This document shows, piece by piece, positions 1 through 64,000 of a stretch of DNA of 64,000 nt. Made by a program: the position numbers and the translations under genes. The DNA lies in NCBI GenBank assembly GCA_030536615.1, contig JAUNPQ010000003.1, forward strand, positions 6,484 to 70,483, given 5' to 3'. This DNA comes from Bacteroidales bacterium (lineage in GTDB: Bacteria; Bacteroidota; Bacteroidia; Bacteroidales; Muribaculaceae). The notes beneath the pieces were generated by a model. It was not told the DNA's origin and did no database searches. It saw only the letters and a list, made by a program, of their open reading frames with translations. How positions within the stretch are numbered: the first letter of the stretch is position 1; the number at the start of each line of letters is the position of its first letter.

Positions 1-6
1 TTTTAT

Positions 7-14
7 TACCTTTG
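7..14 (+). promoter_or_regulatory. Bacteroidetes sigma-A -7 promoter element (TACCTTTG) for the met leader/operon
   Basis: Exact match to TAnnTTTG, 20 nt upstream of the leader ATG; the -33 element would fall outside the window. Confidence 0.75.
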
Positions 15-33
15 CCCCCATATAAGACAACCA

Positions 34-135
34 ATGACCGTTTTCCACAACACATATTCAGTCATGACAAGCACTGACATTGCAAACAACATGTCAATGT
101 CCATGATGATGTGCAACCGCGGGAACCGGCTGTGA
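34..135 (+). CDS. Met-rich leader peptide, 33 aa: MTVFHNTYSVMTSTDIANNMSMSMMMCNRGNRL
   Basis: Hand translation, ATG 34 to TGA 133-135; 7 Met codons, five of them in codons 20-26; lies between the promoter and terminator upstream of metY. Confidence 0.8.
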   Translation: MTVFHNTYSVMTSTDIANNMSMSMMMCNRGNRL

Positions 136-205
136 GTGCTTCACATACATACACAACATACATAAGACCGGTTCCCTGATACCACAGTGGAGCCGGTCTT
201 TTTTT
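121..205 (+). promoter_or_regulatory. Transcription attenuator: antiterminator (121-129 with 168-176) versus intrinsic terminator (164-175 with 189-200, then U-tract)
   Basis: GGGAACCGG/CCGGTTCCC is a perfect 9-bp stem; AAGACCGGTTCC/GGAGCCGGTCTT is a 12-bp stem with one G-U and a T run at 199-205; the two stems share 168-175. Confidence 0.8.
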
Positions 206-238
206 ATAAAGTATCAGAAATAAAAATATTTATAGACA

Positions 239-1537
239 ATGAATCTGAAAGAACTCCAATTTGAGACACGGCAGATACATGCCGGCCTGACACGCGATGA
301 CTCAACCTGTTCACGTGGCATAGCCATTCATCCCACCGCCGCCTATAGGTTCAGCACCTGCGAATATGCGGCCAATCTGTTTGATCTAAGCGAGCCCGGA
401 AACATCTACAGTCGCTTGCAGAATCCCACCACTTCAGCCTATGAGGAACGTGTCGCCGCCCTTTACAAAGGTGTGGGTGCGCTTGCCACCTCGTCCGGGA
501 TGTCCGCCATCCTGACCGCTATCACATGCCTGGCATCAGCAGGCCAGAACATTGTTGCCTCACCTCTGCTTTACGGGGGAACATACAATCTGTTCCGACA
601 CACATTGTCACGCCTCGGTATAGAAGTACGCATAGCCACATCTACCGCGCCTGATGATTTCGCAACACTCATTGATGACAAAACACGTGCGGTGTTTGCC
701 GAGAGCATGGGCAATCCTACCTGCGAAGTCCCTGACCTGCAAGCTCTGGCTGCGATTGCCGCGGAAGCAGGCGTTCCTTTCATCGTTGACAATACATTCG
801 GGGCATGCGGGTATCTATGCAATCCTTTTGAGTGGGGAGCAGACATCATTGTCGACTCAGCGACAAAATGGATCAACGGACATGGCACGGCGATGGGGGG
901 CATAATCGTTGACAGTGGAAATTTCAACTGGGGCAACGGCCGCTTTCCCAATATTGACGGGCCATCGGAAGGATATCATGGACTGAATCTCTACAAAACT
1001 TTCGGTAATGCCGCATTCATAGTAAAATGCCGTGTGGACGGCCTGCGTGATCTTGGCAGCTGTCCGTCTCCTTTTGACAGCTATCTGATGCTTCTGGGAT
1101 TGGAAACACTGTCTCTTAGAGTGAGACACCAGGTTGAGGCCACACGCCGGCTCGCCGAATATCTGCGCAACAGCAAGGCTGTAAAAAAAGTAAGCTATGT
1201 CGGGTTTCCCGACCATCCGTCGCATGACAACGCCGCCAGATATTTCCGCTTCGGAGCTTCAGGCGTACTCAATGCCGAACTAATCGGAGATGTGGACACC
1301 ACCGCACGTTTTGTCAATTCTCTTGAACTTGCAGCTCACATGACCATGATAGGCGATTCCATCACCGTTGTCACTCATCCGGCCTCAACCACTCATAAAC
1401 AACTCTCAGCCGATGATCTGAAGAAAGCAGGAGTCACTCCTACCCTGCTGCGTATCTCCCCCGGGCTTGAAGATGTTGAGGATATCATTGCAGACTTTGA
1501 ACGGGCCTTTGCCAAAACTTTAGATGGTCGTGTTTAA
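239..1537 (+). CDS. metY: O-acetylhomoserine sulfhydrylase (aminocarboxypropyltransferase), PLP-dependent
   Basis: Cys/Met metabolism PLP fold: YSRLQNPT, SSGMSA, DSATKWINGHG (PLP lysine), LLRISPGLED. Confidence 0.9.
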   Translation: MNLKELQFETRQIHAGLTRDDSTCSRGIAIHPTAAYRFSTCEYAANLFDLSEPGNIYSRLQNPTTSAYEERVAALYKGVGALATSSGMSAILTAITCLASAGQNIVASPLLYGGTYNLFRHTLSRLGIEVRIATSTAPDDFATLIDDKTRAVFAESMGNPTCEVPDLQALAAIAAEAGVPFIVDNTFGACGYLCNPFEWGADIIVDSATKWINGHGTAMGGIIVDSGNFNWGNGRFPNIDGPSEGYHGLNLYKTFGNAAFIVKCRVDGLRDLGSCPSPFDSYLMLLGLETLSLRVRHQVEATRRLAEYLRNSKAVKKVSYVGFPDHPSHDNAARYFRFGASGVLNAELIGDVDTTARFVNSLELAAHMTMIGDSITVVTHPASTTHKQLSADDLKKAGVTPTLLRISPGLEDVEDIIADFERAFAKTLDGRV

Positions 1538-1548
1538 TAACAGATGTT

Positions 1549-2568
1549 ATGACTAAATTCTATCATCATGACAAGCCTTTCTGTCTGGAACTTGGAGGCA
1601 TCCTGCCCGAGTTGACAATAGCGTATCACACCTACGGCACTCCGGATGCGGACGCAGGCAATGTCATATGGGTTTGCCATGCCCTTACTGCCAACAGCGA
1701 TGTGGCCGATTGGTGGCCACATACTGTTGAGAAAGGAGCGTTTCTGGATCCGGAGCGTTTCTTCGTGGTCTGTGCCAACATTCTGGGGTCACACTATGGC
1801 ACAACAGGTCCACTCACCCCTGATCCTGTCACAGGCCGGCCTCTCTACAATGATTTTCCGGCACTAACAATCGCCGATATGGCACGTGCCCACTCCCTAT
1901 TGGCCGATGCTCTTGGAATAAAACACATAAACACCCTGGTAGGAAGTTCGGTAGGTGGCTTTCAGGCTCTGGAATGGGCCGTTCAGGAGCCAGGACGTTT
2001 CAGCCGTCTCATTCTCATTGCCACTGATGCCAAAGCCTCACCCTGGACAATCGCCATTGATGAGACACAGCGCATGGCCATAAAAGCCGACGCCACATAC
2101 GGAGAGCCCCGCGATGATGCCGCCATGAACGGCCTTGCTGCCGCACGTGCCATCGGTATGCTGACTTACCGTGGTCCGGACGGCTACAACCGCACTCAGC
2201 AGGATGATGACTCAGCGCCACTGTCAGCGCCAAGACGCGGATGCACATACCAGCAGCATCAGGGCATGAAACTATGCCGCCGCTACAATGCATACTCATA
2301 CGTCAGAATTCTTGACGCCTTTGACACTCACGACATCGGACGCGGACGCGGAGGCGTGGAAGCCGCCATCAAAACCCTTACGATGCCGACAACAGTAATC
2401 GGGATATCATCAGACATAATTTTCACGCCGGCCGAGATGCGCCGGCTGGCATCATGGTTCCCTGATTCAACATATCACGAAATCAACTCAGACCTGGGAC
2501 ATGACGGTTTTCTGGTGGAACACCGTCAGCTCAACAAAATACTTTTGAACAATGAACAGCAAGACTGA
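1549..2568 (+). CDS. metX: Homoserine O-acetyltransferase (MetX family)
   Basis: WVCHALTANSD, GSSVGG nucleophile elbow, C-terminal GHDGFLVE; operon context. Confidence 0.9.
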   Translation: MTKFYHHDKPFCLELGGILPELTIAYHTYGTPDADAGNVIWVCHALTANSDVADWWPHTVEKGAFLDPERFFVVCANILGSHYGTTGPLTPDPVTGRPLYNDFPALTIADMARAHSLLADALGIKHINTLVGSSVGGFQALEWAVQEPGRFSRLILIATDAKASPWTIAIDETQRMAIKADATYGEPRDDAAMNGLAAARAIGMLTYRGPDGYNRTQQDDDSAPLSAPRRGCTYQQHQGMKLCRRYNAYSYVRILDAFDTHDIGRGRGGVEAAIKTLTMPTTVIGISSDIIFTPAEMRRLASWFPDSTYHEINSDLGHDGFLVEHRQLNKILLNNEQQD

Positions 2569-3772
2569 CATAAAAATTGGCCTTTTCGGATTCGGGACTG
2601 TAGGCCAGGGCGTATACAAAGTCCTCGGACAGACAAAGAATGCCCATGCGGAGATAAAACGGATATGCGTACGCAATATAACGCGGCCCAGAAAGACAGC
2701 CACACCCGCCGGACTTCTGACGGATAATGCTGCTGACATTTTCGATGATCCTGAAATAAACCTGATCGTTGAACTTGTGGATGACGCAGACGCTTCTTTC
2801 CGGATAGTTTCACAAGCCCTTTGCCGCGGCATTCCCGTTGTGTCAGGCAGTAAAGCCATGATAGCACGCCATCTGCCTGAATTGATAGAAATGCAGCACG
2901 CCCACAACACTGCGTTACTCTATGACGCATCCTCATGCGGCTCAATACCTGTAATCCGAAATCTTGAGGAGTACTATGACAATGATCTTCTCCTTGAAGT
3001 CAAAGGCATTCTGAACGGCTCATCCAACTACATTCTTTCACGCGTCTTTGATCATGGAGAGAACTACACCGATGCGCTGCAACACGCTCAGGAACTCGGA
3101 TTTGCCGAAAGTGACCCCACTTTTGACATAGAGGGTTATGACGCCCTTTTCAAACTGATCATAATAACAGTCCATGCTCTGGGTCAGTTTGTGCCTGCTG
3201 ACCGTGTCTTCACTGTAGGCATATCACACATCCGGGACTGCGACATACGCTATGCCCGTGAAAAAGGGCAGAAAATAAAACTTGTGGCACAGGTGGCAAA
3301 AGTGAGTGACAGATCATTCACAATGTTTGTCATGCCTGAGCTTGTGGAAAAATCCAAATACATTTATAGCGTTGATGATGAATATAACGGAGTGGTGATA
3401 CGCGGCGAATGTTATGACCGTCAGTTCATGTTCGGCAAGGGCGCAGGAGGACTACCAACTGCCTCGTCCATACTATCGGACATAATGGCCCGACGACATG
3501 ATTACAGGTATGAATACAAGAAAATGAAATATGTGGACCGGCCATCCTATACCACAGATGTTACCATCCGTGTATACATCCGCTATGACGAGACACCTGT
3601 CCCCACGCTCATTCCGTTTACAAAAGTCTATGAGCAACTGATCACTCCTAAAGACAAATATATCATCGGCGATGTTCAGCTCAGCGATCTCATTGCACGC
3701 CGCCGGCTGTTTGACTCACATGATGTGTTCATTGCAAATATCCCTGTTTTATACACAGACCGCGACAACTGA
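2552..3772 (+). CDS. hom: Homoserine dehydrogenase
   Basis: GLFGFGTVGQG Rossmann motif, GILNGSSNYIL, GFAESDPTFDIEGYD, GKGAGGLPTAS. Confidence 0.9.
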   Translation: MNSKTDIKIGLFGFGTVGQGVYKVLGQTKNAHAEIKRICVRNITRPRKTATPAGLLTDNAADIFDDPEINLIVELVDDADASFRIVSQALCRGIPVVSGSKAMIARHLPELIEMQHAHNTALLYDASSCGSIPVIRNLEEYYDNDLLLEVKGILNGSSNYILSRVFDHGENYTDALQHAQELGFAESDPTFDIEGYDALFKLIIITVHALGQFVPADRVFTVGISHIRDCDIRYAREKGQKIKLVAQVAKVSDRSFTMFVMPELVEKSKYIYSVDDEYNGVVIRGECYDRQFMFGKGAGGLPTASSILSDIMARRHDYRYEYKKMKYVDRPSYTTDVTIRVYIRYDETPVPTLIPFTKVYEQLITPKDKYIIGDVQLSDLIARRRLFDSHDVFIANIPVLYTDRDN

Positions 3773-3776
3773 CTTC

Positions 3777-5783
3777 TCAGAAGCCAAGCGCAAACGGTGT
3801 CTCCGAGATATCACGATATGGTTTTCCGGCAATCCGCAGTTCACGTCCAAACCGCTTTCTGAGGCGCCGGTCAAGACTCGCCGCCAGCAGAACAGTATCT
3901 GCGGAAACGCGATCTGCGGCATGGAGCACATCGCCGGCAAACCCCTTTCCGACAATCAGATAATTCACACCCGGAGCACTCAGAGACACTGTGTCCGTGT
4001 TCAGGATAGCAAAACTTCTGTCACCAACAGTCAGAAAGCGTCCCACACGGTTTATTGATCCGCATTCAAACTTATCCGGAGCTTCTGTCAGCTCCTGTTG
4101 TCCGCGACGTCCCAAATAATCCGCGTATAGCCGCGTGGCATACTGTGTTGCCTGCGGCTGTACGCCATCTGTAATGATAAAAGTTTTCTGCTTCTGGTGT
4201 ATGATTATATCTGTATACCCATGCCGCCGGGGGATATAGAGGGCATTCCCGTCATCCTCCGGTATATGAAATGCAAATGACACAATCACAAAGACAAGCA
4301 TCATTGCCCCGCTACACACCACAAGCCGCCGCTTGCGGAACGTTCCCCACCCCATGACAGCAACTGCAGCCAGATAAACAACCATCTGCCACCATTGAGG
4401 ATATATGTCTGTAATCGCCGCATATGGCAGCGAGGCGAAAAATGACACCGTACCGTCCAATGCCATATGCAGCCAGTCAAGAATACGTGCCAATATATCT
4501 ATATGCACCCCGCATGCCGCAATCACAGCCGCCACTGCTCCAAAGCCCACCAACAGAGGCACCATAACGCCGGCAACCACATTCACCGGCAGGAACCACA
4601 CCGGCAGTTCATGAAAATAAAACGCTGTGAGCATTGACGTTGCCGCCATTGCTATGACGGGCACAGTGACATAGCTCATTACAAGGCGCAGCCGGTGAGA
4701 CAGCGTAAGCGGACACAGCAGCGGATTGAGCCACAGTATGGCCAGCACAGCCGTAGCCGACAGTTGCAGTCCGGCCGAGAAAAGCCAGAAAGGATTTATG
4801 CACAGCCATATGAGCACAGAAACGACCAATGAATTATACGGCGATGGATGGCGACCAAGCATTTTAGAGGTCATGAATACAACAGCCATTACGGCTGCGC
4901 GCCCGACCGATGCCGAAAATCCAGTTGCAGCAGCATAGAGCAACACCGTTACAACCAACAGCGTATACGCCACATATCTACCCTTAGGGAGAGCATGCAA
5001 CCCCGTTAACAGCAGTGAGGCCAGAAATACAATCACACCCACATGCAATCCGCTGAGTGCAAGGATATGTGCAATGCCTGCCGTGCGAAACTCTTCTTTA
5101 GTTGAATCGTCAATATAATCATCATCACCGGCAACTGTGGCAATGAGGAAATCGGTTGTCGGGACATCACAGCCAATCCCGGCTATGGCATGCTCCATGG
5201 CCAATGATGCCTTGTGCCTGAACGCCTGCAACGCGGATGGTTTACTGCCCGTATATTTTATATTCTCTCCTTCCGCCCACAATAGTGCTGATACTCCGTT
5301 ATTCCTACACACTTCATACATATTCCGTTCATCAGGCAGATCAGTCTGCCTGTCAATGACATAAATCACACCTCGGCAACTCACTGCATCGCCGGGACGG
5401 AAATATTCATGCGGATGACTTATGTTCATCAGGAGCCGCAATGACACGGAATATCCGTCAATACTGTCCACATCCACATAGTAACGTGACAATTCCGGAT
5501 CACCGTACTGTTTGTCGACTATGGCGTTAACCGTGACCGTTCTGCCTGTATATGCGGTCGGGACAGATTCAGGCATTCTGGCGTTTGTCATGAAAATACC
5601 CACGCCCACAAAAACTGTCATTGCCGCCAGCCATCCTCGTCGCAGCATCCACAGAGCCATGCCCGCAAGTATGGCGGCAACGGCCCAGAGAGGTCCGGCA
5701 TCCACGCTAACTCTGAGCAGGATGCCCATCACCGTCCCTGCCAGCAATGGCAATGCCGGGACACGCGACAACGGATATTTCAT
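3777..5783 (-). CDS. comEC: ComEC/Rec2 family competence membrane protein
   Basis: GIAHILALSGLHVG, SVGRAAVM, SAGLQLS motifs; many transmembrane segments. Confidence 0.85.
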   Translation of the reverse strand: MKYPLSRVPALPLLAGTVMGILLRVSVDAGPLWAVAAILAGMALWMLRRGWLAAMTVFVGVGIFMTNARMPESVPTAYTGRTVTVNAIVDKQYGDPELSRYYVDVDSIDGYSVSLRLLMNISHPHEYFRPGDAVSCRGVIYVIDRQTDLPDERNMYEVCRNNGVSALLWAEGENIKYTGSKPSALQAFRHKASLAMEHAIAGIGCDVPTTDFLIATVAGDDDYIDDSTKEEFRTAGIAHILALSGLHVGVIVFLASLLLTGLHALPKGRYVAYTLLVVTVLLYAAATGFSASVGRAAVMAVVFMTSKMLGRHPSPYNSLVVSVLIWLCINPFWLFSAGLQLSATAVLAILWLNPLLCPLTLSHRLRLVMSYVTVPVIAMAATSMLTAFYFHELPVWFLPVNVVAGVMVPLLVGFGAVAAVIAACGVHIDILARILDWLHMALDGTVSFFASLPYAAITDIYPQWWQMVVYLAAVAVMGWGTFRKRRLVVCSGAMMLVFVIVSFAFHIPEDDGNALYIPRRHGYTDIIIHQKQKTFIITDGVQPQATQYATRLYADYLGRRGQQELTEAPDKFECGSINRVGRFLTVGDRSFAILNTDTVSLSAPGVNYLIVGKGFAGDVLHAADRVSADTVLLAASLDRRLRKRFGRELRIAGKPYRDISETPFALGF

Positions 5784-5850
5784 TTAGAAAGTGATTTATA
5801 ATGATCGGTTATCAGGCTGTTTTTCAAAATATGGACCGGCAATGAAGATA

Positions 5851-6618
5851 TCACAGATCATTGCCGGTCCATATGCGCCACGCCGCCAATGCCTGACGGT
5901 GCAGCATCTCAAGACCGTTCTTAATGGCGCATCCCTGTGCGGCACACTTTGTCAGAAAGGCCGTCAAGGGAGGGTTATAGACAAGATCAAAGCATATATG
6001 CGATGGCGTGAGACGCTCATAGGGTATATCCACGCATCCGTCAGTAACCGGATATGTGCCCAGAGGTGTGGCGTTCACAAGCACATGGAAACTCTCTATC
6101 ATTCCGGACTGACGCAGATCCTCATAGGTATATACACCCTCCGCGGCATGGCGTGACACCTGATGGACAGGAATACCGTTCACTTCGAGAGCCCTGCGTG
6201 CAGCTTTGGCTGCCCCTCCCGTGCCGAACACAAGTGCTGTGCCGGCATACGCCTTGTCTGACAACAGACAGCAGAATGAGTCTGCAAAGCCAATGATGTC
6301 AGTATTATAACCTTTGAGGCTTATCTTACCGCCCTCTCTCGTTATGCCGATCACATTCACAGCACCGACAGACTTTGCCGTGTCATCAAGTTCATCAAGA
6401 AAGGCCACGACTTTCTCCTTGTAAGGAATTGTCACATTCAGCCCGCACAACTGCGGCTCATCCTCAACAAGCCGGCGTAGAACGCCGATATCTTCAATGT
6501 CGAAATTTCTGTATTCGGCATCAATTCCCTTCCTTTCAAAAGCAGCATTGAAAAAATCGCGGGAAAAAGAATGGCCCAGAGGATGCCCTACAAGGCCATA
6601 AATGCGTCTGCCTGCCAT
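5851..6618 (-). CDS. aroE: Shikimate dehydrogenase
   Basis: GLVGHPLGHSFS, GLNVTIPYK, GAVNVI, GYNTD, GTGGAAKA, DLVYNP; ATG at 6618. Confidence 0.9.
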   Translation of the reverse strand: MAGRRIYGLVGHPLGHSFSRDFFNAAFERKGIDAEYRNFDIEDIGVLRRLVEDEPQLCGLNVTIPYKEKVVAFLDELDDTAKSVGAVNVIGITREGGKISLKGYNTDIIGFADSFCCLLSDKAYAGTALVFGTGGAAKAARRALEVNGIPVHQVSRHAAEGVYTYEDLRQSGMIESFHVLVNATPLGTYPVTDGCVDIPYERLTPSHICFDLVYNPPLTAFLTKCAAQGCAIKNGLEMLHRQALAAWRIWTGNDL

Positions 6619-6625
6619 CACCGTG

Positions 6626-7486
6626 TCATTCGGTTTTGCTGATACGTTTAAGCGTCAGCACCTGTGCACCGTCACTGTTGGCAAACGCCACCGTATCATC
6701 ATTCACTGCGACGGCTGAAACCGTTTCCTCAAGTGCTACAAGCATAAGCCGCTCCTGATCTCCTTTGGGACATGCCATTCGTGTCACACCCATTCCGGAG
6801 AAACTGATGGAATTGGGAACGTCAGGACTTACAAGGATCTCGCCGTTGAAATAATTGCAACCGGTATTACCATGTATTTTCAGTGAAGGGATATCAATAA
6901 ACACATTGGCTTCATCATCGTTGATGGCTTTGCCGTTGATGGCCGATACACGCCATTGGCCGTTAAGAAACTGAAGATTATGGCGTACAAGCGTCATCAG
7001 AGATTTGCCTGAATGGCTGTTGAGATACATGTAACTTTCCTGCCCAATGCGTTTTACAAAGACACGGACATCCTTGCCATCGGCAAGAACCTTGTTTATG
7101 GCTGCCTCATAGGGCGCATCATGACATAATTTCATTGTTGCGGCGACATTACGGAATTTCAGTACATTCCCCTCCAATGCGTAGGCTCCGTTGAGGACAT
7201 TGCATCCGTTGGAACTGTAGAAACGGCCCTCGCCGGGAACAAATGTCAGATAAGGAAGATCCTCGTCGCCGGTCACTTTTATATCTCCGACCTGTGTAAT
7301 GGACCACTCACCGGCAATGTCCGCCGGCAACGTTGATGCCGGCTTGGCCTTGGATGCAGACGTTGAAGGCTGTCCGGATGTCTGATTTGAAGAAGCTGTG
7401 TTCTTGCCAAGCAGGGAACATGAAGATGCGGTGACAGTCATCATGACTGACAGAAATACGATTATTGTTATCTTACCTGATTTCAT
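6626..7486 (-). CDS. META-domain (HslJ-like) lipoprotein with two META domains
   Basis: Lipobox ASSC; two copies of W-x-I...GCN-x-(L/F)NG...(T)xMxC; ATG 7486 preferred over 7510. Confidence 0.75.
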   Translation of the reverse strand: MKSGKITIIVFLSVMMTVTASSCSLLGKNTASSNQTSGQPSTSASKAKPASTLPADIAGEWSITQVGDIKVTGDEDLPYLTFVPGEGRFYSSNGCNVLNGAYALEGNVLKFRNVAATMKLCHDAPYEAAINKVLADGKDVRVFVKRIGQESYMYLNSHSGKSLMTLVRHNLQFLNGQWRVSAINGKAINDDEANVFIDIPSLKIHGNTGCNYFNGEILVSPDVPNSISFSGMGVTRMACPKGDQERLMLVALEETVSAVAVNDDTVAFANSDGAQVLTLKRISKTE

Positions 7487-7581
7487 AATGAATATATTTT
7501 TCGATATCAAAAAAAGTTGTTAGCGTCTGTTTTTTGAACATCTCCACATGCACAAATGTTGCGGGCATACGGTTCACAATG

Positions 7582-7641
7582 CAAAATTAACCATTTTTAT
7601 TAACAGGAAACACCGCGTCTATCTAATTTATGTTAACTTTG
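7582..7641. promoter_or_regulatory. Divergent TAnnTTTG promoter elements (minus 7582-7589; plus 7634-7641)
   Basis: CAAAATTA (reverse complement TAATTTTG) and TAACTTTG between divergent genes. Confidence 0.55.
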
Positions 7642-7723
7642 TGACGCAAAACAGTGGGACAACGTCCCGACAAAGTTGTTTTGCGGAATTGTTCTCCAAG
7701 CAAAAACCATAATCCTCAATGAT

Positions 7724-8248
7724 ATGTCTTCCGTATTAAAATGTCTGACTGCCTGCATTGCTCTTTCCGTGGCAGCCATCTCAAATCCATCAACCGCTTA
7801 CGGTGCAGGACGCCACGAGTCAACTTTCGGAATAGAAGGCGGATGGACCTCACGCAATGAGAGCGCGATTGCCGGCATATTTTATAGTTACCGTTTCACG
7901 AACCATTTCCGTCTGGGCGCCGACGCAGACATCGCTTTCCGCAACAACAACCGCGATGCGCTTCTGCTTGATGTGGACGCCCATTTCCCCATTGCCATGA
8001 GCGCCAAAACGGAATTCTATCCGCTTGCCGGCGTGAATTTTTCAGCGTGGAGCCACCACATTCCGGCAAACGACATTGACAATACGGACGATGTAACAGA
8101 CAGATACTCCCATCTTGGACTTAATCTTGGAGCGGGATTCGGATTCAGACTCACATCCACACTCAAAATAAACATACAGGCACGTTATTCGCTCATAGAA
8201 GCCAACTCTGGCGTGCGCATAACAGCCGGAATAGGATATGTTTTCTAA
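7724..8248 (+). CDS. Outer-membrane beta-barrel (porin family) protein
   Basis: Signal peptide, alternating beta strands, C-terminal GIGYVF; ATG 7724. Confidence 0.75.
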   Translation: MSSVLKCLTACIALSVAAISNPSTAYGAGRHESTFGIEGGWTSRNESAIAGIFYSYRFTNHFRLGADADIAFRNNNRDALLLDVDAHFPIAMSAKTEFYPLAGVNFSAWSHHIPANDIDNTDDVTDRYSHLGLNLGAGFGFRLTSTLKINIQARYSLIEANSGVRITAGIGYVF

Positions 8249-9292
8249 ATGACCACAAACAGACACACCTCAAAAAAACCGACAATCATACTGGGCATCG
8301 AGTCATCGTGCGATGACACCTCAGCCGCCGTAATCGCCGATGGCATTCTGCTCAGCAACGTCATAGCCAGCCAGAGTGTTCATGAGGAATATGGCGGGGT
8401 TGTCCCCGAACTTGCCTCACGTGCACATCAGCAGAATATTCTTCCGGTAGTTGACACCGCACTCCGCCGTGCCGGCATCAGCAAACATGACCTGAGCGCC
8501 ATAGCGTTTACACGCGGGCCGGGTCTGTTAGGGTCGCTGCTTGTGGGCACAAGTTTTGCAAAAGGCATGTCTCTGGGCCTACGCATCCCGATTGTCGATG
8601 TCAACCATCTGCACGGACACGTGCTTTCACATTTTGTACGCAAGGAACAGACAGACCGCGTACCGGAATTCCCCTATCTTTGTCTGCTCATCAGCGGCGG
8701 CAACTCGCAGATTGTTCTTGTCAGGGCATATAATGACATGGAGATTCTTGGCCAGACAATTGATGATGCCGCCGGCGAGGCTTTTGACAAGTGCGCCAAG
8801 GTCATGGGTCTGCCCTACCCCGGCGGCCCGCACATTGACCGTCTGGCCGCCGAGGGCAATCCACAAGCGTTCAAGTTTGCAAAACCTCATATCCCCGGTC
8901 TTGACTATAGTTTCAGTGGCCTGAAGACATCTTTCCTCTATACACTGCGTGACAATCTGCGCCTCAACCCCGCGTTCATTGAAGAAAACCGCGCTGACCT
9001 GGCAGCCTCACTGCAACGCACAATCATTGAGATTCTTATTGACAAGTTGTCGCAAGCCGCCCGCATGACAGGCGTAAAGACCATAGCCATAGGCGGCGGC
9101 GTATCGGCAAATTCAGGCGTGCGCAAAGCCGTGGCCGACTTCTGCAAGCAAAACGGCCTTGAGGCATTCATACCGGAAAGGGCATTTACCACTGACAATG
9201 CCGCCATGGTGGCTATAGCCGGATACTATAAATATCTTGACGGCCTTTTCTGTCGTTATGAGGACGCTCCATTTGCACGCGTCACAATCTAA
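8249..9292 (+). CDS. tsaD: tRNA N6-adenosine threonylcarbamoyltransferase TsaD
   Basis: ILGIESSCDDT, GGVVPELASRAH, HLHGH, DDAAGEAFDK, DNAAM. Confidence 0.95.
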   Translation: MTTNRHTSKKPTIILGIESSCDDTSAAVIADGILLSNVIASQSVHEEYGGVVPELASRAHQQNILPVVDTALRRAGISKHDLSAIAFTRGPGLLGSLLVGTSFAKGMSLGLRIPIVDVNHLHGHVLSHFVRKEQTDRVPEFPYLCLLISGGNSQIVLVRAYNDMEILGQTIDDAAGEAFDKCAKVMGLPYPGGPHIDRLAAEGNPQAFKFAKPHIPGLDYSFSGLKTSFLYTLRDNLRLNPAFIEENRADLAASLQRTIIEILIDKLSQAARMTGVKTIAIGGGVSANSGVRKAVADFCKQNGLEAFIPERAFTTDNAAMVAIAGYYKYLDGLFCRYEDAPFARVTI

Positions 9293-9304
9293 AAATCCAC
9301 AAAG

Positions 9305-10567
9305 ATGAAACTTCAGATCATAGTCATCGGCGATGAGATTCTTCTGGGCCATGTCACGGACACAAATTCCGGATTTATAGCACGCACACTTGAGCCTCTG
9401 GGATTCGCAGTAACAGACATCCACGCTGTTGCAGACAATGCCGATGCGATAAAGGAAAGCATACGCCGGAGCCTTGACGTTGCCGATCTGGTCATTGTCA
9501 CCGGCGGACTGGGGCCCACAAAAGATGACATCACAAAACGCACACTTCTGGAAATATTCGGAGGTGAAATGGTATTTGACGAATCTGTCTATGCCAACGT
9601 TAAGAAAATTTTTGCCGAACGACATCTGGAAATGAATGAACTGACACGCCTGCAGGCCATGGTCCCGTCATCGTGCCGCGTGCTTGCCAACGCCTATGGG
9701 ACGGCTCCCGGCATGTGGTTTGAAACGCCTGACGGCAAGGTGCTGATTTCATTGCCCGGAGTTCCGCATGAAACATGCTCCATGATGCAGGGCAATGTCC
9801 TTGACCGGATAAAACAGCGGTTTATCCCTGACATGCATTTCTCGCACCGTAAAATCCGGGTTGGAGGAATCACAGAAAGCGGTCTGGCAGAAATGCTCTC
9901 GGACTGGGAGGACGCATTGCCCGCGCAGTTGCATCTTGCCTATCTCCCGGCCTCACCCGTCATAACACTCCGACTTGACTGCTCCGGAAAAGATGCCGAT
10001 GCAACAGAACGGATACTTGACCGTTACACAGCGGAGCTTAAAGCAAAAGTAAAAACCTATCTGATTGACGAGGGGGACAACCCCATTGCCGAGACCTTGC
10101 TTGAGCACCTCCGTTCACGACATCTCACTCTCTGCACGGCAGAGAGCTGCACAGGAGGCCGGATAGCCGCCTCTATCACCGCCGTGGCCGGATGCAGCGA
10201 CGTTTTTCTTGGAGGTGTGGTTTCCTATGCCAATTCGGTGAAAAGAGGCATATTGGGAGTTGAGCAAGACACATTGGAAAGATATGGGGCCGTGAGTCCA
10301 CAGACCGTTGAGCAGATGCTCAGCGGTGCCATGCATGCCACAGACGCCGATTGCGCCATAGCGACCTCTGGCATCGCCGGCCCGGGAGGAGCCACACCCG
10401 GCAAACCAGTAGGGACAGTGTGGATAGGTGCGGCCATTCCCGGACATAAGCCAGTCATGGAACTGCATCACATGTCCGGCTCACGCGGGCAGGTGATAGA
10501 GCGCTCGGTGACAACAGCCATGATTATGTTGATAAAATTACTGGAACAATCCGGCCGCCAGCCGTAA
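9305..10567 (+). CDS. cinA: CinA family protein (MoCF-binding domain plus NMN deamidase PncC domain)
   Basis: IGDEILLG...DTNS, TGGLGPTKDDIT, TAESCTGG, GAVS, SGIAGPGG. Confidence 0.9.
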   Translation: MKLQIIVIGDEILLGHVTDTNSGFIARTLEPLGFAVTDIHAVADNADAIKESIRRSLDVADLVIVTGGLGPTKDDITKRTLLEIFGGEMVFDESVYANVKKIFAERHLEMNELTRLQAMVPSSCRVLANAYGTAPGMWFETPDGKVLISLPGVPHETCSMMQGNVLDRIKQRFIPDMHFSHRKIRVGGITESGLAEMLSDWEDALPAQLHLAYLPASPVITLRLDCSGKDADATERILDRYTAELKAKVKTYLIDEGDNPIAETLLEHLRSRHLTLCTAESCTGGRIAASITAVAGCSDVFLGGVVSYANSVKRGILGVEQDTLERYGAVSPQTVEQMLSGAMHATDADCAIATSGIAGPGGATPGKPVGTVWIGAAIPGHKPVMELHHMSGSRGQVIERSVTTAMIMLIKLLEQSGRQP

Positions 10568-10603
10568 ATATAAAGCAACGAGCAAGGATAAGACAAAAAA
10601 TAT

Positions 10604-11812
10604 ATGAGAAACCTGTTCAGGATAGCAGCTCTGATTATCGCATTCACAGCCATGCCACGGTGTCTCCACGCACACGCCGGCAACGACACGGTTGTCTCCA
10701 TTGTCAATTTCTATCCCGGCACTGAAATATTTGAGCTTGAAGGGCATACAGCTCTCCGCATACAATTTCCCGATGGCCGTGATCTGGCTGTCAGCTACGG
10801 CATGTTCAGTTTCAACGAGCCCAACTTCGTGTACAGGTTTGTGAAAGGCGAGACTGACTACTGGGTTGCCGCAATTCCCTGGAACTACTTCACAGACGGA
10901 TATATGGCCCACGGACGCCGTATAGTGGAGCACCGACTGAATATGGACAGCAGTCAGAAAGCCAGACTGATAAGCCTTCTGACTGACAATTTGCGACCTG
11001 AAAACGCCACCTATCGCTACAACTATGTACGCGACAATTGCGCCACACGTCCTCTTGGCATTATTGAAAAAGCCCTTGGTGACAGCATAATTCTTGGAAA
11101 TACCGGCACGATGCCTGAGGGCGAAGTGTCCTTTCGCGACATAATGCGCCATTACCACAGGAACTATCCATGGTATCAGTTCGGCATAGATCTGGCTCTG
11201 GGCAGCGGCATAGATCTCCCGCTCACAAACCGTGAGAAAGCATTTGCACCAGTTGTGCTTGACCAACAGCTCACAGGCGCCACAGCCGGGGGCAGACGCC
11301 TTGTAAGCAGCACAATAACACTGAACGATGTTCCAGAAGACAACGCCATAGCGGCACCCACGCCATGGTATCTGACCCCCCTTTTCGTTTTCACGCTCTG
11401 GATGCTGCTCGTGCTTATGTTCACCATACGTGACATAAAGCGTCAACGCCCCAGCCGCTGGCTTGACACCATACTCTTCGGCGTCTACGGTGTGGCCGGA
11501 TGCGTGGTGTTTTACCTTGTGACAGTGTCAAGCCACGAGGCAACATCGCCCAACTGGCTTGTTGCATGGCTCAATCCGCTATGCTTCATAGCAGCCATTG
11601 GCATATGGATAAAACGCGCGCGAAAATTGGTAATGTGGTATCAAATAGCTAACTTTGCAGTAATATTGCTCCTGAGCGCGGCATGGCCATTCATGCGGCA
11701 AAGCGGCAATCCCGCTTTCATTCCACTCATAGTGGCTGAACTTCTCAGATCCGGATGTTATATATATCTGACATTCCACAAAAAGGTACACGCAGAAATT
11801 GCACATAGATAA
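10604..11812 (+). CDS. lnb: DUF4105-domain membrane protein, probable lipoprotein N-acyltransferase Lnb
   Basis: GHTALRI (His) and YRYNYVRDNCATR (Cys) motifs followed by C-terminal transmembrane helices. Confidence 0.65.
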   Translation: MRNLFRIAALIIAFTAMPRCLHAHAGNDTVVSIVNFYPGTEIFELEGHTALRIQFPDGRDLAVSYGMFSFNEPNFVYRFVKGETDYWVAAIPWNYFTDGYMAHGRRIVEHRLNMDSSQKARLISLLTDNLRPENATYRYNYVRDNCATRPLGIIEKALGDSIILGNTGTMPEGEVSFRDIMRHYHRNYPWYQFGIDLALGSGIDLPLTNREKAFAPVVLDQQLTGATAGGRRLVSSTITLNDVPEDNAIAAPTPWYLTPLFVFTLWMLLVLMFTIRDIKRQRPSRWLDTILFGVYGVAGCVVFYLVTVSSHEATSPNWLVAWLNPLCFIAAIGIWIKRARKLVMWYQIANFAVILLLSAAWPFMRQSGNPAFIPLIVAELLRSGCYIYLTFHKKVHAEIAHR

Positions 11813-11849
11813 GTCACATAGCACAGACACTCAGGCGCCGTCACGGACC

Positions 11850-13439
11850 ATGACAGCGCGCAACGCGTTGCTTGCCACCCTGCTTGCCTCAATGGTAAGC
11901 ATTGCCGTAAGCGCACGGCAGCCGCGTCTTGTTGTGGGTATAATGATTGATGGGCTGCAACAGGAGTATATAGACCTCCTGCGTCAGCAGTTCGGTCCTG
12001 ACGGCTTCAACCGTCTGCTCCGCGAGGGAGTGGTGCTTGAAAACGTTGATTACGGCACAAACCTTGACGCAGCGGCAGCTACGGCTGTAATAATGACCGG
12101 CGCCTCACCGTCTGTCAACGGAATAGCCTCATCAGCGCATTTTGACCCGCTTGCCAAACGCAACTACAGTTCACTTCATGATCCGGCCGCCGTTGGCAAT
12201 TACACCACCGAAACCTACTCGCCACGGAATCTGCGCGTATCAACCATTGCCGATGAAGCGCGCATAGCAGGAGCAGGCGTCACTTATGTCTACAGTCTGG
12301 CCCCAGATGCCGAGCAGGCCATCATCATGGCCGGTCATGCCGCAAACAGCGCCGCATGGATAAACAGCGGCACCGGCAACTGGGCAACAACAACATTCTA
12401 CACAGATTTCCCCACATCACTTGTAAACCGCAACCGCATCAATCCTCTTTCGGTGCGTCTTGACAACATGCAGTGGGAGCCGTCAATAGCCGGTGCAGGG
12501 GCTGATTTTCTGCCTGACCACCTTACACGCTACCCGTTCCGTTATACTTTCCCGCGCTCAGATGCGGCCCGTTATGCGGCTTTCAAGGCATCTCCGCTGG
12601 TCAATACGGAAATAGCGCAAACAGCCACAGAACTTCTCACTTCGCTGCAGCTGGGCACGCACGACGGCTCAGACATGCTCAACATTGCATTTACCCTGCA
12701 GCCATACGTATACAGCAAATCGGCCGAAAACCGTTATGAGTTGGTTGACAGCTACATCAAGCTTGATCAGGATATCGCCGGACTGCTGAAAACCATTGAC
12801 ACCCGTGTGGGGCGTGACAATGCCATCATCTACGTGGCCGCCACACCGCCCTCGTCCAGACGCCGGCGTGATGACGCACGCTGGAACATCCCTGTCGGGG
12901 AATTCTCCACACGCAAGGCGGCATCGCTGCTCAATCTCTATCTCATCGCCCTGCACGGTAACGGGGACTGGGTCAAGGCTGTCTCAGACAACCATTTCTA
13001 TCTAAACGCCGACGCCGCCAAAGCCCATAACACCGAGATGCCGCAACTGCGTCGCGAGGTGGCCGAATTCCTCAGCCGCATGTCAGGCGTGGGACGTGCC
13101 ACATCAATTGACGACATCCTTGCCGGGACTGCTACAATTGAAAACGGCGAGGCACTGCGACGCAACACCGTTGCCTCTGCGGCAGGCGATGTCAGAGTTG
13201 ATCTGTTGCCCGGCTGGGAGCTTGTGGACGATTACGGAACCGCCGGGCCAAAAAGCGGAAAGATAAACGTCAATACACTGACAACCGCACCGGCCTACAT
13301 CCTTGCCCCCGACATCACCCCCGAGGTGATCAGAAACGTTGTAGACGCGCGCATCCTTGCCCCGACAATAGCGGGCCGGATGCACATCCGGTCTCCCAAC
13401 GGCGCATCTCTCGCCCCGTTGCGATTCACCGGCAAGTAG
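11850..13439 (+). CDS. Alkaline phosphatase superfamily (PafA-like) protein with an apparently degenerate active site
   Basis: PRLVVGIMIDGL N-terminus and fold landmarks present; nucleophile and most metal-ligand motifs not recognisable; ATG 11850. Confidence 0.7.
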   Translation: MTARNALLATLLASMVSIAVSARQPRLVVGIMIDGLQQEYIDLLRQQFGPDGFNRLLREGVVLENVDYGTNLDAAAATAVIMTGASPSVNGIASSAHFDPLAKRNYSSLHDPAAVGNYTTETYSPRNLRVSTIADEARIAGAGVTYVYSLAPDAEQAIIMAGHAANSAAWINSGTGNWATTTFYTDFPTSLVNRNRINPLSVRLDNMQWEPSIAGAGADFLPDHLTRYPFRYTFPRSDAARYAAFKASPLVNTEIAQTATELLTSLQLGTHDGSDMLNIAFTLQPYVYSKSAENRYELVDSYIKLDQDIAGLLKTIDTRVGRDNAIIYVAATPPSSRRRRDDARWNIPVGEFSTRKAASLLNLYLIALHGNGDWVKAVSDNHFYLNADAAKAHNTEMPQLRREVAEFLSRMSGVGRATSIDDILAGTATIENGEALRRNTVASAAGDVRVDLLPGWELVDDYGTAGPKSGKINVNTLTTAPAYILAPDITPEVIRNVVDARILAPTIAGRMHIRSPNGASLAPLRFTGK

Positions 13440-13503
13440 GACCCGGCAAGCTCCTACCGTTTTTCAAATCAACAGGAATACAAATACATAACACAAAAAT
13501 AAA

Positions 13504-16500
13504 ATGTCATTTACAGGCATACTCAGCAAAATGTTTGGCGACAAATCGAGCCGTGACCGCAAGCGTCTACAGCCAATCGTCAACAAAATCAACAGTCTGC
13601 GTCCGGAAATAGAAAAACTGTCGAACGATGAACTGCGTGCAAAGATAGATGAAGTACGCGCCGACATAGACAGTGCCGTCGCACCACATGAAAAAGCCAT
13701 CGCCGAAATACGCGATAAAGTTGAAAGCGTCCCCTTTGAGGAAAGACAGCCGTTATGGGACGACATAGACAGCCATGAGAAGAAAATACTTGAGGCAATT
13801 GACGAGAAACTCCGCGCCAACCTTGAGACAGTCTTTGCCGTACTGCGCGAAACAGCGGCACGCTTCGCAAAAAATGAGACCATAGAAGTCACCGCCACAC
13901 AGTTTGACCGCGAACTGGCTGCCGAAGGTCGCGATTTCGTAACCATTGACGGTGACAAAGCCTTGTGGAAAAACCACTGGATGGCCGGTGGCAGCGAAGT
14001 GACATGGGACATGGTCCACTATGACGTGCAGCTTATGGGCGGAGTGGTTCTCTATGAAGGAAAAATTGCAGAAATGGCAACCGGTGAGGGTAAGACCCTT
14101 GTCGCCACCCTGCCGGTTTTCCTGCGCTCACTGTCACGCAAGGGTGTGCATGTGGTAACCGTCAACGACTATCTTTCAAAACGTGACTCAGAGTGGATGG
14201 GCCCGCTGTATATGTTCCATGGAGCATCCGTTGACTGCATTGACAAACACCAGCCAAACACTCCTGAACGCCGCAAGGCATACAACTGCGACATCACCTT
14301 CGGCACAAACAACGAGTTCGGCTTTGACTACCTGCGTGACAACATGGCCCTTGATCCCGAAGACATGGTGCAGCGCAAACACTATTTCGCCATTGTGGAT
14401 GAGGTTGACTCCGTACTCATTGATGACGCACGCACCCCTCTCATCATCTCAGGTCCGGTGCCTAAAGGCGATGACCAGTACTTCAATGACTACAAGGGCA
14501 ATGTAGAGAAAGTTGTTCAGGCACAGCGACGCCTTGTGACACAGATACTCTCAGAGGCAAAGACAAAACTGGCCTCCGAGAACAAAGATGACCAGAAAGA
14601 AGGCGCTCTGCTGCTGTTCCGCGCATTCAAGGGCCTTCCCAAGAACGGAGCGCTCATAAAGTTCCTGAGTCAGGAGGGTATGAAGAACATCCTTCTCGCC
14701 ACAGAAGCCAACTACCTCAAGGACGGCGCACGCGAGATGCCGGTGGTCACTGACCCCCTTTACTTTGTCATTGACGAGAAAAACCGCAGTGTTGAGCTTA
14801 CCGACAAAGGCCTTGACGAACTCACCAAAGGCATAAGCGATCCTCAGTTCTTTGTGCTGCCTGACATTGCCGCCCAGCTCTCGGAACTTGAGAACATAGC
14901 TGACCCGACAGAGCGCGCGGCAAAGAAAGACACCCTCATGCAGGACTATGCCGTAAAAGCCGAGCGCGTTCACACAGTGACACAGCTCCTCAAGGCATAT
15001 ACAATGTTTGAAAAAGACGTGGAATATGTCATTGATGACAACAAGATAAAGATTGTTGACGAACAGACGGGCCGCATCATGGAAGGACGCCGCTACAGCG
15101 ACGGCCTGCATCAGGCAATAGAAGCCAAAGAAGGTGTGAAAGTAGAGGCCGCCACACAGACATTCGCCACCATTACCCTACAGAACTACTTCCGCATGTA
15201 CTACAAACTTGCCGGAATGACCGGTACTGCGGAGACAGAGGCCGGCGAGTTCTGGGACATCTACAAACTTGATGTTGTGACAATCCCCACAAACCGTCCC
15301 ATTGCCCGCAAGGACATGAATGACCGCGTGTACCGCACCAAACGCGAGAAATACGCTGCAGTCATCGACGAGATTGTGCGCCTTGTGGGCGAAGGGCGCC
15401 CGGTGCTTGTCGGCACAACATCGGTTGAGATCTCCGAACTTCTCAGCCGCATGCTTGACATGCGCCACATACCCCATAACGTCCTCAACGCCAAACTGCA
15501 CCAGAAAGAGGCGGAGATCGTGGCACATGCCGGACGCACCGGTATAGTCACCATTGCCACCAACATGGCCGGCCGAGGCACCGACATCAAGCTTACACCT
15601 GAAGTCAAAGCCGCAGGCGGTCTGGCAATCATCGGTACAGAACGCCACGAGAGCCGCCGTGTGGACCGTCAGCTGCGCGGACGTGCCGGACGACAGGGAG
15701 ATCCCGGTTCATCAGTGTTCTACGTATCGTTCGAGGACCAGCTGATGCGCGTATATGCCTCTGACCGCATCATGAAGATCCTTGACTCACTGGGCTTCAA
15801 GGAAGGTGAGATGCTTGAGCACAAAATGATCTCCAACTCAATCGAGAAAGCTCAGAAGCGTGTTGAGGAAAACAACTTCGGCATGCGCAAGCACCTGCTT
15901 GATTATGACGATGTCATGAACAAACAGCGCACATACATATACTCGCAGCGCCAGCACGCCCTGAAAGGCGAAAGGATAGGCATAGACATATCAAACATGA
16001 TCTATGACGTCATCGAAAACCTCATAGACACCTATCCCACTGCAGCCGATTTCCCCGACTTCTCGCTTGAACTGATGAAGATCCTTGCCATTGAGCCGGA
16101 GATGACAGAGAAAGAATATGGTGACATGGAAAAGGATGAGAAAGTGACACGCCTGCACGGGCTTGCCATGGAAACCCTCAACCGCAAGAGCGACCGCATC
16201 CGCGAGATCATCATGCCTGTTATCCGTGAGGCCGTTGATGCCGGCGAGACCGGAATCCGCGCTCTCCCCATCACTGACGGCAAACGCATTTTCCGCGTGC
16301 TCTTTGATCTTGAGGAAGCCGTGCGCACCGATGGACGCTCAATAGTTAAAGAATGGCAGAAACGTGTTCTGCTGCTGAATATTGACGAACTCTGGAAAGA
16401 ACATCTCCGCGAACTTGATGATCTGCGCCAGTCTGTGCGCAACGCATCATATGAGCAGAAAGATCCGCTTGTAATCTACAAGGTGGAATCTTTCCATCTC

Positions 16501-16854
16501 TTTGAGCGCATGCTCTCCAACCTCAATAACAAAAGCACATCCATGCTCATGCGCGGACAACTCTATGTGCGTCAGGCTCCGGCCGAACAACCCGCCGATG
16601 CCTCGGCACAGCGTCCGGAAATGCAACGCGCCATGCCTCAGCCGCGCGCTCCGCAAGAATATAAGACCTCAAAAGCCACTCTCCCCAGCGAGGAAGCCGC
16701 TGCTGCCGCCCAACGCGCAGCAGCCTCAGCTCCGCAAGGTGCTCCCGCCGCTGCAACTCCTTTCAAGAACAATGGACCGCGCATCGGGCGCAACGATCCA
16801 TGTCCCTGCGGCTCAGGCAAGAAATACAAGAATTGCCACGGACGCGGAATATAA
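13504..16854 (+). CDS. secA: Preprotein translocase subunit SecA
   Basis: [36 protein letters not shown]-terminal [17 protein letters not shown]. Confidence 0.98.
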
Positions 16855-16890
16855 TGTATATCTCCAATCACTAATTCAAACATAGCAAAG

Positions 16891-17583
16891 ATGAAAAAGA
16901 CATTGATCCTGATGGCCGCAGCCGCCATCTCACTCTCAGCAGCGGCACAGTCATCCATATTCTGCAGCGATGACAACCACCGTTTCTTCGGCGTACGTGC
17001 CTCACTTGACATATCCACACCGTCAGACATAAAAGTTGATGACACCCATACAAAACTTGACGCCCTCAACCCCGGCGCAGGTTTCTCGATAGGCGCGATA
17101 TACAATCTGCCGGTCATAGCCAACTTCTATGTTGAGCCCGGCGTGTCATTGTACTATCATACTTCAAAAGTGGAAAAAGATCTGCTGAAAGACAATGCCG
17201 GAGGCATCAACGACTATACCGGCGCCTCATTGCGCGAATTCGGTCTCAGCATTCCCGTGCAGTTGGGATATCACTTTGATTTCCAACCGGTCAGAGTCAA
17301 TGTATTCACCGGACCGGTATTTAATATAGGCCTCAAAGGCCGCTGGCATGTCTCTGACAAGTCCGGGGATATTGACATGAACGGTTCCACAGGCGCATAT
17401 GGCGAAAACGGAGGTCTGAACCGCGCGGATGTGGCCTGGCGTTTCGGTGCCGGCGTCACTCTCAGCGAGCGTTATGTGATTGCTCTCCACGGCGATGTTG
17501 CAATGACAAACGCATTGCATGATACTCCCGGAATCTCCATGCACCGCAATCAGGTTGCAATAACACTGGGATATAATTTCTGA
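16891..17583 (+). CDS. Outer-membrane beta-barrel (porin family) protein
   Basis: Signal peptide MKKTLILMAAAA; C-terminal ITLGYNF. Confidence 0.75.
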   Translation: MKKTLILMAAAAISLSAAAQSSIFCSDDNHRFFGVRASLDISTPSDIKVDDTHTKLDALNPGAGFSIGAIYNLPVIANFYVEPGVSLYYHTSKVEKDLLKDNAGGINDYTGASLREFGLSIPVQLGYHFDFQPVRVNVFTGPVFNIGLKGRWHVSDKSGDIDMNGSTGAYGENGGLNRADVAWRFGAGVTLSERYVIALHGDVAMTNALHDTPGISMHRNQVAITLGYNF

Positions 17584-17592
17584 ATAAAACGG

Positions 17593-17652
17593 AGTTTAAG
17601 TAAACACAGAGGGAGCACCCGCACGGGTGCTCCCTCTGTGTTTACTTAAACT
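17593..17652. terminator. Perfect 28-bp inverted repeat (loop GCAC), probable intrinsic terminator
   Basis: 17593-17620 is the exact reverse complement of 17625-17652; T run follows; 10 nt after the porin stop. Confidence 0.7.
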
Positions 17653-17695
17653 TTTAGACTGAGCCGGATGTTATTGTTTCATCAACTTGAATATT

Positions 17696-18502
17696 ATGAG
17701 ACACACATTTCTACTCATCTGCGCCATCACCGGCATATGCGGGGCATATGCTGACAACACCACAACTCCCGTTGGAGAAGATCCCATCCCATTCCAGATA
17801 AACGGAATAGAGTATATCGGTAAGGGTACCTATGCCCAGGTCACAGGATATACCGGCAGTGACACTCACTTAGACATCCCCAGAGATGTAAAATACGATG
17901 GCCGGACATATCTTGTCTATAACATTCAGGCCAACGCCTTCAATGGCAACCGCACCGTCACATCCATATCCATCCCATACATACATGTCATCGGTGCATC
18001 GGCTTTTGCCGGAAGTGCTGTCACTGCGATAGAACTGCCATCAACGCTGACAACAGTTGGAGAATCAGCCTTTGCCGGAAGTGATCTGCAGACACTCACT
18101 TTCCAAAAAAGTTCAAAAGCGCTCACCATAGCGCAAGACGCTTTCAATACACCGTCACTACAGACAATCATAATGCTCCGTCAAGAATTACCTACAACCA
18201 ACGGTAATATTTTCAGCGAACAGACTCTTAGCAACGGTCAGTTTCTATTAGAGGAAAGTCTTCCGGAAGATGTAAAAGAAAAATACCGCACAACAGAGCC
18301 GTGGAAAACATTCTTTGAGAACAACCGTGGTACAATTACCGGGAATGCTGATATTGAGTATTCGCACTCCGATTTGTTTGATGTCTATACCACCGGTGGT
18401 CTCAGGCTTTCAACCATTGCAACAGACAACATCGGGACACTCGCACCGGGCCTTTATATTTTCAGACAAGGCGCAATGACTAAAAAAGTGCTTATACGAT
18501 GA
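17696..18502 (+). CDS. BspA-type leucine-rich repeat surface protein with a T9SS-like C-terminal tail
   Basis: IGASAFAGS, LPSTLTTVGESAFAGS repeats; tail LAPGLYIFRQGAMTKKVLIR; ATG 17696. Confidence 0.75.
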   Translation: MRHTFLLICAITGICGAYADNTTTPVGEDPIPFQINGIEYIGKGTYAQVTGYTGSDTHLDIPRDVKYDGRTYLVYNIQANAFNGNRTVTSISIPYIHVIGASAFAGSAVTAIELPSTLTTVGESAFAGSDLQTLTFQKSSKALTIAQDAFNTPSLQTIIMLRQELPTTNGNIFSEQTLSNGQFLLEESLPEDVKEKYRTTEPWKTFFENNRGTITGNADIEYSHSDLFDVYTTGGLRLSTIATDNIGTLAPGLYIFRQGAMTKKVLIR

Positions 18503-18526
18503 TTTTTCCAGACGGGAATATCCTTG

Positions 18527-19117
18527 TCAGCGTGTAAGAGTAATATGATTCTCTTCCGCAATACGTCTGAGATTGATAATCGCGTAGCGCATGCGTCCAA
18601 GAGCTGTGTTTATTCCTACTCCGGTGCGTTCTGCTATCTCCTTGAATGACATGTTTCCATAGTAGCGCATCACCAGCACCTGACGCTGCTCGCGCGGAAG
18701 GGCGCGTACCATCTGGCGGATATCATCGCGTATGGCTGTGTCCACAAGGGCATCTTCAATTGTAGCGTCGCACAACTCGCGACGGTTCAGCAGGTCATAG
18801 TCACTCTCATCAGTAGAAACTGTGTTCTCTGATTTCTCCTGCCGGTAATAATCTATGATGTTGTTATGTACAATACGTATCACCCATGACACAAATTTGC
18901 CATCGGCACTGTAACGTCCTTGCTTGATTGTGGTGATGACTTTCACAAACGCATCCTGAAAGATGTCATTGGCCAGATCTGCATCCTTTATTATATGCAT
19001 TATATAATTGAATATCCGGCGCTGATGTCTTTCCAGCAACACGTCAAAAGCCTGATTGTCTCCTGAAGCAAAAGCAGCAACCAATTCGTCATCGGTCTGC
19101 CTGCGGTATTCCTGCAT
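18527..19117 (-). CDS. ECF-type RNA polymerase sigma-70 factor
   Basis: DIFQDAFVK, WVIRIVHN...IDYYR, region 4 FKEIAERTGVGINTALGRMRYA. Confidence 0.9.
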   Translation of the reverse strand: MQEYRRQTDDELVAAFASGDNQAFDVLLERHQRRIFNYIMHIIKDADLANDIFQDAFVKVITTIKQGRYSADGKFVSWVIRIVHNNIIDYYRQEKSENTVSTDESDYDLLNRRELCDATIEDALVDTAIRDDIRQMVRALPREQRQVLVMRYYGNMSFKEIAERTGVGINTALGRMRYAIINLRRIAEENHITLTR

Positions 19118-19252
19118 TGTCTATGTCTATAAGTTTGGTTTAGAGTAGAACTTTTTCAATAGGCAATCAATTTTTTGGTTTAAGCGTTTTCAGGCAGAGC
19201 TATGGGATTTATTGGTTTTAACGATTGGTTGTTGTTCTGCCTTTTTCACTTA

Positions 19253-19260
19253 CAAAGTTA
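19253..19260 (-). promoter_or_regulatory. TAnnTTTG element upstream of the ECF sigma gene
   Basis: CAAAGTTA, reverse complement TAACTTTG. Confidence 0.5.
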
Positions 19261-19539
19261 TATAATTTACCAATCGCCGCCAACGCACCGACAGCCTCTT
19301 TAAGATTTTTTATGACACCACACACAATATTGCCATTTTTTCTTTTTGCAAAATAATACACATAAGCGCTCCTGATGACGGCAACTTAGACTTATGCTTC
19401 CGGATAATGACACAGAAATATCCATGAATGCCTTTTCTGTTAAAAATTATCATGCATCAAGGCAATATTACGTTCAAAGCAACCGTTTTATGTATGACAA
19501 GACAAGAAGTCTCACCCCTAAAACCCAGAAATTCTGCCT

Positions 19540-19701
19540 ATGAAGAAAATTTTTACTCAACAAACTCCGTCAATGACATCAATCCCTTCCGTAAACAGCC
19601 GGTGCAAAGAGTGCCCAAGACAACAGACCATGGCATTTCTGAAACAATTTGCCCGTGCATATTATCCCGTAAGCCGGACATCAGGCGTCATACTCAACTG
19701 A
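19540..19701 (+). CDS. Small hypothetical protein, 53 aa: MKKIFTQQTPSMTSIPSVNSRCKECPRQQTMAFLKQFARAYYPVSRTSGVILN
   Basis: Hand translation, below the ORF-track cutoff; the P-x-x-x-T-x-x-FLKQFARAY...LN pattern resembles, from memory, small Bacteroidetes proteins found beside this sigma factor; hairpin downstream. Confidence 0.6.
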   Translation: MKKIFTQQTPSMTSIPSVNSRCKECPRQQTMAFLKQFARAYYPVSRTSGVILN

Positions 19702-19784
19702 GCCGGCGTTCAATGGTGTCATAATATTCAATTTCACATCGGTATTTGCCAATAGGCCACGCACCGATGCACAAGCCACAGCAA

Positions 19785-19816
19785 AAGCCGGTTGACCATA
19801 ATCTGTCAACCGGCTT
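19785..19816. terminator. 12-bp perfect hairpin, probable terminator
   Basis: AAGCCGGTTGAC / GTCAACCGGCTT with an 8-nt loop, between the small ORF and the uvrB promoter. Confidence 0.6.
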
Positions 19817-19867
19817 AAAGCTTCTTAAAAAACGCAGGCTGCGCACAGCAGTATCAGGGATTTTTTG

Positions 19868-19875
19868 TACCTTTG
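19868..19875 (+). promoter_or_regulatory. TAnnTTTG promoter element for uvrB
   Basis: TACCTTTG 18 nt before ATG 19893. Confidence 0.6.
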
Positions 19876-19892
19876 ACTATTGTCTTATATTC

Positions 19893-21998
19893 ATGGATTT
19901 CAAACTACAGTCACAATACTCCGCCACAGGTGACCAGCCGCAAGCCATACGTCAACTTGCCGAGGGCGTACGTCAGGGGCGCATGGCCCAGACCCTGCTC
20001 GGCGTTACCGGCTCGGGCAAGACCTTCACCATGGCCAACGTCATAGAGCAGGTGAAAAGGCCCACACTCATTCTCAGCCACAACAAGACTCTTGCCGCAC
20101 AGCTGTACAGCGAGTTCAAAGGTTTTTTCCCTGATAATTCCGTCCAGTATTTTGTCTCTTACTATGATTATTATCAACCGGAAGCCTATATCCCGTCAAG
20201 CGACAAATATATAGAAAAAGACCTCATGATCAATGAGGAGATAGACCGGCTGAGACTTGCAACTGTTTCCGCATTGCTGTCAGGACGTCGCGATGTGGTG
20301 GTGGTGTCATCGGTGTCATGTCTCTACGGTATGGGCAATCCGGAGGATTTTCATACAAACGTTGTTGACATAAAGGCAGGGCAGACCATAAAGCGCAACG
20401 AGTTTCTGAGGCGTCTGGTTGACTCGCTCTATTCACGCACGGAGGTTGATCTTGGCCGCGGGCAGTTCCGTGTAAAAGGCGATGTCGTTGACATACGCAT
20501 GGCCGCCGAGGACATTGGCGTCCGTGTTGTTTTCTGGGGTGACGAGATTGAATCCATACAGACATTTCACCCCGAGGACATGACAATGTACGGCCATGAG
20601 GAACAATACCGCATATATCCGGCCAACATATTCGTCACCTCGCAATACCGGCGTAACAGCGCCATAGCACAGATCCAGCTTGATCTGGGAGCACAGGTTG
20701 ACAGTTTCAACCGCGAGGGGAAAATGCTTGAGGCCCAGCGTCTCTATGAACGTACAACCTATGATGTGGAGATGCTCAAGGAAGTGGGGCACTGCTCCGG
20801 CATAGAAAACTACAGCCGCTATTTTGACGGACGCCAGCCGGGACAACGGCCGTTCTGCCTGCTGGACTATTTCCCCGATGATTTCCTCACAATTGTGGAT
20901 GAAAGCCATGTGACAATGCCGCAGGTGCGCGCAATGTACGGCGGTGACCTTTCGCGCAAGACAAACCTCGTGGAATATGGCTTCCGACTCCCCGCCGCCC
21001 TTGACAACCGGCCCTTGCGACTTGAAGAATTTGAACGGCTCACCCCACAGACAATATATGTCTCTGCAACACCTGCCGACTATGAACTTGAACGGAGCGA
21101 GGGCGTGGTGGTTGAACAGCTCATACGGCCCACCGGCTTGCTTGACCCCTCAATACGCGTACTGCCGTCACTTAACCAGATTGACCGCCTGCTTGAAGAA
21201 ATAACCCTGCGCATAGAACGCGGCGAGCGTACACTTGTCACCACACTGACAAAACGAATGGCCGAGGAACTCAATGACTACATGGCGCGTCTGGACATCA
21301 AAGCCGCATACATACACAGCGATGTACAGGCAATGGACCGTGTCAAGATTCTGGATGACCTGCGTGCCGGTGTCTATGATGTTCTTATAGGCGTAAACCT
21401 CCTGCGTGAGGGCCTTGACCTGCCCGAGGTTTCTCTGGTGGCCATACTCGATGCCGACAAAGAAGGATTTCTGCGTGACACACGCTCGCTGACTCAGACC
21501 GTGGGACGCGCCGCACGTCACCTGAACGGTGAGGTGATCATGTTTGCCGACACCATAACCGGCTCTATGCAGCGCACGATTGACGAGACCGAGCGTCGCC
21601 GCGCCATGCAGATAGCATACAATGAAGCCCACGGAATAACGCCAACAGCCATCATAAAGGCGCGCAATCCGATTGTGGGCATTGACAAGGAAGATACAAT
21701 CGAGACCCCCAATGACGCATATCGCCGTGACCGTGAGCGTCGCATGACGGCCAAAGAGCGCCGCCGCGAGGCCGAACATGGCATAAAACCATATGCAGCC
21801 TATGACAATGCACCGGTCACTGTTGCCGCAGATCCGGTTGTGGAAATGATGAATCCATCGCAACTGCGCAAGCACATAGACCGCCTGCGGCGCGACATGC
21901 TGGCGGCAGCCAAAAATATGGACTTCATGGAAGCTGCACGCCTGCGCGATGAAGCAATAAAACTGGAAGCAAAGCTGGATAAGGAAACCCTCAGTTGA
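19893..21998 (+). CDS. uvrB: Excinuclease ABC subunit UvrB
   Basis: GVTGSGKT, YYDYYQPEAY, VDESH, GINLLREGLD-like motif, C-terminal UVR coil; ATG 19893. Confidence 0.97.
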   Translation: MDFKLQSQYSATGDQPQAIRQLAEGVRQGRMAQTLLGVTGSGKTFTMANVIEQVKRPTLILSHNKTLAAQLYSEFKGFFPDNSVQYFVSYYDYYQPEAYIPSSDKYIEKDLMINEEIDRLRLATVSALLSGRRDVVVVSSVSCLYGMGNPEDFHTNVVDIKAGQTIKRNEFLRRLVDSLYSRTEVDLGRGQFRVKGDVVDIRMAAEDIGVRVVFWGDEIESIQTFHPEDMTMYGHEEQYRIYPANIFVTSQYRRNSAIAQIQLDLGAQVDSFNREGKMLEAQRLYERTTYDVEMLKEVGHCSGIENYSRYFDGRQPGQRPFCLLDYFPDDFLTIVDESHVTMPQVRAMYGGDLSRKTNLVEYGFRLPAALDNRPLRLEEFERLTPQTIYVSATPADYELERSEGVVVEQLIRPTGLLDPSIRVLPSLNQIDRLLEEITLRIERGERTLVTTLTKRMAEELNDYMARLDIKAAYIHSDVQAMDRVKILDDLRAGVYDVLIGVNLLREGLDLPEVSLVAILDADKEGFLRDTRSLTQTVGRAARHLNGEVIMFADTITGSMQRTIDETERRRAMQIAYNEAHGITPTAIIKARNPIVGIDKEDTIETPNDAYRRDRERRMTAKERRREAEHGIKPYAAYDNAPVTVAADPVVEMMNPSQLRKHIDRLRRDMLAAAKNMDFMEAARLRDEAIKLEAKLDKETLS

Positions 21999-22017
21999 TT
22001 CACGGTAAAAAAACAAC

Positions 22018-23997
22018 ATGGACGCCGCACATGACATAAAACGATATCTGCCCACATCAGTCAAGGAGATGAAAATTCTTGGCTGGGACAGCGTTGACAT
22101 TGTGCTGTTCAGCGGCGATGCCTATGTTGACCACCCTTCATTCGGGGCTGCTGTCATAGGCCGCACCCTTCTTGCAGCCGGCTATCGTGTGGCCATAGTT
22201 CCCCAGCCCAACTGGCGCGATGACCTGCGTGACTTCAAGAAATTCGGCAGACCGAGATTGTTTTTCGGAGTGTCGGCCGGTGCCATGGACTCAATGGTCA
22301 ATCACTATACTGCCGCCCGGCGACGCCGCAGCGATGACGCCTACACCCCCGACGGCCGCGCCGGAATGCGCCCTGACTACCCTACAATTGTATATTCAGA
22401 CATTCTCAAAAATCTGTTTCCTGACGTTCCCGTTATCGCCGGCGGCATTGAGGCTTCTTTGCGGCGTGTGTCACACTATGACTACTGGCAGGACCGCCTG
22501 CGACCCTCAATCATCGCCGACTGCCGTGCTGACATGCTCATATACGGCATGGGAGAGCGGGCAATTAAAGAGATCGCCCAGCGGTTGGATGCCGGAGAGC
22601 ACATTGACACCATCACCGATGTGCGCCAGACCGTCGTACGATGTCCGCTGTCAGAAATACCTGATCAGACAACCGGCGCCGATGTTGTCCTTGCGCCATG
22701 GCAGACTGTGAAAACTGACCGGGTTGCCCAGAGCCTCAACTTCAGACATGTTGAGGAAGAATCAAACTCACGCAACGGCGGCCGTACAATATGGCAGGGT
22801 CATGACAACTTCGCCGTGAAGATTAATCCGATGTACCCGGCAATGACACAGGGAGAGATTGACGAATCATTTGACCTCCCCTATACACGGCTGCCACATC
22901 CACGCTATGCCGGCAAACGCATTCCGGCCTACGAGATGATACGCCATTCCGTTAACCTGCACAGAGGATGTTTTGGCGGATGTGCGTTCTGCACCATCTC
23001 GGCGCATCAGGGAAAGTTTATCGCCTCACGGTCAAAACAGTCCATTATGCGCGAGGTAAAAGCCGTGACAGAGATGCCTGATTTCAAGGGATATATATCT
23101 GACCTTGGGGGGCCGTCGGCAAACATGTACGGTATGCATGGCAAAAAGGAGACAGCCTGCGCGGCATGCCGGCGTCCGTCATGCCTGCATCCGCAGGTAT
23201 GCCCCAATCTTGACACCGACCATTCCGGACTTCTGGACATATACCACAGTGTGGATGCACTGCCTGAGGTGAAAAAATCATTTATTGGCAGCGGAGTGCG
23301 CTACGACCTGTCCATGCATGCCACCGGAGACGCCCGCGTTGACGCCGTTAACCGCCGTTACAATGAAGAACTCATAGAGCGCCATGTGTCCGGCCGACTG
23401 AAAGTTGCCCCGGAACATACCGAGGACAATGTGCTTGAGGTGATGCGCAAACCATCATTTGAGCTGTTCTACCGTTTCAAGGAAATTTTTGACCGTGTGA
23501 ACCAACGCACCGGCAAACGTCAGCAGCTCATTCCGTATTTCATATCAAGCCATCCGGGATGCACCGAGGAAAACATGGCCATGCTGGCCGCCCGCACCAA
23601 AGAGCTTGACATGCATCTGGAGCAGATTCAGGATTTCACACCCACCCCAATGACGGTGGCTACAGAAATATATTACTCAAGTGTCCATCCCTACACCGGG
23701 CAGCACATCTACACCCCCGTGACAGCCGAGCAGAAACTTGCACAACGCAAATATTTCTTCTGGTATGACAAGACATACCGCGATGACATAATCGGCTCTT
23801 TGCAGCGCATGCACCGTCCCGATCTCATCCGCGCGCTCTATCCCGGCAGGCCTTATCCGAGCCATACGATAAGCCAAAAAACTATCAGACACGACAATAA
23901 TAAATCAAAAACATCACATAATGAATATCAGCAAAAGTCTCACCATGACAGCCACAGCACTGCTGCTAACGGCATCAGGCGCAAACGCCGCCGCTGA
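22018..23997 (+). CDS. YgiQ family radical SAM protein
   Basis: DAYVDHPSFG, RGCFGGCAFC (CxxxCxxC), DLGGPSANMY, QDFTPTPMT. Confidence 0.9.
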   Translation: MDAAHDIKRYLPTSVKEMKILGWDSVDIVLFSGDAYVDHPSFGAAVIGRTLLAAGYRVAIVPQPNWRDDLRDFKKFGRPRLFFGVSAGAMDSMVNHYTAARRRRSDDAYTPDGRAGMRPDYPTIVYSDILKNLFPDVPVIAGGIEASLRRVSHYDYWQDRLRPSIIADCRADMLIYGMGERAIKEIAQRLDAGEHIDTITDVRQTVVRCPLSEIPDQTTGADVVLAPWQTVKTDRVAQSLNFRHVEEESNSRNGGRTIWQGHDNFAVKINPMYPAMTQGEIDESFDLPYTRLPHPRYAGKRIPAYEMIRHSVNLHRGCFGGCAFCTISAHQGKFIASRSKQSIMREVKAVTEMPDFKGYISDLGGPSANMYGMHGKKETACAACRRPSCLHPQVCPNLDTDHSGLLDIYHSVDALPEVKKSFIGSGVRYDLSMHATGDARVDAVNRRYNEELIERHVSGRLKVAPEHTEDNVLEVMRKPSFELFYRFKEIFDRVNQRTGKRQQLIPYFISSHPGCTEENMAMLAARTKELDMHLEQIQDFTPTPMTVATEIYYSSVHPYTGQHIYTPVTAEQKLAQRKYFFWYDKTYRDDIIGSLQRMHRPDLIRALYPGRPYPSHTISQKTIRHDNNKSKTSHNEYQQKSHHDSHSTAANGIRRKRRR

Positions 23998-26035
23998 CGC
24001 CACAAACACGGATCCGGTCATAGATCGTCCTGACTTCAAGACTTCAACAGGAATTTTCGATGTAGACGCCCTGATGGCATGCGGACGCATCGGAGCGCCT
24101 GTCCTGTCACCAGACGGCAAATATGCTCTCTATTCGGTATCATATACCGATGTGGCCCAAAACCGATCAAATGCAGACCTGTACATCACACGCATAGACA
24201 GCCCCGCGGACACGCAGCGCATCACGCGCACGCCCAAATCTGAAAGCGGAGCCATGTTCATGGCTGACGGCAAGCAGATCGCGTTTATCTATGCCGATAA
24301 CAACGGAGTGCCGCAACTGTGGATCATGAATACCGATGGCACAGACCGCCGCTGTCTGACATCGCTTGAGAAAGGTGTAAACGGATTCCTTTTTTCACCT
24401 GACGAAAAAAAAGTAATGCTCATAGGTAATGTGAAATACTCACGCGAGGCATCAGATATCTATCCGGACCTGCCCAAAGCCACCGGCCGTGTGATTGATG
24501 ATCTCATGTACAAACACTGGGACGAATGGGTCACTGAGATTCCGCATCCATTCATCGGAGCATTTGACGGCAACGAGATCACCGGCCTGACTGACATAAT
24601 GGCAGATGAACCTTATGAGGCACCGATGAAACCCTTTGGAGGCATCGAGTCTTTTGCATGGACAAAAGATTCAAGAGGTATTGTTTACGTGTCGCGCAAA
24701 AAGACAGGCGTTGACTATGCCGTGTCCACAAACAGTGACCTCTATCTCTACGATACCGAGAGCGGCGATACACGCAATCTCACTGAAGGGATGGCCGGTT
24801 ATGACACCGCTCCGCAGTTCTCGCCCGACGGACGTTACCTGTCATGGCTCTCCATGGAACGCGACGGCTATGAGGCTGACAAGAACCGCCTGTTCATCAT
24901 GGACATGCAGACGGGAGTCAAAACTGACCTGACCACAGACTGGGACTACACCATAGAGGAATTTGCATGGCGTCCGGACTCACGGGCCATCTATTTCGCC
25001 GCCTATCAGAACGGTGTGATGCCCCTGTTCCGCATTGACCTCAAGACTCGCCGGATAGATACCGTCACTGATGGCATCTATGACTGGCACACCATTGCAC
25101 CCATAGGCAATGACGCGCTGCTGACCATGCGCCACAACATGACGCGTCCCGATGAAATATTCAAGGTGTCCCTTAAGAAAAAAGGCGCTGACGCTGTAGC
25201 CGTCACTGATGTGAACGGGCATATCTTCGCACAGCTCACCCCTCCCGTGGTAGAAAAACGCATGGTCCCGACCACTGACGGCAAAGAAATGCTGACTTGG
25301 ATAGTATACCCACCGCACTATGACGCCGCAAAAAAATATCCTGCCATTCTCTATTGTCAGGGCGGTCCGCAGAGCGCGGTCAGCCAGTTCTGGAGCTACC
25401 GGTGGAACTTTGACCTCATGGCATCCAACGGATATATCATGATCGCTCCCAATCGCCGCGGTGTTCCCGGCTTCGGCACGGAGTGGGAGGAACAGATCTC
25501 AAAAGACTATCCCGGACAGAACATGCAGGACTATCTCAGCGCCGTTGACTATGCAAAAGCCAACATCCCGGCAATAGACCATGACAAGATAGGCTGCACA
25601 GGCGCAAGCTACGGCGGCTTTTCCACTTACTGGCTCGCCGGAAACCATGACCACCGTTTTGCCGCTTTCTTTGCCCATGCCGGCATATTCAATACTGTTG
25701 CACAATATCTTGAGACTGAGGAGATGTGGTTTGCCAACTGGGATATGGGCGGCGCCTACTGGGAGAAAGACAATGCCGCCGCACAACGCACTTTCGCTGC
25801 ATCACCACACCTGTTTGTGGACAAATGGGACACTCCGATAATGGTCAGCCACGGAGAATATGATTTCCGCATACTCGCCTCACAGGGAATGGCCGCCTTC
25901 AATGCTGCCAAACTACGTGGCATACCGGCCGAGATGGTGATTTTCCCCGATGAATGCCACTGGATCCAGAAACCTCAGAACGCTGTGTTGTGGCATCGTC
26001 TCTTCAAACGCTGGTTTGACCGATGGCTCAAATGA
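23921..26035 (+). CDS. S9 family peptidase (dipeptidyl-peptidase 5-like)
   Basis: Signal peptide, PD40-like propeller, GGPQS, GASYGG nucleophile, DFRI, FPDECHW. Confidence 0.85.
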   Translation: MNISKSLTMTATALLLTASGANAAADATNTDPVIDRPDFKTSTGIFDVDALMACGRIGAPVLSPDGKYALYSVSYTDVAQNRSNADLYITRIDSPADTQRITRTPKSESGAMFMADGKQIAFIYADNNGVPQLWIMNTDGTDRRCLTSLEKGVNGFLFSPDEKKVMLIGNVKYSREASDIYPDLPKATGRVIDDLMYKHWDEWVTEIPHPFIGAFDGNEITGLTDIMADEPYEAPMKPFGGIESFAWTKDSRGIVYVSRKKTGVDYAVSTNSDLYLYDTESGDTRNLTEGMAGYDTAPQFSPDGRYLSWLSMERDGYEADKNRLFIMDMQTGVKTDLTTDWDYTIEEFAWRPDSRAIYFAAYQNGVMPLFRIDLKTRRIDTVTDGIYDWHTIAPIGNDALLTMRHNMTRPDEIFKVSLKKKGADAVAVTDVNGHIFAQLTPPVVEKRMVPTTDGKEMLTWIVYPPHYDAAKKYPAILYCQGGPQSAVSQFWSYRWNFDLMASNGYIMIAPNRRGVPGFGTEWEEQISKDYPGQNMQDYLSAVDYAKANIPAIDHDKIGCTGASYGGFSTYWLAGNHDHRFAAFFAHAGIFNTVAQYLETEEMWFANWDMGGAYWEKDNAAAQRTFAASPHLFVDKWDTPIMVSHGEYDFRILASQGMAAFNAAKLRGIPAEMVIFPDECHWIQKPQNAVLWHRLFKRWFDRWLK

Positions 26036-26038
26036 CCT

Positions 26039-26551
26039 ATGTCCAAGACAAGTCTGAAAAAAGAGCTTGCCACGCTCAGCGACACGCAGTTGCGTGAGCT
26101 CATTCTGGATGTCTATACGGCCCGTAAAGAGGCCCGTGACTATTTTGAGTTTTTTCTTGACCCCGATGTTGAAAAACTCACGGACAAGACATGGCGTCTG
26201 ATTGAGAAAGAAATGGGTAGGAGCAAACGCGGCTATCTGGCCTGCCGCTTCTCACATATCATGAAGATGCTGAAAGACTATGAAAGTTTCGGACCCGGCG
26301 CCGACAACGTTCTTTCACTCATGATACGGACTTTCACCCTGGCATTGTTCTATGAAAAGACTTATCTGTGCAAGCCCGCATTCCAGAACGGTACCGCACG
26401 CCTCTATTCACGCATAATGGATTTTGCCGAAAAACATCTGCTCTTTGACACCACATTGTCCCGCACCTCCGAATCAATCAGTCAGAACGCATCACGGATA
26501 ATGCGCAACCGGCTTAAAGAAATATTAGAATCACGAACGCCCGATGTTTAG
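26039..26551 (+). CDS. Hypothetical protein, DUF6155-like
   Basis: MSKTSLKKEL...LILDVY...YFEFFLDPD pattern recalled; unverified. Confidence 0.55.
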   Translation: MSKTSLKKELATLSDTQLRELILDVYTARKEARDYFEFFLDPDVEKLTDKTWRLIEKEMGRSKRGYLACRFSHIMKMLKDYESFGPGADNVLSLMIRTFTLALFYEKTYLCKPAFQNGTARLYSRIMDFAEKHLLFDTTLSRTSESISQNASRIMRNRLKEILESRTPDV

Positions 26552-28559
26552 AAAACCCCTGATCCTTATCACTGCCGCCGTAGCGCTTATTCCGGTGACC
26601 GGCGCACAGACATTGTCCACCCCCGACGGAGATGTGGGCATGGGCACACATTCACACCAACATGCCAAAATGCCGGTCATCGCCCCTTCAACGGCATGGA
26701 CAGTGCTGCCTCCTCTGGGATTGCGCGAACCGGCCACAATCGACACCCTTTTCGAGAACTATTCACGGCAGTCTGTGCCGGGAGAAGTCACTGATGCCTA
26801 TGTCACCACAGGCAATCTCGGCGCCGAAGGAGAAAACCTGATATGGCTTGACCGGCGTCCGCGCAGCGAGTTCTTTTTCCGTGACGCATTGCGTGCATGG
26901 CTGCCTGACATAGAGACACAGAAATTCTACAACACCCGCATGCCGATGACCTTGCTGAGCTACAATGCATCCGGAGGAAAGGAAAATGCACAGGAACGTC
27001 TTAAAGGTATTTTCTCAGGCAACATAAACCGCCGCGCACAAGTGGGTGCGCTGCTTGACTACATTTATTCAAAGGGTTCATACAACAACCAGGCAGACAA
27101 AGACCTGATATGGGGCATCAATGGCTCATACATGGGTGACCGTTTTGAATTCCAGGGCATATACAACCACTACAACATGCTCAACAAGGAAAACGGCGGA
27201 ATAACCAATGATGACTATATCCTTGACCCCGAGAAAGTTCAGGCAGGCATGACATCAGTTGACGCCAAGGCGATCCCGACACGCCTCAGTGCCGCCCATA
27301 CACGCATTGTAGGCGGCGAACTGATGCTCAACAGCCGCTATAAAGTCGGTTACTGGCATGAGGAAGAAGTGAATGATACCACCGTACGGCGCACCTATAT
27401 ACCCGTATCCTCCTTTATCTGGACACTCAACTATCGTCAGGCACGCCATATCTTCACAGACAATGCTCCGGGAGAACTGACACAGTTTTTTGAGAACACC
27501 TATCTTGACCCGTCCAAAACTTATGACAAGACAACCTACTGGACTCTACAGAACACGTTCGGCATCTCATTGCTTGAAGGTTTCCATAAATATGCCAAGT
27601 TCGGGTTGTCGGCATACGTCACCCATGAGATACGGCGATATCACCAGACACCTGACACCCTTGACCGTTCAGAACTGAACCTGACGCCGCTTCCGGGTAA
27701 TTACAGCAGTATTTCCCCGCGGCTTACGCAAAATCTGCTGTGGGCAGGCGCCCAGTTGACAAAACAGAAAGGCACACTGCTGACATATGAAGCAACCGCA
27801 CGTTTCGGGCTGGTCGGTCCGGCTGCCGGAGATGTCCTTGCCGAAGGAAACGTAGGTTCACGATTCCGTCTGCTGGGTGACACGGTGAGTGTCCGGGCAT
27901 TCGGACGTTTCAGCAATGAGCATCCTTCACCGCTGCTTAACGAATATGTATCCAACCATTTCATATGGAAAAACAATTTCGGCAAAGAACGCAGTCTGAA
28001 ACTTGGCGGTATGCTCTCAATTCCACATACAGGCACCACCATAGACGCCGGTGTTGAGAACATCCAGAACCGCATCTACTTCGGCAATGACTTTGTGCCC
28101 GTGCAACACTCAGGAAGCGTACAGGTGTTCTCGGCACGGCTCAGACAGAAACTGAGAGTGGGAATACTGAACTGGGACAACACTGTAACCTACCAGACTT
28201 CTGGAAATGAAAAGGTCATATCGTTGCCCAAGCTTGCCGTTTATTCAAACCTGTACATTTTGTTCCACATAGCCACTCTGAAAGTCCAGTTTGGTCTGGA
28301 TTGCGATTATTACACCAAGTATTACTCGCCCATCTATCAGCCTGCCACCATGACATTCGCAACACAGCAGACCACCAAAGTGGGCAATTATCCGTTCATG
28401 AACCTGTATGCCAACATGAAACTCAGCAAAGTACGCTTCTATGTGATGATGTCACATATAAATCAGGGAATGACCGGCAAAAACTATTTCTCGATGCCGG
28501 GGTACCCGTTGAATCCAAGACGGTTCCAGCTGGGGCTGTCTGTTGACTTTGCAAACTGA
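26544..28559 (+). CDS. Putative porin (Bacteroidetes Porin_10-like outer-membrane protein)
   Basis: FYNTRMPMT, large beta-barrel, C-terminal FQLGLSVDFAN. Confidence 0.75.
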   Translation: MFRKPLILITAAVALIPVTGAQTLSTPDGDVGMGTHSHQHAKMPVIAPSTAWTVLPPLGLREPATIDTLFENYSRQSVPGEVTDAYVTTGNLGAEGENLIWLDRRPRSEFFFRDALRAWLPDIETQKFYNTRMPMTLLSYNASGGKENAQERLKGIFSGNINRRAQVGALLDYIYSKGSYNNQADKDLIWGINGSYMGDRFEFQGIYNHYNMLNKENGGITNDDYILDPEKVQAGMTSVDAKAIPTRLSAAHTRIVGGELMLNSRYKVGYWHEEEVNDTTVRRTYIPVSSFIWTLNYRQARHIFTDNAPGELTQFFENTYLDPSKTYDKTTYWTLQNTFGISLLEGFHKYAKFGLSAYVTHEIRRYHQTPDTLDRSELNLTPLPGNYSSISPRLTQNLLWAGAQLTKQKGTLLTYEATARFGLVGPAAGDVLAEGNVGSRFRLLGDTVSVRAFGRFSNEHPSPLLNEYVSNHFIWKNNFGKERSLKLGGMLSIPHTGTTIDAGVENIQNRIYFGNDFVPVQHSGSVQVFSARLRQKLRVGILNWDNTVTYQTSGNEKVISLPKLAVYSNLYILFHIATLKVQFGLDCDYYTKYYSPIYQPATMTFATQQTTKVGNYPFMNLYANMKLSKVRFYVMMSHINQGMTGKNYFSMPGYPLNPRRFQLGLSVDFAN

Positions 28560-28562
28560 TCC

Positions 28563-29417
28563 ATGCTGACGTCCAACAAACAGCCATCAAAGACGCCGAG
28601 ACCCCGCGTACCGCGGCCTGCCACGCTGATAATTGCACTGATTGTGGCAGTCGGCGCCATGTTCTTTGCAAAGAAATGCTCGCATTCCGCTGAATCGCCG
28701 TTCACGTCATCGCTCCCGGCAAAGTCAGGAGGAGATACTTTGGATATAGCCATAGAGATCTCGCCATTGTCTTATTCTCTGGCAGGTGACACTGTCTGCG
28801 GACTTGACTATGACATTCTGCGTGAAATGGCATCCATCCACAGGCGCCCCGTGAAGTTTCATCCTTTCGCTCCGATGGACTATGCTGTCAGAGGCCTTGA
28901 TGAGGGCAATTTTGATCTGCTTGTTTCATCCTTGCCGTCTACAGCTGCGCTCAAGAACCGTTTCGCCCTTACGGATCAGGTGTACCTTGACCGCGAAATC
29001 CTTGTACAACAACGTGATGCCGCAAAAAAGATAACAGAGGCACATGCTCTTGCCGGTGACACGGTGTGGATAGCTGCCGGCTCACCGCTTGCCGGTCGCA
29101 TCCGCAACTTAGCAGCTGAGATTGGTGATACCATACATATAATCCAGAACCATCCTTACACCTCCGAGCATCTTGTGATGCTTGTGGCCGCAGGTGAAAT
29201 TCCCCGGGCAGTGGTCAACGAAGGCCTTGCACTGAGCATGGCAGCCACCGACACACGTCTTGACGTCACTACCCCTGTAAGTTTCACCCAGTTCCAGACA
29301 TGGGCGTTGCGCAAGGACAACACCGCCTTGCGTGACACAATCAACGGATGGTTAAAGTCTTTCCAGGCCACAGACCGCTACAACAAACTCACACAACGCT
29401 ACCTTTCAGCAGACTAA
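28563..29417 (+). CDS. Extracellular solute-binding protein family 3 (MltF N-terminal-like)
   Basis: GLDYDIL, WALRK, N-terminal anchor; no transglycosylase domain. Confidence 0.7.
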   Translation: MLTSNKQPSKTPRPRVPRPATLIIALIVAVGAMFFAKKCSHSAESPFTSSLPAKSGGDTLDIAIEISPLSYSLAGDTVCGLDYDILREMASIHRRPVKFHPFAPMDYAVRGLDEGNFDLLVSSLPSTAALKNRFALTDQVYLDREILVQQRDAAKKITEAHALAGDTVWIAAGSPLAGRIRNLAAEIGDTIHIIQNHPYTSEHLVMLVAAGEIPRAVVNEGLALSMAATDTRLDVTTPVSFTQFQTWALRKDNTALRDTINGWLKSFQATDRYNKLTQRYLSAD

Positions 29418-29485
29418 CTGCGGCAAACTGTTCTCGGATACATGTCCTCTGCAAGCCGACATTGGCATACCGGCGTGGTCAAAAA

Positions 29486-31096
29486 TTATGGATTCAGGAG
29501 CCGCCCGTACTCACCGGGGTCACTGATTATGCGCAGCGCCGCCTTGAATTCATTGCTGAGGGGGTTAATAGCCCGCATATAAGAACCGTTGTCATAAAGG
29601 TCTCTTTCAAGGAGGCCTTTCATTATTGCCTCCAGAATTGGGCGTGATGTTGCAAGCTGTTCCTCATTGAGTTTCACTTCGGCTTTCTCGCCGGCGGCAA
29701 CAAGGCCGTCAACAAGGGGCGATGCGCTGAACGAGGCCGAGAAATCGTCCTCCACAGGATATTCTTTAAGCAATTCGCGCCGATGAGTGTCAAGATAATC
29801 AGTGATATAAGTGTTTATCACATTCTTGGCCATGAGGTCACGGTAGTAGGGTGTATAATAGGTTGTGTCAACCGGGACAAAGAAATCGGGCATAATGCCT
29901 CCACCACCATAGACAGTTCGTTTGTTGTTGAGTGTCTCGAATTTCTGCGACGGATCAAAATGGATGGAATCAGCACTCCATAGCTCACCGCTTTTGTAGC
30001 GCGAGAGCATATCCAGATGATACTCTTCGGTATGCCCTTTGGCATAATGTTTCTGTATACAACGCCCGCTGGGGGTATAATATCGTGCTGTTGTGAGGCG
30101 AATCATAGAGCCGTCGGGGAACGGGAATGGTCTCTGCACAAGGCCCTTGCCAAAAGTACGACGTCCCACAATCACTGCGCGGTCATGGTCCTGAAGCGCT
30201 CCGCTGACAATCTCACTGGCCGAGGCTGAATACTGGTTCACAAGCACCACAATACGGTCTATGTCCTCATTGTCGGCATTGTCGGCATAAAGGCCCTGAG
30301 GCTCCTGGTGCATGCCGCGGGTATAGACCACCGGTGAACCGAGTTTCAGAAACAGCGAGGCTACATCCTTGGCTGCGCCGAGATAGCCGCCTCCATTGTC
30401 CTCAAGATCAAGGATGAGATTACGCATTCCCTGAGCTTTCAGGCGCGCTATGGCGTCTTTCACTTCCTGACCGGTAGCCTCCGCAAATCGTGTCACACGG
30501 ATATAACCCGTCTCAGGTGCGGCCATGTACACGGCATCGACACTATAAATGGGTATATCATCGCGGATAATGCGGAACTCAATCAGTTCATCGGGCGACG
30601 ATGCGCGGCGTACTTTGAGATTGGCCACAGTACCCTTTGGACCTCTCAACTTTTTGTGCACATCCGGGATGGAAATGCCCTTGAATGTGAAGATAGAGTC
30701 ATTCACATATATTATACGGTCACCAGGAAGCAGCCCGACTTTTTCCGACGGACCCCCGTTTATTGTCTGCACCACGCATACCGTGTCACGGACAATGGAG
30801 AACTGAACGCCTATGCCACTGAATTTACCTTCAAGCGGCTGGTTGAGTTCCTGCGTCTCTTTAGGCGTGGAATAGGCCGAATGCGGGTCAAGGGTCTTTA
30901 GCATGGCTTTTATGGCCTCGGTGACAAGGCTGTCAGAGTTCACATCCTCAACATAATAGTTTTCAATTATACCCTCGGCATAACGCAGTTTCTGGTCAGG
31001 CGTGAATGTGATGTTACGGCCGGCAAAATGATTCGCTCCATATGACATAACTGCCAAGAGCGACGCCAATATGACTGTCAGTATGTATTTCTTCAT
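29486..31096 (-). CDS. S41 carboxy-terminal processing protease (PDZ plus S41)
   Basis: LDPHSAY, GIGV PDZ, DLEDNGGG, SASASEIVSGALQDHDR, FGKGLVQ; ATG 31096. Confidence 0.9.
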   Translation of the reverse strand: MKKYILTVILASLLAVMSYGANHFAGRNITFTPDQKLRYAEGIIENYYVEDVNSDSLVTEAIKAMLKTLDPHSAYSTPKETQELNQPLEGKFSGIGVQFSIVRDTVCVVQTINGGPSEKVGLLPGDRIIYVNDSIFTFKGISIPDVHKKLRGPKGTVANLKVRRASSPDELIEFRIIRDDIPIYSVDAVYMAAPETGYIRVTRFAEATGQEVKDAIARLKAQGMRNLILDLEDNGGGYLGAAKDVASLFLKLGSPVVYTRGMHQEPQGLYADNADNEDIDRIVVLVNQYSASASEIVSGALQDHDRAVIVGRRTFGKGLVQRPFPFPDGSMIRLTTARYYTPSGRCIQKHYAKGHTEEYHLDMLSRYKSGELWSADSIHFDPSQKFETLNNKRTVYGGGGIMPDFFVPVDTTYYTPYYRDLMAKNVINTYITDYLDTHRRELLKEYPVEDDFSASFSASPLVDGLVAAGEKAEVKLNEEQLATSRPILEAIMKGLLERDLYDNGSYMRAINPLSNEFKAALRIISDPGEYGRLLNP

Positions 31097-31121
31097 TGTC
31101 TGTTTTCTATGTGATGTGTGT

Positions 31122-31580
31122 CTATTCTTTCTGCAAGTCCGGAAGCATGTCCGAGACATCCATTCCATAAGCCTGCAGTTCTCTCACTGCCGACGAAGAC
31201 ACGCATTCCAGTTCAGGAAGCGCATACATCAGCAGCGTCTCGATGCCGGAAATCCGACGGTTCAGCATGGCCATGTTACGTTCATATTCAAAATCGGCCA
31301 CGGAGCGCACCCCGCGCAGCAACACCGTTGCTCCTGCGGCCCGGGCAGCTTCTACTGTCAGATTGGTGTATACAATGACTTCCACTTTCGGTTCGCCGGC
31401 ATATAGCTCCGCAATGTGCGCACGGCGATCCTCAGCACCGGCCATTGACTCAGGCTTGCCGGCATTCGCTCCTATGGCAATCACCACTCCATCCGGAAAA
31501 ATATTCAGCGCACGCTCAACTATCGAGGCGTGGCCTATGGTGAAAGGGTGGAATGATCCGGCGAAAAATGCTTTTGTCAT
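31122..31580 (-). CDS. coaD: Phosphopantetheine adenylyltransferase
   Basis: FAGSFHPFTIGH, LRGVRSVADFEYE, SSSAVRE. Confidence 0.92.
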   Translation of the reverse strand: MTKAFFAGSFHPFTIGHASIVERALNIFPDGVVIAIGANAGKPESMAGAEDRRAHIAELYAGEPKVEVIVYTNLTVEAARAAGATVLLRGVRSVADFEYERNMAMLNRRISGIETLLMYALPELECVSSSAVRELQAYGMDVSDMLPDLQKE

Positions 31581-31587
31581 GATACGG

Positions 31588-33555
31588 TCAGCTTATCTGT
31601 GAATCATCTTCAATAACAAGATTGTCTATTATGAAGTTCTGGCGCTCCATTGTATTTTTTCCCATATAGAATTCCAACACGTCCGACACGCCGTCATCTT
31701 TGCGCAGATTCACCCTGTCAAGTCTCATCTCCGGTCCTATGAACGCACGGAATTCATCGGGGGTTATCTCTCCAAGTCCTTTGAATCGGGTGATCTCTGC
31801 ATTCTGCTGTCCCACCCGGTCAATCGCCGCGATACGCTCATCATCGCTGTAACAATAATAGGTATCATCATCTTTGCCGGCTTTATGCTTGCCGCGTTTT
31901 GCGGTTTTACGGTTGCGGACACGGAAGAGAGGCGTCTGAAGCACATAGAGATGTCCGCGCTTTATGAGTTCGGGGAAGAACTGCAGGAAGAATGTAATCA
32001 TCAGCAGTCTGATATGCATGCCGTCAACATCGGCATCGGTGGCTATGATCACTTTGTTATAGCGGAGGTCATCAATTGAATCCTCTATGTTCAGGGCTGC
32101 CTGCAGGGCATTGAATTCATCATTTTCATAAACCACCTTTTTGGTAAGACCGAATGTGTTGAGCGGCTTGCCGCGGAGTGAGAACACAGCCTGCGTGCGC
32201 ACATCGCGGATCTTGGTGATGGAACCGGCTGCCGAGTCTCCCTCGGTGATGAAAATGGATGATTCCTCCTTTACATCCGGATCACCTTTTGCATCTGAGA
32301 GATGGATGGTGCAGTCAAGAAGTTTCTTGTTGTGGATGTTCACCTTCTTTGCCTTTTCACGGGCAAGTTTGGTGACGCCCGCCATAGCCTTGCGGTCACG
32401 TTCGCTCTCCTGTATTTTTTTGAGCATAACTTCGGCCGCTGCCGGCTCACGATGCAGATAGTTGTCCAGTTCACGTTTGATGAAATCACCTATGAACTTG
32501 GCCACTGTAGGGCCATCAGGCCCCATCATCTGCGAGCCGAGTTTTGTTTTGGTCTGGCTCTCGAAAATGGGCTCCTGCACTTTTATGGCAATTGCGGCGA
32601 CCATGCCGTTGCGTATGTCGGAAAACTCAAAGTTCTTGCCGAAAAATTCCTTGATGGTGCGCGATGCGTTTTCTTTGAATGCGGAAAGATGTGTGCCTCC
32701 CTGAGTGGTATGCTGTCCGTTGACGAATGAATAATATTCCTCGCCATATTGATTGGCATGGGTTATGGCCACTTCTATGTCTGTGCCCGTGAGATGAATG
32801 ACTGGATACAGGGCATCCTTTGTCATGTTCTCGGCAAGCAGATCAAGCAGACCGTGACGCGAGGCATAACGTTTCCCGTTGTAGAGTATTGAGAGTCCTA
32901 CATTCAGGAATGTATAGTTTTTGATGAGAGGGGTGATGAATTCCTCGCGGAAACGGTAGTCGCGGAATATGGTGTTGTCAGGGGTGAAGCTGACATATGT
33001 GCCGTTAGGTTCGTCGCACGGTTCCAATCCTGTCTCAGAGACAATGGTGCCGCAGCTGAACACAACTTTTTTCATCTGCCCGTCACGCACGCTCTTTATC
33101 TCAAAGTTACTTGACAGAGCGTTTACTGCTTTTATGCCCACTCCGTTCTGTCCAACAGATTTCTTGAAGGTCTTGGTGTCGAACTTTCCTCCGGTATTCA
33201 GTTTTGAGGCAACATCAACAAGTTTTCCAAGAGGCACGCCGCGGCCATAGTCACGCACGCTTACCGTAGAGTCAGTGATGTCAACCACAATGCGGCGTCC
33301 AAAGCCCATCATGTATTCATCTATTGAGTTGTCAAGGACTTCTTTCAGCAGAACATATATACCGTCATCAGCACCTGTTCCGTCACCAAGCTTTCCGATA
33401 TACATGCCCGGACGCAGACGTATATGTTCGCGCCAGTCAAGGCTTTTTATATTGTCTTCGGAATATCCTGCAAGTTGATCGGACGTGGTCTGGAATTCTG
33501 CCGTATCCTCGCTGCCGGCATCAAAAAGTGTCTGCCGGTCATGTTCTTCACTCAT
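31588..33555 (-). CDS. parE: DNA topoisomerase IV subunit B
   Basis: [53 protein letters not shown]. Confidence 0.9.
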
Positions 33556-33626
33556 AGATTGGTCGCTTTATTGTGTAACATACAAATTTACAAAAAATCC
33601 TCCGTTCCGCAAAATAAACTTCTGTG

Positions 33627-34661
33627 TCAACGCACGGTCATCTCGCCTTGCAGAGGCTGACGCAGGGCTTCAATGACCTGATCATGCCGCAGCCCGCGAC
33701 CAAACAGACTCATCATCTTGGTTATCGCGGCCTCACAGGTGATGTCATAACCTGACAACACACCGGCGGCAGAGAGGATATCGGCCGAGACATACCTGTT
33801 GGGCGAAACTGACCCGTGGAAACACTGTGTCACATTGAGGATGATGATGCCACGTGCAATGGCATCCTTAATGGCGTCTATGAACCAGTTTGCCGTGGGA
33901 CAGTTTCCGGCGCCGTAAGTTCTGAGGACAATGCCTTTCAGGCCGGGAGTATAAAGAATATGGTTCAATGTCACCCGGCTGAGACCTGGAAACAGATCGA
34001 CAATCGCCACTGACGGATCAAAGTCATACACAACATTGAGCTGGCTGTCAGGGGCCGGACGCATCAGAGCTTCAAGATTATATTCGATGCCGAGCCCTAT
34101 ACGCGCCAAAGCCGGATAATTGTTGCTCTTGAATGCATTGAAATTGTCCGCACTGCGTTTTGATGACCGGTTTCCGCGCCACAGATAGTTTTCAAAGAGG
34201 ATAGCCACCTCGCGTACCATTGGCAGACCGTCGGCATCGCGGGCAGCCGCTATCTGAAGGGCTGTGATCAGGTTTTCCTCACCGTCGGTACGCACCTCGC
34301 CTATGGGCAACTGTGAGCCTGTGATGATAACGGGGCGATTGAGTCCACGGAGCATGAATGACAACGCCGAAGCTGTATAGGCCATGGTATCAGTACCATG
34401 TAGCACTACAAAGCCATCATATCTGGAATAGTTGCCGTCTATGATACGCGCCATCTGCTGCCAATGGGCGATGCTCATGTCGCTGGAGTCAATGGGCGGA
34501 TGAAACTGGAAATTGTCAATTTCATAATCCAGCATTTTCACTTTTGGCACGTTTTCCATGAGATGGCTGAAGTCAAAGGGCCGCAGCGTGCGCGTGCTCT
34601 GGTCTTCAATCATCCCGATTGTGCCGCCGGTGTATATGACAAGTATACGGGGTTGTTTCAT
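33627..34661 (-). CDS. ansA: L-asparaginase type I
   Basis: IYTGGTIGM, HGTDTMAY, TGSQLP, YGAGN. Confidence 0.9.
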   Translation of the reverse strand: MKQPRILVIYTGGTIGMIEDQSTRTLRPFDFSHLMENVPKVKMLDYEIDNFQFHPPIDSSDMSIAHWQQMARIIDGNYSRYDGFVVLHGTDTMAYTASALSFMLRGLNRPVIITGSQLPIGEVRTDGEENLITALQIAAARDADGLPMVREVAILFENYLWRGNRSSKRSADNFNAFKSNNYPALARIGLGIEYNLEALMRPAPDSQLNVVYDFDPSVAIVDLFPGLSRVTLNHILYTPGLKGIVLRTYGAGNCPTANWFIDAIKDAIARGIIILNVTQCFHGSVSPNRYVSADILSAAGVLSGYDITCEAAITKMMSLFGRGLRHDQVIEALRQPLQGEMTVR

Positions 34662-34694
34662 GGTGTGGACAAATTGATATTACTAAACGTCCTC

Positions 34695-36737
34695 TTATTT
34701 CACCTGTACGCCCGGAGCTACCGGTGCAGAAGGTCCGATCACAACGAGGCGTCCGTCGCGGTCCTCGGCGGAGAGAATCATGCCCTGCGATACAATTCCT
34801 TTGAGTTTGCGTGGCGGAAGATTGGCGATGAAGCACACCTGATGCCCCACAAGATCAGCGGGATCATAGTATTTGGCTATGCCTGAGACTATGGTGCGTT
34901 TCTCCATTCCGTCATCAATCAGGAAGCGGAGCAGTTTGTCGGCTTTGGGAACGCGCTCACACTCAAGGACGGTACCCACACGGATGTCGGCTTTCATAAA
35001 TGTATCAAAGTCCACATCGGCACTCTGCGGTGCAGGCTTCCAGGCATTAATCTCGTTGTTGCGTTTTGTCTCCTGCAGGCGCGTTATCTGTGCCTGAACA
35101 GCGTCATCTTCAATCTTCTCAAACATAAACTCAGGTGCACCGAGCATCGTGCCTCCCGCAACAAGATCACGGCGTCCTATCATGCTCCATTCCAACGGTT
35201 TGTCAAGTCCCACCATTTTGCAAAGCCGTTTGCTCATGAACGGTGTGAACGGTTCAAAAGCAACTGCGATGGAACCGCATATCTGAAGTGCTGTATAAAG
35301 GATCGTGGCTACGCGCCCTATGTCTGTCTTGGCCACTTTCCATGGTTCTGTCTCTTGAAGATATCTGTTGCCGAGGCGCGCCAGATTCATGGCTTCTTTC
35401 AGCGCATCGCGGAAATGGAAAGTGTCTATGTTCTGGCTCATGGCCGTGCGGATGCGGTCCATCTCGTCAAAAACAGCGGTCTCAGCATCGGTCATGTGCA
35501 CATCAGCAGGTACTTTTCCGTCAAAATACTTGTGTGTCAGCACCACGGCACGGTTCACGAAGTTACCCAATATAGCCACCAGCTCGCTGTTGTTGCGTGT
35601 CTGGAAGTCGGCCCATGTGAAATCGTTGTCCTTGGTCTCAGGGGCGTTTGCCGTAAGGACATATCTCAGCACATCCTGTTTGCCGGGGAAATCCTGCAGG
35701 TATTCATGCAGCCATACGGCCCAGTTTCGCGATGTTGATATCTTGTCTCCCTCAAGATTAAGGAATTCATTGGCCGGCACATTGTCAGGAAGCTGATAAT
35801 TGTCGCCATAAGCCATCAGCATAGTCGGGAACACAATGCAATGGAACACAATATTGTCCTTGCCTATGAAATTAATAATGCGTGTCTGCGGATCTTTCCA
35901 CCATTTTTCCCATGACTCGGGATATAGTTCACGCGTGTTTGAAATATATCCTATCGGGGCATCGAACCACACGTACAGCACTTTTCCGTCAGCGCCTTCC
36001 ACCGGCACGGGGACACCCCAGTCCAGATCACGCGACACCGCACGCGGCTGCAGACCCAGATCAAGCCATGACTTGCACTGTCCATAGACGTTCACCTTCC
36101 ATTCCTTGTGGCCGTCAAGAATCCACTTGCGCAGAGCCGGCTCCCATTTGTCAAGCGGCAGATACCAATGTTTTGTCTCACGCAGGACGGGAGTATTCCC
36201 GGTTATAGCGCTGACAGGATTTATCAGGTCGGTGGCATTGAGCGATGTGCCGCATACCTCGCACTGGTCGCCATAGGCCCGGGGGTTGTGGCAGTGCGGG
36301 CATTCGCCGACAACATAGCGGTCAGCAAGGAACTGGTTGGCTTTCTCGTCATACAGCTGCATTGAGGTCTGCTCCACAAACTCGCCCTTGTCATACAGGT
36401 GTCTGAAAAATTCTGACGCTGTCTGCGCATGCAGCTCGGTTGTGGTGCGTGAATAGACATCGAACGATATTCCAAGTTCCTCAAAAGAGTCCTTGATGAT
36501 CTTATGATACCGGTCAACGATATCCTGAGGAGTTACACCTTCGGCCTTGGCCTTTATGGTGATGGGCACCCCGTGTTCGTCACTGCCGCCCACAAGAGTG
36601 ACTTCCTGGCCGTTCAGGCGAAGGTATCTTGCATATATATCTGCGGGTACGTATACGCCGGCAAGATGGCCTATATGGACCGGTCCGTTGGCATAGGGAA
36701 GTGCGGTGGTGATCAGGGTGCGTTTGTAGTTGCTCAT
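34695..36737 (-). CDS. metG: Methionine--tRNA ligase
   Basis: [13 protein letters not shown], zinc knuckles, GDKISTS, C-terminal tRNA-binding domain. Confidence 0.97.
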
Positions 36738-36756
36738 TATATTGATGGTGTTTTAT

Positions 36757-37587
36757 TTATTTGAAGGTGAATGTGATTGTTGCCGGGGTCTCGGCATCGG
36801 GAGCGCCGGCTGAAGCCGGGCGGGTGAATGTGCGGCTTTTCAGCTCCTGAATACAGCGGCTTTTGAGTGTTTTGTTGGCGGCGGCAGGAGCAGAACCGCC
36901 CACAACTTTCACATTACCGGCTTTTCCATTTGCATCGACTGTGAATTCAATGATAATTGAGCCTGTCACAGACGATGGAATCCGACTGTAGCCGGGCCAT
37001 TGCCATCCGCCGCCAAGCCGTCCTTTCTGCACTCCTGACGTAACTGAGTTGGAGTTGACGGGACCGGCAGAATCAGGCTTGCCGTCGGGTTTGCCGCTGT
37101 TGGCTTTGTCGGCGTTTCCATTGTCGGCATTGTGATGATCCTGCGACCGTTTGAACATATCAGCCACCTGTGTGCGTGCCGCCGATGTCTTTGGTGCTTC
37201 TTTTGTTGTTGCGGGACCCGGTTTCTGTGGCTGAGGCTTGTCAGTGACTTTCACCGTCGATGGCTTTGTCTGTGTTGTCTCATGTGCGGGCGTGGCCTCC
37301 TTACCGGCATCGACAAGGGCTGTGCCTGTCTGGGGAGCCGTACGGCTGTCGGCATCCACACGTTCCGGTAACTGAGCGGCAGCGGCCATGTCACCCGGAG
37401 CATCGGGAGGAAGAGGAATCTGCTCGGGCTCTATGAATTCTTCAGCAGCAAGTTCAATATATGGCTCAGGCTCCGGAGGCCACGGTTTTCCCGGTGACCA
37501 GTGCAGGTGTGCCAGCACAAGCCACAGCGCTATCAATGCCATGGCTATCAATGTGACAAACGCCGATATTGTCCGTTCTCTGTTCAT
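36757..37587 (-). CDS. tonB: TonB family energy transducer
   Basis: N-terminal transmembrane helix, Pro-rich linker, C-terminal domain with VDANGK...V; downstream of exbB-exbD. Confidence 0.7.
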   Translation of the reverse strand: MNRERTISAFVTLIAMALIALWLVLAHLHWSPGKPWPPEPEPYIELAAEEFIEPEQIPLPPDAPGDMAAAAQLPERVDADSRTAPQTGTALVDAGKEATPAHETTQTKPSTVKVTDKPQPQKPGPATTKEAPKTSAARTQVADMFKRSQDHHNADNGNADKANSGKPDGKPDSAGPVNSNSVTSGVQKGRLGGGWQWPGYSRIPSSVTGSIIIEFTVDANGKAGNVKVVGGSAPAAANKTLKSRCIQELKSRTFTRPASAGAPDAETPATITFTFK

Positions 37588-38051
37588 TGCTGTATGGCTG
37601 TATCGTCAGGCTGCCCATTCGCGTTGCCGGTCATATTTCCCGGCACAGGCGTTGTGGCAAGTACCATTTTCAAGTCATTGGCGGCACCGAGATTCAACAC
37701 TTCTATGACGCGTCCGTAGGCGGCCTCCACATCACCATACACGGCTATACCTGATTCCGGATCCTGTTCCTGCACTTTTTTCAGGAACATAACAAGAGAA
37801 GCATCATCGGCCAAAGGCATAGGCTCAGCATCGCCATATGCGCCCTGCAGACTACCATCGGCCAGTACATATACGCGGGTTATGGGCTTGAGCTGCGTCT
37901 GTTCCGCACTCTGCGGGAGGTTCACCTCCAGAGCGGTAGGGAAGATGAATGTGCTCGTCACCATGAAGAATACCAGCAGAAGGAACACAACGTCAGTCAT
38001 AGACGCCATGGAGAAAGTTGCCAGCATACGTTGTTGCTTTTTCAGTGACAT
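37584..38051 (-). CDS. exbD: Biopolymer transport protein ExbD/TolR
   Basis: SMTDVVFLLLVFFM, EVNLP. Confidence 0.9.
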   Translation of the reverse strand: MSLKKQQRMLATFSMASMTDVVFLLLVFFMVTSTFIFPTALEVNLPQSAEQTQLKPITRVYVLADGSLQGAYGDAEPMPLADDASLVMFLKKVQEQDPESGIAVYGDVEAAYGRVIEVLNLGAANDLKMVLATTPVPGNMTGNANGQPDDTAIQQ

Positions 38052-38124
38052 GAAAGTTTTTCAGTAATGGATTTATACATTATATATGATAACGTTTCCG
38101 GATCTGCGGGATGTTTCCGGACTC

Positions 38125-38781
38125 TTATTTCGCCGGTTCATTGAGCAAGTCCATGAAGTCCATGGTACGTGCCTCCATGTGGTTCATGGTCGCATTCAGA
38201 CGGCTCACCAGATAGTTGTAGGCGAACATGGCGATAATACCCACTATAAGACCTGCGACAGTAGTCACCAGAGCCGTATAGATACCTCCGGCAAAATCGC
38301 CTATCTGAGCCGAACTTCCGCTCTGCGCTATGGCATAGAACGATTGTACCATGCCTATCACTGTACCCAGAAAACCTATCATGGGGGCAGCGGCGGCTAT
38401 GGTAGCCAGCCATGTGAATCCTTTGGAGAGTGCGGCCACTTCAAGGTTGCCGGTGTTCTCAATGGTCACAAGGACATCATTCATGGGCCGGCCTATACGT
38501 GTCAGGCCTTTGGCTATAAGGCGTGAATATGGTGTGTCTGTGTTGTCGCAGAGTTTTCCGGCGCTCTCAATCTCGCCGTTGTGTATATAGTCCTTTATGC
38601 GCTTCATGAATGTGTCATCCTGACGCGATGCTTTGCCGATGACAATGGCACGTTCCACAAAAACATAGATACAGATTGCAAGCAGCAGAGCAAGGACAAT
38701 CATGATCCAGCCGCCGTCAAGGCAGAGTCTCCATAGGGATATTTCGGGGCCGGCGGTCTGGGCTGTCTGAAGTAATAGCAT
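38125..38781 (-). CDS. exbB: MotA/TolQ/ExbB proton channel protein
   Basis: APMIGFLGTVIGM, ALVTTVAGLIVGI. Confidence 0.9.
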   Translation of the reverse strand: MLLLQTAQTAGPEISLWRLCLDGGWIMIVLALLLAICIYVFVERAIVIGKASRQDDTFMKRIKDYIHNGEIESAGKLCDNTDTPYSRLIAKGLTRIGRPMNDVLVTIENTGNLEVAALSKGFTWLATIAAAAPMIGFLGTVIGMVQSFYAIAQSGSSAQIGDFAGGIYTALVTTVAGLIVGIIAMFAYNYLVSRLNATMNHMEARTMDFMDLLNEPAK

Positions 38782-38848
38782 GATGATTAGCGTATTGATT
38801 GGTTGATGTTGATTTTACAAAAGTAGTTAACCTGAGGCATTTATTGTT

Positions 38849-39562
38849 TCACACAAGACAGGCGCGATACCTGGCAATAGTCTCTTCGATGCCAAGATAA
38901 AGGGCATCGCATATCAGCGCATGGCCTATTGAGACCTCGTCAAGGTGAGGCAAAGTTTCGGCAAAATACCGGAGATTGGACAGATTGAGATCATGGCCTG
39001 CATTGACGCCTATGCCGGCATGGTGGGCTGCCATCGAGGCCTCCACATATGGGGCAACCGCTGCGGCAGCATCGGTTGCATAAGCATCCGCATAAGGTTT
39101 GGTATACAATTCCACTCTGTCAGCACCCGTCTTTGCGGCCAGACGCACACTTTCCACATCCGGTCGGATAAAGACAGATGACCGTATACCGGCCTCACGC
39201 AGACGGTCAACAATCTCAGTGAGAAACGAAAAATTATCTTCTACGTTCCAGCCGTCTGATGATGTGAGCGCCGAGGGAGCATCCGGCACAAGAGTAACCT
39301 GCTCGGGCCGCGCCCTGAGCACCAGATCCATGAATTCAGGGGTGGGATTGCCTTCTATGTTGAATTCAGTTGTCACAACCGCCCGCAATGCGAACACGTC
39401 ATCATGGCGTATGTGACGTTGGTCGGGTCTGGGATGAATGGTTATACCCTGCACGCCATATCGCTGACAGTCCGCGGCAAATTTTGCCACATCAGGCATA
39501 TTCTCACCTCTGGCATTGCGTAATGTCGCTATTTTATTGATATTTACACTTAGAGTTGTCAT
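38849..39562 (-). CDS. pdxJ: Pyridoxine 5'-phosphate synthase
   Basis: [38 protein letters not shown]. Confidence 0.95.
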
Positions 39563-39716
39563 TCTTGCCTTACATGGTTTGCCATGTATTTATTTTGATG
39601 ATAATTCTTGTCGATGCCAAAAAAAATCGTAAATTTGTACAATCAGAGTACAAAAATAGTCAGAAATAATAAAATACGGAAAAATTTTGACCTCAAATAA
39701 CGATGCAGCTGCTGAA

Positions 39717-40040
39717 ATGATGCGGTTGTTCCCTGAAAATGCAGAGAGCGGCTGCCTGACGGTGGCATGCGCGCAGGCTGATTACAGTGCCTCGTTGATT
39801 GCACGTGCCGTTGAAGACGCCGACGCACATCTGCTCAATCTGAATGTCACATCAGCGACAGGCCCGTTGCACGGCGTTGTGGTGGAACTCAGGGTTTCAC
39901 ACCGCGACACATCGGCTGTGGCCCGCTCACTGTCACGCCACGGCTATACCATACTCGAAGCCGACAGCGACTGTGACGGCATGCAGCCGTCGGAGCGCTA
40001 CAACCCTTATGCCGCGCTGGTGCGCTATCTTGAGATCTGA
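39717..40040 (+). CDS. ACT-like small protein, C-terminal half of the Bacteroidetes CBS-domain protein
   Basis: DYSASLIARAVE...L...RHGY...LVRYLEI; sits between pdxJ and nadK; TAAATTTG promoter at 39630-39637; first in-frame ATG 39717 (TTG 39687 possible). Confidence 0.6.
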   Translation: MMRLFPENAESGCLTVACAQADYSASLIARAVEDADAHLLNLNVTSATGPLHGVVVELRVSHRDTSAVARSLSRHGYTILEADSDCDGMQPSERYNPYAALVRYLEI

Positions 40041-40113
40041 TGCATGACATCCATTGTCCTTTACACCAATTTATTTCGCTCTCACTGTTGAACTCATAGA
40101 TGACTGACCGATC

Positions 40114-40980
40114 ATGTTGAAAATAGCTATATACGGAAGCCGCAGACAAGCCCCATATAAAGAGAAAATCCGCGCTCTGTTGCGCCGTCTGGCCCTGAGC
40201 GATGTTTGCATTCTTATGGACCGAAAACTTTACCGCCATCTGGCCGATGATCTGGGCATGTCGTTGCCGGGAGTCTGCGAGGCCCCGGAAGCATACGCCG
40301 ATATGGAGGACGTGGATATGGTGCTCAGCATAGGCGGGGACGGCACTTTTCTGCGTACAGCCGCATGGGTGGGCCGGGCAGGGACACCCGTGCTGGGAAT
40401 CAACACGGGACACTTAGGTTATATGGCACCTTTGTCAATAGATGATGCTCCGGAATATGTGGACTGCATTACTGCCGGAGACTATAATGTTGAACCGCGA
40501 TCACTTATAGCAGTGGAGGGAATAAAAACTCATGGGTGGCCGTACGCGCTCAATGAAGTGGTTCTTTCAAAAGATGACTCGGCCTCGATGGTCTCCGCCG
40601 TGGCGAAGATAGACGGGATTGATCTGGCAACATATAAAGCTGACGGTCTGATCATAGCCACTCCGACCGGCAGCACCGCCTACAACCTCAGTGCCGGAGG
40701 CCCGATTGTACAGCCATCGGCACCGGTGGTTGTCCTGACACCTATAGCCGCTCATTCATTAGGCATGCGTCCGCTCGTTGTAAACGGTGATTCCTGCCTG
40801 AGTGTCAGGGTAGAGGGCCGCGGACATACATTCCGCCTGACTCTGGACGGCCGCACAACCGTCGTTCCCATGGGCACTGAAATATCACTGCACAGAGCCG
40901 ATTTTACGGTCAACGTAGTGCAACCGCACGGAGCCGGTTTTCCCAATGTACTTCACGACAAACTGATGTTCAATGCCTGA
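40114..40980 (+). CDS. nadK: NAD kinase
   Basis: GGDGTFL, GINTGHLG, ALNE, DGLIIATPTGSTAYNLSAGGP. Confidence 0.95.
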   Translation: MLKIAIYGSRRQAPYKEKIRALLRRLALSDVCILMDRKLYRHLADDLGMSLPGVCEAPEAYADMEDVDMVLSIGGDGTFLRTAAWVGRAGTPVLGINTGHLGYMAPLSIDDAPEYVDCITAGDYNVEPRSLIAVEGIKTHGWPYALNEVVLSKDDSASMVSAVAKIDGIDLATYKADGLIIATPTGSTAYNLSAGGPIVQPSAPVVVLTPIAAHSLGMRPLVVNGDSCLSVRVEGRGHTFRLTLDGRTTVVPMGTEISLHRADFTVNVVQPHGAGFPNVLHDKLMFNA

Positions 40981-41698
40981 ATATGTGGTCTCACAGACCT
41001 ACCGCGATGACGTTCTGGGCATTGTACATATCTCGGTGCGCTCCAACCTGCGCAACGCGTCAGCACGATGGTCAGGAAATGTGTTGAGGCTCAATCTTCC
41101 GCCCCACACCACACTGCGCCAATACCACACCATCATGGACGAGTGGCGTCCGCGGTTGCTGGAATTACGGCCACTAACAGCACGCTACAGCCACGGGCAG
41201 TTATTCAATTTCACAGATTTCACTGTAAATATAGCACACGCGGCAGACAGACTGGCACATGTTGTGTCGGCAACGCAATCCGGTGACTGTAATTTTGTCA
41301 TTACGCTAAGCGCTGAAAAAGATTTCTCGGACCCGGAAGTTGAACAGGCAATAAGTGTCCGGCTGACGGCGATAGCCCGATTCATGGCCCGTAAATATCT
41401 TCCGGAGATAGCTTCCGCTGAATTCAGGCGCATAGGAGTATATCCCTCAGCGCTGAAGATTTCACACGGAGCGCAACGCCTTGGCTATTGCTCGGCAAAA
41501 GGTGAGATAGCATTAAGCTATATGATCATGTTTCTTCCGCCACACCTCAGGCGCTACATCATATGCCATGAGGCGGCACACCTGACAGAAATGAACCATT
41601 CCGCCCGTTTTCACGCGCTGGCTGACAGGTATCTTGACGGGATGGAGAAAGATTTGGCGAAACAGCTTAAAAAATTTGCATGGCCGGTGCTCAGATAA
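40973..41698 (+). CDS. YgjP-like (DUF45/SprT-type) metal-dependent hydrolase
   Basis: GYCS, YIICHEAAHL-EMNHSARF zincin motif. Confidence 0.75.
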   Translation: MPEYVVSQTYRDDVLGIVHISVRSNLRNASARWSGNVLRLNLPPHTTLRQYHTIMDEWRPRLLELRPLTARYSHGQLFNFTDFTVNIAHAADRLAHVVSATQSGDCNFVITLSAEKDFSDPEVEQAISVRLTAIARFMARKYLPEIASAEFRRIGVYPSALKISHGAQRLGYCSAKGEIALSYMIMFLPPHLRRYIICHEAAHLTEMNHSARFHALADRYLDGMEKDLAKQLKKFAWPVLR

Positions 41699-41727
41699 TT
41701 GCGGCAATGTCACATTACCGGCAATGA

Positions 41728-42282
41728 TCACTGAAACAGAGGCGCATCCTCAAAATTCAGGCCACGTCTGTCTTTGTCGCTGACCACAAACGCAGTCGCC
41801 AGCTGAGGCCACTTGATTGCCAGACACGGATCATCATAGCGTATGCTGATCTCACTGTCAGGACAATACACATTGTCAACCTTATATTGGAACTGAGCCA
41901 TCTCTCCGGTAACAAGGAATCCGTGCGCAAAGCCGCGCGGCACAAAAAGCTGACGGCCGTTTTCCTGACTCAGTGTTACGGCTATATGCTGCATGAATGT
42001 AGGGGACGAGCGCCGCAGATCAACAGCAACATCAAGGACTTCCCCACGGCTTACGCGCACAAGTTTGGCCTGCGATGCCTCGTCGCGCTGATAGTGCAGC
42101 CCCCGGAGCACGCCATGCCCGGACTCCGACTCATTGTCCTGAATGAATTCCACCGGTCCGACATGCTGTCTGAAAACATCGGCGCGGAATGACTCCATGA
42201 AATAGCCCCGGCTGTCACCGAAGTGCTGAGGCTCAATGATCCACACGCCATGAAGCGCGGTGGGAATGAATTTCATGCTCAT
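41728..42282 (-). CDS. rfbC: dTDP-4-dehydrorhamnose 3,5-epimerase
   Basis: DSRGYFME, RGLHYQ, QAKLVRV, VPRGFAHGF, YKVDN; start 42282 or 42276. Confidence 0.93.
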   Translation of the reverse strand: MSMKFIPTALHGVWIIEPQHFGDSRGYFMESFRADVFRQHVGPVEFIQDNESESGHGVLRGLHYQRDEASQAKLVRVSRGEVLDVAVDLRRSSPTFMQHIAVTLSQENGRQLFVPRGFAHGFLVTGEMAQFQYKVDNVYCPDSEISIRYDDPCLAIKWPQLATAFVVSDKDRRGLNFEDAPLFQ

Positions 42283-42300
42283 CTTTTTCTTTCTTTGCCA

Positions 42301-42317
42301 CAAATTTAATAATTTTG
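42301..42317. promoter_or_regulatory. Back-to-back divergent TAnnTTTG elements
   Basis: CAAATTTA (minus, 42301-42308) and TAATTTTG (plus, 42310-42317). Confidence 0.6.
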
Positions 42318-42348
42318 TGTCAAATAACAATTCAAGCTCTGAGCATTT

Positions 42349-43500
42349 ATGAATATTGTACTATTTGACCCTGATGAGGCCCGCGGCAACCTCCTTCCGC
42401 TCACTTACACACGCCCGGTGGCAGAAATACGCATCGGAATGGAGACACTGGGACAGCGTTGGCAGGCGTTTTTGCCCGGCGAATATTCATGGGAAACAGC
42501 AACATATCTGAGAGCGAAGTATCCCCACCATGCGGCGGCGGACACTCTGAGGATAGCTGCCAACGTTGTGGCTGACGCAGCATTGGCCCATGCGGTGTCA
42601 ATTCTTCAAGGCGGAGAGGCTTTGTATTGCCGGGAACGTCTTATAGCCGTGCGCGGCACGGAGGGCAAGCGCATGGAATATGACGGAGACATAATGGCCA
42701 TAGATCACCTTTGGGATATCTTTATGCTCAACGATGCTGTGCTACGTGCCGATTTTGCCCGCATCACACCCAATCTTCCCCGCCGCTCTCCTTCTGAAAC
42801 CGTTACGGTGATAGGTGATCCGGAGAATCTATTCATCCATGCTGATGCGGCACCGGTTGAAGGCTGCATAATAAATGTTGCACGCGGACCCGTGTTCATT
42901 GACCGAGATGCGGAAGTGATGGAGGGCGCATGTCTGCGCGGACCGATAGCTGTCGGGGCCGGATCAGTGATAAAAATGGGAGCCAAGATATATGGCGCAA
43001 CCACGCTTGGTCCGGGATGCAAGATTGGCGGCGAGGTGAACAATTCAGTGATTTTCGGATTTTCAAACAAAGCACATGACGGTTTTCTTGGCAACGCTGT
43101 TGTGGGCGAATGGTGCAATATGGGTGCGGGATTTGTTGCCTCAAACCTGAAGAATGACTACAGCGAGATAAAACTGTGGAACTATCCGGCGCACCGGTTT
43201 CTGCGTACCGGTCTGCAGTTCTGCGGCGTGATAATGGGTGACCACACCAAAGCCGGCATAAATACCATGCTCAATACGGCTACCGTGCTGGGTGTAGGCG
43301 TGAACATACACGGCTCCGGATTTCCCAGACCTTTTCTGGCATCGTTTCTGGAGGGATCAACAGCCGGTTTTGCCGAGGTACCTATGGCCAAGTTCTTCCA
43401 GACTGCAAGGATTGTCATGGCACGCAGAGGCATAGAACTCACCCAGACTGATATAGACATTCTGACTGACATCCGTGAACAGGCCGAACAATACAGATAA
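42349..43500 (+). CDS. GlmU-related putative sugar nucleotidyltransferase (NTP_transf_4 plus left-handed beta helix)
   Basis: LLPLTYTRPVAEIRIG, hexapeptide repeats, NKAHDGFLG, SNLKNDY. Confidence 0.85.
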   Translation: MNIVLFDPDEARGNLLPLTYTRPVAEIRIGMETLGQRWQAFLPGEYSWETATYLRAKYPHHAAADTLRIAANVVADAALAHAVSILQGGEALYCRERLIAVRGTEGKRMEYDGDIMAIDHLWDIFMLNDAVLRADFARITPNLPRRSPSETVTVIGDPENLFIHADAAPVEGCIINVARGPVFIDRDAEVMEGACLRGPIAVGAGSVIKMGAKIYGATTLGPGCKIGGEVNNSVIFGFSNKAHDGFLGNAVVGEWCNMGAGFVASNLKNDYSEIKLWNYPAHRFLRTGLQFCGVIMGDHTKAGINTMLNTATVLGVGVNIHGSGFPRPFLASFLEGSTAGFAEVPMAKFFQTARIVMARRGIELTQTDIDILTDIREQAEQYR

Positions 43501-43502
43501 TC

Positions 43503-44165
43503 ATGGAGTTTATTATCAGTGAGGAAATACGCAAGGCCGCTCCGGCACTCAGAGCTATGGTCATAGAAGCCGATGTGACAAATCGGCCCACCGACAACCG
43601 TCTCTGGGACATTCTCCACCACCTCTCGGAGCACGTCAGAGAGAACTATGCCATGGACCAGGTCAACAAGCGTCCGGCAATAGAGGCTACCCGCGCGACA
43701 TACAAGGCCTGCGGCAAAGATCCCAACCGCTACCGTCCCAGCGCCGAGGCTCTGATGCGCCGCATGGTAAAAGGCATGGAGCTGTACAGAACTCTTTCAG
43801 TCATTGACCTTATCAATGTCCTGTCTGTGGAGACAGGACACTCCATAGGCGGTTTTGATGCCGACAGCATAGACGGGGATGTACTGACACTTGGAATAGG
43901 ACGCGAAGACGAGCCATACGAGGCCATTGGCCGCGGAATACTCAACATTGCCGGCCTGCCTGTATGGCGTGATGCAACCGGAGGCATAGGCACTCCTACC
44001 TCTGACAATGAGCGCACAAAACTCACCTCCGGCACAAGCCGCCTCCTGATGATTGTCAATATGTATGGCACGGAGGTGGATGAGAGTTGCATACGCAGTC
44101 GCGCCCACGAACTGTTGACTGAATATGCAGACGCCACAAACATAAAATTCACCTTGGTAGAATAA
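43503..44165 (+). CDS. B3/4 (PheRS beta-related) domain protein
   Basis: GKDPNRYRPSAEALMRR, LIN-LS, GTPTSD. Confidence 0.85.
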   Translation: MEFIISEEIRKAAPALRAMVIEADVTNRPTDNRLWDILHHLSEHVRENYAMDQVNKRPAIEATRATYKACGKDPNRYRPSAEALMRRMVKGMELYRTLSVIDLINVLSVETGHSIGGFDADSIDGDVLTLGIGREDEPYEAIGRGILNIAGLPVWRDATGGIGTPTSDNERTKLTSGTSRLLMIVNMYGTEVDESCIRSRAHELLTEYADATNIKFTLVE

Positions 44166-44211
44166 CATATACAGACATTCCATATAAAATAACCCTTACT
44201 TCTCTCAATTC

Positions 44212-44820
44212 ATGCAGGTACTCACAATCTACTCCGGATCAATCAATGAACGGCATCTGACGCAAGCCGTAGAGGAACTGCGCGCCGGCAATATCGTGAT
44301 TTATCCCACTGACACGGTATACGCTCTGGGCTGCGACGCCCTCAACCAGAGAGCGATAGAACGGCTGTGCCGCATAAAAGGGCTGAACCCTGACAAGAAC
44401 CGGTTGTCAATTGTATGCGCCGATCTCAGTCAGGCTTCTGAATATGCGCGCATAGACAATACCGCCTACCGCATCATAAAGGATTATCTTCCCGGACCGT
44501 ATACTTTTGTGTTGCCGGCATCAACCAGATTACCAAAGGTATTCAAGGGGAGAAAGACTGTGGGTGTGCGCGTGCCCGACAATGATATTGCCCGGGCTTT
44601 AGCCGCAGAACTGGGGAATCCCATCCTGACGTCATCTGTGGCCATTGACGATGATGAGGATATCTGTGTTGCCGAGGCAGTGGCAATGCACTATGACGGA
44701 GCCGCCTCCCTGACCATTGACGGCGGCCGATGTTCAGCCGTTCCATCGACAGTGGTGGATCTCACGGAGGCCTCCGGGCCGGAAGTGCTGCGTCAGGGAG
44801 CCGGAGAATTTATCCTATAG
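44212..44820 (+). CDS. Sua5/YciO/YrdC family protein (threonylcarbamoyl-AMP synthase-like)
   Basis: IYPTDTVYALGC, LPGPYTF, TVGVRVP, PSTVVD, LRQGAG. Confidence 0.85.
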   Translation: MQVLTIYSGSINERHLTQAVEELRAGNIVIYPTDTVYALGCDALNQRAIERLCRIKGLNPDKNRLSIVCADLSQASEYARIDNTAYRIIKDYLPGPYTFVLPASTRLPKVFKGRKTVGVRVPDNDIARALAAELGNPILTSSVAIDDDEDICVAEAVAMHYDGAASLTIDGGRCSAVPSTVVDLTEASGPEVLRQGAGEFIL

Positions 44821-45481
44821 GCAGTTCAGACTCCGGCACGGCCACCAACCGAAACCGATGGGTGACATATGTGAATGACAGCAAGCCGAGATTCACCAAC
44901 CTCACAACAGTTGCATTGGTAATTGCCGTGCTGCGGTGTATCAGCATAGGCAACACTTCCGGTGGCAACGGCGTGGCGGCATTGCGCACAGCATCCAGAA
45001 TCTCCCATGCGGTTTCATCAAGGATATCATCCTGAGGACGATGATTCATCCATGCACGCACCATGAGCGGATGCGCCACAATATTCTCATCAGCCACACG
45101 GATATATGCCCTCCGGCTTCCATCGGCCTCCCGGACTCTCACCGGTCTCCGCGCGGCCTCGCTGACAGTGGCACGTATCACAATTGTAGCACCATCAGTC
45201 CTGAAAGCATCGAAAGTCAGTTTCTGGGGAGGGTCACAATACATGCTCCCCGCCTGTTCCACCACATACACGTCCTCCTCATTGCGTACGCCCGCAATGG
45301 CACCGTTATCCTTGACTCCTATCAGCAGGCATCCGCCACGGTTGTTGGCGAACGCCGAGATGGATCGTGCTATTTTGCGGGCATCGCTGATGGCATATTT
45401 GAAATCCTGAGTTTCATTCTCTCCAAGTTCTATAAGCCTTTGAATCAGATATTTGCCTCGAGAAGCTTTCAGATCTTTCAT
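44810..45481 (-). CDS. AlbA_2/Schlafen domain protein
   Basis: GENETQDFK, ISAFANNRGG-LLIGVKDNG, YIRVADEN. Confidence 0.8.
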   Translation of the reverse strand: MKDLKASRGKYLIQRLIELGENETQDFKYAISDARKIARSISAFANNRGGCLLIGVKDNGAIAGVRNEEDVYVVEQAGSMYCDPPQKLTFDAFRTDGATIVIRATVSEAARRPVRVREADGSRRAYIRVADENIVAHPLMVRAWMNHRPQDDILDETAWEILDAVRNAATPLPPEVLPMLIHRSTAITNATVVRLVNLGLLSFTYVTHRFRLVAVPESELPIG

Positions 45482-45518
45482 AGAAACGCTCCGTTATGAC
45501 CATCCGGCGTCACGGCAA

Positions 45519-46001
45519 TCAGTCGTGATAGTGCAGATGACCATCGTCAATATTCATGAGTGTCTGCTCAGCATAACGCTTCGCAGCCTCACGGGCGCCG
45601 GAAAGGTCCGTATAGCTCCAGTTTCCGCAATCGCGCGGCGTAGCTCCGGGTATTTCGCCGTCATATCCGGCTATCCAGGTGAACATCTCAAGGAGAAGTC
45701 CGGCTATGATGCGTGTCTCATAATGCCCCTGCACAATGAGATATGAACCGGTGCAGCATCCCATAGGACCCCAATATACAATGCGGGTACCCCACTTCTG
45801 ATTGTTGCGCAGCCACGTTGCGGCAAGATGCTCAATGGTGTGAAGCACCTGCGGTGACAATGCCGGTTCACGGTTAGGCGCTGTCATGCGCACATCATAA
45901 GTGGTTATGATGTCGCCCGCGGGCGTGGTGTCGCAGCGGCTCTCATAGACACCCGGTTCAAGCACAAGATGGTTTACCGTGAAACTTGCTATCTTCTTCA
46001 T
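45519..46001 (-). CDS. luxS: S-ribosylhomocysteine lyase (AI-2 synthase)
   Basis: HTIEH metal motif, GPMGCCTG, CGNW. Confidence 0.9.
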   Translation of the reverse strand: MKKIASFTVNHLVLEPGVYESRCDTTPAGDIITTYDVRMTAPNREPALSPQVLHTIEHLAATWLRNNQKWGTRIVYWGPMGCCTGSYLIVQGHYETRIIAGLLLEMFTWIAGYDGEIPGATPRDCGNWSYTDLSGAREAAKRYAEQTLMNIDDGHLHYHD

Positions 46002-46015
46002 ATCTATAACGTCTC

Positions 46016-46684
46016 TCAGAGGTTCTCGAGCAATGTGCGTACGGCACTGAATGTGTGGGCCGGAGCGTCCTCCCAGAAGTTCTCATACTGGGCCATGTTG
46101 TCTTCGGCCCCGGGCGTGTCGCTGATAACGCGTATGCAGATGAACGGAACATTTTTCATGAAACATACGTGTGCAATAGCGGCGCTTTCCATATCCACAG
46201 CCACCGCATCCGGATACAGATCCAGAATATGACGCGTCACAGCTGCATCAGCGACAAAGACATCACCGGATGCCACCAGACCTCCCTTGGCCTCGGGAAT
46301 ATACCGGCGCACGTCCTTAGCCAATCCGCATGAAAAGCGCGGAGGGCATTCGGCAGCCTCGCCGGGGACAGTACCGGGTCCACACCATACATCGTGGTAT
46401 GCGACTTCATCAGCAACCACAACATCCATTATGCCGGCAGCTCCTGTGCCACCGGCCACACCGCTGTTGATGACAACATCGGGATGGAATGTGTCAATGA
46501 GTGTGAGCGCTCCGATGGCGGCATTCACTTTTCCTATGCCACATTTGGCAATCACAACATTATGAGAACCTACTGTTCCGGTATGGAAGACCGTACCGTT
46601 TATTGTTATCTGGGCTGCTCCGGACAACAGAGGCAACAGAAGCCTCATCTCTTTGTCCATGGCAGCTATTATCGCTAGATTCAT
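46016..46684 (-). CDS. mtnN: 5'-methylthioadenosine/S-adenosylhomocysteine nucleosidase (Pfs)
   Basis: IIAAMDKE, GIGKVNAA, ASGDVFV, VDMESAAIAHVC, RVISD. Confidence 0.9.
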   Translation of the reverse strand: MNLAIIAAMDKEMRLLLPLLSGAAQITINGTVFHTGTVGSHNVVIAKCGIGKVNAAIGALTLIDTFHPDVVINSGVAGGTGAAGIMDVVVADEVAYHDVWCGPGTVPGEAAECPPRFSCGLAKDVRRYIPEAKGGLVASGDVFVADAAVTRHILDLYPDAVAVDMESAAIAHVCFMKNVPFICIRVISDTPGAEDNMAQYENFWEDAPAHTFSAVRTLLENL

Positions 46685-46712
46685 GATGCTCTTATTTTTA
46701 TATTTACCGGTT

Positions 46713-47744
46713 CTATAGGGTTATGAGCGCGTCAGCCTCAAAATCAGACACTGCACGCGTCCCGATAACTTTGTCCCAGAGCATTGGTGAAATGCCATTG
46801 CCGGGGCGCTTGACGGTTATATTATCCTCTGTGAGTATTTCGCCGCTTTTTATGTTCCGTGCGGCCACTATGCTTTTGCGTGCAATATCTATATTCCCTC
46901 TTTCAGCCTCAGCCACAGCCTTTTTGCCATTGCCCATCGCTTTTTCTATGTGGCGCACATCATTGACAAGCTGTTTCAGCTCATCAGGTTCCAGACTCGC
47001 CTTGTGATCAGGACCGGGCAGCGATCTGTCAAGTGTGAAATGCTTCTCTATGACACAAGCGCCAAGTGCCGCTGCGGCTATGCTAACCTCTATTCCCTCG
47101 GTGTGGTCGCTATAGCCTACACCTCCGCAACCCAGTTCCCTGAGGGCATCCATAGCACGGAGGTTGACAGACTCATAAGGAGCGGGATATTGTGTTGTGC
47201 AATGCAGAAGTATGATGTTTTTGCGCGGTGTGCCATTCTCTTCAAGGACTTCAACCGCCTTGCTGACCTCGGCAAGGGTTGACATGCCTGTTGACAGGAT
47301 TACTTTTGCATGGAGAGCACCTATTTTGCGCAGATAGGGCAGATTGGTTATCTCACCTGACGGTATCTTCCAGAAGTCCATGCCGATAGCCTCCAGACAG
47401 TCAATGCTGACCAAATCAAAGGGCGTGCTCATAAAGCCTATCCCCACTTCATTGCAAAGCTGTGCCAGTCCGGCATAATCAGACAGCGGCAGATGAATGG
47501 CCCGGCACATGTCAAGCTGGCTCTCGCCTTTGCCGGTGGTCTGCTGTTGATACTCTGCCTTGGGCGCTATGGATGAAATGACCAGTTCAGGCACCGCCGT
47601 CTGGAATTTTATATAGTCGGCGCCGCAGTCCTTGGCCACATGCACCATCTGCCGGGCAAGCGCAAGATCTCCGTTGTGGTTGACGCCGGCCTCGGCTATG
47701 ATTATACATTTGTTTTTATCCATCTCCGTTATTATCCTCTTCAA
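46713..47744 (-). CDS. neuB: NeuB/LegI family nonulosonic acid synthase
   Basis: IIAEAGVNHNG, KFQT, KIPSGEITN, YSDHT, IEKHFTLD, C-terminal SAF domain. Confidence 0.88.
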   Translation of the reverse strand: MKRIITEMDKNKCIIIAEAGVNHNGDLALARQMVHVAKDCGADYIKFQTAVPELVISSIAPKAEYQQQTTGKGESQLDMCRAIHLPLSDYAGLAQLCNEVGIGFMSTPFDLVSIDCLEAIGMDFWKIPSGEITNLPYLRKIGALHAKVILSTGMSTLAEVSKAVEVLEENGTPRKNIILLHCTTQYPAPYESVNLRAMDALRELGCGGVGYSDHTEGIEVSIAAAALGACVIEKHFTLDRSLPGPDHKASLEPDELKQLVNDVRHIEKAMGNGKKAVAEAERGNIDIARKSIVAARNIKSGEILTEDNITVKRPGNGISPMLWDKVIGTRAVSDFEADALITL

Positions 47745-48700
47745 TCGGGTAATTCAAAACATACTTCGTCAAGATATCTGGCCACAACCATGTTGCGCCA
47801 AGCGGAACATACTTGCGCCGGTTCTCCGGCGGCTTCCGCAAGAATCATTGCCGGCAGATCGGCGCCGGCGTGCACGGCAGCGACAGCACCCCCGCCAAGT
47901 CGCGGATTTATCTCCATGATAAAAAGGCGTCCCGTGTCAAGATCATGTATCAGCTGTACAGTGACAGCGCCTCTGAGATTCAGCGCTTTCAACGTCCTTT
48001 CAACAAGGGCAGTAGCCTCGTCCCAGTGGATGACAGTGGTACGGACCACCTCACCGCCGGCCACAGCATCACGTGTTCTGGGGACCGCCGCGCACACCTT
48101 TCCGTTGATTAAAGACACATAGCAGTCAACGGTTATCTCCTGCCGGTGGTCAATACGCTCCTGTATCAGATAATCATCCGGATTATCAATGTGACGCAAA
48201 TCATCATTACAGTCTATGGTGACAATGCCCTGCGAGGCCGATCCGTGCCGGGGTTTGGCGATGAGGGGAAATCCGATCTCCCCGCCTGTCCATGTGCGTG
48301 GCACCGGCAGGCCCGCGTTCTCGAAAAGAACGGCGCACCCTATCTTGTCAAACATCTGCGCTGCGGTTTCAGGAGTTCCGGTAGGGACAAAGACCGTTCC
48401 GGGCCATCTGCGCGCATATTCGGCGGCAACAGGGACTGACCCGTCAATAAAGGGAATTATTATATCAATGTCATGCTCACAGCACACGCGGTGCAAATCA
48501 TCAAGAAGTGCGGGGTCTCCGAATTTCAGTCCCATGATGACCTCCCCTTCGCAGGCGATAGGAACATCACGGATTATTTCATAGCTGAATATCCTTGCCT
48601 CACAGCCGCGGCTCAAGGCAGCGCGCTTGAAATGGCGCGCCATGGACACGCGTTTGGCTCCTCCCCAGAAAAGTATGTTTATGTGGCGCATGTCTCTCAA
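47741..48700 (-). CDS. ATP-grasp domain protein (polysaccharide-locus type)
   Basis: FDKIGC, AKPRHGSAS, IQE, MEINPRLGGG. Confidence 0.8.
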   Translation of the reverse strand: MRDMRHINILFWGGAKRVSMARHFKRAALSRGCEARIFSYEIIRDVPIACEGEVIMGLKFGDPALLDDLHRVCCEHDIDIIIPFIDGSVPVAAEYARRWPGTVFVPTGTPETAAQMFDKIGCAVLFENAGLPVPRTWTGGEIGFPLIAKPRHGSASQGIVTIDCNDDLRHIDNPDDYLIQERIDHRQEITVDCYVSLINGKVCAAVPRTRDAVAGGEVVRTTVIHWDEATALVERTLKALNLRGAVTVQLIHDLDTGRLFIMEINPRLGGGAVAAVHAGADLPAMILAEAAGEPAQVCSAWRNMVVARYLDEVCFELPD

Positions 48701-49680
48701 CGGTTATAGATATCCGCCTTATATTTTGCCAGATTCTCAGGGCGCGTGAACCAGTCAATGGTGGCTCTCAAGCCATCCTCAAGGGTGTATTTCGGACGCC
48801 ACGGCGTTGTTGTGGTTATGCGTGAATTATCACCACAAAGGCGGAATACCTCGCTGTTTGCGGGGCGCAACCGTTCAGCATCAGTAACAAAATCCACATC
48901 GGCATTCATGAGCATGGCTATGGTTTTGAGGGTATCAGCCATGGATACTTCAGTACCGGTGCTTATATTGAAATCACGTCCCACAACATTCTCAAGAGGT
49001 GCCTGAGCAAGAGCAAGAAAACCGCGCACGGTATCGGCCACGTAGTTGAAGTCACGTGTTGGTGTGAGATCTCCAACCTTTATGGTGCGATGGCCGGCGG
49101 CTATCTGTGTGATTATCGTGGGGATGATTGCGCGAGCACTCTGTCTCGGTCCGTAGGTGTTGAACGGACGCGCTATGACCACGGGTAGTTCAAAGGCGTT
49201 GTAAAAACTCAACGCAATGGCGTCGGCACCGATCTTGGTGGCAGAGTACGGGCTCTGTGGCTGTCGCGGATGTGCCTCGTCAATGGGGACATAACGCGCT
49301 GTGCCATATACTTCGCTGGTGGAGGTCACTATCACGCGCTTCACGTCGCATTGCCGGGCAGCCTGACATATGTTTAGTGTACCGCGTATGTTGGTGTCCA
49401 TATAACTGTCAGGGGCCACATAGCTGTAAGGAATGGCTATGAGGGCCGCCAGATGGAACACTATGTCAATTTCCCGGCATATCTCATTGCAGAACATCGG
49501 GTCACGGACATCGCCGCAGACTATCTCAAGTCCGGGGTTGGATGGGATATCCTCAAGCCATCCCCAGTTGTTGAACGAATTATATTGGGCCAGAGCACGG
49601 ACAGTATGTCCCTTTGCAAGGAGCAACTGTACAAGGTGTGAGCCGATGAACCCGTCGGCTCCGGTGACAAGTGCATGCAT
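48697..49680 (-). CDS. legB: NAD-dependent nucleotide-sugar 4,6-dehydratase, LegB-like
   Basis: VTGADGFIGSHL, LAQYNSFNNWGWL, IAIPYSY, YSATK, RPFNTYGPRQSARA; promoter element at 49706-49713. Confidence 0.8.
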   Translation of the reverse strand: MHALVTGADGFIGSHLVQLLLAKGHTVRALAQYNSFNNWGWLEDIPSNPGLEIVCGDVRDPMFCNEICREIDIVFHLAALIAIPYSYVAPDSYMDTNIRGTLNICQAARQCDVKRVIVTSTSEVYGTARYVPIDEAHPRQPQSPYSATKIGADAIALSFYNAFELPVVIARPFNTYGPRQSARAIIPTIITQIAAGHRTIKVGDLTPTRDFNYVADTVRGFLALAQAPLENVVGRDFNISTGTEVSMADTLKTIAMLMNADVDFVTDAERLRPANSEVFRLCGDNSRITTTTPWRPKYTLEDGLRATIDWFTRPENLAKYKADIYNR

Positions 49681-49786
49681 ATATTCTATAATATTAAGCT
49701 GTGTGCAAAATTACCACAAAAACGCGAGAATGCAAAATGGGCGCCATCCGGCAGGGAGAAGATAACGCGCGGAGTCTGTGCGTCAA

Positions 49787-50806
49787 TCACCGGCTGTGTG
49801 TCAGGAACGCTATTGCCGCATCAAGGATGGTGTCACGTCCTGCCAGCATATCAGCATCAGTGATGTCCATGACATAGCCCTCGGTAGGCTCTATGCCATT
49901 TTCCGTGCACATGCCGTTCTCGTCAAGAACAGGTGCCGCTGACATCCTCACGCCCCACCCTATGGGAAGTTCAAAAGACAAGGGCATGCCTCCGCCACCA
50001 CCCGTGACGGCTCCCATCACCGTCACCTGCGGACGGTTCTTCATAAATGCCACAAAGATGTTAGCCGCGCTGAATGTGGACCGGTTGGAAAGCACAACAA
50101 CCGGTTTTGTCCATACACGGCGGTTTTCAGGTGGAGCGTAGTGGAAGGCATACGGTTCTGAGAAATCATCGTGTCCGGGGCCGTCCTTGTGACGGATATA
50201 TCCGGCAAGCGTCCGTTCAGTTATGAAACGCCGGGCTATGGTCTCGGCATTGGTCATTGAGCCGCCGCCATTGTCACGGACATCTATAATGATGCCGTCA
50301 CAGATATTAAAAGCGGTGAGAATTGCATCCAGATTGCCCTCTCCTATTCCGGAATCAAATGACGGAACCCGCATATACCCCACATTCTGCGGCAGCACGG
50401 CAAAGGTGATGTCCCCAAGCTGATTGTAGTTGAAATACAGGTAGTTCTCCTGAATGACACGTTTGTTAAAGTTCTGGGGATAGTCAGTCCACCACTCTCT
50501 ATAATAATATGTGTTGAACCATGCCGACAGATTCACATGGCCGTCGCGCAGTTCTCCGACCATGCGTGAGCATACATCAAAAAGTTGCCTGGAAGTGTAA
50601 CAGTTGGCGGCCTGAGGCGCATACCGGTCATGCACGTCCTGCCAGTCTATTCCTTTCTCCTCAAAGAAACAGTAGTGCTCGTCAAAAAGTCTCCACAGCT
50701 GTTCAAAGTTACCGTTTGAGTTGTTAGGGTATTCCTCGATCTCATGGCATGAGGAGAATGTGACCAGCAATAAAGCCGTTGTCAGAAATGTGATGTATTT
50801 TCTCAT
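49787..50806 (-). CDS. S41 family peptidase lipoprotein
   Basis: Lipobox FSSC, DGHVNL, DVRDNGGG, TFSAAN, TGGGGG. Confidence 0.82.
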   Translation of the reverse strand: MRKYITFLTTALLLVTFSSCHEIEEYPNNSNGNFEQLWRLFDEHYCFFEEKGIDWQDVHDRYAPQAANCYTSRQLFDVCSRMVGELRDGHVNLSAWFNTYYYREWWTDYPQNFNKRVIQENYLYFNYNQLGDITFAVLPQNVGYMRVPSFDSGIGEGNLDAILTAFNICDGIIIDVRDNGGGSMTNAETIARRFITERTLAGYIRHKDGPGHDDFSEPYAFHYAPPENRRVWTKPVVVLSNRSTFSAANIFVAFMKNRPQVTVMGAVTGGGGGMPLSFELPIGWGVRMSAAPVLDENGMCTENGIEPTEGYVMDITDADMLAGRDTILDAAIAFLTHSR

Positions 50807-50809
50807 ATA

Positions 50810-51709
50810 TCAGTACAATGCCGGGATTATACGTGCGTCATCACTCAGCTTATGCCGGTGTGACAGTGATATCCATTCTGTAGCCACACCAAGCATAAAA
50901 GCATGGGTGATGCGGCGGGACACTATATGTGAGGCTTTTGTGGAGATTATATCCGCATGATAGCCCAGGCGTATGGATGTCCCTCCGAGCCGCAGATCAG
51001 CAGTCAGCATATTGTCCATGCGGAAGTAGTTTCCCCACCAGGCCGGACGCGCCAGTCCATGGGTGTTCCCAAGCCATATCTCATAGTAAAGCTCTCCATA
51101 CTGCGGAGCGAAAAATACGCCGGTCACCGGCAGACGGCACTCATAACGTAATGCCACCGGCAGACGGCCTATGCGCATATTGTAGGCGGCATATGCGTTC
51201 GCGCCAACGGTCCACGCTCCTTTTGCCGATGCCGGATTGTTGCCGTTGCGGGCCATATAGAGCGCTCCTGCCCGTAAAGATGTGCCGGGCCCAATGCCTA
51301 AGGTAAGATTACGGCCGGCACCGATGCTGATGTTCCAGCGACGCATCATTGTCCATGCCGCCTCCAGTTCCAGATTCCACATCACTGCATTGCGCGACAT
51401 GTTCTCGCCATGGTCGGCAATCAGACGTCCGGAGAGTTGCATCATCCATCTTTCAGGGCTGAATGCCATTGCCTGCATGCGCTCGTACATGAATCCCACA
51501 TGCCAGCCGTTATAGTGCAGGGGCGTAAGGTAAGTGTCGGCCATATGGGCCGTTCCTCCTTCAAAGGTATATGCCGACAGCACGGGTCTGACGGTCTGCG
51601 TCTCCTGCCATCCTGAAACGGTTATGCTCTCCTGATCACCGGCACATAGGCCCGAAACGGTGACCAGAGACAGTATCGCCGTAACTAATGCCGCTCTAAA
51701 TATCCTCAT
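50810..51709 (-). CDS. DUF3316-like outer-membrane protein
   Basis: DTYLTPLHYNG, FFAPQYGELYYEI, NNPASAK; ATG 51709. Confidence 0.7.
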   Translation of the reverse strand: MRIFRAALVTAILSLVTVSGLCAGDQESITVSGWQETQTVRPVLSAYTFEGGTAHMADTYLTPLHYNGWHVGFMYERMQAMAFSPERWMMQLSGRLIADHGENMSRNAVMWNLELEAAWTMMRRWNISIGAGRNLTLGIGPGTSLRAGALYMARNGNNPASAKGAWTVGANAYAAYNMRIGRLPVALRYECRLPVTGVFFAPQYGELYYEIWLGNTHGLARPAWWGNYFRMDNMLTADLRLGGTSIRLGYHADIISTKASHIVSRRITHAFMLGVATEWISLSHRHKLSDDARIIPALY

Positions 51710-54443
51710 CTGTAAAAAGTCTTTCCTGTCCGTTAATCTCATCGCGCACCTCCTCATCACTGCGCTCCGGTAGCACCGGCTCGACCTCACGGGGCGCTTC
51801 CTCGGAAACCTCGGGAGCCTCGTCAGTCTCCGGGAGTGGATCAGGCTCGGTTTCAATGACCTCTCCAAGTGCATATGTGGTGAGACGTTTTCCTTTGGCG
51901 GTAAATCTCTTGACACCTATAAATTCAGCCGTGTGGACATCCATAGGATCCCTGAAATCATCAGGAGCGGCAAATGTCACATGAAGGACTGCCTGAGGTG
52001 TGTCAGTAAGAAGGATTATCCGCGACTTCACATTCTCACCTATGAAACGCTGTTTGCGCGCAGAGGCCTCAAAAGCAAAGCGTTTCAGGTAGGGATAGCC
52101 GTTGTCGGCATCAAAAAGCACACATGCGAACACATGGCCGGGTCGGAATTTCTCAATGCGGAGTATGTTGTCCTCATAATGGTTTGTTGCCTCGAACGTT
52201 GAGGTATAGTATTCTCCGTTGTCAAGGACAACAAGCACTTTGTCATCGCTGTTGAACTCGCCGAGGTAGCGTCCGCGTCCGTCATAGTTTATGCGCAGCA
52301 CATCCGGGTCAAACCACACCTCGCGGCCACCGAGAGTGGACATGCCTTTCTCTTTGAGAGAGAAGCGGTGCACCTCATTCTTGGTGACAAGATTGCCCAC
52401 AGATGCACGCCCTTTTATGGCAAGCTTGCTGAAATCAACATCAAACTGCAATGTTTTCAGCCTTTGCTTGGGGCGCAGTGTGACACGCACCACCTCAGCC
52501 TCGCCGTTTGAGTTTGCCGTGAACCATACAATCCGGCTTCCGGGCACAGGATGGTCAGGGGAATCCTGCGTCAGGTTATATTCACGGTCACGGACAACCT
52601 TGTTTATGCGGCAGCGCTTCATCAGATATGGGCCGCCGCGCCCGTTCTGGTATATGACATTATAGACAGTGCGTTCGTCATCCTTGCGGAACACGGCTAT
52701 ATGCAGCACATTCTTACCCACAGACAGTTTGTCTTTGACACGCACCACCTTATAGCGGCCGTCCTTATAGAACACAATGATATCGTCCATCGACGAACAT
52801 GAGCTGATAACCTGCGTGTTGTCATCTTTTTTGAGCGCCGTACCAATGAAGCCCTCCTCGGCGTTGAAATAGAGTTTCTCATTTGCCTCGGCCACATTTG
52901 CTGCCTGAATCGAATCAAAGCTGCGCACAACGGTGTGACGCGGATAGGCATGACCGTACTTCTTCTTCAGACCCTCATACCAGTCAATGGTGTATTCGGT
53001 GAGGTTGGCAAGTTTGTGCTCAATGTCGGCAATGCGGCTATTGTAGTCAGCGATAAGGCGGTCAGCATCCTCGGCGTTGAACTTCAAAATGCGTTTCATG
53101 CGTATTTCGAAAAGCCTCAGTATGTCATCGCGCACCAGCTCACGCACCAGATTTTTCTTTATAGGCTCAAGACGGCTGTCAACATGCATCACGGCCTCTT
53201 CAAGGTCACGGGCCTGCTCATACTCTTTGTCCTTGTATATCCGCTCCTCTATGAAGAATTTCTCAAGCGAGGCAAACAACAGCAGCTCGCGCACTTCATC
53301 GCGCTCTATGAGCAGTTCCTCGCGGAGTATGTTGCGCGTAGTGTCAACGCTGTAGCGCAAAACATCGCTGACCCCGAGGAACACCGGTTTCCTGTCACGT
53401 ATCACGCAGCAGTTAGGCGACACGCTTATCTCGCAGTCAGAGAAAGCATAGAGCGCATCAATACTTTTGTCAGACGATGTTCCGGGAAGCAGGTGCACGA
53501 GTATACGCGGGGTCTCGGCAGTAAGATCCTCAACCTTGCGTATTTTTATCTTGCCTTTCTCATACGCCTTCAGAATGGAATCTATGAGTGTTCCGGTAGT
53601 CTTTCCATAGGGAATCTCCGTGATTGCCAGCGTGCGGTTGTCAACTTTCTCAATTTTGGCACGTATCTTCAGCGCACCGCCGCGTTCACCGTCATTATAC
53701 CGGCTCACGTCTATGAATCCGCCCGTGGGAAAATCCGGGTAAAGCACGAAGTCCTCACCGCGCAGATATGCCACTGCAGCATCAAGTATCTCATTGAAAT
53801 TATGCGGCAATATCTTTGAGGACAGACCCACGGCTATACCCTCGGCTCCCTGGGCCAGCAACAACGGGAATTTTGCCGGCAATGTCACCGGTTCTTTCTT
53901 GCGTCCGTCATAGCTGAGGGTCCACTCCGTCACCTTGGGGTTGTAGAGGACATCGAGCGCGAAAAGCGACAGGCGCGCCTCAATGTAACGTCCCGCGGCT
54001 GCCGATGCGCCGGTAAGGATATTGCCCCAGTTTCCCTGTGTCTCCACAAGCAGTTCTTTCTGTCCCAGCTGCACAAGGGCATCGTTTATCGAGGCATCGC
54101 CATGAGGATGGTACTGCATGGTGTTGCCCACAATGTTGGCAACCTTGTTGAACCGACCGTCATCAAGAGTCTTCATTGAGTGCAGTATGCGCCGCTGCAC
54201 AGGCTTGAGGCCGTCATCTATATGCGGCACGGCACGCTCCAGAATGACATACGAGGCATATTCCAGAAACCAGTTCTGATACATGCCCTGCAGGCGGTAG
54301 CGTGACACAGCACCATCTGTGGAGTACGGACGCGCTGCCGTCTCTACGGTGTCCGCATCACTTGCCGCGGTGCCGGAATCGTTGTCATCGTATATGCCCT
54401 CCGGGGTCATCTCATCGTCTATGTGATTGAATTGGTCGTCCAT
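51696..54443 (-). CDS. parC: DNA topoisomerase IV subunit A
   Basis: DGLKPVQRRIL, YHPHGD, AAGRYIEARL (catalytic Tyr); promoter element at 54469-54476. Confidence 0.9.
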   Translation of the reverse strand: MDDQFNHIDDEMTPEGIYDDNDSGTAASDADTVETAARPYSTDGAVSRYRLQGMYQNWFLEYASYVILERAVPHIDDGLKPVQRRILHSMKTLDDGRFNKVANIVGNTMQYHPHGDASINDALVQLGQKELLVETQGNWGNILTGASAAAGRYIEARLSLFALDVLYNPKVTEWTLSYDGRKKEPVTLPAKFPLLLAQGAEGIAVGLSSKILPHNFNEILDAAVAYLRGEDFVLYPDFPTGGFIDVSRYNDGERGGALKIRAKIEKVDNRTLAITEIPYGKTTGTLIDSILKAYEKGKIKIRKVEDLTAETPRILVHLLPGTSSDKSIDALYAFSDCEISVSPNCCVIRDRKPVFLGVSDVLRYSVDTTRNILREELLIERDEVRELLLFASLEKFFIEERIYKDKEYEQARDLEEAVMHVDSRLEPIKKNLVRELVRDDILRLFEIRMKRILKFNAEDADRLIADYNSRIADIEHKLANLTEYTIDWYEGLKKKYGHAYPRHTVVRSFDSIQAANVAEANEKLYFNAEEGFIGTALKKDDNTQVISSCSSMDDIIVFYKDGRYKVVRVKDKLSVGKNVLHIAVFRKDDERTVYNVIYQNGRGGPYLMKRCRINKVVRDREYNLTQDSPDHPVPGSRIVWFTANSNGEAEVVRVTLRPKQRLKTLQFDVDFSKLAIKGRASVGNLVTKNEVHRFSLKEKGMSTLGGREVWFDPDVLRINYDGRGRYLGEFNSDDKVLVVLDNGEYYTSTFEATNHYEDNILRIEKFRPGHVFACVLFDADNGYPYLKRFAFEASARKQRFIGENVKSRIILLTDTPQAVLHVTFAAPDDFRDPMDVHTAEFIGVKRFTAKGKRLTTYALGEVIETEPDPLPETDEAPEVSEEAPREVEPVLPERSDEEVRDEINGQERLFTDEDI

Positions 54444-54678
54444 AACATCATGCCTTGAAAACAGTTTACAAATTTAGCAAATTTTCCGGGCTATGACAAA
54501 AGTTTCTCACTCAATCACCCATTCACTCATTTTGACCTGATACTGACACCGCCCTCTCACATCCCGTCACCCAAGTCCACGGCCACCGGCATACCAAACA
54601 AACGTGCCACATCCCCTCATGATTCAGCAAAGGGTGTGACACGCCGTAATCAGTCTCAAATAATTGAACGCGTCTCTC

Positions 54679-55776
54679 TCAGTGCAGGCGCTTGCTTGTG
54701 CGCACAGTGCCGTCGCTCATAACACTGCGTTCAATCACTATCTGTCCGAAGTGTGGCTCGGCTACAGCACATCCGTAAAGGTCATACAGTTCAGTCGAGA
54801 CCACTGTTGCCTTGTCGGCGGCAATGTCATCGACGCCGGCAATGGCCCTGACATTGACAAATTTGCTCCATCCGGTGGCCGTGCGGTAGTCCTCGATGGC
54901 CTCCTGGGGCACAACAAGTGTGGTCGTGGCATATTGCGCGTCACTGAAAGTATCTTCAAGGATGGTGGGGGGCAAGACGCTCTCGCTCACAAATTCCACC
55001 AGACGATTGCCGCCACTATAACTTCCCGCTCCATGAAACTCTCTGCCTGATGTCAAGCCTTTCCGCTCACCGTTCTTTTTGGCTTTCAGAACAATACGTG
55101 TCAGGCCCGACAGGCCGTCAAAAGCCCTAAAACCCAGCATTACTTCTTCCGGAATGATTATCTCCTTGACCTTGTTGCTATAAAAAGACGCTGTGGAGAT
55201 CGCCATACCACAATCCTCGCTGAACGCGATTTCCTCAATGTCACATCTTATATACGCCTGAGGCATTAAGAGCCCACCCCGTTTAGGAAAATACAGTCTC
55301 TTGATCGGACATGTGTCAAAAGCCCTGGAGGAAATTTCCAGATAACCATTCCTTGCAAAATTAATTTCTTCAAGCGAAAGACATCTGAAAAATGCATGCC
55401 CGTCAATTGTTCTGAGACTTTCCGGGAAACTGATTTCCTCAATATTACTAAAACTGAATGCCTCTGAATTTATTCGTTCCAGAGTATTAGGCAGTGTTAT
55501 GGTCTTGATGCCGGTCTCATAAAACGCTTTCTGGCCAATCTGAGTGACTTTATACGATTTCCCGTCAATAGTCACTTCCTCAAGTACCTCTATATCATAA
55601 ATTTTCTGTTCACCTGCCGGAGATAATCCTGTGCAGACAGCCGCCGTATTGTCCTTCTCATTGATAGTATATCTGCAATCACCCACCGTAACTTCGCCGA
55701 CAGACCGCATCTGGGCTGAAACAGCCATCGTCATGGCCATCAAAGACATCATTGTAAATATCTTTTTCATAATCAT
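54679..55776 (-). CDS. BspA-type leucine-rich repeat surface protein with a T9SS-like tail
   Basis: Signal peptide; IGQKAF, LPNTLERINSEAF, FPESLRTIDGHAF repeats; tail YDLYG...SDGTVRTSK. Confidence 0.8.
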   Translation of the reverse strand: MIMKKIFTMMSLMAMTMAVSAQMRSVGEVTVGDCRYTINEKDNTAAVCTGLSPAGEQKIYDIEVLEEVTIDGKSYKVTQIGQKAFYETGIKTITLPNTLERINSEAFSFSNIEEISFPESLRTIDGHAFFRCLSLEEINFARNGYLEISSRAFDTCPIKRLYFPKRGGLLMPQAYIRCDIEEIAFSEDCGMAISTASFYSNKVKEIIIPEEVMLGFRAFDGLSGLTRIVLKAKKNGERKGLTSGREFHGAGSYSGGNRLVEFVSESVLPPTILEDTFSDAQYATTTLVVPQEAIEDYRTATGWSKFVNVRAIAGVDDIAADKATVVSTELYDLYGCAVAEPHFGQIVIERSVMSDGTVRTSKRLH

Positions 55777-55982
55777 TTCACTAAAACATTTATACTGTCA
55801 CAAACTTTTTTATCCACAATCAGAATTATCGAATAAATGCCATTCGGCTTCCCATTAAAATCAAGGGAGTAGGAGTTTGAGGCCTCAGAGGTGGCATTGT
55901 TGAAGGTGTGGATGCCGGTTGCTCCAAAGCTGTCAAGGCCGCTCAGAAGCAGGATGCTGAATAGGATTTTTAGCGGTTTCAT
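55773..55982 (-). pseudogene. 69-aa relic: signal-peptide-like start joined to a T9SS C-terminal-domain-like end
   Basis: MKPLKILFSILLLSG start; LDFNGKPNGIYSIILIVDKKVCDSINVLVK end; no mature domain between them. Confidence 0.45.
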
Positions 55983-56173
55983 GGTTAGTGGGTTTTATTG
56001 AAAATGTGGGTCTATTATCAAGGATTTGAGGTGATGGCGTCGCTATTCCGCAAAGATAAGTGATTTAGATTCAATCTGCAACAAAAAGTGAAAATATTTT
56101 AATACTGTAAAAAAACACAATCTGATTCATATAAGGAGGTGGTAAAAAATTATTATCAAACATACTCTAAAAC

Positions 56174-56307
56174 GAAACTGCATCGCAAATCTGATTATTG
56201 CGATGCAGCCCCTTATATTGTCTGTGCCGCCCGGCTGGCAGCGGTTTGGCTTACTGTGCCTGCTCTATTGTCACGGCACGGTCAAGAGCAACATATTTCT
56301 CGCCGAG
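56174..56307. repeat. Left direct repeat (134 bp): displaced copy of the ompA 3' end and terminator
   Basis: Matches 59194-59327 with one mismatch (56228 C vs 59248 T); minus strand 56310-56251 encodes DLGEKYVALDRAVTIEQAQ-stop. Confidence 0.95.
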
Positions 56308-56355
56308 ATCTCGATGTTTTCCCGTAATCGTCCCCTCTATCTCGCCGATTTTGTG

Positions 56356-56363
56356 TATCTTTG
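56356..56363 (+). promoter_or_regulatory. TAnnTTTG promoter element for the Abi operon
   Basis: TATCTTTG about 120 nt upstream of the Abi GTG; no clear -33 TTTG. Confidence 0.6.
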
Positions 56364-56370
56364 CAGATAT

Positions 56371-56419
56371 AAAAAACTAAACCCGATAGCTTGACGAGTC
56401 AGGGGCTACCGGGAATCAA
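56371..56419 (-). ncRNA. Candidate ~48-nt small RNA (putative antitoxin of the Abi HEPN protein)
   Basis: Follows a full-consensus minus-strand promoter; hairpin CCCGGUAGC-CCC-UGA-CUCG-UCA-A-GCUAUCGGG then UUUAGUUUUUU; a G-U pair forms only on the minus strand. Confidence 0.55.
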
Positions 56420-56424
56420 CACTA

Positions 56425-56456
56425 CAAAGGTAGTGCTTTTTGTTGATTAAAACAAA
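56425..56456 (-). promoter_or_regulatory. Full-consensus Bacteroidetes promoter TTTG-N20-TACCTTTG on the minus strand
   Basis: CAAAGGTA at 56425-56432 and CAAA at 56453-56456, 20-nt spacer. Confidence 0.65.
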
Positions 56457-56484
56457 TCCCGGCTCAAAAAGATTACGAAGAAAG

Positions 56485-57174
56485 GTGAAATTCACTGAAT
56501 TTCAAGCGATATTATCCACCGAGAGGCTGCAACGATACCTCACTGCCTGTGGCGGCAACACCAAAAAGACGATGACACTATATCGCCTTAACCTCAATCT
56601 GTCGCAAGAGGTTTTTACTCTGTTGAGTTGCTTTGAGGTAGCTGTCAGGAACGCCATGGACAATATTCTCGTTCAGCGGCTTGGTAATGATTGGCTGCGC
56701 GATGCAATAGAGCCAGGCGGCATATTCGATATTCCGGGTTGCCGCGACAGCGCGAACATTATCCGCAAGGCTTACCGCAGATTGCAACGCGACAACAGTT
56801 ACACCCACACCAAACTCCTTGCTGAAATGGAGTTTGGTGTTTGGAAATATATGTTTGCCAATCCGCAGTATCGCGCCGTTGGGCGCAGTCTGCTCGCTAT
56901 TTTCCCGAACAAACCCCGTTCCACCGCACAATGCCAGTATAACAACACTTTCATGTTCAACGAGCTTGACGGCATCAACATACTGCGCAACCGCATCGCC
57001 CACCATGAGCCGATATGTTTTGCCCTCCGGCAACCTGTAATCGGCACATCATATATCCTCAACGCATATCAAAAACTGCATACTCTCTTTATGTGGATGG
57101 GAGTTGACAGCCATTCGCTGCTCTACGGTCTCGACCACGTTCAGCAAGTCTGCAACAAAATCAACCGGCTATGA
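56485..57174 (+). CDS. Abi family (Abi_2/AbiF-like) HEPN-domain protein, putative RNase toxin or phage-defence effector
   Basis: LSTERLQRY, FEVAVRN, FGVWKYMF and HEPN R-x4-H motif LRNRIAHHEPI; GTG 56485 preferred (TTG 56440 possible). Confidence 0.8.
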   Translation: MKFTEFQAILSTERLQRYLTACGGNTKKTMTLYRLNLNLSQEVFTLLSCFEVAVRNAMDNILVQRLGNDWLRDAIEPGGIFDIPGCRDSANIIRKAYRRLQRDNSYTHTKLLAEMEFGVWKYMFANPQYRAVGRSLLAIFPNKPRSTAQCQYNNTFMFNELDGINILRNRIAHHEPICFALRQPVIGTSYILNAYQKLHTLFMWMGVDSHSLLYGLDHVQQVCNKINRL

Positions 57175-58745
57175 ATCGCTTTATTTTAATACTTATATTC
57201 TTAATAGGTCTTTCCACTCCGGTTGTTGCTGAATTGCCTAATGGTTTTCGGATTGAATCTATTGGCAAGCCTGTCAAAGAATTTCAACTTGATTCCATAA
57301 AGTTGACCTCGCCTCTTAACTATTATCTCTCACGAGCATGGGTAAGGGTCAGCGGCAAGAACAGACATTGGGCTGATATATCGACCTCAAAATTTTTCAA
57401 TGACCCCAATGCGCCTGATGAAACAGTCGATGATGATTTGCGCAATTATGTACTTAATGAGACTATCGACGCCATTGTGTGCTATCGTGATTCTGTGGCT
57501 GCACTTGTTACTCACACCGATGGAGAGGACTTGTATATGCTCAACTATTGTTGGATTGAGGATGACCGATGGGTTAACGGAGGCCAAGGAATGGCAGACA
57601 ACCTGAGTGAAGCGGAAGAAAAATTATTGACAGATTTGCCATTCCATTATAAAAATCTGCCGAGAATAGCACAAATAAATAATTTACCGACCGACATATA
57701 TCCTTTTGTTGATTTTCTTTCTCATGTCGATACAAACCCCGAACAGTTTATGCTCGAAATGCTTCGCTTGCATAAATTAGTCATAAACGGAGAATATCAC
57801 AGGCGAAAGATTTCATGGGATATGCTTAAACGCCTCATTGCATTACCCGATTTTGCCGAGACCACCGGCACAATCTTTATGGAATTGCCTTCATGGTGTC
57901 AGCCTAAAATGGATGAATTTATGAATTCGGACACCATTAACCACAACTTGATACTACAAATTTTTCGCGAGGAACAGCCTCTCGGGTGGTGGGATAGCGG
58001 AGAATTTGAGTTTATTCGCGATTTATGGCATCTTAACCAAACGCTGCCTCAAGACAAACGTATTAAAATCATCTTGGCAGACTACCAAATACCGTATTCA
58101 CTCGCTACCAATAGGAAGGATTTTCAGGAAGCGGAAGACCGCAATACCCACATGGCTACCATCATTGCGAATACTATCAACTCCAATGTTGACAAGCGGA
58201 GCAACCTATTCCTTGTCGGCTGCGCACACGCCTATAAATCCCATCAGGCAGGCTTTGCGTCTTCTGCGGCAGGACGTGATGCGGCCTTGACAGTCGGAGC
58301 ACAACTAACCGCGGACCTCGGAGAAAACAACGTGTTTACAATATTTCAGCATGTTTTGCCGGGAGATAACAGTGGCAATAATAAATCGCCAATTCGCGGA
58401 GGCGTTTTTGACAAGGCATTTGAAGCAATTGGAAACCGCCCGTTAGGTTTTTGTCTTGCGGATTCACCTTTCGGCAGTGAGCCGTTTGATGGCATCTATG
58501 AGATAAAATATAATATTGCCACTGGCAGCTATTCAGACAATTTTGACGGTTATCTTTTCCTTTGTCCTATTGCTGACGAACCGAAAGCGAGACCATTGAC
58601 AGAAATATTTGACGATGAATTTGTAGCAGAAATCAAACGCCGTGCGTCAGCAATGGGAACCGAAAATGTAAGGCAGATTTGGTTTGGGAAAGCCGCTCTT
58701 GAGTTAACGAAAGAATACATTATCCAAATCTTAACAACAGAGTAA
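57171..58745 (+). CDS. Exported hypothetical protein, 524 aa; C-terminal half possibly ChaN/EreA/TraB-like fold
   Basis: Signal peptide; VINGEYH, IFMELP, RNTHMA, LVGCAHA motifs; ATGA overlap with the Abi stop. Confidence 0.6.
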   Translation: MNRFILILIFLIGLSTPVVAELPNGFRIESIGKPVKEFQLDSIKLTSPLNYYLSRAWVRVSGKNRHWADISTSKFFNDPNAPDETVDDDLRNYVLNETIDAIVCYRDSVAALVTHTDGEDLYMLNYCWIEDDRWVNGGQGMADNLSEAEEKLLTDLPFHYKNLPRIAQINNLPTDIYPFVDFLSHVDTNPEQFMLEMLRLHKLVINGEYHRRKISWDMLKRLIALPDFAETTGTIFMELPSWCQPKMDEFMNSDTINHNLILQIFREEQPLGWWDSGEFEFIRDLWHLNQTLPQDKRIKIILADYQIPYSLATNRKDFQEAEDRNTHMATIIANTINSNVDKRSNLFLVGCAHAYKSHQAGFASSAAGRDAALTVGAQLTADLGENNVFTIFQHVLPGDNSGNNKSPIRGGVFDKAFEAIGNRPLGFCLADSPFGSEPFDGIYEIKYNIATGSYSDNFDGYLFLCPIADEPKARPLTEIFDDEFVAEIKRRASAMGTENVRQIWFGKAALELTKEYIIQILTTE

Positions 58746-58808
58746 ATAAGCGTCTTTTCGGTCCACATACTCGCTCCATAATTTTGTGGCACCACAACCC
58801 ACACGATT

Positions 58809-59087
58809 ATGGAGCAGCTTATTTTTAGTTCTGTCGAAATTCTACCTAACGCCCGGACCTCGATAACCTTTACCGAGCCTAAGCCCGTTTTCAAGGAGGA
58901 TGGCGAGAACTTTCTACTTGACAACGACCTCGCAAGGTATTTCCTCGGCGTATGCCAGAAGTTGGCTCGGTCAATCCTCACCCTGCTTTGCGGTCAAGCA
59001 TTTTGCTTTCGCCGTGTCAATGATCCGTTTTATGTTATCCGGCAACAAAGGGTCAACGGATTTTTGTTTCACCCAAACAATTCTTAA
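58809..59087 (+). CDS. Hypothetical 92-aa ORF, possibly a remnant
   Basis: ATG-started ORF inside the island; no family confidently recognised. Confidence 0.25.
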   Translation: MEQLIFSSVEILPNARTSITFTEPKPVFKEDGENFLLDNDLARYFLGVCQKLARSILTLLCGQAFCFRRVNDPFYVIRQQRVNGFLFHPNNS

Positions 59088-59193
59088 AATACCAAAGGTC
59101 AATTTGCGTGACCATTGGTATATCAGGAAAATAGTAACGCGCACAAATGTCACAAGACAATATATTGTGCGCGAGCCAGATTTAGGGGAAAAT

Positions 59194-59327
59194 GAAACTG
59201 CATCGCAAATCTGATTATTGCGATGCAGCCCCTTATATTGTCTGTGCTGCCCGGCTGGCAGCGGTTTGGCTTACTGTGCCTGCTCTATTGTCACGGCACG
59301 GTCAAGAGCAACATATTTCTCGCCGAG
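59194..59327. repeat. Right direct repeat (134 bp): functional ompA 3' end and terminator
   Basis: Matches 56174-56307; contains the ompA stop (59271-59273) and the hairpin at 59198-59228. Confidence 0.95.
59198..59228 (-). terminator. ompA intrinsic terminator (duplicated at 56178-56208)
   Basis: CTGCATCGCAA / TTGCGATGCAG 11-bp stem, 9-nt loop, U-rich tail on the minus strand. Confidence 0.7.
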
Positions 59328-60488
59328 GTCACAGAGGTTGCCGGCGTTGATGGTTGCTGTGAGCTGTGACTCTGGAACACCGAGCTTGACAAGCTGTTTC
59401 TGCACGCCGTTCACGCGGTTGTGGCGCAGACGCGTGTTGATCTGGTCATTACCAGTGTAGTTGTCGGCCCATCCGGTGAGGATGTAGTGGTTGTTGGGGT
59501 TATCTTTCATCACTTCTGCGCATGCACCGAGAATGAGAACGTCTTTCTTGGTGAGTTTGAAGATGTTGATGGGATAGTAGATGGTTGCCAGAGGAGCGGG
59601 CTTCGGCTTCTCAACGGGACGGTTGAGGGCGTCCTGAAGCTGGTTCTCAAGGTCGGCGATACGGCCTTCGGCAGCCTCGAGGCGTGCACGCAGTGCATCG
59701 CAGTTCTCGGCGGGAGGACATACGGGAACAATGGGAGCGCTCCACTCGCGTTTTGCAAAGAGGTAAGTCACACCAAGATAAGCGGCAAGGTCATGCGAGG
59801 TGCGGTTCCATGCGTCACCTTCCTCATCCTTGTGGTTGTCTATGCCGCTATAACGTATGTCAAGTGACAACTGAACCTGTTTGCTGACGTTGTAGGTGTT
59901 GATAAGACCGGCACGGAATGTGAGGACGCGGTCTTTTGTGCGGTTCCAGCCAAGATCCTCGAAATTATCATTGCCAAGATCCTTGAACTGACGGCAGAAT
60001 GTCCAGTAACCGCCACCACCGGCATAGAAGATGGCGTTGTATTTGCGCCCGGGATGATATCCGCACCACCAGTTGGTAAGATTGATAAGAGCATCGCCGA
60101 CCGGACCGATCTGATTGAATTTCTGATTGTATTTGCCATTGATCTTGTCAGGACGGCAGTCTTCAGTGCGTACATCTGAGAAACCTTTGCAGACAAGGAA
60201 GTTGGCACCCAGACGAAGTCCGACAATGGGTGAGAACCATTTGCCGACATATATACCTGCGGCAGGACCGAAACGGTCCCATGTGCTGCGCTCAGAGTCA
60301 CCGTGACTGAAATAGATGTTGGCGCCACCTTCAGCAGTGATGAACCAGTTGTCTTTGAAGCGGTTGAAAAGGTAACCCTGCGATGGATCCTCCACATATG
60401 TGATCTCCTGGGGTTGAGCTTCCTGGCAGAAAGCGTTGACGCCTACGAAGAGAGCACACGCCATTGTCAAAAGTGTACTTTTTTTCAT
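59271..60488 (-). CDS. ompA: OmpA family major outer-membrane protein (beta-barrel plus peptidoglycan-binding domain)
   Basis: Signal peptide, NWFITAEGG, C-terminal OmpA domain GWADNYTG...N-RL...R. Confidence 0.88.
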   Translation of the reverse strand: MKKSTLLTMACALFVGVNAFCQEAQPQEITYVEDPSQGYLFNRFKDNWFITAEGGANIYFSHGDSERSTWDRFGPAAGIYVGKWFSPIVGLRLGANFLVCKGFSDVRTEDCRPDKINGKYNQKFNQIGPVGDALINLTNWWCGYHPGRKYNAIFYAGGGGYWTFCRQFKDLGNDNFEDLGWNRTKDRVLTFRAGLINTYNVSKQVQLSLDIRYSGIDNHKDEEGDAWNRTSHDLAAYLGVTYLFAKREWSAPIVPVCPPAENCDALRARLEAAEGRIADLENQLQDALNRPVEKPKPAPLATIYYPINIFKLTKKDVLILGACAEVMKDNPNNHYILTGWADNYTGNDQINTRLRHNRVNGVQKQLVKLGVPESQLTATINAGNLCDLGEKYVALDRAVTIEQAQ

Positions 60489-60758
60489 AGAAATTTTATT
60501 TTTAACGTTTTGAAATTATGCTTATTTGGTGGTTGTCAGGTTGTTAGTTCGCAGAAAGGCAGTAGGAATATGCCTCACTCAGGTTATTTAGCCGCTAAGT
60601 TACTACTTTTTTCTCATATATCTTTATCTTTTTTAATTTTTTTTGTCATAAAATGCATTTCTATCTCTTTAGGGCACAATTTCGTGGCACAATGCGTGTG
60701 GCGTACATCTTCCGACTGACCGGATTCATGGGGGGGAGGTGAATGGCCCTCAAAAGCA

Positions 60759-60790
60759 TTTGGCATTGCTCCCGCTTATTTGTATCTTTG
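60759..60790 (+). promoter_or_regulatory. Full-consensus promoter TTTG-N20-TATCTTTG for the prolyl oligopeptidase operon
   Basis: TTTG at 60759-60762; TATCTTTG at 60783-60790. Confidence 0.65.
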
Positions 60791-60818
60791 CAAAAAATAT
60801 CATATATTTTTGACAAGA

Positions 60819-62945
60819 ATGAACAGAATTGTTATACTGGCAGCCGCAGCAGGCTGCACACTTGCCATGAACGGTAAAAAACTTCATTATCCCATTCCTC
60901 CGAAGGATACAACAGTTGACACTTATTTCGGCCACAAAGTAGCCGATCCTTATCGCCCGCTTGAGGATGACACTGCGGCAACAACTCTGAAATGGGTAGA
61001 AGCCGAGAATGCCGTGACACGCGGCTACCTGGACGCCATTCCTTTCCGCGCAGACATCCACAAACGCCTCACAGAGCTGAACAACTATGCCAAATACGGG
61101 CTGCCGGTGAAATATCCCGACGGCAAATATTATTTTTTCACCAACAACGGTCTCCAGAACCAATCCGTACTTTACCGTTCCCTGACTCCCGACGGAAGCA
61201 ACGCCGAGATGGTTCTTGACCCGAACACGCTCAGCGCTGACGGAACAGTTGCCCTCAAAGGCATATGGATGAGCCCCGACGGCAAAAATCTGGGCTACAC
61301 CATATCACGCAGCGGCAGTGACTGGGAAGAGATTTTTATCCTTGATCCCATCACACTTCAACTCCGTGATGATCACATCCGCTGGGCCAAGTTCACCGGC
61401 ATTGCATGGGACGGTGACGGTTTCTACTACAGCGCATATGACGTCCCTGAGGCAGGCAAGGAATTCAGCAACGCCAATGAATATCATAAAATCTATTTCC
61501 ATCGCCTCGGCACGCCGCAATCAGCAGACACGGTGGCTTTCGAGGACAAGAATGCCCCGCTCCACTTCCACCATGCATGGACTGATGACAAAGCCAAGGC
61601 TCTCGTAGTGTCAATCGGTGGACAGGGAAATGGAAATGCGCTGAAAATAAAGCATCTGCATCAGCCGCAGTCACAGTGGATCACAATCACTGACAGTCAG
61701 GAAGACAATATAAATGTTCTTGACATCATAGGTGACACCGTGTATATTCTCACAAGCAAGGATGCTCCCAATTACCGCATTGTGGCAGCTCCGCTGAGTG
61801 ATCCACGCCCGGAAAACTGGCGCGATATAATTCCGGAAGGGAAGAGTGTTCTTGTGGGAGCAGACATCTCCGGCAACGACATCATAGTCACATACCTTGA
61901 GGATGCATCACATCATGCCTATCTGCACAGACTCTCCGACGGCAAACTGCTCCACAAGGTCAAACTGCCCTCCATAGGAAGTGTCTCATTCTCCACATCG
62001 GCAAAATCGCCCGAGGTCATGTACCGGTTCGGCTCTTTCACTGATCCCGGAGCGCTGTACACCTACAACAAAGACACCGACACTGCAACCCTGCTGCGCC
62101 ACACCGACCTCAAAGGCATTGACAGCGAAGACTATATTACCGAACAAGTGTTCTACACCAGCAAAGACGGCACAAAAGTACCTATGTTCCTCACATATAA
62201 GAAAGGTCTGCAGCGCAACGGCAAGAACCCCGTATATCTCTACGGCTACGGCGGCTTCAACATCTCTCTTGAGCCATCATTCTCAGCCAACCGTATGTTC
62301 TGGCTTGAAAACGGAGGCATATATGCCCAGACAAATCTGCGCGGCGGCGGAGAATATGGCGAGGCATGGCACGTGGCCGGCACAAAAATGCAGAAACAGA
62401 ATGTGTTCGATGACTTTATAGCGGCTGCCGAGCACCTTATCGCCGAGGGCTATACCACCCCTGACCTTCTCACAATTGAGGGCGGCTCAAACGGAGGCCT
62501 GCTTGTAGGCGCCGTGGTGAACCAGCGTCCCGAACTGTTCCGCGTCGCAATTCCCCGCGTGGGAGTGATGGACATGATGCGCTATCACCTCTTCACCATA
62601 GGCTGGAACTGGGCCCATGACTATGGAACATCGGCTGACTCTCCCGAAATGGCTGAGTATCTTCTGGGCTATTCCCCGCTCCACACCATCAAGAGCGGCA
62701 AGGACGTGCAATATCCGTCAATCCTGGTCACCACCGCTGATCACGATGACCGCGTTGTTCCGGCACATTCATTCAAATATGCCGCAGCTCTGCAGGCGGC
62801 CCAGACCGGTGACAACCCCAAGCTCATACGCATAGACTCCAAAGCCGGACACGGAGGCGGCAAACCTGTTGCCAAGATCATTGATGAATGGGCTGACATC
62901 TATTCATTCGTATTCAAGAATCTTGGCCTGACTCCCGGCAAATGA
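60819..62945 (+). CDS. Prolyl oligopeptidase (S9A)
   Basis: VADPYRPLED, YGYGGF, GGSNGGLL, TADHDDRV, AGHGGG; ATG 60819. Confidence 0.93.
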   Translation: MNRIVILAAAAGCTLAMNGKKLHYPIPPKDTTVDTYFGHKVADPYRPLEDDTAATTLKWVEAENAVTRGYLDAIPFRADIHKRLTELNNYAKYGLPVKYPDGKYYFFTNNGLQNQSVLYRSLTPDGSNAEMVLDPNTLSADGTVALKGIWMSPDGKNLGYTISRSGSDWEEIFILDPITLQLRDDHIRWAKFTGIAWDGDGFYYSAYDVPEAGKEFSNANEYHKIYFHRLGTPQSADTVAFEDKNAPLHFHHAWTDDKAKALVVSIGGQGNGNALKIKHLHQPQSQWITITDSQEDNINVLDIIGDTVYILTSKDAPNYRIVAAPLSDPRPENWRDIIPEGKSVLVGADISGNDIIVTYLEDASHHAYLHRLSDGKLLHKVKLPSIGSVSFSTSAKSPEVMYRFGSFTDPGALYTYNKDTDTATLLRHTDLKGIDSEDYITEQVFYTSKDGTKVPMFLTYKKGLQRNGKNPVYLYGYGGFNISLEPSFSANRMFWLENGGIYAQTNLRGGGEYGEAWHVAGTKMQKQNVFDDFIAAAEHLIAEGYTTPDLLTIEGGSNGGLLVGAVVNQRPELFRVAIPRVGVMDMMRYHLFTIGWNWAHDYGTSADSPEMAEYLLGYSPLHTIKSGKDVQYPSILVTTADHDDRVVPAHSFKYAAALQAAQTGDNPKLIRIDSKAGHGGGKPVAKIIDEWADIYSFVFKNLGLTPGK

Positions 62946-63892
62946 CAGTAAGGCACATAATCTTTCCGGCAGCGGCAGCCATATTGATGGCCGTTGTGAT
63001 GCAGAGCTGTTTTACCGGGGTGGAGAGCACACCACGCATCACAGAGCGTGACATCACTCGCCGCAATGTCGTTGTGTCAGCCGAGGAAAAATTCCTCTCC
63101 GATATACATCCCCAGATGCCTTCCCACTGGATGTCGGGCAAAAAGTTCTATGTGACAGACAACCGTATATCACTGATTTTCACACCCGGTGTAAACGGAG
63201 CGACACAGAACGTTCCTGATTCTCTGGCAGGAACTCTGCTGAACCTTGACAACGTGGCCTACGGCACAGGCGTGACCGGTGCCGATGAGGTCCGTCTCAC
63301 ATTCACAGACCACGCAGGGCGCAAGCTGGTATATCTGCCGGGCATCAGCCGCAAATCCTTTGCTGCTGACTCCGCTTTCCAGATTCCGTTCACTGTTGAC
63401 ATGGACATTGTCCGGAACGTAAGCCGCCGCCTTTCCGGCAACACCTATTGGCTGCTCACCCCCAGACGCTTTCATGAGGACGGCCATGAAAGCGCAGGTC
63501 TGAGGTACGTGCCGGTGACAATTATGGATGTGGTCCCGGGAAATGACGTCAACCCGCTGCGCGTCAGGTTCACCGAGAAAGATGCCGCCGATACACTCTC
63601 GGTGTTCATAACCGTCGGGTCAGGGCGCAGGGCGACACGCAATTTCAACAAGCTTTTTTCATTTGCCAACCCGCGTGACCGCTATCCTGCCATCACTGAC
63701 AAGACATGGAATGACATCATGCACTCACAGATCAGCACCGGGATGACCCCTGACGAATGCCGTCTGGCCCTCGGTGCCCCGGATGAATATCTGCACATAC
63801 CCACAACTGCCGGTATGGTGGAACGCTGGACCTATGGAGACGGCACCTACCTGTTCTTTGAGGACGGTGTGCTGGCCCGATTCAGGCGCTGA
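62942..63892 (+). CDS. Hypothetical lipoprotein with a C-terminal SmpA/BamE-like motif
   Basis: Lipobox MQSC; GMTPDECRLALGAP...ERWTY...LFFEDG. Confidence 0.6.
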   Translation: MTVRHIIFPAAAAILMAVVMQSCFTGVESTPRITERDITRRNVVVSAEEKFLSDIHPQMPSHWMSGKKFYVTDNRISLIFTPGVNGATQNVPDSLAGTLLNLDNVAYGTGVTGADEVRLTFTDHAGRKLVYLPGISRKSFAADSAFQIPFTVDMDIVRNVSRRLSGNTYWLLTPRRFHEDGHESAGLRYVPVTIMDVVPGNDVNPLRVRFTEKDAADTLSVFITVGSGRRATRNFNKLFSFANPRDRYPAITDKTWNDIMHSQISTGMTPDECRLALGAPDEYLHIPTTAGMVERWTYGDGTYLFFEDGVLARFRR

Positions 63893-63923
63893 ATCCAAGC
63901 CACACTCAAACCACAGAAAAAGC

Positions 63924-64000
63924 ATGAAACTTGTATTTTTAGGTACCGGCACATCAACAGGCGTGCCACAGATCAGATGCCGGTGTTCAGTGTGCACCTC
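63924..64000 (+). CDS. MBL-fold metallo-hydrolase (PhnP-like), 5' part only
   Basis: MKLVFLGTGTSTGVPQIRCRCSVCT; runs off the window edge. Confidence 0.8.
   Translation, partial: MKLVFLGTGTSTGVPQIRCRCSVCT

Follow-up and report, generated by a model that had tools for sequence, protein, structure and literature searches.

Control of methionine biosynthesis is usually ascribed to MetJ/MetR, SAM riboswitches or T-boxes. The DNA analysed here, a stretch of 64,000 nucleotides from a member of the Muribaculaceae (the window), begins with the leader of a metY-metX-hom operon, and the question raised by this locus is which signal sets the transcription of the operon and what reads that signal. An earlier note had proposed a methionine-sensing attenuator of the trp/his type. 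The analysis presented here leads to the same kind of device: the leader is probably a trp-type leader-peptide attenuator, which senses charged elongator Met-tRNA through the Met codons of a short upstream open reading frame (uORF).

Leader and operon in the window

The following elements of the leader, and the genes next to it, were identified (coordinates are those of the window):

7–14, plus strand: -7 promoter box TACCTTTG of the Bacteroidota type; the start site is inferred, not mapped
34–135, plus strand: leader ORF (uORF) MTVFHNTYSVMTSTDIANNMSMSMMMCNRGNRL, with ATG at 34 and TGA at 133–135; 33 codons, 7 of them Met
91–111, plus strand: predicted sensor, codons 20–26 of the uORF, five Met codons in seven (ATG TCA ATG TCC ATG ATG ATG)
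112–114, plus strand: Cys codon immediately 3' of the Met run
121–129, plus strand: region 2, 5' strand of the antiterminator, GGGAACCGG, within the last uORF codons and followed by 3 nt and then the stop
164–178, plus strand: region 3, 5' arm of the terminator, of which 168–176 are common to the antiterminator
185–200, plus strand: region 4, 3' arm of the terminator according to RNAfold pairing
199–205, plus strand: U-tract (T7) of the intrinsic terminator, its first two T closing the stem
239–1537, plus strand: metY, O-acetylhomoserine sulfhydrylase (homocysteine synthase); TIGR01326, 553 bits (cut-off 495)
1549–2568, plus strand: metX, homoserine O-acetyltransferase; TIGR01392, 321 bits, and NF001209, 293 bits
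2552–3772, plus strand: hom, homoserine dehydrogenase; NF004976, 306 bits (cut-off 205)
3777–5783, minus strand: ComEC-like gene, convergent with hom

The promoter box and the Cys codon were read directly from the sequence, and the box was named after TAnnTTTG, which we take to be the -7 consensus of Bacteroides promoters. The uORF is located between this box and metY (position 239). Box 7–14, the 33-aa uORF at 34–135 and its seven Met codons, five of them clustered and followed by Cys, are all present where the earlier note had placed them, and the two helices that it had described downstream were recovered as well. The segment GGGAACCGG (121–129) is the exact reverse complement of CCGGTTCCC (168–176), with 9/9 pairs, and forms the perfect 9-bp antiterminator. 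The terminator comprises AAGACCGGTTCC (164–175), which pairs with GGAGCCGGTCTT (189–200), one G.U pair included, and a U-tract reaching 205; it is lengthened by RNAfold to 15 pairs (164–178/185–200) with one bulge. The two helices overlap in 168–176 and are mutually exclusive.

The terminator folds with -24.8 kcal/mol (z -7.3) and the antiterminator hairpin, spanning 112–180, with -21.6 kcal/mol (z -3.3); in both cases, none of 200 dinucleotide shuffles was as good. The structure of the uORF body is not unusual when folded against shuffles (z -0.2). The terminator hairpin was overlooked by a consensus terminator scan for one reason only: the simple pattern of the scan does not allow for such a loop and bulge. 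A pairing of 38–46 with 121–129, which appeared in the MFE fold, was dropped; judged by eye, it is not conserved in relatives. The end of the terminator, at about 205, is located 34 nt ahead of metY.

Translation of the uORF and the choice of its start AUG are inferred. The A content ahead of ATG 34 is only moderately high, and the uORF could start at an inner in-frame ATG, at 64 or 91, instead; ATG 91 is a possible real start. The mRNAs of Bacteroidota, the phylum of the host, lack Shine-Dalgarno-led initiation, unlike those of the hosts of classical attenuators. The short leaders found at three related loci (L003, L007, and L013, listed below) indicate that an ORF starting at the Met cluster suffices.

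The identity of the downstream genes as metY-metX-hom, also claimed in the earlier note, is supported by matches to TIGR01326, TIGR01392/NF001209, and NF004976, with metX assigned at the family level only because both of its scores are below the equivalog cut-offs. The overlap of 17 nt between metX and hom, together with the convergent orientation of the next gene, indicates that the operon consists of metY-metX-hom, with hom as the last gene. The operon products yield homocysteine/methionine precursors. The gene upstream of the leader encodes a GDSL/SGNH lipase-like protein and ends 79 nt ahead of the window start. Since the -7 box is located between the lipase gene and the uORF, the terminator is not merely the end of the upstream gene.

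The source genome comprises 2.33 Mb and is 94% complete; the closest named relative of its MetY belongs to a Muribaculaceae MAG (76% identity). When all six frames of the 2.33-Mb genome were scanned for short ORFs that have clustered Met codons close to their C-terminal end and a terminator 3' of the ORF, the window site and one weak match (-9.9 kcal/mol) were returned. No further Met leader was revealed in this genome by two genome-wide scans.

The supposed absence of a SAM riboswitch or T-box from the site held in a search against Rfam. No SAM/SAH riboswitch and no T-box (RF00230) was detected in positions 1–400 at E ≤ 10 or in the whole window at the gathering score, and no Rfam family reached its threshold anywhere in the window. 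The permissive scan of positions 1–400 (E ≤ 10) produced only chance-level matches, the best being Thr_leader with 16.5 bits (cut-off 55). The only match to a SAM-I profile in the genome (nhmmer, E 0.42), obtained in a test of sequence alone, was rejected; it is located inside a coding region.

Conservation and covariation of the leader

A search of 121 same-family genomes with MetY revealed orthologs at 16 loci, with 68–100% identity. The remaining 70 matching genomes contain only a paralog with 40–45% identity, which at the paralog loci inspected often adjoins a divergent Lrp/AsnC regulator gene; the leader was absent at every one of the paralog loci inspected. Just 5' of metY, a Met-rich uORF is present at 14 of the 16 orthologous loci, representing six genera, and 12 of these 14 leaders also have a clear terminator, with hairpin and T-tract, and, in the 3' end of the uORF, a segment complementary to it. 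The two orthologous loci without the leader are L015 and L017, and metY is disrupted in the latter. The Met-rich peptide is present at L014 and L016; a clear intrinsic terminator was not found for leaders of this type. Lack of conservation of the Met codons in orthologous leaders would have refuted the attenuator model, and the observed outcome favours it.

The leader peptides at these loci are the following:

L003: MTYVNMNMMIMRSRRSRV
L004: ..YRMPMRKMFAPGVGR
L005: ..ENMMMSMMMCCRASRE
L006: ..NDMMMEMMCMCRL
L007: MSMMMVTCMRNRRSRV
L008: ..MEAMMMGMMMRCRRSRG
L009: ..VMGMMMMCNRPNRM
L010: ..GMEMMAMDMCMMCSTSCR
L011: ..FSMMMGMMCSRRSRV
L012: ..VMSMGMMMYMRRSGSRM
L013: MMNNMMNMMCMRSRRRRM
L014 and L016: ..MMQRSMSMSMRMCR

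The leaders are 16–42 aa long, and their N-terminal parts, their flanks and the upstream neighbour genes vary among loci. A TAnnTTT[G/A] box is located 2–75 nt 5' of the uORF ATG in 12 of the 15 leaders examined, and no -7 box is located between the terminator and metY. Individual leaders contain 5–10 Met codons versus 0–3 Cys codons. Of the 12 terminator-bearing same-family leaders, 9 have a Cys codon in or beside the Met run, as does the Muribaculaceae MAG L061; the leaders of L003, L004, and L012 are without any Cys.

The reading frame of the uORF is under a clear constraint: in 12 leaders, each considered over its final 20 codons, ATG triplets are distributed between the uORF frame, +1 and +2 as 73/1/0. 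The frame that carries them is free of stops, and the codons between the Mets are free to vary (S, G, N, E, D, A). Since AUG is the only Met codon, translation cannot be inferred from synonymous variation, and conservation of AUG cannot be separated from conservation at the RNA level, so that the argument relies on the frame, the placement of the stop and the variable codons.

The spacing between the Met cluster, region 2 and the stop codon is also conserved. The last Met of the cluster ends 8–11 nt 5' of region 2 in all 12 leaders, and in 10 of the 12, 1–5 nt separate the end of region 2 from that of the stop codon. Toeprint data have established that the footprint of a bacterial ribosome extends to about 12 nt 3' of the first nucleotide in its A site. 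A ribosome stalled at any of the clustered AUG codons (91–111) would reach no further than 121 and leave region 2 free, whereas one that has reached the stop codon would bury 121–129. The idea that a stall on the Met codons frees 121–129 and that a ribosome at the stop covers it is thus compatible with the observed spacing, if this general footprint applies.

Covariation was analyzed in an alignment (A1) of 11 leaders that starts at the Met cluster and runs through to the T-tract. In the antiterminator helix (A1 columns 43–51/101–109), 83.8% of the cells are paired and five pairs changed on both sides, while slid controls for this helix gave 26–50% paired. The corresponding values for the terminator helix (A1 columns 97–108/122–133) are 78.8% of the cells and six pairs changed on both sides, and this helix was found in A1 by RNAalifold unaided. 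An example of a two-sided change is GCCGG/CCGGC versus GTCGG/CCGAC. The spacer is variable and unstructured across the aligned leaders.

In an alignment-independent test, each uORF contributed the final 33 nt around its stop, and these were combined with terminator arms. Duplexes with the arm of the same genome had a mean energy of -17.3 kcal/mol, versus -13.3 kcal/mol with arms taken from the 10 remaining genomes, and 0 of 20000 permutations was as good (p<5e-5). Covariation and the preference for the cognate arm indicate that regions 2, 3, and 4 co-evolve, as the attenuator model needs. Significance derived from shuffles is overstated because the related genomes are not independent; the comparison of cognate with non-cognate duplexes and the slid controls are less affected by kinship than the shuffles. 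The comparison of orthologous leaders proposed in the earlier note yielded both a Met-rich uORF at 14 of 16 loci and covariation in both helices.

Proposed mechanism and alternative explanations

According to the proposed mechanism, transcription would begin a few nucleotides past the -7 box (7–14), and a ribosome would translate the uORF at 34–135. When Met-tRNA(Met) is plentiful, the ribosome would run to the stop at 133–135 and cover region 2 (121–129). With region 2 covered, region 3 (164–178) would pair with region 4 (185–200), leading to termination at the T7 tract, at about 205. A shortage of charged elongator Met-tRNA would stall the ribosome with one of the five clustered AUG codons (91–111) in its A site, and region 2 would stay free. 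It would then pair with region 3 once this is made (-21.6 kcal/mol), no terminator would form, and metY-metX-hom would be transcribed. The trp/his-type layout claimed in the earlier note meets those of its sequence requirements that can be tested, and these are conserved with covariation; termination at about 205 and its dependence on Met, including Met-responsive read-through, are still inferred.

When the four regions are all available, the antiterminator is somewhat less stable than the terminator, and the switch must therefore be kinetic. The candidate for a 1:2 pairing, ATGYG/CRCAT, would join the last Met codon to the segment that follows the stop. It is 83.6% paired, a value matched by shuffles and by a +2 slide. 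Folding revealed no significant 1:2 hairpin, since the segment 86–150 is no stabler than its shuffles (z +1.1). In the absence of a supported 1:2 hairpin, an untranslated leader would probably be read through by default rather than undergo ‘super-attenuation.’ This bears on the role of Met in initiation: the uORF needs Met-tRNA(fMet) to start, so that severe starvation would hit both the start and elongation. If there is no 1:2 hairpin, read-through without a ribosome would remove this paradox. Owing to the Cys codon in 9 of the 12 terminator-bearing leaders, some (minor) input from cysteine cannot be excluded.

A switch of this architecture could also be set by an undescribed SAM/Met riboswitch or by an RNA-binding protein, the uORF being incidental. 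With a single codon for Met, the conserved AUGs might conceivably be an RNA motif, and other families do have a ligand-binding RNA, SAM-I, at the same position. Such a control is nevertheless quite unlikely: the leader has no Rfam match, the leaders share almost no sequence beyond the uORF 3' end and the terminator, and the variable, unstructured spacer leaves no room for a conserved aptamer. Nor would it account for ATGs that fall 73:1:0 into one stop-free frame, for a stop fixed beside region 2 and for freely varying codons between the Mets. Alternatively, regulation may depend on translation but respond to another or broader signal, such as cysteine/sulfur, slow Arg codons (CGA/CGG) adjoining region 2, translation capacity or nascent-peptide arrest modulated by a metabolite. 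This explanation, considered unlikely, draws on the frequent Cys codon in or beside the Met run (9 of the 12 terminator-bearing same-family leaders), on the recurrence of CGA and CGG among the last leader codons and on distant metY leaders in which Met and Cys are mixed, for example MCMTVMCMMCCMPSCMC and FFMPMCMCCCG. The Arg codons belong to region 2 and are therefore explained by RNA pairing. Cys is far outnumbered by Met (0–3 versus 5–10 per leader) and missing from L003, L004, and L012, and a ribosome stalled at the Cys codon, 3–6 nt closer, would start to cover region 2. Arrest at high Met/SAM would have the wrong regulatory sign for a biosynthetic operon.

The uORF might instead code for a small Met-rich peptide with a function of its own, such as metal binding, and have its own terminator; its location before metY would then have no bearing on regulation. 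Met-rich motifs of some proteins bind Cu(I), and the composition of the leader peptide is conserved. Its length (16–42 aa) and its sequence outside the Met cluster are not, however, and ten leader peptides compared with Pfam and NCBIfam at E ≤ 10 matched no family. The C-terminal codons covary with the terminator arm, which indicates that the constraint acts on RNA pairing; moreover, the element always accompanies metY, although the upstream neighbours differ. A peptide function of this kind is thus very improbable. Even less credence can be given to a chance arrangement, in which a random small ORF happens to lie beside a terminator that simply serves the upstream gene. Hairpins and short ORFs do occur frequently, but the lipase gene ends 79 nt before the window and the promoter box intervenes, the genome contains a single such site, and chance is contradicted by the comparative data: the arrangement recurs, with covariation, in 12 to 14 related genomes.

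Known systems and other lineages

The leader-peptide attenuator inferred for the window can be compared with the classical ones. Textbooks and reviews list amino-acid attenuators for Trp, His, Leu, Thr, Phe and Ile/Val and, in mycobacteria, for Cys. Like trpL, hisL, leuL, thrL, pheL, and ilvL/ivbL of E. coli and Salmonella, the window leader has a uORF rich in codons for the end product and a terminator before the first gene. In both, the antiterminator uses the 5' arm of the terminator and a finishing ribosome at the stop masks, or in the window would mask, the antiterminator strand. Unlike the classical attenuators, the window leader is predicted to sense AUG (Met), has no supported 1:2 pause/anti-antiterminator hairpin and shows no sequence similarity to them (Thr_leader, 16.5 bits versus 55). 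A precedent for leader-peptide attenuation in the phylum is the Bacteroid-trp leader, reportedly described by Weinberg et al. in 2010 as a Trp-codon leader motif of Bacteroidota; it differs in having Trp codons and preceding trp genes.

The SAM-I riboswitch (S-box, RF00162) resembles the window leader in occupying the same position before the same genes and in employing premature termination in feedback from the methionine/SAM pool. The conserved SAM-I aptamer, however, binds SAM directly, whereas the window contains no such aptamer and the proposed signal is tRNA charging. Charging of Met-tRNA, rather than SAM, is reported by the methionine T-box, which also acts by antitermination of methionine biosynthesis genes and constitutes the met leader of Staphylococcus aureus (PMC3771891). 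In contrast to the window leader, the proposed reader of which is the ribosome, the T-box RNA binds uncharged tRNA without translation.

The closest experimentally studied sulfur-amino-acid analogue is the polycysteine leaderless short ORFs of mycobacteria, which are cysteine-responsive attenuators (bioRxiv 10.1101/834739). For Actinobacteria, Cys leader peptides were predicted without an evident intrinsic terminator, and no upstream RNA element was seen at methionine operons (PMC1262725). These leaders, like that of the window, place a uORF with sulfur-amino-acid codons before sulfur amino-acid genes and use the ribosome as the sensor. They differ in sensing Cys and in being leaderless, while the window leader is dominated by Met and contains a canonical terminator/antiterminator pair.

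No description of a Met-codon leader attenuator was found in the full-text literature searched, which included PMC2965389, PMC1262725, PMC5314783, and PMC7366714 and left most subscription journals outside its scope. No family for such a leader exists in Rfam 15, Pfam or NCBIfam, and the supplement of the B. thetaiotaomicron transcriptome paper contains no relevant entry. The earlier note, which was not aware of this as a well-characterised mechanism, was right as far as these sources go. The novelty would appear to be the specificity for Met, the leader-peptide attenuator being a known type of device. If the proposed mechanism is correct, the ribosome can report Met-tRNA charging even though Met also starts the leader peptide. 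It would also explain the regulation of methionine synthesis in abundant gut Bacteroidales, probably Muribaculaceae, without a SAM riboswitch at the operon. As a compact element that responds to Met, the leader could moreover serve in genetic tools for Bacteroidota.

Other families of the order were sampled with 300 genomes, of which the best 29 metY loci were inspected. A SAM-I riboswitch (RF00162) is located 5' of metY in 14 of these 29 loci according to Rfam, and the nhmmer profile agrees. This indicates that the leader occupies the site where feedback control of the methionine pathway is normally installed. SAM-I positive controls at other loci scored 56–87 bits with Rfam, and no SAM-I was detected by Rfam at the same-family orthologous metY loci or in the window. 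A Met leader (..FMMMGMMCSMMMSC) unaccompanied by SAM-I is present at L040, a locus of another family.

Met/Cys-rich uORFs 5' of metY are also present in Carboxylicivirga and in MAGs of Cryomorphaceae, Balneola, Terriglobia, and Elusimicrobia. The Elusimicrobia, Terriglobia, and Balneola loci have a terminator and a plausible antiterminator pairing, recognized by eye or by duplex folding; no terminator/antiterminator was found at the loci of Carboxylicivirga and the Cryomorphaceae MAG. On balance, though with considerable reserve, Met (or Met/Cys) leader attenuation can be regarded as a hitherto undescribed way of controlling metY, widespread and scattered across the phylogeny, that takes the place of SAM riboswitches or Met T-boxes. 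In the family of the window it would have replaced the SAM-I that sister families retain at this site, and in some lineages it would act in tandem with SAM-I. If so, a natural exchange of sensing systems, SAM-I versus Met leader, took place at the same locus within one bacterial order. Cells with tandem leaders would, if this holds, sense the SAM pool and Met-tRNA charging together. Both tandem orders were observed: SAM-I is followed by a Met-rich uORF at L077, L045, and L058, and the leader is followed by SAM-I at L079.

Control of the MetY paralog and of the orthologous gene

The majority of the same-family genomes encode only a MetY paralog of 40-45% identity. At the loci inspected (L018-L031), the paralog gene often adjoins a divergently transcribed gene for an Lrp/AsnC-family regulator (Pfam PF01037, PF13404) and is preceded by no leader; therefore, the two MetY types appear to be under different control, protein-based for the paralog and RNA-based for the ortholog. 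One such paralog locus, L020, is arranged as follows.

61-564, minus strand: Lrp/AsnC-family regulator gene
717-2003: metY paralog

The orthologous metY of another same-family locus, L017 (G026:C10, about 1046-2313), is broken by a frameshift or stop, being recovered as two tblastn segments with one TGA. The Met leader is absent at this gene, the end of another gene lies close upstream, and it is probably a decaying copy.

Other leader arrangements upstream of metY

Small uORFs preceding metY repeatedly end in the nonamer ATGCGAATG, encoding Met-Arg(CGA)-Met, both across several genera and among MAGs that bear the label Alistipes. The nonamer lies about 150 nt 5' of metY in the same-family loci L014 and L016, and uORFs of this type also occur at L062 and L063 (named genomes) and at L046 and L054 (other Bacteroidales families). 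A small hairpin, GTGCC-GTTA-GGCAC, overlaps with their stop codon; no clear intrinsic terminator was found at these leaders, which look like a different type from the Met leader of the window.

In three loci of other families, a SAM-I aptamer scoring 56-75 bits (Rfam) is followed by a Met-rich uORF upstream of metY. The tandem is reversed in a Balneola MAG, where the Met/Cys leader has a terminator of its own upstream of the aptamer.

L045, 1182-1500: SAM-I aptamer, then uORF with peptide MHMLPMSMPRPKLR
L058, 1152-1500: the same order, peptide ..FIMPMLPMSMPWPEFR
L077, 271-700: the same order, peptide ..FTMPMMPMSMRSTKLR
L079 (Balneola MAG), 299-600: Met/Cys leader first, SAM-I aptamer second

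An ORF of 20-40 codons (MKK..FLF..), starting near the riboswitch terminator, is often present 3' of the SAM-I aptamer; at L033, L034/L050, L035/L038, L046, L053, L054 and L057, from other Bacteroidales families, about 200 nt separate aptamer and metY. The last codons of these ORFs form a short motif of Met, Cys and Arg (..SMCMR*, ..MPRMR*, ..MDMRGMRM*, ..SMRMRPCAQ*), and the ORFs may represent a second, translation-read stage of the SAM-I expression platform.

Promoter repeat and loop spacer of the window

The -7 promoter box (GGCAAAGCGGCTTTTTTATTACCTTTGCC) is flanked on both sides by a 7-bp inverted repeat. This repeat may serve as an operator bound by a protein or as a weak terminator for the gene upstream, or it may be due to chance.

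L001 1488-1516 (from 13 nt before the window begins to window position 16): inverted repeat GGCAAAG ... CTTTGCC
Window 141-166: spacer within the antiterminator loop, a low-complexity CA/AT-rich run (CACATACATACACAACATACATAAG)

The equivalent spacers of relatives are A/T-rich and lack conservation except for a short TTC-R-C-R-T motif, positioned directly 3' of the uORF stop codon.

Follow-up and report, generated by a model that had tools for sequence, protein, structure and literature searches.

A phage-derived Abi_2 island beside a duplicated ompA 3' end, most likely a product of ordinary recombination in a strain-variable interval of a Muribaculaceae genome

The stretch of DNA analysed here (the window, 64,000 nucleotides) belongs to a mouse-gut Muribaculaceae bacterium. 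Its minus strand carries at positions 59271–60488 a gene for a 405-aa outer-membrane protein of the OmpA family (called as 397 aa in other assemblies). The product is a PF00691-type protein of Muribaculaceae and not an E. coli-type OmpA, and the name ompA is used below in this sense only. A repeat search of the window found a 142-nt direct repeat (56169–56310 and 59189–59330, 98% identity, 3,020-nt spacing), of which the 2.33-Mb draft genome contains no copies other than these two and which is its sole multi-kb local direct repeat. The three mismatches are located at 56172/59192, 56249/59269 and 56308/59328, so that the segment 56174–56307 differs from its partner at a single base. Each copy comprises the last 19 codons of the gene, the stop codon, the 3' UTR and the terminator, and both encode DLGEKYVALDRAVTIEQAQ-stop on the minus strand, the first codon being GAC in the right copy and GAT in the left one. 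As repeat search, alignment and folding indicate, the right copy is the true, functional end of ompA. The left copy is an orphan (codons 56254–56310, stop 56251–56253, UTR and hairpin 56178–56208) with a private base at 56249, unlike the right copy and all three other strains. The terminator hairpins (56178–56208 and 59198–59228) have folding energies of about −23 kcal/mol each, with z-scores of −7.5 and −8.0, and compensatory changes are seen in this hairpin between strains. The initial annotation had described the repeat pair, its coding content and the GAT/GAC difference in the same terms. A search of positions 55500–60800 against Rfam gave no credible match.

The DNA between the repeats contains a plus-strand transcription unit. 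Alignment and folding place a TAnnTTTG-type −7 box at 56356–56363, a leader hairpin at 56382–56413 and a small terminator-like hairpin at 56420–56435 within a leader region (56356–56457) that is present in 79 of 301 Muribaculaceae species genomes at 80–96% identity and is followed by an Abi_2 homologue in 19–20 of 29 loci. The first gene (56485–57174) encodes an Abi_2/AbiD-like HEPN protein. With a PF07751 score of 32.7 bits (cut-off 25.6), PADLOC matches to PD-T4-5 (2e-11) and AbiD (6e-6) and an RNRIAH (Rx4H) motif, the predicted product is by its sequence a member of the Abi_2 (AbiD/AbiF-like HEPN) family. The longest open reading frame begins at TTG 56440; the start is likely to be GTG 56485, yielding 229 aa, since the homologues are called with this length.

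The second gene (57171–58745, plus strand) overlaps the Abi_2 stop by 4 nt and encodes a 524-aa protein with a signal peptide and a predicted erythromycin-esterase/ChaN-like fold. It has no match in Pfam, NCBIfam, PADLOC or PHROGs and is absent from IMG/VR, and its 235 homologues are all unnamed or carry Muribaculaceae or Duncaniella source names. Foldseek searches with the structure model (pLDDT 85.7) retrieved EreC, BcR135, ChaN, RRSP and HopBA1 at a probability of about 1, with TM-scores of just 0.2–0.57 and 8–15% identity, and the family alignment contains invariant GE.H (G207, E208, H210) and GC.H (G350, C351, H353) motifs. The model thus suggests a secreted Ere/ChaN-like protein, which no defence library recognises. 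The label of defence cassette, given to the island earlier, holds in this respect for the Abi_2 gene and does not extend to its neighbour. A long hairpin with a T-run (58773–58815, plus strand; −22.6 kcal/mol, z −4.8) is probably the operon terminator.

Both edges of the cassette lead to phage DNA. At the left, an 80-aa phage gene is cut at the repeat junction, so that just its six final codons (LDVFP-stop; 56310–56327, plus strand) are left. They match the end of the corresponding gene ahead of the portal slot in a prophage (L165/G051) and in six IMG/VR loci. Homologous cassettes (L124–L129) start at the same base as the island and are preceded by phage sequence rather than by ompA, continuing in L124–L128 leftward into the 80-aa gene itself. 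At the junction 56310/56311 the ompA and phage-type partners share at most 2 nt.

At the right lies the hairpin 58773–58815, which in phages contains the start codon of the putative portal gene. Copies with altered arms are conserved in C95, L017 and L128, and the hairpin also recurs in IMG/VR phages and across several genera of the family, where a query including it matched 26 of 301 genomes. It runs into what is probably a degraded remnant of a portal gene (58809–59022, plus strand), in which codons 1–33 are joined to approximately codons 99–136 of a 436–447-aa phage protein; the frame, ORF92, extends to 59087. Full-length copies of the gene are present in other loci. The assignment as portal comes from a weak PHROG match (E 4e-5), the candidate having no Pfam or PDB sequence match; the gene sits in a prophage together with Amidase_2 and tape-measure genes and occurs in 184 IMG/VR contigs. 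By these comparisons the island edges are remnants of a widespread Muribaculaceae prophage and stem from a variable slot that directly precedes the portal gene. The conserved pieces on either side of the cassette do not form one small ORF, a reading that was rejected: one belongs to the 3' end of the 80-aa gene, the other to the 5' portion of the portal gene. The double occurrence of the portal-upstream element in L124 and the empty slot in G008 raised the possibility of an integron-like cassette array; tandem or decayed prophage fragments explain these data more simply. The remnant is followed by 37 nt (59023–59059) that match nothing and then by 129 nt (59060–59188) of a downstream flank of ompA, termed here Type-1, which is 97.7% shared with the island-free strain L130, where it follows ompA with no island, phage DNA or second repeat.

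To the left of the orphaned ompA end there is a further set of genes on the minus strand (54679–55982), consisting of a BspA-type LRR_5 protein gene (54679–55776; Pfam LRR_5, E 7e-27) and a 69-aa signal-peptide ORF (55773–55982). All of the mapped parts other than the right repeat and ompA fall within an interval delimited by strain alignments and GC content (54523–59188), from the parC upstream region to the end of the ompA terminator, with a GC content of 40–47% vs 51–53% in its flanks. The conspecific strain L130 loses homology at 54522 and regains it at 59060, the homology of L134 ends at 54526, and divergence among all strains begins right after the ompA terminator. Within these common boundaries (54522/54526 and the terminator end) four states were found. 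The window carries both sets of genes; the conspecific metagenome contig L132 has the LRR cargo only, with the small ORF and the LRR gene directly after ompA; L130 has genes for a 347-aa protein and a 1101-aa DUF7619 protein and a single repeat; L134 has nothing between ompA and parC. The interval is thus a sharply bounded, strain-variable hotspot, and identity across the region is mosaic, as is typical for a recombining population. L132 is an exact empty site, in which one repeat connects the two outer flanks in colinear order, and the Logan contig L133 is identical in this respect. What is inserted in the window relative to L132 amounts to precisely one copy of the repeat and 2,878 further nt. 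Empty sites in relatives and alternative cargo between ompA and parC, both anticipated in the initial annotation, do therefore exist.

Access to the conspecific contigs came solely from the 397-aa OmpA gene call in a 90% cluster; searches for identical copies of the 405-aa OmpA, of the 524-aa protein and of the LRR protein returned no match. The genus-level comparison, made with species representatives, was uninformative because OmpA identity was just 48–73% and the synteny of ompA and parC was not conserved. A metagenome scan with OmpA found relatives of at most 73% identity, none of them with a duplicated ompA end or cargo. In total, no second copy of the ompA end was found in 81 loci (14 genus relatives, 64 metagenomic ompA loci and 3 conspecific contigs).

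Ordinary recombination within a strain-variable hotspot is the most likely source of the island, which would then not be a new kind of mobile element. Taken as a whole, our reading, to which we give a probability of roughly 55%, is that the hotspot holds two stacked sets of cargo and that the phage fragment entered by general recombination rather than through the action of an integrase. The older set would consist of the small ORF and the BspA-like LRR protein, preceded in the window strain by the orphaned ompA 3' end. The newer set would be a 2.9-kb decayed prophage fragment with a promoter, a conserved leader, the Abi_2 HEPN gene and the secreted Ere/ChaN-like protein, derived from the variable slot between the 80-aa gene and the portal gene. 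Incoming DNA, with ompA 3' end, terminator, 129-nt flank and phage remnant in this order, would have aligned with the end of the resident ompA. Insertion would then have been completed either by one Campbell-type crossover, the fragment being circularised, or by a homologous crossover combined with an illegitimate end-join (homology-facilitated illegitimate recombination). By both routes the resident ompA end and the genes downstream of it would be displaced intact and a 142-nt direct repeat left behind. The left repeat indeed runs directly into the L132-type downstream flank, so that the orphan 3' fragment is followed by the former downstream genes in the same arrangement as in L132, and one junction, 56310/56311, lacks significant homology.

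We infer the route and its direction, and the capture by homologous recombination that had been named earlier as a fallback thereby becomes the favoured explanation. The donor allele, ompA followed by the flank and the phage remnant with no orphan copy, was not observed among the strains compared, L130 sharing just the first 129 nt. The two repeat copies have a common UTR/terminator allele that differs by about 20% from those of L130 and L132, which implies that donor and recipient carried the same allele or that gene conversion later made the copies uniform. Two general considerations count against this route: illegitimate recombination is rare, and integrase-mediated insertion, too, classically leaves a gene 3' end and terminator in duplicate on either side of phage-derived DNA. 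In the reverse direction, RecA could presumably delete the island again through the repeats, and precise excision via them is plausible from their sequence.

This pattern may alternatively reflect a decayed site-specific element, the main rival reading, which we consider rather unlikely. A temperate phage or satellite whose attP supplied a replacement ompA 3' end would later have lost its integrase and most of its genome, leaving the attL/attR repeats, a short arm and a selected Abi_2 cassette. Direct repeats that rebuild the 3' end and terminator of the target gene, the phage-derived edges, the single-repeat empty site and the internal deletion in the portal remnant, which would be a sign of decay, all agree with such a history. 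There is, however, no integrase, as had been noted initially: PF00589 recombinases are absent from the island and its vicinity, the nearest in the genome lying about 61 kb away on the same contig, and no island ORF matched a recombinase in Pfam, NCBIfam, PADLOC or PHROGs. Natural termini that recur with the same att elsewhere were not found either. The remnant comes from the packaging-module region rather than from an att-proximal arm, and the deletion would need an endpoint that coincides exactly with the inner boundary of the left repeat. The supposed 129-nt phage arm occurs in L130 as described above, and is unmatched in 80 viral loci and in 300 other genomes of the family. IMG/VR contains no copy of a conserved 29-mer from the ompA end, no ompA-like sequence was seen in the 80 IMG/VR relatives examined, and the intact related prophage in G051 occupies another site, where an integrase-like gene adjoins a gene whose N-terminus, read by eye, resembles release factor 2 (prfB). 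Because a phage gene is truncated at its left edge, its right 129 nt also occur in L130 and it contains no recombinase, the island does not by its sequence qualify as a self-contained att element. The proposal that its edges are element termini is contradicted by the first two of these features, and the notion of the ompA 3' end as a recurrent attB-like hotspot found no support in the 81 loci or in IMG/VR.

An artefact of assembly or population, in which an empty-site chromosome and a separate 3,020-bp circle, or a mixture of strains, were threaded through the shared repeat, is very unlikely in our estimation. The genome is a 114-contig draft, and both Logan contigs of SRR24915796 end 33–35 nt into the repeat, exactly at k-mer branch points, so that short k-mers cannot resolve the path. 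Each junction is nevertheless individually real in other sequences: repeat to island start in L023, flank to repeat in L121 and L132, and 129-nt flank to repeat to ompA in L130. The distinguishing bases are 137 nt apart and fit within one 150-nt read, and a 3-kb circle with no replication gene would be unlikely to persist. A tandem duplication in situ of the end of ompA together with the DNA that follows it, with subsequent divergence or replacement of one copy, would also yield direct repeats with one illegitimate junction, but is hardly credible, and in its simple form is rejected, because the flanks after the two copies are unrelated from the first post-terminator base, each matching the allele of another strain (L130 vs L132).

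The favoured reading, recombination anchored in ompA, makes this locus a clean, dated example of small defence cargo accumulating in gut Bacteroidales without dedicated mobility genes, one in which the empty site is exact, three alternative alleles exist and an orphaned 3' end of a gene records the recombination route. It connects a chromosomal Abi_2 module with the variable slot of a Muribaculaceae phage family that is widespread and undescribed. It also carries a warning for annotation, as copies of a gene end on both sides of foreign DNA are not in themselves proof of an att site or a satellite element. One may speculate further, with a good deal of scepticism, that the ompA end with its terminator and the conserved flanks of the portal slot act as portable homology arms, by which the Abi_2 cassette could shuttle integrase-free between infecting Muribaculaceae phages and the chromosomal hotspot, with reversible RecA-dependent loss and regain through the 142-nt repeats.

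Variable hotspots for defence and surface genes flanked by core genes are a concept from pangenome studies of E. coli and Pseudomonas. The ompA–parC interval resembles them in its sharp common boundaries beside two conserved genes, its unrelated cargo including a defence gene and its low GC content; it differs in being small (0.3–4.9 kb) and in that one state keeps a duplicated gene end recording the stacking of cargo. Phage morons are promoter–gene–terminator units inserted between structural genes, and the island cargo is similar to them in having its own promoter and terminator, a slot upstream of the portal gene and moron-typical Abi content; its carrier, in contrast, is a dead fragment in a chromosome, and the combination of leader, Abi_2 and 524-aa gene was not found in the 80 IMG/VR relatives examined. 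Prophages and islands can also integrate into the 3' end of a protein gene with a replacement end, as e14 and phage 21 do in icd of E. coli. Here too direct repeats of the target 3' end keep the gene intact and the inserted DNA is phage-related, whereas the island has no integrase, its edges are a truncated internal phage gene and the flank of an uninserted strain, and no attP-bearing relative was found.

A published parallel is the displacement of 3' ends in rhs and T6SS effector–immunity arrays, where orphaned 3' ends with retained downstream genes have been explained by homology-facilitated illegitimate recombination (Kirchberger et al. 2017, PMC5361080; de Vries and Wackernagel 2002 and Prudhomme et al. 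2002, cited therein). In our case the conserved gene encodes an OmpA-family protein and not a toxin, the orphan retains just 19 codons, a phage remnant bearing an Abi gene forms the cargo, and a single displacement rather than an array is seen. As in those systems, the new cargo lies behind a conserved gene that would itself serve as the homology anchor, the old 3' end and the genes after it would have been pushed downstream and kept, no integrase would be involved, and alternative alleles are found among strains.

The island downstream of ompA is a small islet of prophage origin; it lies in a hotspot that varies between strains, and its arrival is recorded by an orphaned gene end. The repeat search confirmed the duplication reported in the initial annotation as a 142-nt direct repeat (56169-56310 and 59189-59330, 98% identity, spacing 3,020 nt), with left/right mismatches at 56172/59192 (c/t), 56249/59269 (c/t) and 56308/59328 (a/g). 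The draft genome (2.33 Mb, 114 contigs) contains no copies of this sequence beyond these two, and the pair is its sole multi-kb local direct repeat. Read on the minus strand, either copy comprises 19 codons (DLGEKYVALDRAVTIEQAQ) and a stop codon, followed by the 3' UTR and by a terminator hairpin that RNA folding puts at about -23 kcal/mol (z -7.5 for the left copy, -8.0 for the right). The right copy is the 3' end of a 405-aa OmpA-family gene on the minus strand (59271-60488), beyond which a prolyl oligopeptidase gene is the last in left-to-right order. The source names attached to homologues indicate that the organism belongs to Muribaculaceae. The left copy is the right-hand neighbour of a 69-aa signal-peptide ORF (55773-55982), followed leftwards by the gene of a BspA-type protein assigned to LRR_5 by Pfam (54679-55776) and by parC (51696-54443), all on the minus strand. 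The 69-aa ORF overlaps the start of the LRR gene by 4 nt and, as read by eye, has only 37 codons in the conspecific contig L132; it may be a signal peptide split off from the LRR protein.

The decisive comparisons came from conspecific contigs reached via the OmpA 90% cluster, in which three nearly identical proteins of 397 aa represent other assemblies. In L132 the order is ompA, a single repeat, the region of the small ORF, LRR_5 and parC, and its reverse complement is colinear with the window in two blocks (9644-10060 with 55894-56310, and 9918-14723 with 59189-64000) whose overlap is a single repeat copy, which makes L132 an exact empty site; the Logan contig L133 concurs. In L130, another conspecific contig, ompA is followed by one repeat, 129 nt that match window 59060-59188 at 97.7%, unrelated genes for 347-aa and 1101-aa (DUF7619) proteins, and parC, while in L134, from a sister lineage about 90% identical, parC follows ompA after 486 nt. 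The divergence of all these sequences begins at the first bases past the ompA terminator, and on the opposite side they part at 54522/54526, some 80 nt upstream of the parC start. Because these points are shared on both sides, the ompA-parC interval is a hotspot with sharp boundaries that exists in four or more states; its flanks are mosaic in identity and the variable segment is low in GC. The upstream side of ompA is also variable, since in L134 an insertion of an 872-aa DUF6443 (RHS-associated) gene and four small genes separates ompA from the prolyl oligopeptidase gene (5258-9805). The ompA 3' UTR and terminator (59189-59265) are themselves hypervariable, with about 16 differences per 80 nt relative to L130, L132 and L134 in strains otherwise 97% identical, and the strain alignment contains compensatory changes that preserve both hairpins. 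More distant comparisons gave no information on the island: among the genus species representatives and 80 metagenomic ompA loci, OmpA is at least 27% diverged, synteny around ompA/parC is not conserved, and neither a second ompA end nor the cargo is present.

The edges of the island point to a phage. The cassette (leader, Abi_2 and 524-aa gene) has its closest homologues on six contigs, which align to the window exactly from 56310/56312, up to 58908 or 58760, at 86% (L124-L126) or 83% (L127-L129) nucleotide identity; in these contigs it is preceded by sequence other than ompA. The first 18 nt (56310-56327) are the final six codons of an 80-aa gene, and 58809-59022 is a degraded copy in which codons 1-33 are joined to approximately codons 99-136 of a 436-447-aa protein with a weak PHROG portal match. 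This portal-like protein is present in 184 IMG/VR contigs and in a prophage of the family genome G051 together with Amidase_2, a 1503-aa tape-measure gene, a terminase-like gene (recognised by eye from its P-loop motif) and an integrase-like gene adjoining a gene read by eye as prfB. In this intact prophage the 80-aa gene is separated from the portal hairpin by two other genes; in the window this slot is taken by the leader, Abi_2 and the 524-aa gene. Matches of the viral loci to the window are confined to 56311-56370 and 58745-59000, and none falls in the repeat, the leader, the 129-nt flank or either cassette gene.

The prophages form a widespread, unannotated, siphovirus-like Muribaculaceae family (G051:C5:20966-37571; window 58745-59022; own contig C95:417-577), with over 3,200 homologues of its portal-like protein, which belongs to no Pfam family. 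A conserved hairpin sequesters the portal start codon, both arms changing jointly between copies. The portal-upstream element occurs twice in tandem in L124 (2524-2682 and 5054-5210) with different small genes between the copies; in G008 (L017:1500-1720) promoter and leader are fused directly to the portal remnant as an 'empty slot', and in G151 (L138/L162, contig C2) the portal gene is present twice at a distance of 1.8 kb, with a frameshift in one copy. Such arrangements could represent fragments of decayed prophages in tandem, or an array of cassette type.

Both cargo genes lie on the plus strand. The Abi_2 gene (likely start 56485, end 57174) scores 32.7 bits against a Pfam cut-off of 25.6, matches PD-T4-5 (2e-11) and AbiD (6e-6) in PADLOC and encodes an Rx4H motif. 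The 524-aa protein (57171-58745), which has a signal peptide, matched no family in Pfam, NCBIfam, PADLOC or PHROG profile searches. Its AlphaFold model (pLDDT 85.7, built on 38 homologues) retrieved EreC (erythromycin esterase), BcR135, ChaN, RRSP and HopBA1 in Foldseek with probability of about 1 and TM of 0.2-0.57, and this agrees with the GE.H and GC.H motifs invariant among the aligned homologues; the protein is predicted to be secreted and hydrolase-like, and is no recognised defence component. Its pairing with Abi_2 recurs in G202 (L250) and is lineage-specific, as a different Muribaculaceae genome has an 82%-identical homologue that stands alone, flanked by uvrA and valS and without Abi_2 (L122:10001-11704). 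The promoter-proximal leader (56356-56457), for which an Rfam search of the region gave no match, combines a bulged hairpin of 13 bp that is invariant, a loop that varies and a small hairpin resembling a terminator. Of 301 Muribaculaceae species genomes, 79 carry the leader, representing 22 of 35 genera, and its identity of 80-96% far exceeds that of neighbouring genes. An Abi_2 homologue comes next in 19-20 of 29 loci, and the leader stands without one in G008 L017, G003 L021 and our genome's contig C20 (53200-53284).

We consider it somewhat better than an even bet (roughly 0.55) that the island arrived by recombination and not through an integrase. One homologous exchange in the ompA end would have been combined with one illegitimate join; the fragment may first have circularised and then entered through a Campbell crossover, or homology-facilitated illegitimate recombination may have achieved both steps. 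The initial annotation had proposed an attB-like hotspot at the ompA 3' end and, in the absence of an integrase, a decayed or satellite element or else capture by homologous recombination. This interpretation is supported in part: the empty site, the variable cargo and the missing integrase agree with it, and att-like ends and a recurring att sequence are not supported. Were an integrase responsible, one would expect a recombinase, ends that are natural termini of the element and an att sequence that recurs. Such an insertion is disfavoured, and an origin as a decayed att element is doubtful, because no recombinase is present at the island (a profile search of the genome places the closest PF00589 match about 61 kb away), the left edge is a cut internal phage gene with junction homology of at most 2 nt, the right 129 nt are the ompA downstream flank of L130, a strain with one repeat and no phage DNA, and IMG/VR lacks the conserved ompA 29-mer. 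It is very improbable that the arrangement is an artefact of assembly or of a strain mixture. From SRR24915796, a sample that may be the source of this genome, there are two Logan contigs 100% identical to the window, which shows that both repeat variants exist in it; both contigs end 33-35 nt into the repeat, where the k-mers branch, and so leave the path through it ambiguous.

The recombination reading has its own weak points. A complete donor allele was not found among the contigs compared, and the UTR/terminator allele common to the two repeat copies differs by about 20% from L130 and L132, so that either donor and recipient had this allele in common or gene conversion followed later. The reading does reproduce the pattern described for rhs and T6SS arrays, where an orphaned 3' end persists and the old cargo is kept (PMC5361080), as at ompA.

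What the first reader, a model, noticed from the sequence alone, without database searches (positions are those of the whole stretch)
56356..57174. Abi_2/AbiF-like HEPN RNase with a dedicated ~48-nt small RNA: candidate RNA-antitoxin phage-defence system
Seen in sequence: the Abi ORF has an intact HEPN motif (RNRIAH). Its ~115-nt leader holds a complete minus-strand transcription unit. The unit consists of a consensus promoter TTTG-N20-TACCTTTG (56456-56425), a 32-nt bulged hairpin (56413-56382) and UUUAGUUUUUU (56381-56371). The outer stem has a G-U pair on the minus strand that would be an A-C mismatch on the plus strand, favouring the minus RNA as functional. Established: AbiF-type HEPN nucleases have been reported to be neutralised by a small cis-encoded RNA (type III TA-like) and proposed as relatives of Cas13, whose repeats are also short bulged hairpins. 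Inference: this RNA either binds and inhibits the nuclease or acts antisense on the toxin leader (type I-like). The convergent-promoter geometry and this Abi clade may be uncharacterised.
Basis: partly seen in the sequence, partly recalled or inferred. Interest (0 to 1): 0.85.

Follow-up and report, generated by a model that had tools for sequence, protein, structure and literature searches.

The report
Abi toxin with its own antitoxin-like small RNA
A short phage-defence RNase gene (Abi_2/AbiF-like) sits beside a tiny, separately promoted hairpin-RNA gene on the opposite strand, most likely its RNA antidote; the pair is spread across Bacteroidota, and phages carry lone copies of the hairpin.

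Summary
An 819-bp cassette (56356-57174) holds a 229-aa Abi_2 protein with an intact HEPN motif. It also holds a minus-strand unit: Bacteroidota promoter (TTTG-N20-TACCTTTG), 32-nt bulged hairpin, U-tract.

About 200 related loci from genomes, metagenomes and phages keep this unit. In 176 unique units the -7 box is exact in 159 and the promoter spacer is mostly 20 nt. The stem covaries.

Five lines say the minus strand is the RNA:
- wobble pairs;
- GNRA/UNCG-type loops in that orientation only (49/76 against 1/76);
- the conserved promoter;
- 13 loci where the whole unit lies downstream of abi on the same strand;
- phage copies co-oriented with tRNA arrays or the capsid gene.

The RNA does not match Rfam abiF (RF03085) and its bulges are arranged the other way round.

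Best reading: a type III-like RNA antitoxin of an AbiF-type toxin, in a new layout. No expression or toxicity data could be obtained, because the tools for sequencing runs and whole genomes were closed. Earlier notes of this scan describe similar AbiF-plus-small-RNA layouts on other DNA.

The parts
56356..56363 (+). Plus-strand -7 box TATCTTTG, the probable promoter of the abi mRNA. The mRNA would read through the small-RNA gene in antisense. There is no -33 TTTG in this window.
   Evidence: Read from the sequence. An exact TAnnTTTG lies 4-12 nt before the A-run in 50 of 74 unique genome loci. Homology with relatives begins at 56356 in most loci.
56371..56381 (-). U-tract UUUAGUUUUUU, the intrinsic-terminator tail and predicted 3' end of the small RNA.
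   Evidence: Read from the sequence. At least 7 T in the 11 nt after the hairpin in 171 of 176 unique units.
56382..56413 (-). Bulged hairpin of the small RNA: a 9-bp outer stem with a G-U at pair 5, an internal loop (5' CCC, 3' A), an inner stem UGA/UCA and the loop CUCG.
   Evidence: 100% of 888 cells are paired on 74 genome loci. 98.2% are paired on 83 diverse hairpins, with 107 double-sided changes against 26.7 in shuffles. Covariance model score 65.9 bits on the minus strand.
56414..56424 (-). The 11 nt between the -7 box and the hairpin. The predicted transcription start lies here, leaving a short 5' leader (...GUUGAUU).
   Evidence: The box-to-hairpin distance is 11 nt in 92 of 113 units with an exact promoter. 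The position of the start is inferred from the known Bacteroidota promoter geometry.
56425..56456 (-). Promoter of the small RNA: -33 TTTG (56456-56453), a 20-nt spacer, and -7 TACCTTTG (56432-56425).
   Evidence: The -7 box is exact in 159 of 176 unique units. The -33 is exact in 119 and has at most 1 mismatch in 163. The spacer is 20 nt in 94 of 113, while its sequence varies. The consensus is rare in the window: 6 found against 0.44 expected.
56420..56445 (+). Weak plus-strand hairpin CACTAC-AAAG-GTAGTG followed by CTTTTTGTTG. It is a possible attenuator of the abi leader. Its loop holds the minus-strand -7 box.
   Evidence: The terminator scan finds it. Pairing across loci is only modestly better on plus than on minus (384 against 352 of 444 cells), with C:G to T:A covariation in 7 loci. 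It is lost in distant clades.
56485..57174 (+). abi gene: a 229-aa Abi_2/AbiD-F-like HEPN protein. The HEPN motif RNRIAHH lies at 56986-57006.
   Evidence: Pfam Abi_2. PADLOC PD-T4-5 at E=3.9e-11 and AbiD at E=5.6e-6. 1419 close homologues. 2575 representative clusters. AlphaFold2 model with pLDDT 93.8.

Best explanation
This is a two-part toxin-antitoxin / abortive-infection cassette of the AbiF kind, in a new layout.

The toxin is a short (229-aa) Abi_2 HEPN RNase. The partner is a small RNA of about 45-50 nt with its own Bacteroidota promoter on the opposite strand, inside the abi leader.

The RNA folds into a 9-bp stem, a conserved asymmetric internal loop (5' CYC, 3' A), a UGA/UCA inner stem and a stable tetraloop. 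It ends at its own U-tract.

Shown here: the gene structure, its conservation, the strand, and its strict linkage to abi in two orientations.

Inferred by analogy with PbAbiF-AbiFr and AbiFCd-RCd22: the RNA binds the Abi dimer through the internal loop and blocks the HEPN site. When infection stops host transcription or degrades the RNA, free Abi cuts RNA and aborts the infection.

In the window's layout the abi mRNA must start upstream (the -7 box at 56356) and cross the small-RNA gene head-on. Antitoxin transcription probably also throttles toxin transcription, and the two RNAs can pair. This extra layer is inferred and is not universal.
For: - Protein: Abi_2 above the Pfam cut-off with an invariant HEPN motif; matches to defence-family models.
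- Cassette: homology to relatives covers only about 56356-57174, within otherwise unrelated flanks. The downstream 524-aa ORF is shared with only one locus.
- RNA unit: promoter, spacing, hairpin and U-tract are conserved in 176 unique units from gut, rumen and freshwater Bacteroidota. The stem covaries.
- Strand, wobble pairs: 16 stem variants fit the minus-like strand and 3 fit the plus-like strand.
- Strand, apical loops: GNRA, UNCG, CNCG or CUUG in 49 of 76 hairpins when read minus-like, against 1 of 76 when read plus-like.
- Strand, phage copies: they are co-oriented with tRNA arrays, the capsid gene or flanking operons.
- Trans action: in 13 loci the whole unit sits 62-102 nt downstream of abi on the same strand and keeps its promoter.
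- Known systems of the same logic: 10.1101/2025.04.15.648962, PMC12737573, PMC13064643.
Against: - No test of toxicity or binding was possible.
- The protein is only distantly related to the solved AbiF: profile against 8VZ6 gives E=0.044. Foldseek of a confident model finds neither 8VZ6 nor anything else.
- The RNA does not match Rfam abiF and its bulges are mirrored relative to that motif.
- One lineage has an A-C mismatch at stem pair 5 on the proposed RNA strand.
- Units without a detectable abi exist, so the RNA may have a life of its own.
Confidence: 0.66

Rival explanations
1. The functional RNA is the plus-strand leader of the abi mRNA, a cis element like RCd22 or the abiF motif. It would be followed by an attenuator (hairpin 2 plus a T-run). 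The minus-strand 'promoter' would be a coincidence.
For: Known AbiF ncRNAs lie upstream on the same strand and end in a terminator with read-through. Read on the plus strand, the hairpin has a small 5' bulge and a larger 3' bulge, like RF03085. A plus-strand -7 box and a hairpin with a T-run are present.
Against: - Read on the plus strand, the stem carries an A-C or C-A mismatch in most lineages.
- Stable tetraloops appear only on the other strand.
- The CAAAnnTA-N20-CAAA motif is kept even where hairpin 2 and the T-run are lost.
- In 13 loci the element lies 3' of abi in antisense and cannot be a leader.
- Phage copies are all transcribed the other way.
Confidence: 0.04
2. The small RNA acts only as a cis-antisense (type I-like) regulator, or through transcriptional interference on the abi leader, without binding the protein.
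For: In the window and in 143 loci the RNA gene lies inside the abi leader on the opposite strand. It is fully complementary to the leader and faces the abi promoter.
Against: The layout with the RNA downstream on the same strand has no such overlap, yet keeps the unit intact. The strongest conservation is in the internal loop and the helix geometry, not in a long pairing stretch. Phage copies without abi have no leader to pair with.
Confidence: 0.1
3. The small RNA is a needed cofactor or activator of the nuclease (guide-like, as crRNA is for Cas13), not an antitoxin.
For: AbiF is the proposed ancestor of Cas13, and an intermediate (Cas13e) uses its RNA both ways (PMC12737573). The sequence data show linkage only, not the sign of the effect.
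Against: The hairpin is invariant in its core, there is no variable spacer-like part, and no arrays are seen: at most two tandem copies, in L068 and L069. Phages would gain nothing from carrying an activator of a host nuclease. Both characterised AbiF RNAs are inhibitors.
Confidence: 0.08
4. The hairpin is just a transcription terminator or insulator that travels with mobile DNA, with no specific tie to the Abi protein.
For: It is a GC-rich hairpin followed by a U-tract. In crAss-like phages it stands directly after the major capsid gene, where a terminator is expected.
Against: It has its own conserved promoter, so it terminates little but itself. The internal-loop bases and inner stem stay fixed while the outer stem covaries across distant lineages. 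It always lies on one side of an abi gene: 156 loci have abi on the promoter side and none on the other. Inside phage tRNA arrays it lacks a good U-tract.
Confidence: 0.05

Closest known systems
AbiF / AbiD-F type III toxin-antitoxin systems: PbAbiF-AbiFr (Prevotellaceae bacterium, PDB 8VZ6) and AbiFCd-RCd22 of C. difficile phage phi027/phiC2
   Same: An Abi_2 HEPN toxin with an R-x4-H motif next to a short, conserved, hairpin-forming ncRNA with an internal bulge. Compact two-part cassette on mobile DNA. Expected logic: the RNA blocks the nuclease.
   Different: - The protein is much shorter (229 against about 290-300 aa) and barely alignable (E=0.044 to 8VZ6; weak hhalign to phiC2 AbiF).
- The RNA is not RF03085. 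Our model does not hit the phiC2 motif. The bulges are mirrored.
- The RNA has its own promoter and terminator. It lies on the opposite strand, or downstream of the toxin, instead of being the co-transcribed 5' part of the toxin mRNA.
ToxIN / CptIN / TenpIN type III TA systems
   Same: A protein RNase toxin held in check by a small structured RNA encoded beside it. For ToxIN, phage escape by RNA mimicry is known (Blower et al. 2012, listed in the references of PMC13064643; my recollection for the details).
   Different: Those antitoxins are tandem repeat arrays upstream of the toxin that the toxin itself cuts into units. Here there is a single hairpin gene, with two copies only in L068 and L069. 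The toxin folds are unrelated to HEPN.
Type I TA systems (antisense RNA antitoxins)
   Same: In the window's layout the small RNA is encoded opposite the toxin's 5' leader and is fully complementary to it.
   Different: The overlap is not conserved: 13 loci have the RNA downstream on the same strand. The conserved features are structural, and the toxin is a nuclease of more than 200 aa, not a small membrane peptide.
CRISPR-Cas13 (type VI)
   Same: HEPN RNase partnered with a short hairpin RNA. AbiF has been proposed as the ancestor (PMC12737573).
   Different: No repeat-spacer array, no variable guide part, a single HEPN-type motif per protein, and no cas genes nearby.

Membership tests
AbiF / AbiD-F type III TA (Abi_2 toxin + ncRNA) | Toxin carries the Pfam Abi_2 domain | tested here: met
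   PF07751, E=1.2e-7, 32.7 bits against a cut-off of 25.6, residues 23-192 on model positions 16-182 of 184. PADLOC AbiD and PD-T4-5 also match.
AbiF / AbiD-F type III TA (Abi_2 toxin + ncRNA) | Conserved HEPN R-x4-6-H catalytic motif | tested here: met
   RNRIAHH. R168, N169, R170, A172 and H174 are invariant and H173 is kept in at least 90% of 42 sequences down to 33% identity.
AbiF / AbiD-F type III TA (Abi_2 toxin + ncRNA) | Fold like the solved AbiF (8VZ6) | tested here: inconclusive
   The AlphaFold2 model is confident (pLDDT 93.8). Foldseek nevertheless gives no match with E<=0.001 in PDB or BFVD, and 8VZ6 is not among the 50 matches listed. A sequence profile reaches 8VZ6 only at E=0.044 over residues 27-136.
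AbiF / AbiD-F type III TA (Abi_2 toxin + ncRNA) | Conserved structured ncRNA encoded next to the toxin gene | tested here: met
   The hairpin unit is next to abi in 156 loci and covaries.
AbiF / AbiD-F type III TA (Abi_2 toxin + ncRNA) | ncRNA is the Rfam abiF motif (RF03085) | tested here: not met
   No RF03085 match at E<=10 in the leader or at E<=1 in 5.5 kb. The own genome has nothing above the cut-off. The phiC2 control scores 37.6 bits. Our model does not hit that control site.
AbiF / AbiD-F type III TA (Abi_2 toxin + ncRNA) | ncRNA upstream on the toxin's strand and co-transcribed with it (as RCd22) | tested here: not met
   The RNA strand is opposite to abi in the window and in 143 loci. 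It is downstream on the same strand in 13, and the unit keeps its own promoter in most copies.
AbiF / AbiD-F type III TA (Abi_2 toxin + ncRNA) | Toxin is toxic, and the RNA binds and neutralises it | not testable with these tools
   Needs expression, rescue and pull-down experiments.
Type I TA | Antisense RNA overlaps the toxin mRNA in all members | tested here: not met
   An overlap with the leader is possible in the window's layout but absent in the 13 loci with the RNA downstream.
ToxIN-like type III TA | Tandem array of antitoxin repeats upstream of the toxin | tested here: not met
   There is a single copy in the window. Two tandem copies occur only in L068 and L069.
CRISPR-Cas13 | Repeat-spacer array with variable spacers | tested here: not met
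   There is no array in 55000-60500. The hairpin has no variable guide-like part.
Intrinsic terminator only | Hairpin plus U-tract at the end of an upstream gene, with sequence free to drift | tested here: not met
   No minus-strand gene lies upstream. The unit has its own promoter and fixed internal-loop bases.

The most novel reading that the evidence does not exclude
Phages of Bacteroidota carry lone copies of this hairpin as antitoxin mimics that disarm the short Abi_2 toxin.

The copies keep the internal loop and inner stem (which the search pattern itself fixed) and are all transcribed in the RNA's sense. They sit at the 3' end of the crAss-type major capsid mRNA, inside phage tRNA arrays between two tRNAs, after a Ro60-like gene, or as promoter-driven genes without abi.

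This would be RNA-antitoxin mimicry in the dominant human and animal gut phage group. It would also tie phage tRNA arrays to defence evasion in a new way.
Probability: 0.3. Interest if true: 0.8.

Novelty: new variant of a known kind. Interest (0 to 1): 0.62.

Why it matters
RNA-antitoxin control of AbiF-type HEPN nucleases was worked out only in 2025 and is proposed as the root of Cas13.

This cassette shows a second solution within the same protein superfamily: a different RNA family made as an independent gene that can sit on either strand. It is common in gut, rumen and freshwater Bacteroidota.

It offers a compact model of about 820 bp for how a HEPN nuclease recognises a hairpin. It also gives a clean RNA family for Rfam and a direct lead to phage counter-defence. 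A cultured carrier exists: Hymenobacter monticola KACC 22596, plasmid NZ_CP094539.1.

Tried and rejected
- Rfam scans of the region and of the own genome found no abiF motif. They returned only sub-threshold noise: ffh, a snoRNA, mir-129 and Atu_C9 at 58947-59121.
- Foldseek of a confident model against PDB and BFVD gave nothing usable.
- NCBIfam gave no hit.
- The 524-aa downstream ORF was tested as a conserved partner and rejected. It occurs only in L001 and has no family match.
- The plus-strand leader reading was taken seriously because of the RCd22 precedent and the RF03085-like bulge order. It was rejected on five independent lines (see the rival explanations).
- Hairpin 2 as a conserved attenuator has only weak, lineage-limited support.
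- No cultured phage matches the crAss hairpin region.
- The primary PbAbiF paper is not in the library, so the orientation and sequence of AbiFr could not be compared directly.
No reads could therefore be laid, and the rest of the genome could not be searched.

Full report
**What is in the window.**

Between a small minus-strand ORF and a 524-aa ORF lies an 819-bp cassette, 56356-57174.
- The coding part starts at GTG 56485, not at the TTG at 56440, and encodes 229 aa. Nearly all of the 120 listed homologues are 228-232 aa, and relatives carry ATG or GTG at this same position.
- The protein matches Pfam Abi_2 above the curated cut-off. It also matches the defence models PD-T4-5 and AbiD.
- The HEPN motif RNRIAHH (56986-57006) is invariant or nearly so in 42 homologues down to 33% identity.
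- The 115-nt leader holds, on the minus strand: TTTG (56456-56453), 20 nt, TACCTTTG (56432-56425), 11 nt, a 32-nt bulged hairpin (56413-56382) and UUUAGUUUUUU (56381-56371).
- A plus-strand -7 box, TATCTTTG, lies at 56356-56363.

**More than chance.**

- The full Bacteroidota promoter consensus occurs 6 times in 64 kb against 0.44 expected. In my reading of the ORF list, two of the other five lie just upstream of long ORFs on the same strand: 54469-54500 before the ORF ending at 54443, and 60759-60790 before the ORF from 60780.
- A genome scan gave 80 loci with homologues of 60-95% identity, mainly Muribaculaceae, other Bacteroidales and Paludibacteraceae.
- DNA similarity to the window covers only about 56356-57174, so the flanks are unrelated. 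The 524-aa ORF is shared with only one locus. The cassette is therefore the unit of inheritance.

**The RNA unit is conserved far beyond the gut clade.**

- A pattern that left stem pairs 4-6 free recovered 120 metagenome loci from gut, rumen and freshwater samples, and 24 phage contigs.
- Among 176 unique units the -7 box is exact in 159. The -33 is exact in 119 and within one mismatch in 163.
- The spacer is 20 nt in 94 of the 113 units with an exact promoter, and its sequence varies. The distance from box to hairpin is 11 nt in 92 of those 113.
- 171 units have at least 7 T in the 11 nt after the hairpin.
- On 74 genome loci every one of 888 cells of the proposed structure is a standard pair.
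- On 83 diverse hairpins 98.2% of cells are paired. There are 107 double-sided changes against 26.7 +/- 4.8 in shuffles, and slid controls fall to 20-41% paired.
- The internal loop (5' CCC or CUC, 3' A) and the inner UGA/UCA were fixed by the metagenome and phage search pattern. In the 80 genome loci, which were found through the protein, they hardly vary.

**Which strand is the RNA.**

Known AbiF RNAs lie upstream on the toxin's strand. The plus-strand reading also resembles the Rfam abiF motif in bulge order. I therefore tested the strand in five ways.
1. Wobble pairs. Of 28 distinct stem variants, 16 have G-U or U-G on the minus-like strand where the other strand has A-C. Only 3 show the reverse.
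2. Apical loops. They are GNRA (29), UNCG (11), CNCG (7) or CUUG (2) in 76 distinct hairpins read minus-like. Read plus-like, only 1 of 76 falls in such a class.
3. The promoter. It is better conserved than the plus-strand -7 box, which is exact in 50 of 74 loci. It persists where the plus-strand hairpin 2 and T-run are lost.
4. Inverted layout. In 13 loci, 9 of them with a full-length abi, the whole unit lies 62-102 nt downstream of abi on the same strand, with its promoter kept.
5. Phage copies. They run with the local transcription (next section).

The minus strand is the RNA.

**Phage copies.**

Only one of the 24 phage contigs has abi.
- In three related crAss-like contigs the hairpin plus a run of 5-6 U follows the major capsid gene, which matches Pfam Crass_capsid.
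- In two contigs, two copies follow a TROVE/Ro60-vWA gene.
- In four contigs it sits in or beside tRNA genes, co-oriented with them. In L210 it lies between tRNA-Asn and tRNA-His of a 26-tRNA array. In L218 it lies between tRNA-Gly and tRNA-Phe.
- Five contigs have a TAnnTTTG box before it but no abi.
- In 12 loci (10 of them with no own promoter box) the longest flanking ORFs on both sides run in the hairpin's sense.
- The covariance model scores these copies at 38-61 bits.

**Mechanism.**

The data show a self-contained small-RNA gene that is tied to a HEPN toxin gene whatever its orientation.
- Among loci with a detectable abi, the gene is always on the promoter side of the RNA unit: 156 to 0.
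- This fits a trans-acting partner that binds the protein, as in the two studied AbiF systems. There the RNA blocks the HEPN site (PMC12737573, PMC13064643, 10.1101/2025.04.15.648962).
- Antisense control alone cannot be general, because the downstream layout has no overlap with the leader.
- In the window's layout there is too little room for an abi promoter between the RNA promoter and the start codon. The abi mRNA must therefore begin at or before 56356 and cross the RNA gene head-on. This should add transcriptional interference and RNA pairing. That step is inference.
- The weak plus-strand hairpin 2 with its T-run (56420-56445) may attenuate the leader in this clade only.

**Comparison with what is known.**

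- The protein belongs to the Abi_2 superfamily but to a short subfamily of about 229 aa. That subfamily has 2575 representative clusters at E<=0.001 and 94 at E<=1e-30.
- It is barely alignable to PbAbiF or to phiC2 AbiF, and fold search was uninformative.
- The RNA is not the Rfam abiF motif.
- It works like an AbiF system but fails two family features: the RNA family and the co-transcribed upstream position. I therefore rate it a new variant of a known kind.

**Earlier notes of this scan.**

Notes e1-5103608, e1-5279759 and e1-3629943 describe similar AbiF-plus-small-RNA layouts on other DNA. I saw them after my own analysis. They are unchecked and are not used as evidence.

**Limits.**

- The rest of the genome could not be searched.
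- A cultured carrier was found: Hymenobacter monticola KACC 22596, plasmid NZ_CP094539.1. Its hairpin scores 59.7 bits and sits 70 nt before an annotated Abi family protein.

Noticed in passing
window 56169-56310 and 59189-59330: A 142-nt direct repeat (98% identical), spaced 3020 nt apart. The second copy covers the last codons and the terminator hairpin of the OmpA-like gene (59271-60488, minus strand). The abi cassette plus the 524-aa ORF thus form a 3-kb insert at the 3' end of that gene, with a duplicated target and no integrase inside.
   Followed up: partly
window 57171-58745 (+): A 524-aa ORF with a signal-peptide-like N-terminus. Its ATG overlaps the abi stop (ATGA). It has no Pfam, PADLOC or NCBIfam match, and among 80 genome loci it occurs only in L001.
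   Followed up: partly
L083 7310-7343; L084; L088: In crAss-like phage contigs the same bulged hairpin plus a run of 5-6 U stands directly after the major capsid gene, in the RNA's sense, with no promoter of its own and no abi.
   Followed up: partly
L210 1850-1884; L218 3031-3068; L226 8510-8542; L215 3644-3676: The hairpin sits in or beside tRNA genes of large phage contigs, co-oriented with them, and would be released by tRNA processing. In L210 it lies between tRNA-Asn and tRNA-His of a 26-tRNA array.
   Followed up: partly
L085 12010-12100; L086: Two hairpin copies with different outer stems but the same internal loop and inner stem follow a phage TROVE/Ro60-vWA gene. Ro60 proteins bind small structured RNAs, so another partner is conceivable.
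   Followed up: no
L068 and L069, about 130 nt upstream of abi: Two tandem hairpin copies lie behind a single small-RNA promoter. This recalls the two abiF motifs of RCd22.
   Followed up: no
L093, L095, L102, L119, L123, L135 and others: The small-RNA unit is intact while the adjacent abi gene is truncated, frameshifted or replaced. In L104 a fragment with a restriction-endonuclease-like look (untested) stands in its place. These may be antitoxin-only remnants.
   Followed up: partly
L227 (Hymenobacter monticola KACC 22596 plasmid NZ_CP094539.1, record 8644-9446): A cultured Cytophagales strain carries the cassette on a 15-kb plasmid next to a recombinase gene. This makes it a ready experimental system.
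   Followed up: partly
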